DNA from: Candidatus Saccharimonadota bacterium
GTDB taxonomy: Bacteria > Patescibacteriota > Saccharimonadia > Saccharimonadales > UBA4665
Length of the DNA stretch: 32,000 nt
Direction: 5' to 3'
Assembly (NCBI GenBank): GCA_002952755.1
Contig: CP025011.1
Location: 1,230,001-1,262,000 of the forward strand
Positions 1 to 32,000 of this stretch are shown here, piece after piece. A program made the position numbers and the translations under genes. The number at the start of each line of letters is the position of its first letter. The stretch's first letter is position 1. The notes beneath the pieces are model-generated. The model worked only from the letters and a program-made list of their open reading frames with translations. It was not told the DNA's origin and made no database searches.

Positions 1-599
1 TTGCCAATCTGCGAATCCTTATCGCCCAAAAGGCGCAGGACCTCAAAAGCCTGCAAGACGAATTAGAAATGCTTGAACAGGTTTTGGCGCGCAATAGCCT
101 CAGCGATCCAGCCAGTCGAGTTCAGTTCTACCCTGGACTGGCGGGCCGCAAACAAATGCTATGGAACGAGGCCCAGGCAAAAACGGAGGTACTCTGTATA
201 ACATCTAGGATCGACCAGCCAAAGACCCATACCACTTTTTACAATCGCTGGGTGGCAGCGTGCAATGCCAATGAGATCCACTTCCGCGAGATCCACAGTG
301 ACACCTTCCATGAAACTTCTAAAAATTGGTACGCCAAAAGCAATAATGATCACCTCCGCTTTTACGACGCCCGTTGCATAAGTAAGGCACTACTGGCCAT
401 TACCCACTCCGTAGATATATACGATAACGTGGTCGCCTATTATCTATGGAAGGATGGGGAAATATTCGGTATTGAGATGTACAATCAAGACATCGCCAAT
501 ATGCAACGGCGTTTCTTTGAGATACTTTGGACACAGGCAACGACTGAGGAGAATTCCTTTCTATCTAGGCCGAAAGCACTCAAGAAGCCTACAAAATAA
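1..599 (+). CDS. Hypothetical protein, 5'-truncated at window edge (coiled-coil stretch plus globular C-terminal domain; possibly the C-terminal part of a TrmB-like HTH regulator, tentative)
   Basis: ORF track 69..599. The same frame stays open back to nt 3 (ANLRILIAQKAQDLKSLQDELE precedes the listed Met). TAA at 597-599. The family guess rests only on remembered sequence patterns. Confidence 0.6.
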   Translation, partial: ANLRILIAQKAQDLKSLQDELEMLEQVLARNSLSDPASRVQFYPGLAGRKQMLWNEAQAKTEVLCITSRIDQPKTHTTFYNRWVAACNANEIHFREIHSDTFHETSKNWYAKSNNDHLRFYDARCISKALLAITHSVDIYDNVVAYYLWKDGEIFGIEMYNQDIANMQRRFFEILWTQATTEENSFLSRPKALKKPTK

Positions 600-634
600 A
601 ACTAGCCGGCATAGAGTGAGTATTCAAACCTCCG

Positions 635-737
635 GACACCCATCTCCACTCTCCAAGTAGAGCGTTACACGCAGGCCGACTAAAGTCGGTCTGGTTGCAC
701 TAAGCTTGACTCTACTTGGAGAGCTGAGATGGGTGTC
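635..737 (+). other. Long imperfect inverted repeat; predicted 103-nt extended stem-loop (unclassified structured element 3' of the upstream gene)
   Basis: Arm 635-662 GACACCCATCTCCACTCTCCAAGTAGAG is complementary to arm 710-737 CTCTACTTGGAGAGCTGAGATGGGTGTC at 26 of 28 positions (12 bp, 2-nt mismatch, 14 bp). Apical hairpin 672-693 CAGGCCGAC-TAAA-GTCGGTCTG (9 bp including one G-U). No U-tract follows. It lies upstream of the 749-777 promoter. Confidence 0.6.
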
Positions 738-748
738 TAACTTAGCTA

Positions 749-777
749 TTGACTAAATAGCATAAAGAGTGTACAAT
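749..777 (+). promoter_or_regulatory. Sigma-70-type promoter for the 832..1512 surface protein gene
   Basis: TTGACT (749-754), exactly 17 nt spacer, TACAAT (772-777). Downstream SD AAGGAG at 821-826, 5 nt before ATG 832. Confidence 0.6.
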
Positions 778-831
778 TATTTTCATATCTCATTCGGAGC
801 GAGAGACTTCGGGAGGGAGTAAGGAGTTCAT

Positions 832-1512
832 ATGAAGAGTTCTATTAAGATTGTAAGTTCGAGCATCACGGGCGTTGCTATTGCGGGCCTTATTGCCGCT
901 CCAGCTTTCGCCTGCACACCTAAGGGTGTCATCACCAAATACGTGCAAGATAAAACAACTAATAGTCAGATGGTTGACGCCAATACTGAGGCAAGCGCAT
1001 TAGTCGTACATCCTGGCGATACACTTATCTATACAGTTGTCGTCGGAAACCAAGGTGGTCCATCGGGAGATGGTGTCGATGACATGATCAACACCAAGAT
1101 GACCGACAATTTGCCTACTGGCCTGACGCCTGTAAGCGGCAGCAAAGCCATCGTCGAAGATCTTGGTACAGTCAAAGAACAGAAGACCGTTACTAAGACG
1201 TACACGGTGACCGTAGACGCCAATACCACTAATGGACAGGTCATCACCAACAAAGCTTGCTACACTGGTCAGGCAACCAATAAAGACAGCAAGCAGGACC
1301 AGGCCGGTTGCGATGTTGCCATCATAAAAATAAGCGTCCCCCCTGTTACTCCGCCAGTCACCCCTCCTTCAACCCCTACACCACAACCAGTGCCCCAAAC
1401 ACTCGTTAACACTGGGGCCGGTAACCTCGTTGTTCCAACAGGGGTGGCCGCAAGTCTCGGTTACGCTGGTAACATGCTTCGTCTGAAGCGTCGTGCTAGC
1501 AAGCGCGCCTAA
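832..1512 (+). CDS. Cell-wall-anchored surface protein: signal peptide, DUF11-like conserved repeat domain, Pro/Thr linker, LVNTG (LPXTG-like) sortase sorting signal
   Basis: N-terminal signal peptide MKSSIKIVSSSITGVAIAGLIAAPAFA. DUF11/TIGR01451-like core (GDTLIYTVVVGNQG...MTDNLPTGLTPVSGS). Linker PPVTPPVTPPSTPTPQPVPQ. C-terminus LVNTG, then hydrophobic stretch AGNLVVPTGVAASLGYAG, then basic tail RLKRRASKRA. Strong SD. Confidence 0.9.
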   Translation: MKSSIKIVSSSITGVAIAGLIAAPAFACTPKGVITKYVQDKTTNSQMVDANTEASALVVHPGDTLIYTVVVGNQGGPSGDGVDDMINTKMTDNLPTGLTPVSGSKAIVEDLGTVKEQKTVTKTYTVTVDANTTNGQVITNKACYTGQATNKDSKQDQAGCDVAIIKISVPPVTPPVTPPSTPTPQPVPQTLVNTGAGNLVVPTGVAASLGYAGNMLRLKRRASKRA

Positions 1513-1528
1513 AAATAAACCTACACGA

Positions 1529-1557
1529 AAAGCCTCCATTAAAATGGGGGCTTTTTA
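1529..1557 (+). terminator. Rho-independent terminator after the surface protein gene (possibly bidirectional)
   Basis: Stem AGCCTCCAT (1531-1539), loop TAAA, stem ATGGGGGCT (1544-1552), followed by a T-run 1552-1556. The reverse strand also gives the hairpin with a shorter T-run. Confidence 0.7.
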
Positions 1558-1569
1558 GGTTATACCTTA

Positions 1570-1827
1570 CTAATCCTGGGCGCAAACATCCGGGCACATA
1601 ACGCGTAGTCCTTTATATGCTGATTGATGACCTCTGCACAAATCACAGCGAGGCACAGCCGCTTCTGGTGAGCTAATTGGAGGCCGGTTAACAATCGGGC
1701 CAGCTGCTGACGCCCCTTGAGGAACCGCTCTTTCGGCGATCGGAGCGTTATACGGTCCAGCTAGCCCCAGGAAAAGTGCGATGCATCCCACCACATACGC
1801 TCGCCAGCGTGCCAAAAAAACGATCAT
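1570..1827 (-). CDS. Small hypothetical membrane/secreted protein (85 aa) with C-terminal CxxC...CxxxC cysteines
   Basis: ORF track. GGAGG (1837-1841, minus) lies 9 nt upstream of ATG. N-terminal hydrophobic helix AYVVGCIALFLGLAG. C-terminal PRCDLCRGHQSAYKGLRVMCPDVC. No recognisable family. Confidence 0.45.
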   Translation of the reverse strand: MIVFLARWRAYVVGCIALFLGLAGPYNAPIAERAVPQGASAAGPIVNRPPISSPEAAVPRCDLCRGHQSAYKGLRVMCPDVCAQD

Positions 1828-1867
1828 CTTTCTATACCTCCGCTACAAGGGCTACGCATACATACTG

Positions 1868-1895
1868 ACATAACAACAAAATAAGGGCCCTTACG
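1868..1895 (-). terminator. Weak candidate terminator after the lysS/KTSC-Ham1 unit
   Basis: 12-nt palindrome TAAGGGCCCTTA (1882-1893) directly after the TAG stop (1896-1898), followed on the minus strand by TTATTTTGTTGTT. The stem is short. Confidence 0.3.
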
Positions 1896-2696
1896 CTAGG
1901 TACGCTGCAGGCGACGCTGAAACGCATACCATTTTGCAAAATCATGCCACACACTCTCCGCGGGGACAACATTATTCCCCTCTTCTTCAAGCTCTGCGAC
2001 CGTCTTATCACTGCCTTCTAGCGCGACTACTCGCCAAAACGCATAATCACTTTGGCCACGAGGCACATCAACTATACTTCCCCACCTGTCCTGGGAAAAT
2101 AGCTTGATGCGCTTGCCATCAAAATAGACCACTATATCAGTACAGCTCACCGTATGATCCTTTTTATCTGACATGAGTAGCAAAAAATCCTCGGCGCGGA
2201 GCCAGCCGACAACTGCGTCCATATATCCACCGGGGAAACCACGGAGCGCCAGAATATTCCAATGAGTTTCAGCCAACAACACAGGACGGCGCAAGAGCTT
2301 ATAAGCTTCTTTTGCTCTTTGCTGAGTGATCTTCTTAGGATCGTCCGATAGACTATTATCTATGTCGAGATCAACTTGCTCTATGGCTATCGCATGAGGC
2401 TCGATTGCAGCACGAAGATCATGTACTACCCGAAGATTGTTGGCAACGAAAGCAAGCGGCGCATTCGCAGGCCCCTCTTTATCTCCATCAACTCGCTTGT
2501 ACCGATATCGCCGATTCACAAATGCGTAAAAAAATTCACCATATGATTCGGCGCGTAGGAAACGCTCATACACCTCGGGCTCAACATCGAAGTATTGGTA
2601 TATTCGACTCTCTTTAAACTCGATTTCGAGGGTGCGTATTTTGGCGTCATAGCCAATGGCCACAAGATCGGACGATTCTACAGTAATACGCTGCAT
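1896..2696 (-). CDS. Two-domain protein: N-terminal KTSC domain fused to a divergent Ham1/ITPase-like (non-canonical NTP pyrophosphatase fold) domain
   Basis: aa 1-68 (VESSDLVAIGYDAKIRTLEIEFKESRIYQYFDVEPEVYERFLRAESYGEFFYAFVNRRYRY) match the remembered KTSC (PF13619) pattern. aa ~80-250 follow the Ham1/ITPA layout (LAFVANN..., PVLLAETHWNILALRGFPGGYMD, FSQDRWGSIVDVPRG, TVAELEEE), but several canonical catalytic motifs are altered. Only 6 nt separate it from the lysS stop. Confidence 0.75.
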   Translation of the reverse strand: MQRITVESSDLVAIGYDAKIRTLEIEFKESRIYQYFDVEPEVYERFLRAESYGEFFYAFVNRRYRYKRVDGDKEGPANAPLAFVANNLRVVHDLRAAIEPHAIAIEQVDLDIDNSLSDDPKKITQQRAKEAYKLLRRPVLLAETHWNILALRGFPGGYMDAVVGWLRAEDFLLLMSDKKDHTVSCTDIVVYFDGKRIKLFSQDRWGSIVDVPRGQSDYAFWRVVALEGSDKTVAELEEEGNNVVPAESVWHDFAKWYAFQRRLQRT

Positions 2697-2702
2697 AGTA
2701 AT

Positions 2703-4241
2703 CTAAGGCTCATTAGCTGCTGGAAGATGTAAGTCTGGATAAAGCCCTCTCGTGACTCCATCCACCTCGTATCGCAGATGTGGAAAAATAACACCCTCAC
2801 GGGCAGTAACACCTTCTAGATACCAAAATAACCGCTCTGACAGGCCAAAACCACATGCTGGAGGCATCGCATACTCTAAGGCTTCCACATAATCGATATC
2901 GAGCATCATCGCCTCATCGTCACCGGCATCACGCATGGCTTGTTGTTCTTTAAAACGATTGAGCTGATCAATTGGATCGTTGAGCTCTGAGTATGCCTTA
3001 CAAAGTTCGGTGCCGCCCAGCAAGAGATTAAATTGTTCTGTTAGTTCAGGTTTACCAGCTTGAGTTTTGGCAAGCGGCTGCAAAAAGGTAGGAATATCAA
3101 CCAAGAAGGCTGGTCCAGCAATCGTTGTCCGTACTTTCTTCCAAAGCTTATCGATTCCGCGTGAACGATTCTCGGTCTGCTCAACTTCTATGTTGTGTTC
3201 ACGAAGTTGTCCCTTCACTTCATCAAGTGTCGAATTGAAGACATCTAAACCGTACTTTTCTCGAATAATATCGACAAAACTTACACGCGGCCAGTCCTGT
3301 TCGTCGAGTCCTAAGTCGACCTTCATCCCATTTGTTAGGCTAAAATAGCGCGTTTGCCAGGTTTGATCTGCAATATAACGCACCAGACGCTGCGTTAGTT
3401 TCATACCCTTCCGCCAGTCAGCATATGCCCAGTACCATTCCATAGCTATATGCTCTGGCAAATGCTCATCCGAATAATTCTCGTTGCGAAACCGTGGTCC
3501 AATATCAAAGACCTTCTCATATCCGCCCACCAAAAGGCGCTTTAGCGGTAATTCATGTGATATGCGTAGATAAAAATCCTGGTCGAGCGCATCCATATGT
3601 GTAACGAAAGGAGTGGCGTCCGCACCACCAGCAGTTACTTCAAGCACCGGAATATTAATCTCAATGAATCCCTCGCCTAACAAGAATTCACGTGTTGCCT
3701 GCCAAAATATACTACGACGCAAAAAACGTTCAAACACGTCATGGTTTACATTTGTATCAATATACCTGCGCCTAAAACGCTCCTCTTTGTTCGTAAAGCC
3801 ATCTTGTGTGTTTGGCAAGGGTCGAAGTGCTTTTGTGAGTAAGCGGAGCCTACGTACTTCAATCGATATCTCACCCGTTTGCGTCTTAATAACCGGACCA
3901 CTAGCTTCCACGAAGTCACCTGAGTCAAGGAGGGACAATTGCTCAATGCCAAGCTGACTTTGTTCGCTATTTAAGCCTTCGACTAATCCTTCTCGAAGAA
4001 AAAGTTGGACCGTACCGCTCGCATCCCGTATGACAATGAAGGCAATCTTACCAAACTTACGAATGTTAATAATCCTACCCACAACGCTAACCTCACGGCC
4101 TTGCAGTTGGTCAAACTCGCGTGTTACCTGAATTAATTCATGGCTGCGATTAGCGGTTGCCGGATATGCATTAATGCCAAGTTCTTTTAGTTCACCCAAC
4201 TTGCGCAGTCGTTCATCGCGAAAATCTTTAAGTGTTGCCAT
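2703..4241 (-). CDS. lysS: Lysine--tRNA ligase, class II
   Basis: 512-aa ORF with an N-terminal OB anticodon-binding region and class II core motifs (FRNE..., GGTELCKAYSELNDP, GFGLSERL). Confidence 0.97.
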   Translation of the reverse strand: MATLKDFRDERLRKLGELKELGINAYPATANRSHELIQVTREFDQLQGREVSVVGRIINIRKFGKIAFIVIRDASGTVQLFLREGLVEGLNSEQSQLGIEQLSLLDSGDFVEASGPVIKTQTGEISIEVRRLRLLTKALRPLPNTQDGFTNKEERFRRRYIDTNVNHDVFERFLRRSIFWQATREFLLGEGFIEINIPVLEVTAGGADATPFVTHMDALDQDFYLRISHELPLKRLLVGGYEKVFDIGPRFRNENYSDEHLPEHIAMEWYWAYADWRKGMKLTQRLVRYIADQTWQTRYFSLTNGMKVDLGLDEQDWPRVSFVDIIREKYGLDVFNSTLDEVKGQLREHNIEVEQTENRSRGIDKLWKKVRTTIAGPAFLVDIPTFLQPLAKTQAGKPELTEQFNLLLGGTELCKAYSELNDPIDQLNRFKEQQAMRDAGDDEAMMLDIDYVEALEYAMPPACGFGLSERLFWYLEGVTAREGVIFPHLRYEVDGVTRGLYPDLHLPAANEP

Positions 4242-4260
4242 ATCTGTTTTATCTTACCAT

Positions 4261-4288
4261 ATTGTATGGCTCCATCTCTTACCACAAA
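4261..4288 (-). promoter_or_regulatory. Possible lysS promoter
   Basis: Minus strand TTTGTG (4283-4288), 16 nt spacer, TACAAT (4261-4266), 19 nt before ATG 4241. Weak -35, and no SD in the short leader. Confidence 0.25.
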
Positions 4289-4328
4289 ACCCTTGTATGG
4301 CAAATACTTGACTCAAGAGAGCTAGATT

Positions 4329-4790
4329 TTAGCCGATTTCAATAATCTTGTAGGTAGCGGTCTCGACTGGAGTCTTAATTTCTACTTCTTCGCCCTCTTT
4401 TTTGCCCATAAGTGCCTTACCAATAGGCGATTCGTCGGAAATCTTACCATTGAGAGGGTCGGCTTCTACCGTTCCAACAACCTGGAATTCTTTTTCCTTG
4501 CCATCACTGCTCTTTAAGCGGACCGTGGAACCAAGCACCGCCTTACTGTCACCCTTAGGGGCAGTAATAACCTGAACGTTCTTAAGGATGTGCTCAATCT
4601 CGGCAATACGATTTTCACTGCGTTCCTGATCTTGGCGAGCAGCCGTATATTCCATGTTCTCGCCAAGGTCGCCAAATTCGCGGGCTGTCTTGATACGGTC
4701 GGCAATAACCGCCCGCTGGCCGATAAGCCCTTGCAGTTCGGCTTTTAATTCTTCTACACCTTGTTGCGTTAAATGAAATAATTTGTTCAT
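4329..4790 (-). CDS. greA: Transcription elongation factor GreA
   Basis: 153 aa. N-terminal coiled-coil with the conserved REFGDLGENMEYTAAR stretch, and a C-terminal FKBP-like domain (ISDESPIGKALMGKKEGEEVEIKTP). Confidence 0.95.
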   Translation of the reverse strand: MNKLFHLTQQGVEELKAELQGLIGQRAVIADRIKTAREFGDLGENMEYTAARQDQERSENRIAEIEHILKNVQVITAPKGDSKAVLGSTVRLKSSDGKEKEFQVVGTVEADPLNGKISDESPIGKALMGKKEGEEVEIKTPVETATYKIIEIG

Positions 4791-4855
4791 GATGTTATCG
4801 TTCTTACTCCTTAAAATCCTCTGGTAGTACTCGTTCCGTAGCCCGATGACAGTTC

Positions 4856-4864
4856 ATTATATCA
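4856..4864 (-). promoter_or_regulatory. Candidate extended -10 promoter for greA
   Basis: Minus strand reads TGATATAAT (TGnTATAAT) at 4864-4856, overlapping the proS stop codon. No convincing -35. Confidence 0.4.
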
Positions 4865-6592
4865 ATCCTCTTTGCTTTGGACGACCATATTTATCACCTT
4901 GTCTTTCGCGACCAGTTGTGCTTCTTGGGAACGACGCTGCTTGACTTCGTACTGGTCATTGGCCAGCGTACGATCGCTAACGACTACCCTATATGGCAGG
5001 CCAATAAGATCAGCGTCAGCAAACTTCTCACCGGCCCGCGCCGCGAGGCGATCGTCATATAATACGCTAACGCCAGCCGCAGTCAAGCTTTGGTACAAAT
5101 CGTCGGCATGGGCGATTACCTCAAGCGATTCACCGAGCGGGGCAAGATACACGTCGTAAGGCGCCAGATTAGCAGGCCAAATGATCCCCTTACCGTCATT
5201 GTGAGCTTCAACTACTGCAGCTAGAGTTCGGCCGATACCAATGCCATAACACCCCATATAATATTTTTGGCGCTTACCTTCTTCGTCAGTGTACTCGGCG
5301 TCGTGCATGAGATTGGTGTAGTGATACCCTAACTGGAAAATATTCCCAACCTCAATCCCCTTCTTTTCTTTCAGCAACCCCCCATCGGGACATGTAAATC
5401 CAGCCTTAGCCAGTGCAATATCTGCTTCGACATCAGGCTTATAATCACGATCGATATTGATATTGAGCAGATCGGCACTCTTTTTATTGTTGCCCCCGTA
5501 CATGTTATGCACGGTGCGTAAGCTCTTGTCGGCAACAACGACAACCTCATGCCCGCTCTTGACCCCTTTCTTGACAAAACCAACAGGGCTGATAAAGCCT
5601 GGCTCGCTAGAAAGGTCCTCGCGGATCTCCTCTTCGGTTGCAGGGCGCAGTTCCCATGCACCTATTGCTTGCATAAGCTTAGTTTCGTTTACATCGAAAT
5701 CGCCGCGAATAATAGCTAGAATGTAGCGCTTGGTTGCTTCGTCGAAAAACAATACGTCTTTTACTTGCTGCCATAGGGGTAAATTATGGAATTGCACGCC
5801 GTCTTCCATAGTGGCGCCACGGACCGCCTCCACTTCTTTAAGATCATGGAGTTCTTCGTCAGTGTTCTTAGCGTCGACCTTAAATGTCGCCACATCTTCG
5901 TGTGCGGCATAGCCACTTGTCTCGTCTACAAAATAGCGACTTTCGCCCTGCTCGCTTTCAACGATAAACTCGTGGCAGTACTCTCCACCTATATAGCCGT
6001 TGTCAGCAGCTACCACATCCACCTGGAGGCCTAATTCAGTAAAGATCGCTTTGTAGGCATCCCACATCTGCTGGTAGGTTTCCTTAAACTGTGCTTCGGT
6101 GCCAAAACTATAGCCGTCCTTCATAACGAATTCACGAACTCGGAGCAACCCCCCACGGGAACGCATCTCATCGCGGAACTTCATGCTGAACTGATAAATA
6201 TTAAATGGCAAATCCTTGTAGCTGACATTAAACTTGCGTACTAAATCCACGGCCATTTCTTCGGCCGTTCCGCCAAGTGCAAAATCCGCACCACGACGGT
6301 CGGTAATCTTCATTAGCTCAAAACTTGCCGTGGTGGTCCGATTTGTTTCTTTCCAGAGTTCCAGAGGATGAAGCGTTGGCATAAGGACTTCTTGAGCGCC
6401 TGCGTCGTTCATGTGCTTACGCACGACAGCAGTTATTTTGTCGTGTACAGCCTGGCCGAGTGGCAACATGTAGTACCTGCCAGCAACTGATTCACGGATA
6501 AATCCACCTTGGGTCAAGAGACGATGCGAAGGGATCTTGTAGTCCGCCCCTTCTGTCTTAGAAGTCCTCCCAAATAATTGTGAGACCCTCAT
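4862..6592 (-). CDS. proS: Proline--tRNA ligase (bacterial type with INS editing domain)
   Basis: 576 aa. N-terminus MRVSQLFGRT...HRLLTQGGFIR, class II motifs, an insertion domain and a C-terminal anticodon-binding domain. SD AAGGAG (6599-6604) lies 6 nt upstream of ATG. Confidence 0.97.
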   Translation of the reverse strand: MRVSQLFGRTSKTEGADYKIPSHRLLTQGGFIRESVAGRYYMLPLGQAVHDKITAVVRKHMNDAGAQEVLMPTLHPLELWKETNRTTTASFELMKITDRRGADFALGGTAEEMAVDLVRKFNVSYKDLPFNIYQFSMKFRDEMRSRGGLLRVREFVMKDGYSFGTEAQFKETYQQMWDAYKAIFTELGLQVDVVAADNGYIGGEYCHEFIVESEQGESRYFVDETSGYAAHEDVATFKVDAKNTDEELHDLKEVEAVRGATMEDGVQFHNLPLWQQVKDVLFFDEATKRYILAIIRGDFDVNETKLMQAIGAWELRPATEEEIREDLSSEPGFISPVGFVKKGVKSGHEVVVVADKSLRTVHNMYGGNNKKSADLLNINIDRDYKPDVEADIALAKAGFTCPDGGLLKEKKGIEVGNIFQLGYHYTNLMHDAEYTDEEGKRQKYYMGCYGIGIGRTLAAVVEAHNDGKGIIWPANLAPYDVYLAPLGESLEVIAHADDLYQSLTAAGVSVLYDDRLAARAGEKFADADLIGLPYRVVVSDRTLANDQYEVKQRRSQEAQLVAKDKVINMVVQSKED

Positions 6593-6613
6593 GTGTAACT
6601 CCTTACTCTATAA

Positions 6614-6619
6614 ATTGTA
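6614..6619 (-). promoter_or_regulatory. Possible -10 box (TACAAT) for proS
   Basis: Minus-strand TACAAT at 6614-6619, about 21 nt upstream of ATG 6592 and just upstream of the SD. No good -35 found. Confidence 0.3.
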
Positions 6620-6644
6620 TGTGTAAATTGACTAAAAACGGTTA

Positions 6645-6675
6645 TAAGAAGAAAACTACGGCCTCTAGGGCCGGG
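6645..6675 (-). terminator. Weak candidate terminator after the CPBP protease gene
   Basis: Minus strand CGGCC-CTAGA-GGCCG (6659-6673, 5 GC pairs) followed by TAGTTTTCTTCTT. Confidence 0.3.
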
Positions 6676-6735
6676 ATCATGAGAATAATGCTACCAGTGT
6701 GGGTATACTGTTTCATCTCCGGCTAGTATAGCACA

Positions 6736-7521
6736 TTACTTACTGACAAAAATGAAAAGATAGAGATAGGCGACGCCATTCTTGAGCATATGTAAGAAGA
6801 CGCCAGACCACAGGCTGCCAGTCCGTTCCCGCAATGTGCACAATCCCAAAGACAGAATAAAGGTATCCAGTCCGCCTATCCATAAAAGCTTCCCATCACC
6901 TTCTAATAAATGTGGGATGGCAAAGAGGGCACTTACAATGAGCGTAGACCATACAAAAGGCAGTCGCTTGCGCAAACCACCAAAAAGCACGCCGCGGAAC
7001 AGCGTTTCTTCGACTAACGGTGGTAATACGACCAAACTCACAAAAGTCAACATTTTATCAAGATTGGTAATAACTACCGTAAAACCTATATCCTGTTTTT
7101 GGTCCACCTGTATATATGTGAACAGACCCACCACCACCGTAGCGACAACCAATAGAATATAGTACGCGATGCCCACTAGAACCGCCCAGATAGGATCGCT
7201 TAACCGGGGCTTCCTCGTAAATCCAGCTGCACGAAAACCGCCGCGCTTCCGCAAAAAAAACCACAATATAAGAAGCGTCAATCCTTCTGCTAGGACTACA
7301 TACACGAATTGACCCAGAGTGGAATTGACCCATACTTTTGCGTGGCCTTTGGTCATGTGTACTAGCAAGGGCACAATAATGACCACCCCAAGAGAAGCGA
7401 ATTGAGCAACTACGAAAGAAACAACGATCATGATCAACCCCAGCCCTGGGCCCCAGGACGGCGTCGGAAACACCCTGTTTTTGCCAGGTGTTAATGTCTT
7501 ACTAAAAGAATCTTCTGACAT
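6736..7521 (-). CDS. CPBP-family (CAAX/Abi-type) intramembrane glutamic endopeptidase
   Basis: Polytopic membrane protein with the three CPBP motifs: EETLFRG (EExxxR), FAIPH (FxxxH) and HMLKN (HxxxN). Its start overlaps the rseP stop by 20 nt. Confidence 0.85.
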   Translation of the reverse strand: MSEDSFSKTLTPGKNRVFPTPSWGPGLGLIMIVVSFVVAQFASLGVVIIVPLLVHMTKGHAKVWVNSTLGQFVYVVLAEGLTLLILWFFLRKRGGFRAAGFTRKPRLSDPIWAVLVGIAYYILLVVATVVVGLFTYIQVDQKQDIGFTVVITNLDKMLTFVSLVVLPPLVEETLFRGVLFGGLRKRLPFVWSTLIVSALFAIPHLLEGDGKLLWIGGLDTFILSLGLCTLRERTGSLWSGVFLHMLKNGVAYLYLFIFVSK

Positions 7522-8593
7522 CTACGATCGTAATTACAACGATTAAGCCAAGCAAGAATACAAAACTAGCCCCCACGATGCGCTCTTCCATGTCTTTCGA
7601 GAGTCGCTTACCAAATACACGTGATAGCACAAGTACATAAAAACGACCCCCGTCTAGTGCAGGGATAGGTAAAACGTTCATGATAGCCAAACTTAGTGAG
7701 ATTAAACCAACTATAAGCAGCACAAACTGATACCCAAGCAAACTGCCATCGTGCAAGACAACGACGATCCCTACCGGTCCGGACACCTGCTCGCTTGCCT
7801 TCGCTCCGTCACCATGAAACACAGCATTTATCGCCGTTCCAAGCCCTTGAAACGTTGCAATAGTAAATTGCTTCATGAGCCCCAAGGCTTGCAAGGGCGC
7901 CGACCATGTTGACCGAGTAAGCGCAAACTCGGCTGGCGACAATCCTAAGTAGGCGCCATTCTTTGCCTGGGCAGCAGAACGCAAAGTAGCATAAGCGACG
8001 TGCTGTTGGCCACCGCGCATATACGTAATTGAAGCTGATGTACCCGCAAATCGCTTGGTGAGTTGTGGCAACTGATCTGCGCTTGAAATCTGTATGGCAT
8101 TAATAGCTACAAGGCGATCTCTGGTACGCAGACCACTTGTCGCAGCAGGGGTGTGGGGTTCGATAAGCCCAACCAGCACCTCTCGATGTGCTATCTGTGT
8201 GTCGCTAGCAATGTGATACTGATTATCTAAAAGCCGGGGCATGCCTACCCAACCAAGAATGGTAAAAATAACAAAAGCGGCAAGCAAGTTCATAGCTACA
8301 CCAGCCAGCATAATCTTGCCCTTGGTTTTAAAAGAGGACGCCCCAAAGCTACCGGCTTCTGTCGCGGAATCGTTCTCCCCCTTTAATTTTACAAAGCCGC
8401 CAATCGGCAGCCAGTTAAGCGTAAACAAAAAACCTTTTTTTGTTTTGCGCGCCCAAGCACGAGGTGGAAAGCCGATACCAAATTCCTCAACCTCTACACC
8501 GCCCCGGCGCGCCACAATGAAATGGCCAAATTCGTGTAGTATCACTAGCCCAATAAAGAGCAACAAGCCGAGCACGAGCAAGACGATTGACAT
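7502..8593 (-). CDS. rseP: RIP zinc metalloprotease RseP/RasP (M50 site-2 protease with PDZ domain)
   Basis: HEFGHFIVAR (HExxH) in TM1, a central PDZ-like segment, and C-terminal NVLPIPALDGG. SD GGAGGGG directly upstream. Confidence 0.92.
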   Translation of the reverse strand: MSIVLLVLGLLLFIGLVILHEFGHFIVARRGGVEVEEFGIGFPPRAWARKTKKGFLFTLNWLPIGGFVKLKGENDSATEAGSFGASSFKTKGKIMLAGVAMNLLAAFVIFTILGWVGMPRLLDNQYHIASDTQIAHREVLVGLIEPHTPAATSGLRTRDRLVAINAIQISSADQLPQLTKRFAGTSASITYMRGGQQHVAYATLRSAAQAKNGAYLGLSPAEFALTRSTWSAPLQALGLMKQFTIATFQGLGTAINAVFHGDGAKASEQVSGPVGIVVVLHDGSLLGYQFVLLIVGLISLSLAIMNVLPIPALDGGRFYVLVLSRVFGKRLSKDMEERIVGASFVFLLGLIVVITIVDVRRFF

Positions 8594-8617
8594 GACCCCT
8601 CCTTTTATAACATCTGA

Positions 8618-9325
8618 CTAAGCGCCAAAACGTCGCTGGCGGCGACCGTATTCTTTAATAATATCGGTCACGTCCTGTTTTGTCATGTCTGGCCAGTATT
8701 TTTTCAAGAAATAAAACTCACTATAAGCAGCTCGCCACAGCATAAAATTACTGAGACGATGCTCGCCAGAGGTACGCACGATCATATCCAACGCAGGCGC
8801 TTCGGGGGCGTAGAGCCGCTCGGTAATTGCCTGCTCGGTTATGTTCTGAGGAGATAAACCATCTTCGACGCATTTACGTGCAGCGTCGGCGATTTCCTGC
8901 TGACCGCCATAGTTGAAACAGATGAGCAAGGTGCCGCCAGTGAGTGAGCGAGTCGCTTCTTCAGCTTTTTCGACAGCAGCTAAAAGTTTAGCACCTATCC
9001 CCTCACGACGACCAAGGTATCTCACACGGATCTTTTCATCCAAGAAATGCTTAAGATCTGAGGTGACCGCTCTGGTGGCCAGCTTCATTAAGTTCCCGAC
9101 TTCCGACTTATCGCGCTTCCAATTCTCCGTAGAAAAGGCATAGATCGATACAAATTGGACTCCCTGCTCGAAAGCACCGTCGATAACCTCGCGCAGAGCG
9201 TTATACCCCGCTAGATGCCCATCGTATTCGGGCAGACTATGCATAGTAGCCCAACGTCGATTACCGTCGACGATAAAGCCAAGGTGCTTGGGAGTAACTG
9301 TTGTATCGATTTCCATCTGCAGCAT
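8618..9325 (-). CDS. uppS: Isoprenyl transferase / undecaprenyl-diphosphate synthase
   Basis: HLGFIVDGNRRWA motif, FSTENWKR, RTSGEHRLSNFMLWRAAYSEF. 235 aa. Confidence 0.95.
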   Translation of the reverse strand: MLQMEIDTTVTPKHLGFIVDGNRRWATMHSLPEYDGHLAGYNALREVIDGAFEQGVQFVSIYAFSTENWKRDKSEVGNLMKLATRAVTSDLKHFLDEKIRVRYLGRREGIGAKLLAAVEKAEEATRSLTGGTLLICFNYGGQQEIADAARKCVEDGLSPQNITEQAITERLYAPEAPALDMIVRTSGEHRLSNFMLWRAAYSEFYFLKKYWPDMTKQDVTDIIKEYGRRQRRFGA

Positions 9326-9348
9326 TATATCCTATGCCGGAGACTCGC

Positions 9349-9900
9349 TTAAATAGTCATTATTTCGGCTTCTTTGGCACGTGCAATAGCATCTATCTCT
9401 GTTTTTGCTCTCGCCATAGCATCATCCACTTGTTTCTCGTGACGTTTGGCGTCGTCTTCGCCGATGGTCTTATCTTTTTTGGCAGCATCTATTGCATCCA
9501 TGGCATCGTGGCGAACAGCACGCAGCACAATCATACTGTCTTCTACCTTACCGTTTAGAATTTTCACAAATTCGCGGCGGCGCTCCTCATTTAAAGGGGG
9601 AATAGGCACACGAACAACGCGGCCATCGTCCATAGGATTGAGACCCAGTGTGGGGTTGTCGCGAATAGCACTTGCGATCGCCGAGATATTATTCGGGTCA
9701 AAGGGCGTTATTTGAATGAGCTGCGCCTCTGGAGCGGTGACGTTCGCTACTTGATTCAGCGGCATTGGCGTGCCATAGGCCAGTACCATTATGCCGTCGA
9801 GCATACTCGCGCTAGCGCGACCAGTTCGGAGCTTCTTTGCCTCATCCTGGAAATGAGTGACGGCATGCTTCATCTTTTCTTCGTATTGCTTTGTGTCCAT
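9349..9900 (-). CDS. frr: Ribosome recycling factor
   Basis: 183 aa. Typical RRF sequence (FQDEAKKLRTGRASASMLDGIMV...VRVPIPPLNEERRREFVK). Confidence 0.96.
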   Translation of the reverse strand: MDTKQYEEKMKHAVTHFQDEAKKLRTGRASASMLDGIMVLAYGTPMPLNQVANVTAPEAQLIQITPFDPNNISAIASAIRDNPTLGLNPMDDGRVVRVPIPPLNEERRREFVKILNGKVEDSMIVLRAVRHDAMDAIDAAKKDKTIGEDDAKRHEKQVDDAMARAKTEIDAIARAKEAEIMTI

Positions 9901-9950
9901 ATACGCTTCTTACCCCCATTAATTACGCAGGGAAAATCCCATGTCTTAGA

Positions 9951-10550
9951 CTAGTTGGCGACTTCGCCTAGCGCCATACGTGAGAAACGACGAACAACAA
10001 TATTCTCGCCAAGCTTGGCAATATGTTCCTTCATGTATGCGCCGACAGTCTGATCAGGATCCTTCACAAATGGCTGATCGAGTAGACACTTCTCAGCAAA
10101 GTATTTCTTTAACATGCCTTCTACAATCTGTGCAACCATGTTTTCAGGCTTGCCTTCGTTTTTAACCTTTTCGGCAAATTCGGCTTGGGCGGCTTCCCGG
10201 TCAGCAGCCGGAATGTCGTCGGCACTCACATATTGTGGGCTGGAGGCGGCAACATGCATAGCGAGGTCTTTTACTAAATCAGTAAAAAGCCCGTTACGGG
10301 CAACGAAGTCGGTTTCACAGTTTACTTCTATAAGGACGCCGATACGGCTATCGTGGTTGTATGTTCCTATAACACCAGAGCGCGCTTCTCGTTCGCCGCG
10401 TTTTTCGGCTTTGGTAAGACCCTTTTTACGCATCTGGGTCAGGGCTTTATCGAAATCACCATTTGCGTCATCAAGCGCTCTCTTAGCGTCGGTCATGCCC
10501 ACGCCCGTCAGTTCACGCAGGCGCTTGATCTCTTCAATATTTACTGCCAT
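9951..10550 (-). CDS. tsf: Translation elongation factor Ts (short form)
   Basis: N-terminal UBA-like IKRLRELTGVGMTDAKRALDDANGDFDKA, then RSGVIGTY...IEVNCETDFVARN. 199 aa. Confidence 0.95.
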   Translation of the reverse strand: MAVNIEEIKRLRELTGVGMTDAKRALDDANGDFDKALTQMRKKGLTKAEKRGEREARSGVIGTYNHDSRIGVLIEVNCETDFVARNGLFTDLVKDLAMHVAASSPQYVSADDIPAADREAAQAEFAEKVKNEGKPENMVAQIVEGMLKKYFAEKCLLDQPFVKDPDQTVGAYMKEHIAKLGENIVVRRFSRMALGEVAN

Positions 10551-10564
10551 TTTGCTGATCCTCC

Positions 10565-11305
10565 CTACTTCTTTTCTTCGGTCTTTTCGTCTTTGTCAGG
10601 GCTAGCCTTCGCAGCCTTAGCCTTACCAGTCTCTACGGCTAGTTTCAGGTACTCACAAACTAATTGGATTGTCCTGATGGCGTCGTCATTGCAAGGAATT
10701 GGGTAGTCAGCAAGGTCAGGGTCGGCATTAGTGTCTACTAATGCGACAATTGGCAAACCTAGCTTACGTGCTTCCTTAACGGCATTACTATCAGAAACGA
10801 GATCAAAGATGAAGACTGCGCCAGGCTTGGCAGCCATATTCTTAATACCACCGTAAATAGCGTTCATGGCGTCAATCTCTTCCTGGAAACGCTGTACTTC
10901 CAGCTTGCTATATTTATTAGCCAGCTCGCCGGATGCCATTTTCTCTTCCAGGTCATGTAGGTGCTTTATGCGAGCACCGATTGTCGGCCAGTTGGTGAGC
11001 ATACCGCCAAGCCAGCGCTCGGTTACATAAGGTTGCTTGACTGATACAGCCAACTCGGTAACGATATCCTGCGCTTGGCGCTTGGTGGCAACGAAAAGTA
11101 TTTGCTTGCCCTCGCCTGCTGTCTGCGCAATAAAATCAAGCGCTTTCTCGAGGCTACTCACTGTCTTTGTCAGATCGATAATATGACTGCCTCCACGCTT
11201 ACTATGGATGAAGGGCGCCATCTTAGGATGCCAGCGAGCAGTCTTGTGCCCAAAGTGCGCACCAGCTTCTAATAATTTCTTAATGTCTACATCAACAGTA
11301 GCCAT
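10565..11305 (-). CDS. rpsB: 30S ribosomal protein S2
   Basis: LLEAGAHFGHKTARWHPKM..., ERWLGGMLTNW, DTNADPD. A C-terminal Lys/Glu-rich tail. SD AAAGGA (11315-11320). Confidence 0.97.
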   Translation of the reverse strand: MATVDVDIKKLLEAGAHFGHKTARWHPKMAPFIHSKRGGSHIIDLTKTVSSLEKALDFIAQTAGEGKQILFVATKRQAQDIVTELAVSVKQPYVTERWLGGMLTNWPTIGARIKHLHDLEEKMASGELANKYSKLEVQRFQEEIDAMNAIYGGIKNMAAKPGAVFIFDLVSDSNAVKEARKLGLPIVALVDTNADPDLADYPIPCNDDAIRTIQLVCEYLKLAVETGKAKAAKASPDKDEKTEEKK

Positions 11306-11405
11306 ATAACTATGTCCTTTCTCTTCGGCTAGGTGCCCTGTGGAGCCTGCACGGCCGCCAAAAGGAGGATAATTCCCTTAGCCTGCTTAATTACGTACTC
11401 CTTAG

Positions 11406-11435
11406 AGTATACCAGATACCAACAGGGTATGTCTA
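11406..11435 (-). promoter_or_regulatory. Candidate rpsB promoter, giving a ~95-nt structured leader
   Basis: Minus strand TAGACA (11430-11435), 18 nt spacer, TATACT (11406-11411). The leader 11399-11306 contains CCUCCUUU (11361-11368), complementary to the rpsB SD. Confidence 0.45.
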
Positions 11436-11487
11436 TGGCCTACTATGAGATATCGTGGAAGTCTATACTATCGCTCCCGAATGTTCT

Positions 11488-11516
11488 TTGACATTCCTTG
11501 TAAAAACAGATACAAT
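11488..11516 (+). promoter_or_regulatory. Consensus-like promoter for rpmE, predicting a leaderless or near-leaderless mRNA
   Basis: TTGACA (11488-11493), exactly 17 nt spacer, TACAAT (11511-11516). The ATG of rpmE is at 11527, only 10 nt after the -10 box, with no SD. Confidence 0.6.
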
Positions 11517-11526
11517 TACTTGGATT

Positions 11527-11883
11527 ATGAAAAAAGACATTCACCCCGCTACATATCGCTTGGTCGTTTTCGAAGACCTAAATAATGGTTTTAAGTTTCT
11601 CACTCGCTCTACGGTAGCTACTGAAGAAAAAACGAAGTGGGAAGATGGCAACGATTACCCCCTCGTGAAAGTGCACATTACGAGCACCTCCCACCCCTTC
11701 TTTACTGGCGAGGAGCGTATCGTTGACATCGAAGGCCGCGTCGATAAGTTCAAGGCTCGCGCAGCTGCTGCCGACGCTGCCCGCGAGAAGCGTATCAAGG
11801 CCGCTAAGAAGCAATCCGCTCGCAAAGCTGCGAAAAGTGAAAAAGCAGACGAAAAGAAAGCTGCAAGCAAACTTACGCGTTAG
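11527..11883 (+). CDS. rpmE: 50S ribosomal protein L31, type B (Cys-less), with a ~40-aa Lys/Ala-rich C-terminal extension
   Basis: [29 protein letters not shown]...[24 protein letters not shown] matches the L31 type B pattern (no CxxC). The internal Met of track ORF 11455..11883 was chosen because it matches the family N-terminus and lies downstream of the promoter. Confidence 0.9.
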
Positions 11884-11898
11884 CTATCTCAAGCACAC

Positions 11899-11935
11899 AA
11901 AACCGCCGACATATATGCCTGGCGGTTTTCTTTTA
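11899..11935 (+). terminator. Rho-independent terminator after rpmE
   Basis: AACCGCC (11901-11907), 13-nt loop, GGCGGTT (11921-11927), followed by TTTTCTTTT. Confidence 0.7.
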
Positions 11936-12124
11936 TAACGCACTGATATACTAAGGATACTATGAACCCATCTCAAATCTCCTCTCCGCCCCAGACCATC
12001 CAGTTTAGGACCACATCCGCCCATGGTGCGTTGACGTACCCACCGGTACGCCTCTTTACCCTGTACAAATGTTGTCTTAACATTGGACAATTTGGCATCG
12101 AAGGGGGGAGTTGAGGTGGGTTCT

Positions 12125-13183
12125 ATGGAACAAAAAGAAGCAAATCTCCGGCAGGAATTGAGCGATATTGAGTCAAGACTACAAGACCCTGCCATCTTTA
12201 GCTCTAAAGACTACCCAAAATTGGCCAAACGACGTACCACTCTAGACGCAATTATTAGCCTATTCAACGAACGCGAACAGCTGCGTAAAAATCAAGTCGA
12301 GCTCAAGACTATGGCTGCCGATACCGATCCCGAGTTAGCACTACTAGCAGAAAATGAGCTTGCCGAACTCACAGAAAAGGCTAAGACCAATGAAACGAGA
12401 TTGCAAGAAGCATTGACACCCCAAGATCCGAATAACGATCGTGATGTCGTCATGGAAATTCGGGCTGCAGCTGGAGGCGATGAAGCCAGCCTCTTCGCTG
12501 CCGATCTCTACCGCATGTACATTCGCTGGGCAGAAAGACATGCATTTAAAGTCGAGTTAGTCAGCGAATCTCTCTCAGAGGTCGGCGGCTTTAAGGAAAT
12601 AATCTTTGGCGTCAAAGGCGATGATATCTACCGTCAGCTTAAATTTGAAGCCGGCGTTCATAGAGTGCAGCGCGTACCGAGCACCGAGAGTCAAGGACGA
12701 ATCCATACTTCCACTACCACTGTTGCTGTCTTACCCGAAGCAGAGGAAACCGATATCGAGATTACCATGAACGACCTGCGTATTGACGTCTACCACGCCT
12801 CCGGCCATGGCGGTCAAAGCGTCAATACAACCGACTCGGCAGTGCGCATCACCCACTTGCCTACTGGTATGGTCGTAACCTGTCAAGACGAAAAATCGCA
12901 AATTAAAAACAAGGAAAAAGCCCTGGGTGTGTTGCGAAGTCGACTACTTGCAGCAAAGATTGAAGAAGAGCAAAAACAATTAAGCGATACTCGCAAAAAA
13001 TTGATAGGCAGCGGCGACCGGTCAGAAAAAATACGAACGTATAACTTCCCGCAGGATCGTATTACTGATCACCGCATTGGGTACTCCCGGAGTAATATTC
13101 CTGGCGCTCTGAATGGCGAAATTGATGACTTGATTGAGCAGTTACAGGAATACGAACGTCAACTACTCAATAACGAAGTGTAA
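12125..13183 (+). CDS. prfA: Peptide chain release factor 1
   Basis: PST tripeptide ([14 protein letters not shown]) and GGQ motif ([19 protein letters not shown]). ATG 12125 is preferred over the track TTG 12083 because GAGGTG sits 6 nt upstream and [12 protein letters not shown] aligns with RF1 N-termini. Confidence 0.96.
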
Positions 13184-14025
13184 TGATCGTCAATAATTTT
13201 CTGCATAGGGCAACAGGTAAGTTAGAAAAAGCAGGCATAGCAAGCGCACGTTTAGACGTACTTATCTTGTTGGAAGATGTGCTAGCTCGAAACCGGGCTT
13301 CAATTTTGGCACACCCCGAACTCAATCTCTCTAGCCGTCAAATCACTATATTGAACAACTATATTACTCAAAGGACACTCCATACTCCACTTGCCTATAT
13401 CAGAGGTACCAGCATGTTTTATGGGCGCTCATTTACCATAACAACAGATGTGCTAGTACCTCGACCGGAAAGCGAAGCAATGATTACCTTATTGCTGCGG
13501 ATAAGTAAACGCGCCCCAAACGCTCTACATATTGCCGATATTGGCACGGGCTCAGGCTGCCTAGGCATAACTGCCAAGTTAGAATTACCGACTGCACAAG
13601 TGGGCCTTTACGACATAAGCCCGGCCGCCCTCGCATGCGCTACACATAATGCCAAACTCTATGGCGTGGAAGTAATGATAGAAAAAGTCGACCTTATAAA
13701 AGAAGTATCTACACCAGGGAGTCGTTACAATGTCGTACTCGCCAACCTGCCCTATGTACCGGATGACTTTCCAATTAACCAGGCAGCCGCACATGAACCA
13801 AAGATTGCGCTTTTTGCTGGCTCAGACGGACTTGATTTGTATAGACGAATATTCATGCAGGTTGCAACATTAACCGATAGGCCCCGGCACATTATTACAG
13901 AATCCTTGCAACCCCAACACTCTAAACTCAAAAATATAGCCAAAAAAGCGGGGTATTATCTGCAAGAGACCGAGGGTTTGGCACAGCATTTCCTAGATAC
14001 CTTAGACCGGATAGGCCCTAACTAG
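13183..14025 (+). CDS. prmC: Release factor glutamine N5-methyltransferase PrmC/HemK
   Basis: Start overlaps the prfA stop (TAATG). SAM motif DIGTGSGCLG. Catalytic motif reads NLPY (13744-13755) instead of canonical NPPY. Confidence 0.9.
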   Translation: MIVNNFLHRATGKLEKAGIASARLDVLILLEDVLARNRASILAHPELNLSSRQITILNNYITQRTLHTPLAYIRGTSMFYGRSFTITTDVLVPRPESEAMITLLLRISKRAPNALHIADIGTGSGCLGITAKLELPTAQVGLYDISPAALACATHNAKLYGVEVMIEKVDLIKEVSTPGSRYNVVLANLPYVPDDFPINQAAAHEPKIALFAGSDGLDLYRRIFMQVATLTDRPRHIITESLQPQHSKLKNIAKKAGYYLQETEGLAQHFLDTLDRIGPN

Positions 14026-15256
14026 AAGGAGCAGTACCAAGAGTAACAGAAACCGTTTGCTGCTTGCCGCCCCTGAGAATATTCAGGATCACCGTATCAC
14101 CGACTACATGCTTATTAATGATTGCCGAGAGGCTGTTCGTTTGATCAATTGCGATATTGTCTATTTTGGTGATGATGTCGCCCTCTTTTAAGCCAGCCTT
14201 GGAGGCGGGTCCATCACTTAGAATCGTATCCGAACCAGTAGCGCTGGAAGTGGGGATATACGCACCGCGGGCAACACTTAGATTATACTGTTGCGCTACA
14301 TCATTAGTCAGAGGGATGTATACGACACCGAGGAAGGGCCGCTGCAGCTTGCCAGTTTGCTCTACAGATTTAATAAGACCGCTTATGTCGTTGATAGGAA
14401 TCGAGAAACCAAGGTTCTGAGCCCCATTCGCTACCGCCGTATTTATTCCGACAACGTCACCATCCAGATTAACTAATGGACCGCCGGAATTACCCTCATT
14501 AATAGCTGCATCTGTCTGGAACATATCTTCTAGATTCTCGTTACTTGCACCGCTCGAATCGCTGGCCTGAAGGCTACGTCCATAGCCTGAAATAATGCCA
14601 GAAGTAACCGTATTCTGGAATTGGCCTAGAGCGTTGCCGATCGCTACAACCGGATCACCAACTTTCATCTTCGTCGAATCGCCGATGGAAACAGGCGTTA
14701 ACTTTTTACCCTTGGTGTCACCTATCTTCAGGAAGGCGATATCAAGGCTATCGTTTTGATTTGTCCTTCCTACGACTGACACATTATCAAACTCCGTGCC
14801 ATCCGAAAGTGTAACCGTTACTTTAGTCGTCCCCGCAGGCGCTACATGCCGGTTTGTAATGATTAAGCCATCAGAAGTCAAAATGATACCGGTGCCAGCC
14901 CCCTGTTTTTGGCTGTCGGTACCAAAAAAACCCTGTGTCGTCTGTAAGGTGGTGATCGAGACTACACTCTGACCCACTGTTTGGGCAATATTGCTTATGA
15001 GCTGCCCTTGTGTTTTAAGGACCACTTGCTGTTTCTGAATAGTAGTAGCCGGGCTCTGATTCTTGTCGGCAAGCCAACCGCCCAAAAAGCCGAATGAAAT
15101 GCTTAAAATAAGTAACAAAGCAATAGCTAGAAATCGAATACGGGGATGATTAGGCCCTAAGGGGGCTTTTTTGTTTGTCTTTGGCGACCACTGCGGAATA
15201 AATCCCTGCTGTTCCGTTTGTCGTTCGTCCGTTTTTAAAGGCCCTTCGTTATCCAT
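14018..15256 (-). CDS. htrA: Membrane-anchored HtrA/DegP-family serine protease with C-terminal PDZ domain
   Basis: N-terminal TM (FLAIALLLILSISFGFLGGWLA), then a trypsin-like triad context (ITNRHV, DIAFLKI, GNSGGPLVN), then PDZ (LKEGDIITKIDN). SD GAGGGGAG. The 3' end overlaps prmC by 8 nt, convergently. Confidence 0.92.
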   Translation of the reverse strand: MDNEGPLKTDERQTEQQGFIPQWSPKTNKKAPLGPNHPRIRFLAIALLLILSISFGFLGGWLADKNQSPATTIQKQQVVLKTQGQLISNIAQTVGQSVVSITTLQTTQGFFGTDSQKQGAGTGIILTSDGLIITNRHVAPAGTTKVTVTLSDGTEFDNVSVVGRTNQNDSLDIAFLKIGDTKGKKLTPVSIGDSTKMKVGDPVVAIGNALGQFQNTVTSGIISGYGRSLQASDSSGASNENLEDMFQTDAAINEGNSGGPLVNLDGDVVGINTAVANGAQNLGFSIPINDISGLIKSVEQTGKLQRPFLGVVYIPLTNDVAQQYNLSVARGAYIPTSSATGSDTILSDGPASKAGLKEGDIITKIDNIAIDQTNSLSAIINKHVVGDTVILNILRGGKQQTVSVTLGTAPSS

Positions 15257-15274
15257 TCTCCCCTCACTCCCTCT

Positions 15275-16042
15275 CTAATGTAATAATGCACGTACAGTAC
15301 TAGTCGCGTTAACGGTCAACGATAATACTACGGCTATAATAATGGTATAGGTTGTTATCATAATTTCTAAACGTACTACTTTGGATAATCGATCGTAGTG
15401 ATCTAGGTAATATAACGCCGCCAGACCATAGCCAATTGCCACGAGCAACAAGGTTGGCTGAGCGATAAAGCCATAAAAAAGGAGCCAGTGGCCAAGTACC
15501 CATACCAAGGCACCTGCAAAATAGCCCCACAAATATGACAGGAGCTTAGCATAAGGCTCATCGAAGCTGTCGAAGAAATGTCGTGCAGTGAGATAGCATA
15601 TCAAAGAACTGGTCAGAACCAATGCGTAGAGTGCGCCGCCGCCCCATCCCAAAAAAAGGGCAGTCAGACCACTCAAAAGGCCAATCATCGACTGCAGCGA
15701 AACCATAGTTGCCCCCGATGCAGGCTTCAAAAATAACAGCCACAGCGCATACGCGGTCGCCCATAGCAGTTGCAGCCACTGCGTATCGCCGTGAACCATA
15801 AAGACCAGTAATGAAACGCCAACGATGATATCGACGGCATTTGCCCGAACATTAGCTGGCCAGAATCGAGGACGCACTGCAAACATACGCCACTTACTTA
15901 ACAAAATAATGGCCAAGGCTAGCTGGACAAAATCAATTCTCACGAGTACCAGCACGAGTAGTGCAAGAAGAATGTTCAAGCTAACATGTGCTAATCGCGA
16001 AAAACCACTGGCCGGTTTAATTTTGGCTACTAGTTGTCGCAT
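15275..16042 (-). CDS. Hypothetical polytopic integral membrane protein (about 7-8 predicted helices)
   Basis: 255-aa ORF, hydrophobic throughout, no recognised family. Its start overlaps the LCP gene stop by 26 nt, and its stop is 18 nt from the htrA start. Confidence 0.7.
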   Translation of the reverse strand: MRQLVAKIKPASGFSRLAHVSLNILLALLVLVLVRIDFVQLALAIILLSKWRMFAVRPRFWPANVRANAVDIIVGVSLLVFMVHGDTQWLQLLWATAYALWLLFLKPASGATMVSLQSMIGLLSGLTALFLGWGGGALYALVLTSSLICYLTARHFFDSFDEPYAKLLSYLWGYFAGALVWVLGHWLLFYGFIAQPTLLLVAIGYGLAALYYLDHYDRLSKVVRLEIMITTYTIIIAVVLSLTVNATSTVRALLH

Positions 16043-17756
16043 CCTGCCCTAAGATTATCACAAAATCATCACCTGTGGCTTGGATTGTGTTATCAGGCAA
16101 TCTGGTTGTCGCCTTAACACCGAAACGTTTTTCAAGGTAATTCTTAGTGTATGGTTTTTTGCCAGCAGTGAAGTCAACGAGCACAGTTTTCGTATAGGTG
16201 TGCGCTGGGGCGTCAGCTACGTTAACTACATTATATCCATAGGACTTTAGCTGATCCGATTTGCTCGTTGCTAGTCCGGCGGTATTGGTACCATTCAACA
16301 CGGCCACTGCTCCATTTTCTTTTGCCAAATACGGATCCCTTAGGGTATTACGAATATAATTCTGTATCTGACTATAATCATTAAATCCCGCTGTTGGGCG
16401 AACCACCGATGCGCTGCCTGCAGCGTCGGTCATGACAAAATTGTTTGGCGGGTCGGCTAAACCGACAGATGTTATGCCATTACCCGGAATATTCTTGCTA
16501 ATTTGCATCATCCTCAGGGCATCGTTAATACTGAAGTCAGTTGAGATATGATCACCAAACGCACTCATCAGTTCGGATATTTTAAGGGGATTAGTATACG
16601 TGCCGGCTGTCAGAATCTTACTACTTAAAGCCTGAATAAATAGACGCTGCCGCTCTGTCCGGTCAAAGTCGCCTCTTAGACTTGTATGCCGGGTACGAAC
16701 ATACATGAGAGCACGTAAACCATCGAAATGCTGCTGACCGGCGCCAACACTAAGTACATAGGGTTTGTGCGTATCTTCGTTGTACATGTAGTCGGTAACC
16801 GCCGCCGACTGCGGGACATTAAAGTCGACACCGCCAACCGTATCTACTGCTTGCTGAAATGCATGAAAATCAATAAGCCCATAGTAGTGGATTGGGATAC
16901 CTAGCACATCGGTCACTGTTTGTTTGGCAGCAGCGATGCCAGCATTCTGAGCCTTTTGCGCGTCTTTAGGCGCTGTATTAAGGGATCGATATTTGGCATT
17001 GGCATATACGGCATTGATCTTCATCGATCCATACGTGGGAACAGTAACCCAAAGGTCCCGGGGTATACTGACGAGGTCCGCCGTTTTATTCACAGGATCA
17101 ATGCTCGCAACAAGCAACGTGTCGGTTAGGTCAGGCCCGTCATGACCGTCGCCCCCTTTGCCGAGAAGAAGGACATTAATGCGGCCGTCGCCCTCCCCTT
17201 TCAATAATTCTGGCTTTACATTCGCCTGTAGCGCAACCGCCTTACCACCGCCCTTTAGCACCTTGTGAATTTTCGTAAACGCTTTTATACCTAAGAAGCC
17301 CCCAACGATAAGTATAAGTACCCCCAACACCATCGCTGTACGTACACCCCACTTACGGATAGCATACCAGGTGCCTACTGGAGTTTTAGTCTTTTTACGC
17401 TTACGATTTTTCTTGGCTTTGGCGTCAATCTCACCGCCAGGCAGCGTCATGTGTAAAAGTGAGGCGCTGCTATCGACTTTGCCCTTGGTTTTCTCTTTAC
17501 CACCCAATTGCGCAGTCTGTGGTAAGGTCGTATGGTACCCCTCCGGACGCCTGAAATCATCGACACGACGGCCACTCGTTTTAAGTCCATCCAGATGTAA
17601 CGATTGACGCTTTGCCGTCTGCGACCCCATCTCGGAACGTGCTGATGAGCTCAAAAAACCATCAAGCGCCTGTCGTGGATTACGACCAGAATTCTTCTTA
17701 AAATCGTGCATAGCGATGGGGCTTAGTATAGCGGCTTTCAGCCGGGCCGTAAACAT
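16017..17756 (-). CDS. LCP (LytR-CpsA-Psr) family glycopolymer/phosphotransferase with a long basic cytoplasmic N-terminus and a C-terminal LytR_C-like domain
   Basis: INVLLLGKGGDGHDGPDLTDTLLVASIDPVNKTADLVSIPRDLWV...KINAVYA is the LCP core. One TM (TAMVLGVLILIVGGFLGIKAF) follows ~140 Lys/Arg-rich residues. C-terminal VAVLNGTNTAGLATSKSDQLKSYGYNV. The start is uncertain (17756 or Met at 17711; neither has an SD). Confidence 0.9.
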   Translation of the reverse strand: MFTARLKAAILSPIAMHDFKKNSGRNPRQALDGFLSSSARSEMGSQTAKRQSLHLDGLKTSGRRVDDFRRPEGYHTTLPQTAQLGGKEKTKGKVDSSASLLHMTLPGGEIDAKAKKNRKRKKTKTPVGTWYAIRKWGVRTAMVLGVLILIVGGFLGIKAFTKIHKVLKGGGKAVALQANVKPELLKGEGDGRINVLLLGKGGDGHDGPDLTDTLLVASIDPVNKTADLVSIPRDLWVTVPTYGSMKINAVYANAKYRSLNTAPKDAQKAQNAGIAAAKQTVTDVLGIPIHYYGLIDFHAFQQAVDTVGGVDFNVPQSAAVTDYMYNEDTHKPYVLSVGAGQQHFDGLRALMYVRTRHTSLRGDFDRTERQRLFIQALSSKILTAGTYTNPLKISELMSAFGDHISTDFSINDALRMMQISKNIPGNGITSVGLADPPNNFVMTDAAGSASVVRPTAGFNDYSQIQNYIRNTLRDPYLAKENGAVAVLNGTNTAGLATSKSDQLKSYGYNVVNVADAPAHTYTKTVLVDFTAGKKPYTKNYLEKRFGVKATTRLPDNTIQATGDDFVIILGQDATTSSQN

Positions 17757-17809
17757 ATGCGATATGTAATTTACGGTGAGACTAATCGTGCTGCGGCATT
17801 TCCGCGAGC

Positions 17810-20800
17810 CTAGTTGCGCGCAGCAAATTGCGCCTGTAGGTCGATGTAGTCTAGGTAGACCGATACACTTGTGGTTCCGATCGTTTTAGCGAGGCTATTT
17901 TGAAACGTCGTATTCCGGCCGGCACCTGTTGGAATATTGGAAGTCACCTGGCAATCGTCCACCCCATTGACGTAGAAATCGGCTGACGTACCAGTCGTAT
18001 TTACTGCCACAGTCAGTCTATACCAAGTGCCAGCAGACACGGCAATAGTAGTATCGCAGGTTGTCGAAGAACTATTGCTATTACAAACTCCTTGCCACTT
18101 ACCGCCATTGACGTTATCACTATATTTAAAGTAGCAGCCATCTGCTCCATCAATGTTGCCTAAATTATTGGCATCGTCAAAGCCAGCACGATAAATAAAG
18201 CGCTGCGTACCGGTTGAAAGTACGGGGATCTTGACGTCTGTCTCATAGCGCCAATAGTCTCCGTTGCCAAGCAAGATACTGCTTTCATTCCGATCTGAGG
18301 AACTCACTAGACTAGCGCCGGCTGCAGTCGTGCCTGTTTCTTGCTCTACAATTCCCGGGTGGCCGGTCGCGCCCGCCTGCGTGCCGTCATCATTAACTGC
18401 ATTTGTACCTGAGACAGCAAAGGTAAAGTAAGCATCGTTTGTGGCACTAATCATCTCATTGGTTATGTTCCAGTCAGAATTTGCGCTCGCTATGCAGTCT
18501 CGCCAAAAGCCAGCCTCACGGCAACGGAATTTATTAAGGCTAGAATTGTAGTACATTGCACCATCGACACCAGTTGGATCGCCGGTATTAGTCTTGTTAC
18601 CCAGGACGAGAATTGTACCCGTAGTATCCCCTGCGGACGGGCCGATAATGATTTTATCGTTGGCAGTGTCCACAGTTAAATAGTTAACGGAGCTTGAGTT
18701 TTGAACTATGAACGCCGTTGCCGAGTTGGTGTTAGTATGGACTTTCGTGCCTGCAGTAGATGCATTGGTAGTAAGATTGATATTCCCTGTGCCGCCCTGA
18801 ATAGTGGTAGCACTAGAACCGTTAGTGCTGCCGATAGTAACTGTATCTACGCCCGCCCCCGTGGCACTGCTAGCGATATTGACAGTTTGAGTGTTGGTCG
18901 TTGCCGCATCGCCGATGCTGATTGTGTTCGACGATGTTGATCGCCCTATGGTAATGGCTCCTGTTTGCGACGTGCCGCCCAGTGTCGTTGTCCCCGTTGT
19001 CGATCCGCTGCCAAATAACAGATTTTCATTGAAAAGAGATCCTAAGGATAGGGTACCACTCGCTTGGGCGTCAATCTGTACAGCAGATGCGCCGTTACCA
19101 CCTTGGATGCTCGTCGTTGAAGAAGAGCCTGATGATCCAATAGCTATGGTTTGAGTAGCAATAACATTGCCGATATTAATAGTGCCGCCCGAGCTGCCGC
19201 CTTTTATATTGACCGTCGTACTGTTTGCGATCGCACTACCAATATTGATAGTCTCGGAGTTCGAACCATTACCAAGATTCAAGCCGCCTGACGAACCGCC
19301 GAGAATGGTCGTGACGTCTCCCGAGTTGTCCGAGCCGATATTGACGGTCTGAGTACCGCTCGAGTCTGTGGCTATATTGACCGTGGAACTTCGGAGGCCG
19401 TTTTGCGCACCGATGTTGACGGTACCGGCATTCGACGTGCCTACATTTACGGTGCCAGTTCCGCCGGTATCCAGAAGGAGAGTGTTAGTACTCGCCGCCT
19501 GAATAGTAAGGTTGCCCGCGCTTGTCGACCATGTCGAGGCCGCACCTGCTGTAATCGTGACGCCATTCCCTTGAATGACGGTCGTGCCGGTTGCATTCGG
19601 GCCCGAACCAATGTTAACTGCCGATCCGCCACCAGCCGTGTTGGTGTAGCCAATATTAATTGTTGCCGTGCCGGAATTTTGAGCTGTGCTACCAATGTTA
19701 GTAACCGTATTAGCGTTGGGCGAAGTCTCAATATTGGTCGTCGTGCCGTTAAAGGCTGAACCAGTGCCTCCAGTCGAACCTCCCGTCGAACCAAGGTTAA
19801 TATATCCGCCACTAGAGTCCACTGCAAAAAGCGTGTTGCCTGCACTGTTCTCGATCTGAACAGTTGTCGTAGAGTCAGTGGTTGGTTTTTCAAAAAACTG
19901 TCCCTGGATAGCAAAGCCAAAGACAACAGCTCCTAACCCTGATGCATTTTGTGCTCTTAGGCTCAAGAAGTTACCGCCACCAAGGCCGCCGTTTGCATCC
20001 TGAATATTTATATCATTGACTGCGCTGCTAAGCTTGATGGTTGTATTAGCGCCACCGGCTGAGGCGTTGTAGGCGGTCTGCAGCGAGCAACCGCTTGCGC
20101 TGTTGTCTGTACAGATGTTTGCGTTAGCATTAACAGCTGGCAAAGTAAGCGCGAAGTTGCCGGTATTTGGTGTCGTGGGACCCTGTAATGTCAGGGTACC
20201 CGTACCACCTGATCCTTTGAAGACGATGGCGCCTGTATTAGATGAGGCCGTACCAAGCGTCAGTGCATTATTATTGGTAAAGATGCCTGTGCCACCCTGA
20301 ATGGCTGCAGTTGTGGTGATCGTATTGCCCGTCGATATCGTGCCAAAACCGGAAGCAATAGAGCCAGTCGAAAGAGCGCCAACTTTTTGCAAATTACTGT
20401 AGGTAGCTGACGAATCGATTGCAGCATTCTGCAATAGTCCAGTCCCAGATAACAGCGTCGTACCGTTATAGCTCAACAGGCTACTAAAACCAGTGCCGAA
20501 TGCAATGCCATTAAAGGTGTTGTTGGTAGCAGCCGATACACTTCCGAAGCTTAAGCCAGTGATCGTGTTCGAACCGGAAGCGTTATTTGTGCCTGCGAGA
20601 TTAATTGCAACACCCTGTAAGGTTGTCGTGCCACTGCCGGCGCTATCTGTAACTGCAAAGGTGCTCGCGCTGCCGCTGGTTACGTTCAATGTTTGTGTAA
20701 ATAGCTCGCCGATGCCAACGGTCGTACCATTATCAGTAATGCCCGAGTTGCCAAGCGTCTGGGAACCGGTAAACTTGGCGATTGTATTATTCGTACCGCC

Positions 20801-23800
20801 GGCAGTAGTCACTCCGCCGCCGCTGCCGGCACAGTTACCAGAATCAGTGCAAATAATTCCACTAGCGTCAGGTAGGGTCAGCGTTCTGTTGGCGGTTGGT
20901 GTGCCAGGCACAATTGTTACTGTGTTGCCATTCGAAGCATTATTAAATACCAACGTACCATCTAAGGTGCTAGCTTTCCCTAAAATGAGCGAGTGTCCTG
21001 ATGTGCTGACCGTCAGAACAGTATTGCCAAGTGCGTTCTGTACATTGAATGCATTGGTTGAATCGCTGCCATTTTCGAAAGCTACGGTGGCGCCGGTAAA
21101 TGTTTGGCTGGCGTTCAATTTTGCCAGATTACTATCGTTACTCAGATTCGCCGAGGATATCTGCGTACCATTAATTTCGTACACATGGCCAGATGTAAGG
21201 TTGAAGTGGCCGCTTGCAGTGAGGACGCCGCCGGATTGGGCAAGGAGTGAATCACCAATTACCTGCGAACCGGTAAAGACCGGCAGCGTACCGATGGTAC
21301 CGCCCGCAGTGGTAACACCCCCACCAGCGCTAGAACAGTTACCAATAGTCGTACAGATAGTATACGTCCCTGCTGTTGCCGCGCGGTCGAAGTTGTATGT
21401 TACCGCACCAACGGGAGTCCCCGAAAAGCCTACTGTTGTTGTGAAACCGCCACCAGTAGCAGTAAACGTAGAGCTGGCGTTGCCTTGCAACGTCAGTGTT
21501 TGCCCCGTTGCGCCAACAGTAAGTGAACCGCCTGGCGTTATGCTTAATGCGCTCCCAGAGCTCAGCGTACTGCCATTAACTGTCAGATTGCCGCTGAATG
21601 TCGCATCACCGGCGGCTGCAATAGCCAAACGAGTAAGTCCATTTGTGCGGATATTGAGGGCGTTATTATCGTTCGTGCCCAACACGCCAGCGGCGCTAAA
21701 ACTATTACCATTCTGAACAAAGGCAGAACCGCTACCTGTCGCGAACCCACAGTTTGAGCTGTTATTAAGGCAAACAGTGCCCGTACTATCTGGCAGCGTA
21801 ATGGTCCGCGCCGCAGTAGCTGTGCCAGTAATAGTAAAATTATTTGTCCCTGGCGTTAGCGAACTGCCTGCAATATACAAATTGCGGAATGGCGTTGAAC
21901 TTGCGCCAAGATCTACTGTGGTGCTGCCAGGTAATAGCGACGTGTTAATTGCTACTGAACTTAGATTAGAAAGCGCCGTGTTGGCACCACCGCCACCACC
22001 GCCCAAGCAGTTTCCACTGCTCAAACAAACAGTACCGCTGGCATCTGGTAGCGTATATGTCTGTGCGCCCGTCAACGCACCTTGGACTAATGTTCCGCTA
22101 AAATTCGCTGCACCATAGGCTAACACCAAAGATCCCGTCTGGCTATTAGCAATGCCCAGAGTGGCGCTACCGCCCTGAACTACCAGGTTCACGCTCGTCG
22201 TAACAGTTGTACCCGTGTCGCTAATGGTAGAATTGCCAATCGTACCGCCAGTGCTGGTAAACTTTGCCAAACGATTGTTCGTACCCGAGCCCGTAACTCC
22301 GCCACCGCTTCCTGCGCAGTTGCCACTAGTTAGACAAATGGTCGCAGTGCCGGCGCCAGGATCCGGTAATGTGTACACTGTGTTCTGTCCGAGAGCCGCC
22401 GTCACTATATTGCCGGTGTGCGTAGCACCGTCATTGAGCGACAGCGTACCAGCTTGGGCATTCGTTCCAAGGGTAATGGTACCGCCTTGCAAATTTGCGT
22501 TGCCACTTGCGGTAAGCGCAACTATATTAATTAGGTTGCCACTATTATCTACCCTAGTAACTCCACTGGTTTGCAGCGCCCCACCAGAAGAATTGATATT
22601 CCCGGAACCCGAATATGTAGTACCTCCAGAAATGGCACCAGACAGTGTAACATTGCCGATATTCAGCGCATTGCCACTATTATCTATCCTCGTAGTTGAG
22701 TTAGTCTGGATCGCTCCGCCTGTAGTGTTGATCGTGCCCGAGCCTGTATAGGTTGTACCCCCAGAAATAGATCCAGCTAATGACATGCTGCCGATGTTAG
22801 CCAGATTACCGGCGTTGTCTACGCGCGTAATACTGTTGGTCTGGAGTGTACCGCCGCTGCTATTAACAGTACCGCTGGCTGTAAAGCTACCCGTGACGCT
22901 TGCACCGCTAGTGGTAACAGCTAGGTAGGTCGTAGAACCAGCATTGTTTTGTACTTCAAATAAATTAGCACCAATAGGCGTAGCATTATCACGCACCGTT
23001 AGTGCCCCCCTGGTTGCATCAAGCGTAATCTCAGGACTCGTAGAGTTGTTATAGGCAGACTGGAGGGTAACCGCTGCACCTGCACAGTTGCCTATGCTCA
23101 AACAAACAGTACCCGAAGCATCGGGCAATGTGATAGTTCGATTGCCACTTACGGCTGCCGATATTAGTGCAACAGTATTTGCATTGCTGGCGTTATCAAA
23201 TAAAAGCTGGCCGGCTTGGGTACCAGCTTGCCCTAATTCAACGTCTCCAACCGAAGTATTAATACTAAATAAGCCAGCTCCGCCAGCATTCTGGACTGCA
23301 AAAGCCAGTGCGGAATCTGCCGTATTCTTAAATGTATTGGTAGCGCCGGTAAATGTTTGGCTGGCGTTCAATTTTGCTAAATTGCTGTCATTACTTAAAT
23401 TGGCAGATGTTATTTGTGAGCCATTCACTTGAAATAGATGACCACTGGTTAGATTGAGATTGCCATTGCTCGTCAGGACGCCGCCGGATTGGGAAAGAAG
23501 TGAATCTCCAACCGTTTGCGCCCCAGTAAAGACGGGCAACGTACCAGTTGTACCGCTGCCGGAGACCGTGCCGCCTAGCCCAACACAATTGCCAAATGTC
23601 GTACAAACGTCAAACGTACCGCCGCTAGTAGTAGCAAAACGATATGTTGTGTTGGCAGTCGGGGTCTGAAAATTAAGTGTCGTAGAAAGAGCCCCGCTTG
23701 TAGCGCTTATAAGGCTCCCTGCCGCTCCCTGCAAAGTAAAGTTTTGTGTGGCAGAACCAACCGTTAATGCCGCACTAGGCGTAATAGTATTTGTGTTCAC

Positions 23801-25132
23801 GCCTGCAAACGTCGGTGAAGCTGCGGTGTTAATATTCTGAACGGTATTTACTACGCCGCTTAAAACTGAAAAATTGGTAGCACTAAAGCTCGCGATACCC
23901 TTGCTTCCAGTTGTAGCATCATTAATGGTAACCGCCGATCCTGATCCGGTAGAGTTGGCAATCGTTAGAGCCCCTGTCAACCCGTCTAACGACGTTACGC
24001 CACCCCCACCAGAACATGAGGCAAACGCCGGTGTCCCGGCCGTAGAAACCAAACACAAACCAGCGCTAGCCGCAGTTACTGAATTGATTACTCCTGCCCC
24101 ATTACCTACAAGCACGCCATTCGCCGCAAGCGTATTCGCTCCCGTTCCTCCGTTTGTCACGCCGAGCGGCGTACCGAGCGTGGCGCCGCCTGAAACATTC
24201 AAGTCACCTGTTACCGTGACCGTAGTGCCACTTTGGCTAATCACCGAATCACCAATAGCTTGGGCTCCCGTAAATAGAGCGACTTGTCCGGCCGTACCGC
24301 CAGTACTCGACACCGTACCCGTTCCAGCTCCCACGCTACTAATTGTCAAATTTCCATTTGCATCACTCGCGATCTGTAAGTTTGTCGTGCCCGCCGTCAA
24401 GCTTAGGATGCTGGCATTTTGCAATGTAGCGCCATTCATCTTTAGACCACTGCCGACACTAATTGCCCCGCTCTGGCCGCCAAACGACACAACTCCTGCG
24501 TTTGCCAGCTGATTACCCACCACACTCAGGCCACCGCCCAAAGTAACATCCCCGCTTAAACCTCCCACAGTTTGGACCACTGTGCCTGATGCGCTGAGCG
24601 GGACGAAAGCCGTACCATTGTAATACGCGAGTTCGTTTGTATTTTGGTCATAATAGATTTGGCCGGCCTTTGGTGCGTTCGGTTGTACCGAAGGCGCAAC
24701 GACCAATCCGTCATTCAGTCTCATCGCGCCGTTTACGACCACACTGCTTGTGCCAAAATTAACCCCTTGCTCATTCACCACAAAACCGCTCAGAGGAATC
24801 TGAACGGAACTATACTGGTTCTGGATATTATTGTTAGCAGATTGTGTCGGCCGTTTGTGCGTATTAGCAACAACCAGACCAATGAGACCCAAACAGAGCA
24901 ATACAACCAATACGATATCAGCGCGACGCAACGCTTGTACAATTCGCTGAGTCCGGGTCTTAGGTTTCACAATCGGCACGGCTGGAGATGGCCGCGACAG
25001 AGAATCGGGGTCAAGAGATAATCCCTCTAGACCTAATAAGCTAGTTGCCGGAGTAGGGCTTGAAATCGTTGGAGACTGTCCCACACCATCGCCAGCAAAC
25101 GCAACACCGGTATTTTGGTCTTGGTTTTCCAC
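17810..25132 (-). CDS. Giant (2,440 aa) N-terminally membrane-anchored, Gly/Thr/Ser/Asn-rich modular fibre/adhesin-like surface protein with a LamG/ConA-like C-terminal domain
   Basis: Uninterrupted 7.3-kb ORF with a GTG start in the track. Single TM at aa 73-89 (nt 24866-24916). Repeated TLPD-x-SGT-x-C-x5-7-C modules. C-terminal 227 aa with GTWYRLTVAVNTTGTSADFYVNG. No C-terminal sorting signal. Confidence 0.9.
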   Translation of the reverse strand: MENQDQNTGVAFAGDGVGQSPTISSPTPATSLLGLEGLSLDPDSLSRPSPAVPIVKPKTRTQRIVQALRRADIVLVVLLCLGLIGLVVANTHKRPTQSANNNIQNQYSSVQIPLSGFVVNEQGVNFGTSSVVVNGAMRLNDGLVVAPSVQPNAPKAGQIYYDQNTNELAYYNGTAFVPLSASGTVVQTVGGLSGDVTLGGGLSVVGNQLANAGVVSFGGQSGAISVGSGLKMNGATLQNASILSLTAGTTNLQIASDANGNLTISSVGAGTGTVSSTGGTAGQVALFTGAQAIGDSVISQSGTTVTVTGDLNVSGGATLGTPLGVTNGGTGANTLAANGVLVGNGAGVINSVTAASAGLCLVSTAGTPAFASCSGGGGVTSLDGLTGALTIANSTGSGSAVTINDATTGSKGIASFSATNFSVLSGVVNTVQNINTAASPTFAGVNTNTITPSAALTVGSATQNFTLQGAAGSLISATSGALSTTLNFQTPTANTTYRFATTSGGTFDVCTTFGNCVGLGGTVSGSGTTGTLPVFTGAQTVGDSLLSQSGGVLTSNGNLNLTSGHLFQVNGSQITSANLSNDSNLAKLNASQTFTGATNTFKNTADSALAFAVQNAGGAGLFSINTSVGDVELGQAGTQAGQLLFDNASNANTVALISAAVSGNRTITLPDASGTVCLSIGNCAGAAVTLQSAYNNSTSPEITLDATRGALTVRDNATPIGANLFEVQNNAGSTTYLAVTTSGASVTGSFTASGTVNSSGGTLQTNSITRVDNAGNLANIGSMSLAGSISGGTTYTGSGTINTTGGAIQTNSTTRIDNSGNALNIGNVTLSGAISGGTTYSGSGNINSSGGALQTSGVTRVDNSGNLINIVALTASGNANLQGGTITLGTNAQAGTLSLNDGATHTGNIVTAALGQNTVYTLPDPGAGTATICLTSGNCAGSGGGVTGSGTNNRLAKFTSTGGTIGNSTISDTGTTVTTSVNLVVQGGSATLGIANSQTGSLVLAYGAANFSGTLVQGALTGAQTYTLPDASGTVCLSSGNCLGGGGGGANTALSNLSSVAINTSLLPGSTTVDLGASSTPFRNLYIAGSSLTPGTNNFTITGTATAARTITLPDSTGTVCLNNSSNCGFATGSGSAFVQNGNSFSAAGVLGTNDNNALNIRTNGLTRLAIAAAGDATFSGNLTVNGSTLSSGSALSITPGGSLTVGATGQTLTLQGNASSTFTATGGGFTTTVGFSGTPVGAVTYNFDRAATAGTYTICTTIGNCSSAGGGVTTAGGTIGTLPVFTGSQVIGDSLLAQSGGVLTASGHFNLTSGHVYEINGTQISSANLSNDSNLAKLNASQTFTGATVAFENGSDSTNAFNVQNALGNTVLTVSTSGHSLILGKASTLDGTLVFNNASNGNTVTIVPGTPTANRTLTLPDASGIICTDSGNCAGSGGGVTTAGGTNNTIAKFTGSQTLGNSGITDNGTTVGIGELFTQTLNVTSGSASTFAVTDSAGSGTTTLQGVAINLAGTNNASGSNTITGLSFGSVSAATNNTFNGIAFGTGFSSLLSYNGTTLLSGTGLLQNAAIDSSATYSNLQKVGALSTGSIASGFGTISTGNTITTTAAIQGGTGIFTNNNALTLGTASSNTGAIVFKGSGGTGTLTLQGPTTPNTGNFALTLPAVNANANICTDNSASGCSLQTAYNASAGGANTTIKLSSAVNDINIQDANGGLGGGNFLSLRAQNASGLGAVVFGFAIQGQFFEKPTTDSTTTVQIENSAGNTLFAVDSSGGYINLGSTGGSTGGTGSAFNGTTTNIETSPNANTVTNIGSTAQNSGTATINIGYTNTAGGGSAVNIGSGPNATGTTVIQGNGVTITAGAASTWSTSAGNLTIQAASTNTLLLDTGGTGTVNVGTSNAGTVNIGAQNGLRSSTVNIATDSSGTQTVNIGSDNSGDVTTILGGSSGGLNLGNGSNSETINIGSAIANSTTVNIKGGSSGGTINIGNVIATQTIAIGSSGSSSTTSIQGGNGASAVQIDAQASGTLSLGSLFNENLLFGSGSTTGTTTLGGTSQTGAITIGRSTSSNTISIGDAATTNTQTVNIASSATGAGVDTVTIGSTNGSSATTIQGGTGNINLTTNASTAGTKVHTNTNSATAFIVQNSSSVNYLTVDTANDKIIIGPSAGDTTGTILVLGNKTNTGDPTGVDGAMYYNSSLNKFRCREAGFWRDCIASANSDWNITNEMISATNDAYFTFAVSGTNAVNDDGTQAGATGHPGIVEQETGTTAAGASLVSSSDRNESSILLGNGDYWRYETDVKIPVLSTGTQRFIYRAGFDDANNLGNIDGADGCYFKYSDNVNGGKWQGVCNSNSSSTTCDTTIAVSAGTWYRLTVAVNTTGTSADFYVNGVDDCQVTSNIPTGAGRNTTFQNSLAKTIGTTSVSVYLDYIDLQAQFAARN
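20825..21545 (-). repeat. Internal ~240-aa module, copy B (paralogous to 23071-23790)
   Basis: Encodes SITPGGSLTVGATGQTLTLQG...GTLPVFTGSQVIGDSLLAQSGGVLT...ANLSNDSNLAKLNASQTFTGAT...RTLTLPDASGIICTDSGNCAG. A 35-nt run at 21090-21124 is identical to 23343-23377. Confidence 0.85.
22505..22900 (-). repeat. Three tandem 135-nt (45-aa) coding repeats inside the giant gene
   Basis: Units: ...SGTVNSSGGTLQTNSITRVDNAGNLANIGSMSLAG / SISGGTTYTGSGTINTTGGAIQTNSTTRIDNSGNALNIGNVTLSG / AISGGTTYSGSGNINSSGGALQTSGVTRVDNSGNLINIVALTASG. TTGCCACTATTATCTA recurs at 22536 and 22671. Confidence 0.85.
23071..23790 (-). repeat. Internal ~240-aa module, copy A (paralogous to 20825-21545)
   Basis: Encodes TITPSAALTVGSATQNFTLQG...GTLPVFTGAQTVGDSLLSQSGGVLT...ANLSNDSNLAKLNASQTFTGAT...RTITLPDASGTVCLSIGNCAG. 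The offset to copy B is 2,253 nt over most of its length. Confidence 0.85.
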
Positions 25133-25178
25133 GATTGTTTTTGTTTTTCTCTCATTACAGAGAGTTCTCCCTAATAGT

Positions 25179-25207
25179 ATCGTACGTGCTTATGTTTTCC
25201 TTGACAA
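25179..25207 (-). promoter_or_regulatory. Possible internal promoter in front of the giant gene
   Basis: Minus strand TTGTCA (25202-25207), 17 nt spacer, TACGAT (25179-25184), inside the 114-nt gap between the 284-aa gene and the giant gene. Confidence 0.35.
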
Positions 25208-25246
25208 GCTTTTTTCGTGCTAGATATAGCAAAAACCTGTGGATAA

Positions 25247-26101
25247 CTAGGTAGTTAAAATAAGATAGATGACGATAGCGGCGAATACCAGCATACCCAA
25301 AACACTGAGGCCCACCTCGAGTAAACTTTTATAGATTGATTCCTTGGATAATGGGTTACGTCCGATCGAAATGATGCTTGAACGTATAGAGGAATATAGC
25401 AGCACCGTAACCACTGTAAAAAGTAATAGCACGAGCAGAGCAGAGATAACGACCCGCATGGAAGATACTTCGTGGCCGGCAACTGTGCTTGCAAATTGCT
25501 GCAGCACGGGTGGTAAGAATGAATTCTGGCTTGGAGTTGCTTGGTAGAAAACCTTGTCGACCTGTACAGGAATCGCCCCAATGCGAACCGTTTTTTCCTT
25601 ACCATGTCTGTCAGTGACCGATCGGGAATCGGTATCCGCCGTGGAAAGATCTGCCTGAGCAGTACCAATAACCAGAGTACTCGCAGTCGCTTTCATGCCC
25701 ACGCCTGCAATTGGCGAAGCGGCAATCTTGTCGCCGTCTTTAATCGAACCATTAATGTCACTAACGAGTACGGTGACCGACCCATTTGTCACCACCTGTA
25801 CTGAACTTTTTCCAGTTGTGAGCTCTATTACTGATTTATTGCCCACGACTCCCAGCAAGCGCTCGGCATTATCCTCAGTTCCAAGCTCCAAAGTATTAGG
25901 AGTGCCTTGCTTAAGACTAACAAGCGCGCCGACAACGATTTTTGTGTCGGTGCTTTGAAAACCCTGAGAGATAGAAGAGGTCCCTTGGGCATGCACACCT
26001 GGTGTCATAAGTGTCAAAAGCAATATTACCGTGCCACTCCAGGTATACTTCATTCTCTGACCGATTGTCCGTCGCCTGACCAACATGTTGCAGAGCCCCA
26101 C
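25247..26101 (-). CDS. Hypothetical exported protein: signal peptide, beta-rich ectodomain, C-terminal two-helix membrane hairpin with an R-N-P loop
   Basis: Track ORF with a GTG start at 26101. In-frame ATGs at 26086 and 26053 (MKYTWSGTVILLLTLMTPGVHA-QG is a classic signal peptide). C-terminus VVISALLVLLLFTVVTVLLYSSI-RSSIISIGRNPLSKESIYKS-LLEVGLSVLGMLVFAAIVIYLIL. A candidate -10 TATAAT lies at 26121-26126 (minus). Confidence 0.75.
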   Translation of the reverse strand: MGLCNMLVRRRTIGQRMKYTWSGTVILLLTLMTPGVHAQGTSSISQGFQSTDTKIVVGALVSLKQGTPNTLELGTEDNAERLLGVVGNKSVIELTTGKSSVQVVTNGSVTVLVSDINGSIKDGDKIAASPIAGVGMKATASTLVIGTAQADLSTADTDSRSVTDRHGKEKTVRIGAIPVQVDKVFYQATPSQNSFLPPVLQQFASTVAGHEVSSMRVVISALLVLLLFTVVTVLLYSSIRSSIISIGRNPLSKESIYKSLLEVGLSVLGMLVFAAIVIYLILTT

Positions 26102-26208
26102 TAACTTAGCTTTAGATAAAATTATAACTCAGATTGCATAAACAGCGAAAACAGCACTCGAACGCCTCGTGCATAATCGGCTACTTTCGGGTATAGTTGG
26201 GTCTTGTA

Positions 26209-26871
26209 ATGCATGACGAAAGACCAACTCCAGAAGAATCGCATAAGATAGTTCCAGGCCCCAGCCTCGACAAGGTAAACAAGCCAGCTCATAAGCGCGA
26301 GAGCTTTCGGAGCGTCCTATCTACTATCGCCATACTGCTCATAGCGCCACTTATCGCAATCCTCTTAACGGCATTTGTGTTCCAGTCGTATCAGGTAGAC
26401 GGCCCCAGTATGCAGACGACACTGCACGACAAAGATCGTCTTATCGTCTGGAAACTGCCACGCACCTGGTCGCGCCTGACGGGCCACGACTACGTTCCCA
26501 AACGGGGTGATATCGTGGTATTTACCACACCCAACCTAGCAAACTTCGGTCAGGATCCTAATAAACAGCTTATTAAGCGTGTTATTGGGCTACCTGGCGA
26601 TAAAATCGTCGTCCAGAATAATATCCTAACCGTTTACAATGCTGCGCACCCTAATGGCTTTCGTCCGGATGCCACCTTATCCTACGGCCATGTTATTCAG
26701 GGGACTAATATTGATGGTGAATGGACAGTCGCCAAAGGCCAGCTCTTTGTATGCGGAGACAACCGCTTCGACTCGCTCGACTCTCGCCTTTTTGGGCCTA
26801 TTCAGTCAAAGGATATTATCGGCAAATTAGTCGTCCGCATACTACCTGTCAGTCAGGCAATGCGATTTTAG
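26209..26871 (+). CDS. lepB: Signal peptidase I
   Basis: VDGPSMQTTL (catalytic Ser box), KRVIGLPGD (Lys box) and GDNRFDSLDSRLFGPI. ATG 26209 is preferred to the track TTG 26197. Confidence 0.93.
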   Translation: MHDERPTPEESHKIVPGPSLDKVNKPAHKRESFRSVLSTIAILLIAPLIAILLTAFVFQSYQVDGPSMQTTLHDKDRLIVWKLPRTWSRLTGHDYVPKRGDIVVFTTPNLANFGQDPNKQLIKRVIGLPGDKIVVQNNILTVYNAAHPNGFRPDATLSYGHVIQGTNIDGEWTVAKGQLFVCGDNRFDSLDSRLFGPIQSKDIIGKLVVRILPVSQAMRF

Positions 26872-26879
26872 AGGTACCG

Positions 26880-27746
26880 TCAGTGTAAGGTGTGTAGAAT
26901 CCGCTCTAGGTCTTCATCAGTCTTAAAAGCAATTTCAAGTTTCCCCCCCTTTGCCGTACGCCTAATAAACACTTGTGTTCCGCCAAGCCGCTTACTGAGT
27001 CGCTTAGTAGCCGGTGTCTCGGTACGCATACGTTCCTTAGTGGCTTGAGACTCTTTAAACCCTTCCTTCACTGAAGTAACGTACTGCTCAGCACGACGGA
27101 CCGGCCAGCTAAACTTCAGTATGTTGGCCAATAACTCCTGCTGCTTTTCAGGCATATCTCTCAGCGATAAAATCGCGCGGGCGTGTCCTTCACTGATCTT
27201 CTGGTCTCGCAAAGCGATCATTGCCGTCTCGGGCAACTGCAGGAGTCGCACAATATTATTTACGGTGGAGCTGGCCTTGCCGAGCCGTTTGGCGATTGTC
27301 TCATATGTCATATTAAATTGCTGATGCAACCGCTCAATTGACACCGCTTGTTCAAGCGGCGACAAATCGACACGTTGTACGTTTTCAACAATTGCAATTT
27401 CAAGACGCTCGAGTTCCTTAGTCGTACGAACGATAACTGGAACTGTGTCTAATTTTGCAAGACCTGCAGCCCGCCAACGGCGTTCACCAGCGACAATAGA
27501 GTATCTGCCAGTCCCCTCAGGGGTAACTACGAGCGGCTGCACGATACCGTGCTGCCTAATGGAGTCGGCTAGGCTCTTCAGCGCCTCGGGCTCGAAGGTC
27601 GTACGCGGCTGATTTGGATTTGGTACGATATCGCCCAAGGCAATCTTTTGGATACGCTCGTGCTCCTCGAATAAGATAGCAGCATCAACACTTTTTGGAA
27701 TGAGCGCATCAAAGCCACGGCCTAAACCAGTTTTACCTATCGACAC
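26880..27746 (-). CDS. parB: Chromosome partitioning protein ParB/Spo0J
   Basis: GLGRGFDALI N-terminus, ParB box IVQPLVV...YSIVAGERRWRAA, and an HTH segment. GTG start with GGGAGG 9 nt upstream. Overlaps the parA stop by 14 nt. Confidence 0.93.
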   Translation of the reverse strand: MSIGKTGLGRGFDALIPKSVDAAILFEEHERIQKIALGDIVPNPNQPRTTFEPEALKSLADSIRQHGIVQPLVVTPEGTGRYSIVAGERRWRAAGLAKLDTVPVIVRTTKELERLEIAIVENVQRVDLSPLEQAVSIERLHQQFNMTYETIAKRLGKASSTVNNIVRLLQLPETAMIALRDQKISEGHARAILSLRDMPEKQQELLANILKFSWPVRRAEQYVTSVKEGFKESQATKERMRTETPATKRLSKRLGGTQVFIRRTAKGGKLEIAFKTDEDLERILHTLH

Positions 27747-28494
27747 GTTTTGTTACCTCCCGAGCCAGCTGTTTATACGCTCGTGCTCCTTTACTCCAAC
27801 GGTCATGTTCGAAAATCGTTTTGCCAAAGCTAGGAGCTTCAGCCAAGCGCACGTTGCGTGGAATGACTGTTTTAAATAACCTGTCACCAAAATGGCTCTT
27901 CAGCTCGGCAGCCACTTGCTCGGAAAGACTCGTTCGTTTGTCAAACATGGTCAGAAGTACTCCAAGTAAATTAAGATGGGGGTTGAGCACTTCTTTAACA
28001 CGCTGAACTGTTGCCAATAGCTGCCCAAGGCCCTCTAAGGCATAATATTCAGCCTGTACAGGAATGAGGATACTGTCTGCAGCCGTAAGTGCATTAATCG
28101 TCAATAAACCAAGAGCCGGCGGGCAGTCTATAATTACATAATCATACGTTGCTCTATCTAGGGCGCGTCGCAAAACAAATTCACGCTCGGCATGATGCAC
28201 CAGCTCCACTTCGGCCGCGGCCAGATTTGCATTAGCGGGCAAAATATATAAGCCCTCACGCTCAGCTTGTCGTACCGCCTGATCCAATGAAGCATCGCCG
28301 GACAAAACTTCGTAACTCGTAGGCTCCGCTTCCTTATCGAGCCCCAACCCGCTCGTAGCGTTCCCCTGTGGGTCAAGATCTACGAGCAGCACAGTAGCAT
28401 GTTCGGCCGCAAGCTGATATCCCAGATTTACGGCAGTGGTTGTTTTGCCAACCCCTCCTTTCTGATTAATAACTGCAATGACCGTTTGTTTCAT
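27733..28494 (-). CDS. parA: Chromosome partitioning ATPase ParA/Soj
   Basis: Deviant Walker A NQKGGVGKTTTAVNLG. Start set at Met25 of the track ORF (ATG 28494) because MKQTVIAVINQKGG is the family N-terminus, AGAGGG precedes it, and a promoter-like TGGTATACT lies at 28515-28523. Confidence 0.95.
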   Translation of the reverse strand: MKQTVIAVINQKGGVGKTTTAVNLGYQLAAEHATVLLVDLDPQGNATSGLGLDKEAEPTSYEVLSGDASLDQAVRQAEREGLYILPANANLAAAEVELVHHAEREFVLRRALDRATYDYVIIDCPPALGLLTINALTAADSILIPVQAEYYALEGLGQLLATVQRVKEVLNPHLNLLGVLLTMFDKRTSLSEQVAAELKSHFGDRLFKTVIPRNVRLAEAPSFGKTIFEHDRWSKGARAYKQLAREVTKRVDR

Positions 28495-28514
28495 CAGACC
28501 CTCTCTCTGAAGGA

Positions 28515-28523
28515 AGTATACCA
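28515..28523 (-). promoter_or_regulatory. Candidate extended -10 promoter for parAB
   Basis: Minus strand TGGTATACT (TGn + TATACT), 20 nt upstream of ATG 28494. No clear -35. Confidence 0.4.
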
Positions 28524-28640
28524 TTGGATAGGTGTCGTCACCACAATCGTAAGCCCCTTTTTGCATGGTAGTACTATACGGCTAGCCGCTATGCTCATAT
28601 CGACTTGCTGTCATTGAAAAAAATCGTTACATTGAAATGT

Positions 28641-29168
28641 ATGACAGATCACCCCAGCCCAGAACAACCCACGTCGCAAAACATTGCATCTAAAACTCGA
28701 TCAAGCAGACCAAGACGCTTGCTATATATAGGCTTGCTGATTGTGATCCTTTCGGCCGCCGGTATTGGCTACTTCTTTTGGAGACACCAAGGTAAAAATC
28801 CATTGCTCGCGGATTTACAGACTACCCCAAACTTTCCGCTATACTACCCCACCCTCCCTACGGAATTTACCTACAAAAAAGGGTCTGGTAGCCTTCGGAG
28901 TGGCGTCGTCTTTTTTGCTATAGAAAAAGGTGACGAAACGACTCTTATAAGTGAGCAGGCAGCTCCGACTACGAGTCCTCCCAAGCTAGACGACCTGAAA
29001 GGTTTTACCAAACTAGCCATACCTGCGGGAAATGCCGTGATTGGCGCAAACGCAAACCAACCCGTAGCCATTATTCTTAGTAACACGACGCTTATCACAA
29101 TCAACGGCCAAGCAAATACGCCCAGCGATGTAGTTAGTAGCATCGCTAAAAATATGAGCTCACTCTAA
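28641..29168 (+). CDS. Hypothetical single-pass membrane-anchored protein with an extracytoplasmic domain (DUF4367-like layout, tentative)
   Basis: Track ORF 28605..29168 (TTG). In-frame ATG at 28641. TM LLYIGLLIVILSAAGIGYFFW after a basic stretch. Ectodomain begins PLYYPTLPTEF. No SD for either start. Confidence 0.65.
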   Translation: MTDHPSPEQPTSQNIASKTRSSRPRRLLYIGLLIVILSAAGIGYFFWRHQGKNPLLADLQTTPNFPLYYPTLPTEFTYKKGSGSLRSGVVFFAIEKGDETTLISEQAAPTTSPPKLDDLKGFTKLAIPAGNAVIGANANQPVAIILSNTTLITINGQANTPSDVVSSIAKNMSSL

Positions 29169-29182
29169 GGTCGGCCTTCGCG

Positions 29183-32000
29183 CTACATACCTGTCACTGA
29201 GACACCATCAAGCGTAATCGTATTGCCTACCGATGCTGTGCCCCATACAGGGAAGATATATAAGTTTTGTGCAGTCGTGTTGATTGTAGTAGCAGTAGCT
29301 CCAGAGTTAATCCAATAATCGGCCGAACCTGTGCCATTTGTGTCGTAATGGAGTATGCCCTCGCCAACCACGGATGTACTCGAGTAGCAATTGATCTGAA
29401 ACTCCATATTCCATCCATTTGAAGAGGCCGATCCAGGATAAACCGCCGGCAATACGCCTACTACCTTATTCGCAGCGTTGGTCCTTGTACTACTTGTTCC
29501 TATATATATCCCTACCTGTAAGTTCTGGTTTGAGGGGGTTGTAAATGTGCCCCAAATAGACATTTTAACGACCTTGCCCGCCTGACAATAATTGGCCGGA
29601 ATCGCAATGTGGTCCTGCGTCGTTCCCTGTTGTGAAACGTTAAATGCTGCACATGCTGTTGAACAGTTTGAAATGGTCGAGGACGCCGTATTAGAAGCCA
29701 ATAGTCCCCCAAGACATCCTGCCCATGCTCCGGATTGACCACATCTGAAGCTGTTGGTGCTTGAATTATAGTACATTGCTCCGTCTACCTCACCCGGTTC
29801 AGTAGCGGTATTGTAGTTGTTAACGATAAATAATATTTGATTAGCGTTGGCCGTGGCCGAGCCAACCTGAAGCTTAAATGGGGTCGAGCTACTAGTATCG
29901 ACAGTCAAAAGGTTAACGGAGCTACTGCTCTGTATTTGGAATGCGGTTGCCGAAGTAGTATTGGCTTTAAACAAAGCCGTGCCGCTTGCCGTAATTTGCA
30001 GAACATTATTCGCTCCACTGTTCTTTTGCACATCCAACAAATCGCCTGTCTGCGTCGACGAGTTGCCTTGTATTTGTAAGGCTATATCGGCGTCGCGACC
30101 TGCAGCGACATATACCGATGTTCCGGTTGCGCCCGCCACGAAGTTCGGCGGCGTTGAGCTCTGGCGGTCACCGGTCAAGATTGTCGACCAATATGCGCCC
30201 ATCTGTAAATCATTCCCACCGCCCCCTTGCCAATATATATCCCCGCCGCTCGAACCGATACGGAAATTCCCGGAACCGCTCGTATTAGAGAATAGTAACT
30301 GCGATACGTGGGCCGCAGTCCCGGGGGTCGAATTATAGATCTCCAGCTGATTATTCACAAGTAATTGGGAAGTTATAATCCCGCTATCTGATGCTGTCGG
30401 CGCAACTCCACCGCTCGACCAACCTGCATATACGGCACCAACCTGCCCTGTGCTCGTTGCAGTGCCGCCCTGCAAATATATTGCCCCGCCTGCGTTAGCA
30501 CCTGTTCCGGTAGCATTGCCAGCCGTAAGAGTAATGTTACCTCCAGCACTACCGGCCGCTGCATTGCCGCCAGCACCGCCTTGCAATGTAATACCAGCAC
30601 CAGCACCGGTTCCAGAGGAAGTACCCCCCGTAATCTGCACTGTACCACCAGAGGTATTGCCCCCGCCAGCTGCGCCCCCAAGCAAGACCACTCCCCCTCC
30701 AGCACCACTTGCACCGCCGGTGCCCCCTAGTAGTTCCGCAATACCACCCGCCCCCGTCGTGTTGCCCGTAGCGCCCTGAAGCTCAAGTGTATCACCGGCG
30801 GTAGCCGCGGTTGTCTGAGTAGCACCAGTTATGATAATCGGACTTGTATTTGTAGCACCAAATGTAAAACCTGACGAAGTAATCGTATCGGTATTGTACG
30901 TGCCTGTTGCGGTGATATTACCCGTGGAACTTACGGCCAAGACAGTTGTGCCGCTTCCATTCAAGAGATCCAGAATATCGCCGGAGCCGCTTGCATTGGC
31001 TTGCAACACCCCCGCTACGCTGCCGCTGGTAGCAGCCTGTACATTAAAGTTAGCCTGCTGTGTGGATAATGCGTTGTTAATAGCGGTACTGCTCACAAAA
31101 GCTGTGAAGACAGCCGATATGGTGTTAGCCTCGCCCGAAGTGTTCTGGTTAGCAGTTGGTTGGTAAGCGGTACCGGCAGTTACATTCGTATTGTATGTAA
31201 CAACATTGGTCTGACCGGTAATCTTATAGGTGAATCCAGAGCTAGCACCAGCTGTAGCCGGTGTACGCTGCACCTGGGCATAGCCTTCAAATAATTCTCC
31301 AGAAATTTGGGGAGTTAGGCTGGAAAATGTCACTGTTGATGAACCCGAAGAGATGCGCGATCCGTTTGTGTCAACACCCCAAGATGTGCCTGCATTGACT
31401 CCGCTCGCCGTATACTCAGTGGCGACGATTTCATTATTATTGCCCAGACCAGATGATGACAGCGTAATAGTCCCTGCTCCCGTACTCGTAACTGTTCCCA
31501 TCCACATCTCCACCCGGTTGACCGTGCCGTCACCCGCCAGAAAGCCCACGCGCGTCCACGTTGTTACGCCACCGCCAGAAATGCTAGTTATTGCATTGCC
31601 ACTCGGTATCTGTGCTGCAACTACGATAAGATTTCCGACGGTTGTTGGACTATCACTCACAGTTGTAACTGTAGTGCCTGAGCCATGATTATCAGTTTCA
31701 TTTACTTCGGTGATGCTTGCATTTGAGTTGGAGCACGAACTGAAAATTAGTTGGGTTGCAGAGCTAGAGCTAGTTTCCAGACACAATCCTGTCGTTGGTG
31801 CGCTCGTCGGCAGTGTCAGTGTATAGCCCGAGGCAGTGCTGTTGGTACTCGCGTTAATTGTTATCGGATTACCGGCAGTCGTGGTGTTAAACAACAAACT
31901 ACCCGCCTGATTGGTATCGGTGCCCAGTACGGCCTGTTTGGAAATCGTATTTACACTAAACACATTATTCGTACCGTCATTAACCGCAAAGGTATTTGCT
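29183..32000 (-). CDS. Second giant fibre/adhesin-like surface protein, paralogous to 17810..25132; only the C-terminal ~938 aa or more lie in the window (5' end beyond the right edge)
   Basis: The frame is open from 31963 to the window end (ANTFAVNDGTNN precedes the track start, which is a GTG). Shares with the giant gene the AF-x-[VI]Q-x(8)-L-x-VDT repeats, the TLP...C...C element and the VDGAMYYNSS-x-N-x-FRC-x(3)-G-x-W-x-x-C collar (29714-29785). Confidence 0.88.
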   Translation of the reverse strand, partial: ANTFAVNDGTNNVFSVNTISKQAVLGTDTNQAGSLLFNTTTAGNPITINASTNSTASGYTLTLPTSAPTTGLCLETSSSSATQLIFSSCSNSNASITEVNETDNHGSGTTVTTVSDSPTTVGNLIVVAAQIPSGNAITSISGGGVTTWTRVGFLAGDGTVNRVEMWMGTVTSTGAGTITLSSSGLGNNNEIVATEYTASGVNAGTSWGVDTNGSRISSGSSTVTFSSLTPQISGELFEGYAQVQRTPATAGASSGFTYKITGQTNVVTYNTNVTAGTAYQPTANQNTSGEANTISAVFTAFVSSTAINNALSTQQANFNVQAATSGSVAGVLQANASGSGDILDLLNGSGTTVLAVSSTGNITATGTYNTDTITSSGFTFGATNTSPIIITGATQTTAATAGDTLELQGATGNTTGAGGIAELLGGTGGASGAGGGVVLLGGAAGGGNTSGGTVQITGGTSSGTGAGAGITLQGGAGGNAAAGSAGGNITLTAGNATGTGANAGGAIYLQGGTATSTGQVGAVYAGWSSGGVAPTASDSGIITSQLLVNNQLEIYNSTPGTAAHVSQLLFSNTSGSGNFRIGSSGGDIYWQGGGGNDLQMGAYWSTILTGDRQSSTPPNFVAGATGTSVYVAAGRDADIALQIQGNSSTQTGDLLDVQKNSGANNVLQITASGTALFKANTTSATAFQIQSSSSVNLLTVDTSSSTPFKLQVGSATANANQILFIVNNYNTATEPGEVDGAMYYNSSTNSFRCGQSGAWAGCLGGLLASNTASSTISNCSTACAAFNVSQQGTTQDHIAIPANYCQAGKVVKMSIWGTFTTPSNQNLQVGIYIGTSSTRTNAANKVVGVLPAVYPGSASSNGWNMEFQINCYSSTSVVGEGILHYDTNGTGSADYWINSGATATTINTTAQNLYIFPVWGTASVGNTITLDGVSVTGM
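30422..30790 (-). repeat. Glycine-rich tract of about six ~17-18-aa coils inside the second fibre gene
   Basis: AGGIAELLGGTGGASG / AGGGVVLLGGAAGGGNTS / GGTVQITGGTSSGTGAG / AGITLQGGAGGNAAAGS / AGGNITLTAGNATGTGAN / AGGAIYLQGGTATSTGQ. Each coil has the core G-G-x-[IV]-x-[LI]-x-G-G. Confidence 0.7.

Follow-up and report, generated by a model that had tools for sequence, protein, structure and literature searches.

A conserved LCP, mem255 and HtrA gene unit probably adjoins a lineage-specific surface-fibre insertion in Saccharimonadales

Do five co-oriented envelope genes form one unit dedicated to a giant surface fibre, or is their common orientation all that joins them? The window, a 32,000-nt stretch of DNA whose taxon our analysis placed in the Saccharimonadales (TM7/CPR), carries five consecutive minus-strand genes, as the original prediction had described: exp284, for an exported protein (longest ORF 25247–26101); a giant fibre gene (17810–25132); a gene for an LCP-family glycopolymer transferase (16017–17711 from its likely start); mem255, for an orphan polytopic membrane protein (15275–16042); and htrA (14018–15256). 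The predicted LCP and HtrA domain assignments also hold, with Pfam and NCBIfam matches. With longest-ORF calls the junctions measure exactly the predicted 114, 53, −26 and 18 nt, and a scan of all four found no terminator-like site; the fibre–LCP spacer folds no better than shuffled sequence (z = −0.39). The uppS gene (8618–9325), which the original prediction noted as also encoded in the window, belongs to a block of housekeeping genes (frr, uppS, rseP, a CAAX protease gene, proS, greA and lysS) with no specific link to these genes.

Closer definition of the LCP gene changes one of these junctions. Read as its longest ORF, the gene begins at 17756 (579 aa), while 35 upstream alignments share a conserved start, M-[HD]-[DEN]-F, that reads M-H-D-F at Met16 in the window, so that the real start is likely ATG 17711 (564 aa). 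Because the conserved start lies there, the fibre–LCP spacer is 98 nt. It lacks a terminator, as had been predicted, but it is not a bare 53-nt gap: it holds a conserved, putative sigma-70-type promoter of the LCP–mem255–htrA unit (17725–17753, minus strand), with a −35 hexamer TTTACG at 17753–17748, a 17-nt spacer and a −10 hexamer TATACT at 17730–17725, its end lying 13 nt 5′ of the LCP start. An exact TTTAC-N18-TATACT lies 11–16 nt 5′ of the LCP ATG in 29 of the 35 relatives' upstream regions, where the hexamers are conserved and the spacer sequence is not, and where the spacing to the ATG is not divisible by three. The promoter is kept in these relatives with or without a fibre gene upstream. 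Within the window this site is the sole match to the pattern, and a generic promoter scan also found it.

Gene order was compared at loci from 80 related species, the evaluable number varying by question. The shared Saccharimonadales backbone comprises parA, parB, lepB (opposite strand), LCP, mem255, htrA, prmC and prfA (opposite strand), and rpsB. In all 79 evaluable loci htrA lies directly downstream of mem255 (median gap 24 nt). LCP immediately precedes mem255 in 59 of 78 loci and is missing beside it in the other 19, where mem255 has a −10-like box of its own near the ATG. In 43 of 57 loci the end of LCP and the start of mem255 overlap (by 26 nt in 26, 20 nt in 13 and 4 nt in 4). The order LCP–mem–HtrA is kept around a mem255 homologue of 31% identity, and the most distant homologue examined (25% identity) is found in the order LCP–mem–prmC, HtrA not being downstream.

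The five-gene neighbourhood itself, which the original prediction had proposed checking in relatives, is not conserved. A giant fibre gene lies upstream of LCP in 16–17 of 73 loci, only in the window's own subclade, and fibre plus exp284 occur there only at loci where mem255 identity is at least 68% (19 loci, 16–17 of them with a giant gene upstream of LCP). In 54 of 73 evaluable species lepB directly abuts LCP or mem255, with no fibre or exp284 at this position, and lepB lies less than 1 kb from one of the two in 55 of the 58 loci where it was seen. Six close relatives (L004, L008, L013, L017, L018 and L020) have opposite-strand ORFs of 174–211 aa between fibre and LCP. The fibre diverges much more quickly than the genes around it: identities between L004 and the window are 89% for mem255, 80% for prfA, 77% for HtrA and 74% for LCP, falling to 64% in the middle of the fibre and 48% at its tip. 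Fibres among relatives range from 1369 to 4506 aa, with differing C-termini (CBM_4_9/Kelch or other).

The same backbone is present in Southlakia epibionticum ML1 (SEML1_0183–0190), without fibre or exp284 between lepB and LCP: parA, parB, lepB (opposite strand), LCP with LytR_C, a 259-aa hypothetical protein, a trypsin/PDZ protease, and prmC and prfA (opposite strand) (Wang et al., Cell 2023, PMC10633639). That paper lists these genes in its tables and does not discuss the unit as such. Its published Tn-seq calls (PMC10633639 Table S1/S2) score LCP (SEML1_0186) and the 780-bp gene for the hypothetical protein (SEML1_0187) as essential at every time point. The HtrA gene (SEML1_0188), with 66–72 insertions, is scored as non-essential, and so is a second LCP gene (SEML1_0086), located downstream of extracellular polysaccharide (EPS) biosynthesis genes, a few genes away. 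ProtNLM, Pfam, Foldseek and DPAM leave SEML1_0187, too, without annotation (PMC10633639). It is the putative positional orthologue of mem255, which it matches in position, in size and in being unannotated; mem255 is itself probably essential.

The LCP protein has a basic N-terminus, one transmembrane segment (ORF residues 136–164), a catalytic domain (Pfam LytR_cpsA_psr, 5.1e-36) and a C-terminal LytR_C domain (1.2e-10). Members of the LCP family transfer a polyprenyl-diphosphate-linked glycopolymer onto peptidoglycan. The window's protein resembles the ligases of this family (Bacillus subtilis TagT/U/V, Streptococcus pneumoniae Cps2A and the actinobacterial Lcp1/CpsA with LytR_C) in its single N-terminal transmembrane segment, its extracytoplasmic domain, and a catalytic domain scoring above both the Pfam and NCBIfam cutoffs. 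It matches B. subtilis TagV (6uf3) at 1e-22, and the two have Arg/Asp-containing motifs in common (SIPRD, R-x-R and GDF-R-x-x-RQ). Unlike the characterised ligases, it is encoded by a gene whose translation appears coupled to that of an orphan polytopic membrane protein; to our knowledge, no obligatory membrane partner of this kind has been described for a characterised LCP enzyme.

That protein, mem255 (255 aa, about nine helices), has no match in Pfam, NCBIfam or PHROGs, and 63 members of its family gave no consistent Pfam match. Counts for the family are 2933 homologues, 221 clusters at 50% identity and 512 GTDB species, and conservation of mem255 exceeds that of RF1. Residues K50 and W101 are invariant, and W51, D71, K106, P107, Q117, H155 and W186 are conserved in at least 90%. 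Its AF2 model is confident (pLDDT 93.6, pTM 0.89), yet a Foldseek comparison with the PDB gave a best E value of 0.48 and TM scores of at most 0.31 among the 50 matches listed, and a profile search of PDB sequences returned nothing. As an orphan family with a confident model and no PDB relative, mem255 is the interesting part of the locus.

HtrA (412 aa) is a membrane-anchored protease of the HtrA/DegP type, with a transmembrane segment at about residues 37–64, a trypsin-like domain (Trypsin_2, 1.3e-29) and a PDZ domain (PDZ_2, 4.8e-15). This architecture is that of the quality-control proteases HtrA, DegP and DegQ, and its TNRH, DIAF and GNSGGP motifs are consistent with a His/Asp/Ser triad. 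It differs from them in having a single PDZ domain and in scoring below the equivalog cutoffs (NCBIfam degP_htrA_DO, 3e-79).

Several readings of the locus can be weighed against these data. The original prediction took the five genes as one unit in which LCP decorates the Ser/Thr/Asn-rich fibre or links it to the wall, the 255-aa protein is a partner or flippase-like component, and HtrA provides the fibre with a chaperone/protease. Co-orientation, short junctions without terminator-like sites and the giants upstream of LCP in the subclade agree with it, as does a known case of protein glycosylation that depends on an LCP enzyme, in Actinomyces oris (PMC6381275). We nevertheless consider it highly improbable: a single unit dedicated to the fibre is not supported because the fibre's adjacency fails conservation among relatives, and S. 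epibionticum, which has no fibre at the site, keeps LCP and the positional mem255 orthologue, both essential, while its HtrA is dispensable. The LCP promoter is conserved whatever gene lies upstream, six close relatives have opposite-strand ORFs between the fibre and LCP genes, the fibres at the site are non-orthologous in tips or length, and the window's fibre carries no LPXTG or sortase signal. What stands of the proposed partnership is that of mem255 with LCP, to which the start/stop overlap points and with which the essentiality of both positional orthologues agrees, and not a role dedicated to the fibre. Within the window's subclade, the recurrence of giants upstream of LCP may still reflect a clade-specific functional link between the two.

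It is distinctly unlikely that mem255 is tied instead to HtrA, as its membrane platform, regulator or obligatory client, with the LCP adjacency incidental. The invariable mem255–htrA adjacency, with its short gaps, speaks for such a tie when set against the 19 loci where LCP is absent, but the overlap joins mem255 to LCP and not to htrA, LCP is retained beside the most distant homologue examined, which has no HtrA downstream, and only the mem255 orthologue is essential where HtrA tolerates insertions. A lack of any functional coupling also seems unlikely: gene order would then be frozen housekeeping order in small Saccharibacteria genomes, and mem255 an unrelated essential membrane function. 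Conserved adjacency alone is indeed weak evidence for a link among LCP, mem255 and HtrA, because synteny across the 80 species extends over the whole backbone from parA to rpsB and so takes in the unrelated prmC, prfA and rpsB. No annotation or structural relative connects mem255 with glycopolymer biology. Against this, the 4–26-nt overlap is widely kept, adjacency persists at 25–31% identity, mem255 gains its own −10-like box where LCP is missing, and a single conserved promoter lies 5′ of LCP, the overlaps or short gaps before mem255 and htrA in LCP-containing loci presumably leaving little promoter room.

We regard it as probable that the region is a composite, in which a conserved LCP–mem255–HtrA envelope-maintenance operon and a lineage-specific insertion of surface-protein genes are merely co-oriented. 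Judged from gene order, LCP, mem255 and HtrA are a conserved co-oriented unit, which would be transcribed from its own TTTACG-17-TATACT promoter with a very short leader. LCP would act as a single-pass membrane enzyme whose extracytoplasmic catalytic domain ligates glycopolymer to peptidoglycan, mem255 would be translationally coupled to it through the 26-nt overlap, and HtrA would be an accessory membrane-anchored quality-control protease for exported proteins generally. We infer that mem255 acts in the same membrane step as LCP, most plausibly on the lipid-linked substrate or on the carrier lipid once released. The composite reading would have one subgroup alone acquire a giant adhesin gene at the lepB–LCP site, exp284 and the fibre gene forming the insertion, each with a promoter-like element. 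Read-through from the fibre promoter into LCP is possible because no terminator separates the two genes in the window.

The fibre (2440 aa, GTG start) is modular and repetitive, with 62% T/G/S/A/N, and most of its 25 cysteines lie in ten short C-x5-8-C loops. A module of 290 aa occurs twice (residues 430–720 and 1184–1472, 51% identity), with degenerate copies throughout, and the repeated Cys-loop module TLPDxxGTxC...GNC corresponds to no Pfam model. The full-length protein matched nothing in Pfam, NCBIfam, PDB or PHROGs. Residues 64–93 (24854–24943, minus strand), a signal-anchor or long signal peptide, form its only hydrophobic segment, as do residues 59–91 and 57–89 in the full-length orthologues of L020 and L021. 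When the last 300 aa were scanned alone, an SO2946-like C-terminal domain, ConA-like and LamG-related, was found at about residues 2258–2428 (17849–18361, minus strand; PF22237, 1.1e-17, 64.9 bits against a cutoff of 27; Laminin_G_3, 4e-5), and homologues carry PF22237 or PF13385. A promoter-like element precedes the gene (25179–25207, minus strand; TTGTCA, 17 nt, TACGAT; 9/12 match in the scan); both its −10 region and the adjacent CATAAGCA are also kept 5′ of the fibre genes of L020 and L088, L089 being identical over that stretch.

These features suggest that the fibre is most likely an adhesin anchored in the membrane at its N-terminus, in which a repetitive beta-rich shaft with short Cys-loop staples would lead to an SO2946-like/ConA-like end, and which may bind glycans for attachment to a host or substrate. 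Great size, low-complexity beta-rich repeats and hypervariability between relatives are shared with giant adhesins of Patescibacteria/Saccharibacteria and other bacteria, and the tip, a domain of carbohydrate-binding type that is ConA-like here and CBM_4_9 or Kelch in relatives, recalls lectin-tipped giant adhesins. It differs from giant adhesins in its N-terminal signal-anchor, in place of sortase, T1SS or autotransporter anchoring, and in its Cys-loop module. Essential adhesins of S. epibionticum carry VCBS, dockerin or FN3 domains. The LcpA–GspA pair of A. oris likewise places an LCP enzyme and a surface protein in one organism, but GspA carries an LPXTG signal and is a sortase substrate, whereas the window's fibre is N-terminally anchored and its adjacency to LCP is not conserved; what the analogy lacks is the feature that defines the substrate, an LPXTG signal.

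Upstream, exp284 probably starts at Met6 (25247–26086), which would give about 279 aa, in line with its 1346 homologues of about 278 aa. Its signal peptide is followed by an ectodomain of about 170 aa, and a two-helix hairpin with a conserved loop, SSIISIGRNPLS, forms the C-terminus; the AF2 model is uninformative (pLDDT 57). In L088–L091 exp284 adjoins lepB and lies upstream of variable giants, and in L006 and L019 it is present without any giant. Upstream of exp284, a TATAAT −10 box (26121–26126, minus strand) lies in the region divergent from lepB (signal peptidase I; 26197–26871, plus strand; Peptidase_S26, 6e-40), with a TATAAT at the equivalent place in L006, L019, L021, L088 and L090. 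Further along, p187, a small single-pass membrane protein gene (28605–29168, plus strand) related to opposite-strand ORFs that follow fibre genes in relatives, converges with big926 (29183–31963, minus strand), which encodes a second fibre-like protein of 926 aa with the giant's T/G/S/A-rich composition. Residues 2134–2214 of the giant align with residues 668–751 of big926 (blastp, 46% identity, 1.5e-18), and this common segment of 84 aa includes the motif G-A-M-Y-Y-N-S-S...F-R-C.

The five minus-strand open reading frames of the cluster, encoding an exported protein (exp284), a giant fibre of 2440 aa, an LCP enzyme, a 255-aa membrane protein (mem255), and HtrA, were recovered by ORF calling as described in the original prediction, with junctions of 114 nt, 53 nt, −26 nt, and 18 nt. 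A neighbor that had been left out, the signal peptidase I gene lepB (26197–26871), is divergent from exp284, while htrA is convergent with prmC, with which it overlaps by 8 nt. A scan of the window revealed no terminator-like sites in any junction of the five-gene cluster.

Relatives were identified in 512 GTDB species with an alignment of mem255 homologs; the locus search used a 15-sequence alignment, as a 63-sequence alignment was too divergent. The best 80 of the 512 loci were taken with up to 10 kb of flanking sequence, a sample biased towards 52–89% identity, and homologs of the window genes were placed in them by tblastn before adjacency was scored. All 80 loci, which come from GTDB representative genomes, are Saccharibacteria-type, and the closest named relatives of mem255 are Candidatus Saccharimonadales/Saccharibacteria MAGs, which assigns the window to Saccharimonadales (TM7, Patescibacteria/CPR). 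Direct adjacency of mem255 to a downstream htrA was observed in 79/79 evaluable loci (median gap 24 nt). LCP is encoded directly before mem255 in 59 of 78 loci, and the LCP stop and mem255 start overlap in 43 of 57 (−26 nt in 26, −20 nt in 13, and −4 nt in 4). The common backbone consists of parA, parB, lepB (opposite strand), an optional LCP gene, mem255, htrA, prmC and prfA (opposite strand), and rpsB. A mem255 family member with 31% identity retains the LCP-mem-HtrA order, and next to another with 25% identity LCP-mem is followed by prmC, with no HtrA.

The immediate divergent neighbor of LCP or mem255 is lepB in 54 of 73 evaluable loci, and because it adjoins them directly, neither exp284 nor the fibre is present there. 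Large co-oriented ORFs rich in T/G/S/N/A were found upstream of LCP in 16 loci, plus one (L013) with an intervening gene, and exp284 occurs without a giant in two (L006 and L019). In all 19 loci with the fibre and/or exp284, mem255 identity is at least 68%; these loci therefore belong to the window's own subclade. The adjacency of all five genes is not conserved, since their order is confined to this one subclade. In gene order, LCP-mem255-HtrA is the conserved unit, and the fibre and exp284 form a hypervariable insertion specific to this subclade.

Transcription signals were examined by aligning the DNA that precedes the LCP start codon. This start is conserved (M-[HD]-[DEN]-F) and in the window corresponds to the ATG at 17711 (Met16 of the long ORF). 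The alignment contains TTTAC(G/C/T), a 17-nt spacer, and TATACT located 11–16 nt before the LCP ATG, exact in 29/35 regions, which places the LCP promoter at 17725–17753 on the minus strand, the sole match to the TTTAC/TATACT pattern within the window. The hexamers are invariant and the spacer sequence is free, and because the spacing to the ATG differs between regions by amounts not divisible by three, conservation of the elements is not protein-coding. The promoter is kept with any upstream neighbor, whether the fibre, exp284, an opposite-strand gene, or lepB. In loci that lack LCP, a TATAAT-like box precedes mem255, 10–15 nt from its ATG, and −10-like elements are also conserved for exp284 and for the fibre. 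The tight fibre-LCP junction noted earlier conceals this conserved promoter; the spacer folds no better than shuffled sequence. A single five-gene operon without an internal promoter disagrees with the promoter at 17725–17753, with the restriction of the gene order to a subclade, and with the opposite-strand ORFs that six relatives carry within the cluster. The most economical reading would be three predicted transcription units (exp284; fibre; LCP-mem255-htrA), with transcriptional read-through from the fibre into LCP possible in the window, where the two are not separated by a terminator.

Before the fibre GTG start, a CTCTC-N6-GAGAG hairpin with an A-rich tract (25148–25167) is found in the window and in some relatives. 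RNAalifold gave 5 pairs, 0 compensatory changes, and −0.88 kcal/mol for the hairpin in the fibre 5′ UTR, which leaves it unsupported.

Family assignments of the two recognizable enzymes were upheld by Pfam thresholds and NCBIfam, both for LCP (LytR_cpsA_psr with LytR_C) and for HtrA (Trypsin_2 with PDZ). The LCP catalytic domain scores above the curated threshold for PF03816 (124.5 bits, cutoff 24.6) and TIGR00350 (111.5 bits, cutoff 62.3), and the LytR_C domain also exceeds its Pfam threshold. When aligned with Bacillus subtilis TagV (6uf3; 1e-22), the enzyme contains identical D-(T/S)-L, SIPRD, R-x-R, and GDF-R-x-x-RQ motifs, whose Arg and Asp residues we take, from family knowledge, to be the pyrophosphate/Mg site. 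A single hydrophobic segment (residues 136–164) lies ahead of the catalytic domain (211–381), a predicted layout of N-terminal membrane anchor and extracytoplasmic catalytic domain that is expected of LCP transferases, which move polyprenyl-PP-linked polymers onto peptidoglycan. HtrA contains Trypsin_2 (104 bits) followed by PDZ_2 (56 bits), both above their cutoffs, and the TNRH, DIAF, and GNSGGP motifs found in its translation presumably represent the His-Asp-Ser triad of the family.

The matching locus of Southlakia epibionticum ML1 (SEML1_0183–0190) contains the exact backbone, with no fibre and no exp284 (Wang et al., Cell 2023, PMC10633639, Tables S1 and S2). In this organism, the one Saccharibacterium with Tn-seq data, an LCP with LytR_C (SEML1_0186) and a 780-bp hypothetical gene (SEML1_0187) are called essential at each of the three time points. 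The trypsin/PDZ protease SEML1_0188, with 66–72 insertions, is classed as non-essential, as is a second LCP, SEML1_0086, encoded a few genes downstream of extracellular polysaccharide (EPS) biosynthesis genes (PMC10633639). SEML1_0187 has no ProtNLM, Pfam, or ECOD assignment, and its Foldseek matches are uncharacterized proteins only (PMC10633639). Judged by gene position, size, and the missing annotation, SEML1_0187 is the putative mem255 ortholog, so that a positional ortholog of mem255 is essential in S. epibionticum; both LCP and mem255 are likely to be essential.

The mem255 family encompasses 2933 matches at E ≤ 1e-3 in 90% clusters and 221 clusters at 50% identity, nearly all of them 245–270 aa in length. 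Compared with the closest relative, mem255 is the most conserved of the neighborhood proteins (89% identity vs. 80% for RF1, 77% for HtrA, and 74% for LCP). Residues K50 and W101 are invariant, and W51, D71, K106, P107, Q117, H155, and W186 are conserved in at least 90% of sequences. An AF2 model built from 63 diverse sequences is all-helical, with approximately nine membrane helices (pLDDT 93.6, pTM 0.89). The protein had been called unknown, and it has no match in Pfam, NCBIfam, or PHROGs; Pfam searches with all 63 family members returned 29 different chance matches, each in a single member. Its profile matched no PDB sequences, and a Foldseek search of the model against the PDB gave a best E of 0.48, with TM ≤ 0.31 among the 50 matches listed.

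What mem255 might do was weighed against these results. Its K50-x6-R-P resembles motif C1 of PAP2 phosphatases, but R57 and P58 are unconserved in the family, no PAP2 Pfam match was found, and no Foldseek match to solved structures was significant, so that this assignment was rejected. By the positive-inside rule, we place the conserved basic residues K50, R52, K106, and R154/H155 on the cytoplasmic face, where they would, speculatively, fit the binding of a phosphorylated lipid head group. Many canonical genes for lipids and the envelope are absent from CPR bacteria. We put forward, as a tentative and on balance unlikely proposal, that mem255 is an unrecognized, essential, Saccharibacteria-specific component of wall-glycopolymer attachment: a polytopic protein whose fold has no solved relative, kept stoichiometric with the housekeeping LCP through the conserved gene overlap. 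It would handle the polyprenyl-linked substrate, by presenting or flipping it, or would recycle the carrier lipid once this is released. If true, mem255 would be a missing envelope-biogenesis step in CPR bacteria. Present in at least 512 Saccharibacteria species, in a phylum that cannot be cultivated by itself, it is a testable candidate for an envelope-assembly step and the useful lead of this region, worth follow-up.

The five genes had instead been proposed to form a dedicated unit for fibre assembly, decoration, and quality control. The underlying observation holds in its essentials. A dedicated fibre-processing unit is unsupported, and in a compact CPR genome, a shared orientation with short intergenic gaps is no evidence of a functional system. 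The substrate protein of the A. oris LcpA/GspA pair reportedly has an LPXTG sorting signal on which sortase acts, whereas the fibre here contains no LPXTG-type motif (LP.[TSA]G) and neither a TM nor an anchor at its C-terminus. A dedicated association of LCP and substrate genes of the A. oris type is also not seen, as no fibre gene precedes LCP in those 54 of 73 relatives and LCP has its own, independently conserved promoter. Here a variable adhesin gene appears to have been inserted between lepB and a self-sufficient operon. Nor was uppS found to have a specific tie to the cluster, as it lies 5 kb off, flanked by frr and rseP, in a housekeeping block that continues with a CAAX protease gene, proS, greA, and lysS.

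The fibre contains one hydrophobic segment, at the N-terminus (residues 64–93). Two copies of a 290-aa module share 51% identity, and degenerate versions of it recur over most of the protein, which also has ten short loops of the form C-x5-8-C and the motif TLPDxxGTxC five times. The full-length protein has no family match in Pfam, NCBIfam, or PHROGs. When the last 300 aa were scanned alone, the last ~170 residues matched the Pfam domain SO2946-like_C (PF22237; 1.1e-17, 64.9 bits, cutoff 27) and, weakly, Laminin_G_3, and homologs of this tip contain the same SO2946-like_C/Laminin_G_3-type domains. Sequence searches of the PDB with the full protein and a C-terminal profile returned nothing, and no DNA-level tandem repeats were found in the gene. 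Tip identity is 28–51% where flanking genes share 55–89%, and the giants that occupy this site in relatives are 1369 to 4506 aa long and end in unrelated domains (CBM_4_9/Kelch; a tail-collar-like C-terminus). On sequence grounds, this variability would mark an adhesin that evolves fast rather than a conserved substrate of a conserved enzyme, and the site is a hotspot of differing tip domains among relatives, relevant to host recognition by these epibionts. Tip examples come from L028 (ends at 6898), L005/L049, and L088 (10963–20840); variants include a phage tail-collar-like '...NMQPFVVVNYIIKY', a 'WGE.(V/I)GKV.G...LQ' C-terminus, and the 4506-aa protein with CBM_4_9 and Kelch.

The exp284 family is widespread (~278 aa, 1346 matches). 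Its members have a beta-rich ectodomain behind a signal peptide, followed by a C-terminal helical hairpin (window 25247–25501) whose two helices flank an invariant SSIISIGRNPLS loop. The gene adjoins lepB, upstream of whichever giant is present or, if there is none, directly upstream of LCP. An AF2 model from a 44-sequence alignment was too poor for a fold search (pLDDT 56.9). The hairpin is superficially like an ATP-synthase c-subunit (IGRNP loop, Glu in the second helix), but kinship was rejected, as Pfam gave no support even at E ≤ 10. Immediately after the exp284 stop, the DnaA-box consensus 9-mer TTATCCACA is found at 25238–25246 (− strand); the equivalent position holds a perfect copy in L021, L088, and L090 and a copy one base off in L020, and near-matches lie upstream of LCP in L017 and L019. 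Counted with ≤1 mismatch, DnaA boxes number 9 in the window against 6.6 expected, which is no enrichment; a second perfect copy is located at 31061–31069.

Several further observations concern the window's other surface and membrane proteins. A 226-aa protein with a DUF11 repeat (4e-6), encoded at 832–1512 (+), is a probable additional surface protein unrelated to the cluster. Within 7502–9325, rseP (7502–8593) directly follows uppS (8618–9325), with no cdsA between them; in many bacteria cdsA is placed there, and its absence may fit with the reduced lipid synthesis of CPR bacteria. The opposite-strand ORFs of the six close relatives (L004, L008, L013, L017, L018, and L020) are 174–211 aa long and separate the stop codon of the fibre gene from the promoter of LCP; a relationship to p187, a small membrane protein encoded elsewhere in the window, is detectable for three. 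A convergent gene for a small (174–211 aa), single-pass, p187-like membrane protein recurs 3′ of fibre genes. The window pair of p187 (28605–29168, +) and big926, a second fibre-like protein (29183–31963, −), shows this convergent layout, the 2440-aa fibre is without such a partner, and a p187-like gene and a fibre gene may form a fibre-associated module. The 926-aa big926 ORF contains no N-terminal signal peptide or TM and starts 37 nt from the window edge, and an 84-aa segment of it is shared, at 46% identity, with the giant. This ORF may represent the distal portion of a fibre gene that is larger or split.

Follow-up and report, generated by a model that had tools for sequence, protein, structure and literature searches.

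Bdellovibrio bacteriovorus produces mosaic adhesive trimer (MAT) fibres, for which a conserved N-terminal end, tip swapping and glycan binding are described by Caulton et al. 2024 (PMC10769870). In these long fibres a signal peptide precedes a conserved, β-rich N-terminal domain, the distal end carries diverse, independently folding tips swapped between paralogues, and the producer is a bacterium that must recognise other bacteria. Phage tail fibres and receptor-binding proteins likewise combine a stalk with an exchangeable distal binding domain, as in the Tail Collar tips of the T4 gp12 type and the C-terminal β-sandwiches of depolymerases, while the Gram-positive adhesin SraP displays a lectin-fold module (L-lectin, PDB 4M00) on a long repetitive stalk at the surface of a monoderm cell. 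The SO2946-like_C family (PF22237) belongs to the concanavalin A-like lectin/glucanase superfamily and includes PDB 2A5Z from Shewanella oneidensis, whose function is unknown.

Saccharibacteria (Patescibacteria/CPR) are ultrasmall parasites, and those in culture grow on the surface of host Actinobacteria. Little is understood of how epibiotic, ultrasmall Patescibacteria select their bacterial hosts and attach to them. Type IV pili are the main experimentally supported host-attachment factor in cultivated Saccharibacteria (PMC9894109, PMC11623550), and a Tn-seq study (PMC10633639) pointed only to ‘multiple adhesins’ with other domains.

Here, we analysed a window of 32,000 nucleotides from a Candidatus Saccharimonadota bacterium (contig CP025011.1, positions 1,230,001 to 1,262,000), in which two neighbouring giant genes, designated A and B, encode paralogous proteins with a common stalk and collar and different C-terminal ends. 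With moderate confidence, we predict that both proteins are cell-anchored adhesive fibres whose receptor-binding tips are shuffled by recombination. By analogy, such fibres would best be read as a new variation on the principle of phage tail fibres and Bdellovibrio MAT fibres.

Results

Two fibre genes among housekeeping genes

The features of the locus are listed in Table 1. Gene B, truncated by the window when the original prediction was made, was recovered at its full length of 1,612 aa from a Logan contig (L001:4546-9384) showing 0 mismatches to the window across 4,268 bp. Its N-terminus, now visible, carries a signal-like sequence (…NHASA/ATNS, read from the full-length translation) followed by a domain that weakly resembles the N-terminal domain of the Bdellovibrio MAT fibres. 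For the anchor of protein A, the topology is predicted from the positive-inside rule. A block of 305 aa with 59% identity is common to both proteins and lies, in B, beyond the window (BLASTP E 1e-68). The TLP...C...C element announced for the partial ORF is present, and such elements number six in protein A and three in full-length B.

The flanks consist of housekeeping genes (RF1, PrmC, HtrA, LytR, ParAB, signal peptidase, aaRS), among which the cell-envelope genes LytR-CpsA-Psr, signal peptidase and HtrA adjoin A and B, with LytR directly following gene A. The small membrane-protein ORF p187 is kept beside B orthologues irrespective of their tip type (L002, L003, L006, L010 and L019; tblastn), and gene A and p284 are jointly missing from four syntenic relatives. 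A PHROGs search gave no match. The fibres are cellular proteins encoded on a Saccharibacteria chromosome, not phage proteins.

Table 1. Positions in the window of genes A and B, their modules and neighbouring ORFs
Feature	Position	Strand	Basis
Tip A, 226 aa, concanavalin A-like lectin domain (PF22237 SO2946-like_C)	17813..18490	minus	Pfam, AF2, Foldseek
Gene A, 2,440-aa fibre protein	17810..25132	minus	ORF list and translation
Collar of A	18491..18757	minus	collar HMM E 3.5e-40, sequence checked
Stalk block of A matching B aa 270-565 (59% identity)	19478..20344	minus	BLASTP E 1e-68
Transmembrane anchor near the N-terminus of A (aa 73-89, IVLVVLLCLGLIGLVVA), with basic residues before it	24866..24916	minus	read from sequence
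p284, secreted/membrane protein encoded immediately upstream of A	25247..26101	minus	synteny
p187, small membrane-protein ORF between gene B and parA	28605..29168	plus	tblastn synteny
Gene B (fibre paralogue), 3' 2.8 kb, remainder outside the window	29183..32000	minus	translation
Tip B, 175 aa, C-terminal β-sandwich of an unnamed family (cluster 2)	29186..29710	minus	alignment, AF2, Foldseek
Collar of B, ~90 aa, ...TAFQIQ..VDT...IG....GEVDGAMYYNSSTNSFRCGQSGAWAGC	29711..29992	minus	collar HMM domain E 2.6e-33
Globular stalk insert of B, unnamed family, aa ~770-990 of the full-length protein	31052..31714	minus	tblastn, Pfam
TLP...C-x15-C stalk element of B, TLTLPTSAPTTGLC-x15-C	31733..31822	minus	sequence

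A cysteine collar found mostly in Patescibacteria

The original prediction had held that the partial ORF shares its stalk and collar with the 2,440-aa protein, and BLASTP indeed returned one strong HSP, which spans ATAFQIQSSSSVNLLTVDT... to VDGAMYYNSSTNSFRCGQSGAWAGC (84 aa, E 1e-18), well above what chance would give. The two collars (~89 aa) are 46% identical, each contains the expected VDGAMYYNSS.N.FRC...G.W..C motif, and the similarity between A and B ends at the second collar cysteine. The consensus, DPTGvDGAMYYNs...FRC...G.W..C, extends over ~90 aa and includes two invariant cysteines.

At least 3,486 protein clusters (50% identity representatives) were retrieved with the collar profile, and those with a traceable origin come nearly all from Patescibacteria. 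A genome scan with a 6-sequence collar subset yielded 33 loci, a small and biased sample because the exact pattern [GE]VDGAMYY alone was searched; the titles of 26 of them name Saccharibacteria, Saccharimonadales/Saccharimonadia, Patescibacteria or Roizmanbacteria. The last complete collar lies 100-250 aa from the C-terminus in 137 of 178 proteins. Collars also recur, up to nine times per protein, and are thus a repeated stalk module and not solely the junction with the tip; as most high-scoring members harbor 2-9 complete copies, the collar may be mainly a structural repeat of the stalk. In AF2 monomer models, stalk and collar have a low pLDDT (45-76), as an obligate oligomer might show, though this is no evidence for one.

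Sequence searches with the collar in Pfam, NCBIfam and PDB gave no match, and no relative was found in IMG/VR viral contigs (pattern scan) or in GenBank phages. A direct phage origin is therefore unsupported.

Tips of different families

Tip A matches PF22237 with 64.8 bits (E 1.2e-17; gathering threshold 27), a match that surfaced only when the C-terminal 311 aa of A were scanned alone and that extends to 19 of its 22 aligned relatives. The AF2 model (pLDDT >90) has 2a5z as its best Foldseek match (E 3.7e-9, TMt 0.59-0.61), followed by legume lectins, the receptor-binding domain of botulinum neurotoxin (BoNT Hc) and the SraP adhesin (rank 12). By profile and fold, tip A is a member of SO2946-like_C and a concanavalin-like β-sandwich, which in this case forms the end of a fibre protein of 2,440 aa; tip B falls outside the family. 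The search of GenBank phages provided a single match for tip A, at 34.5% identity, to the C-terminus of gp18 from Pseudanabaena phage Pan5, a tail-fibre module protein.

The family of tip B has a conserved cysteine pair (IPANYC ... I.C), and neither tip B nor its seven relatives gave a relevant Pfam match. Its AF2 model is of moderate confidence (mean pLDDT 69, about 75 within the tip). Against BFVD, Foldseek aligned the collar-plus-tip model of B with many Caudovirales proteins (best E 8.6e-12, TMq ~0.5), including C-terminal regions of depolymerases and tail fibres. The best PDB matches of this lower-confidence model were legume lectins (E 6.5e-4), at a TM of 0.32-0.38 and an rmsd of about 10 Å in alignments that include the collar. 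Nothing matching B was found in GenBank phages.

The post-collar regions, reported as unalignable by eye, gave no significant BLASTP alignment either, and hhalign detected no homology between their families (70 and 21 sequences; probability 0.6%, E 0.096). Searched against PDB sequences, the collar profile, each of the tips and each complete protein returned nothing significant, and full-length A and B gave nothing useful in Pfam and NCBIfam.

Exchange of tips at the collar

Clustering of 147 post-collar tails resulted in 25 sequence clusters, amounting to at least 25 tip types family-wide; the A-type cluster 1, obtained by single linkage, is heterogeneous and includes short variants of 140-150 aa. 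Among syntenic B orthologues, the N-terminal domains are 41-65% identical and the tips differ: B-type tips occur in L003 and L006, an SO2946-type tip in L010, and others in L002, L013, L015 and L019. The tip of L019 was not counted as firmly A-type because its match to cluster 1 is weak (E 2e-9) and it resembles the tail of P0041. Similarity among these orthologues gives out at B residues 1436-1446, where the collar ends, and tips have been exchanged exactly there. In L021, an A-like gene upstream of LytR encodes, at the C-terminus, PF07484 (Phage Tail Collar domain) plus a Gp10_C-like region.

The collar-bounded exchange expected of homologues is thus borne out and, with the lack of detectable homology between the two tips, supports the original reading of a conserved shaft and collar with swapped distal domains as a receptor-binding-protein pattern. 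On that reading, A and B would have two binding specificities, and their tips may be under diversifying selection.

Possible likeness to MAT fibres

The N-terminus of B matches NF053851 (Bdello_MAT_N) over profile positions 7-78 of 162 with E 2.1e-4 and 21.1 bits, against a curated cut-off of 60, and the N-termini of all eight homologues tested match at 17-45 bits (maximum 44.7), under the same cut-off. For B and these eight proteins, NF053851 is the top or sole family, and about half of the profile is covered. Protein B may resemble MAT fibres in its putative signal peptide and the N-terminal domain (~130 aa) after it. As in MAT fibres, the collar family combines a conserved N-terminal part with exchangeable C-terminal tips, as the tail clusters and syntenic orthologues illustrate. 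Recognition of other bacteria by the producer would be a further common trait.

In contrast, protein A has no match to NF053851 and possesses a transmembrane anchor instead. The GAMYYN...FRC...W..C cysteine collar is not among the MAT features described in the excerpts of PMC10769870, and MAT fibres are those of Bdellovibrio, whereas collar fibres, which are probably trimeric, occur in Patescibacteria. S74 peptidase/chaperone domains had no Pfam match in A, B or ten scanned tails, and the two proteins would, on this comparison, correspond to the non-S74 MAT subgroup. Our literature search returned no paper linking MAT fibres with Patescibacteria or Saccharibacteria.

Discussion

Paralogy, shared architecture, the fold class of tip A, tip exchange at the collar and the size and taxonomy of the family were established above; we further infer that the proteins are displayed at the surface, assemble as oligomers (probably trimers), bind ligands and take part in attachment to the host. 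The N-terminus would hold the fibre at the cell, through a transmembrane helix in A and a cleavable signal peptide plus MAT-like domain in B. A long β-stalk rich in Gly, Thr, Ser and Asn, built with the repeated elements T.AF.vQN...vDT...IG and TLPD..G..C..C, ends in the collar and is followed by an independently folding, predicted β-sandwich of 100-250 aa at the C-terminus, a concanavalin-like lectin tip in A and a different, phage-protein-like one in B. The most likely ligand of this distal domain would be a glycan or another epitope on the surface of a host or target cell. Recombination that replaces one tip by another could use the conserved collar as its homology patch, which would provide each genome and lineage with a differing set of binding specificities.

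Both tips might instead be concanavalin-like/jelly-roll β-sandwiches descended from one ancestral tip and diverged fast in place. Both models are all-β sandwiches, and the best PDB matches of B are legume lectins, which tip A matches too; a very distant fold in common, and with it a remote shared β-sandwich ancestry, is possible on these models. The hhalign result, the low TM and large rmsd of collar-containing lectin alignments, and the unlike lengths and cysteine patterns nevertheless make such descent unlikely, and the clearly different families found in syntenic orthologues, the Phage Tail Collar domain included, mean that replacement is required whatever the relation between A and B. We regard as less probable still that A and B are structural parts of the envelope (S-layer, sheath or fibrils) with C-termini that vary for evasion of phages or host defence or for self-assembly. 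Giant, repetitive, low-complexity secreted proteins encoded beside LytR-CpsA-Psr, signal peptidase and HtrA genes, with the collar as a repeated stalk unit, would suit this role, but the fold of tip A is shared with adhesins and toxin receptor-binding domains, the proximal end is conserved and the distal end variable as in receptor-binding proteins, and four syntenic relatives dispense with gene A.

Two further explanations, each very improbable, were rejected on gene context and fold. Polymorphic toxins and contact-dependent inhibition proteins have a similar layout (PMC3482391): they are giant and secreted, and a motif just before the C-terminus is conserved while the C-terminal cassettes vary. 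On this view, the variable C-termini would be toxins. However, the tips, which are lectin-like β-sandwiches, gave no match to a toxin family, LytR comes directly after gene A, and p187, downstream of gene B, lies on the other strand and is retained whatever the tip type, so that it is no cognate immunity gene. A prophage or tailocin origin, with A and B as tail fibres, would account for the Foldseek likeness to phage proteins, the tip A domain at the Pan5 gp18 C-terminus and the L021 relative ending in PF07484 and Gp10_C; yet A and B lie on the chromosome between housekeeping genes, with no virion genes nearby and no PHROG matches, they are membrane- or secretion-anchored by a transmembrane segment or signal peptide, and the collar has no match in the viral collections searched. 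SraP also differs, since the present fibres have neither a serine-rich repeat glycoprotein architecture nor an LPXTG anchor and their binding module is C-terminal, the opposite polarity.

As putative cell-anchored fibres sharing stalk and collar, with differing ends that relatives swap at the collar, A and B are good candidates for host-cell choice, and their large, unannotated family offers concrete candidates for host-range determinants in epibiotic Patescibacteria. The N-terminal-domain homologues, among the matches listed, are all named ‘hypothetical protein’ at NCBI, and the GAMYYN...FRC...W..C collar supplies a sequence handle for finding such fibres and delimiting their tips in metagenomes. 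The collar fibres may also be linked in evolution to the receptor-binding proteins of phages and to the MAT fibres of Bdellovibrio. We advance only tentatively, and with more doubt than conviction, that collar fibres determine the host range of Saccharibacteria and other Patescibacteria through a phylum-wide, recombination-shuffled receptor-binding repertoire, with N-terminal ancestry shared with the MAT prey-recognition fibres and tips borrowed from phage tail fibres. If true, bacteria living on bacteria would have converged on, or inherited, one ‘phage-like’ recognition apparatus, and the previously unannotated cysteine collar would be a junction for recombination and folding.

Additional features of stalks and tails

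An S74 chaperone suspected from sequence in the 484-aa tail of L013 was dropped, as Pfam gave no support. The globular stalk insert of B has no Pfam match, and three copies of it are found in L025 (tblastn).

Tip exchange at orthologous loci

The fibre genes A and B are paralogues with a common stalk grammar and a common collar (the ~90-aa Cys module preceding the C-terminal tip) that end in non-homologous tips, in line with the modular exchange put forward in the original prediction, and relatives provide direct evidence for collar-bounded tip replacement at orthologous loci. The B position was defined as upstream of p187 (a small ORF)–parA, and the A position as upstream of LytR. Different tips occur at the B position, and at every differently tipped locus the BLASTP alignment to B ends at B residues 1436-1446, i.e. 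at the collar end; junction sequences place the switch point one residue past the second Cys. At the A position, one relative, another Saccharibacterium (L021), carries an A-like gene (ORF 2-6898), 48% identical in its N-terminal part. Past the collar, its tail (after aa 2022) combines a Phage Tail Collar domain (PF07484, E 7e-26) with a T4 Gp10_C-like region in which His-rich motifs occur.

Tips found at the B position in relatives
Locus	N-domain identity to B	Tip
L003	41%	B-type
L006	not detected; ORF cut at 5' end	B-type
L010 (closest relative)	65%	SO2946-type, E 1.8e-36
L002	56%	other
L013	not detected	other
L015	48%	other
L019	not detected	other

Shared architecture of A and B

BLASTP of the window part of B against A returned a single strong HSP (84 aa, 46% identity, E 1e-18), spanning NT(T/N)SATAF(Q/I)(I/V)Q..SSSVN.LTVDT to VDGAMYYNSS.N.FRC...G.W..C, which confirms the proposed common stalk elements and rules out a chance resemblance of the collars; no significant similarity was found beyond the second collar Cys. 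The TLP...C...C element predicted in B was located, A containing six of them, and the tip boundaries originally assigned in both genes were correct on checking.

Going beyond that prediction, the complete B gene, anchor end included, was read from a Logan contig (SRR9952761) that encodes the window's ParA and shows 0 mismatches to the window across 4,268 overlapping bases. At the N-terminus of the 1,612-aa product, a signal-peptide-like stretch (…SNHASA/ATNS) precedes a conserved domain (INFQARL..G.Y..F.LY…EMTPR). Full-length B and A also have in common a 305-aa block (59% identity, E 1e-68), located outside the window in B; together with the collar HSP, this block identifies A and B as true, mosaic paralogues. 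In A, ~70 residues precede a hydrophobic helix (aa 73-89) with Arg/Lys ahead of it; this helix is the N-terminal membrane anchor, probably oriented N-in, and the N-terminus is the cell-proximal end in A and B alike.

Just past this anchor, at aa ~130-160, A displays a Cys-free collar-like motif, GQIYYDQNTNELAYYNGTAFVPL, matched very weakly by the collar HMM (domain E 19). The B stalk includes a ~220-aa globular insert with no family name, present as three tandem copies (41-56% identity) in a related fibre (L025, 3058-5889). Several long plus-strand ORFs inside gene A, of up to 407 aa, look like antisense shadows of a repetitive, compositionally biased gene and not like genes.

Features of the window
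Feature	Position	Strand	Description
Gene A	17810-25132	-	2,440-aa ORF
Gene A, full-length Pfam scan	17813-25132	-	PF22237 missed
Collar-like motif of A	24650-24750	-	Cys-free
ORFs inside gene A	19403-24512	+	antisense
p284	25247-26101	-	signal peptide, Ser/Thr/Val-rich ectodomain, two C-terminal TM helices
A + p284	17810-26101		between signal peptidase I and LytR
Gene B	ORF end 29183, running off window end	-	from translation
B stalk insert	31052-31714	-	globular
TLP...C...C element of B	31733-31822		
226-aa protein	832-1512	+	DUF11 repeat

Distal tips

By sequence, tip A is a clear member of the SO2946-like_C family (PF22237): scanned alone, the C-terminal 311 aa score 64.8 bits (cut-off 27), and Laminin_G_3 is also matched. 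The family is masked in full-length A because of the biased stalk composition, which may be the reason such proteins stay unannotated. The AF2 model of tip A (pLDDT above 90) matches SO2946 (2a5z, E 3.7e-9) and also resembles legume lectins, clostridial neurotoxin receptor-binding domains and the SraP adhesin. A 973-aa tail-fibre-module protein of Pseudanabaena phage Pan5 likewise ends in the tip A domain (34.5% identity).

Pfam scans assigned no family to tip B, which aligns with seven relatives into one family with a conserved Cys pair. Its AF2 model, which is moderately confident (mean pLDDT 69; within the tip, about 75), gave weak β-sandwich matches in the PDB, including legume lectins (E 6.5e-4, TM 0.32-0.38) and the TNF-like Bd2734 tip (TMt 0.45), and many strong Caudovirales matches among predicted viral structures (E 8.6e-12, TMq about 0.5), taking in depolymerase and tail-fibre C-terminal regions. 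The two tips, described earlier as not alignable, indeed appear unrelated as far as sequence profiles reach (hhalign of 70 tip A against 21 tip B sequences, probability 0.6%); a very remote common β-sandwich origin may exist.

A large collar family

The collar is a repeated stalk module defining a large Patescibacteria family. A profile built from 26 collars (89 positions) and searched against 1.84 billion proteins matched 3,486 representative proteins (E ≤ 1e-3) of up to 5,789 aa, of which 1,970 reach E ≤ 1e-10; searches of Pfam, NCBIfam and PDB sequences gave no match to the collar. Most of the 150 top matches have 2-9 complete collars, and A and B one apiece plus partial first-half matches. 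In 137/178 proteins, 100-250 aa separate the last complete collar from the C-terminus. Tails of 80-330 aa (n=147) formed 25 BLAST clusters, hhalign linking only cluster 1 with 8; tails from the unbiased profile search (n=115) comprised 52 A-type, 13 B-type and 13 of a third type, the remainder falling into 22 further clusters.

A genome scan with the pattern [GE]VDGAMYY found 33 loci, titled Saccharibacteria or Saccharimonad- (22), Patescibacteria group (3), Roizmanbacteria (1), 'bacterium' (4) or other names (3). L010 (DATLCF010000002.1, 557 kb), titled 'Nevskiaceae bacterium', has the Saccharibacteria gene order and the ParA closest to the window's (80%), so this MAG is probably mislabelled. 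The other off-group loci, L009 and L029, bear the titles Pristimantibacillus and Gammaproteobacteria.

Likeness to known fibres

A and B are best likened to phage-RBP-like or MAT-like mosaic fibres, already known elsewhere. The mosaic adhesive trimer (MAT) fibres of Bdellovibrio begin with a signal peptide, after which comes a conserved ~130-aa N-domain; they are trimeric, carry swapped C-terminal tips with lectin and TNF-like folds among them, and combine surface exposure with glycan binding (Caulton et al., PMC10769870). The Saccharibacteria proteins are alike on every point examined, except that A is held by a TM anchor and that their Cys-collar is a distinct module. The N-domains of B and of 8/8 homologues tested all match NCBIfam Bdello_MAT_N, at 17-45 bits, below the cut-off of 60. 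Given these sub-threshold scores, the TM anchor of A and the distinct collar, MAT membership is not established. By analogy, the A and B tips would bind receptors, the fibres would be oligomeric and they would take part in host attachment, of relevance to the biology of epibiotic ultrasmall bacteria.

Searching with an N-domain profile yielded several hundred proteins that were short or incomplete; those listed with an NCBI name are all called 'hypothetical protein' and come from Saccharibacteria, Patescibacteria, Woesebacteria, Nomurabacteria and one bin labelled Actinobacteria. In the literature searched, no paper connecting MAT fibres with Patescibacteria or Saccharibacteria was found, and the adhesin domains named in a Saccharibacteria genetics study are other ones (PMC10633639).

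Genomic context

A phage origin of the window was rejected. It encodes RF1, PrmC, HtrA, LytR-CpsA-Psr, signal peptidase I, ParA/ParB, GreA, UppS, RRF and LysRS- and ProRS-like synthetases; no phage genes were found in it and a PHROGs search gave no match. The order B–p187–ParA–ParB–SPase–LytR is repeated in contigs titled Candidatus Saccharibacteria, Saccharimonadia or Patescibacteria (58-80% identity to the window's ParA, 46-59% to its LytR), and this synteny and the gene content identify the window as a Saccharibacteria chromosome. A toxin-immunity arrangement is argued against by the conservation of p187, downstream of B, whatever the tip type.

In four syntenic relatives (L002, L010, L013, L019), signal peptidase I lies directly beside LytR, A and the adjacent p284 both being absent, so this pair was either inserted in a lineage-specific manner or deleted elsewhere. 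p284 weakly matches the XM1 gp53 minor capsid protein in Pfam (E 7e-4). On a Roizmanbacteria contig, a homologue (L032, 4099-4776; 27% identity) adjoins a collar protein, so p284 may serve as partner or anchor of a fibre. Elsewhere in the window, the 226-aa protein with a DUF11 repeat (E 4e-6) is likely another surface protein.
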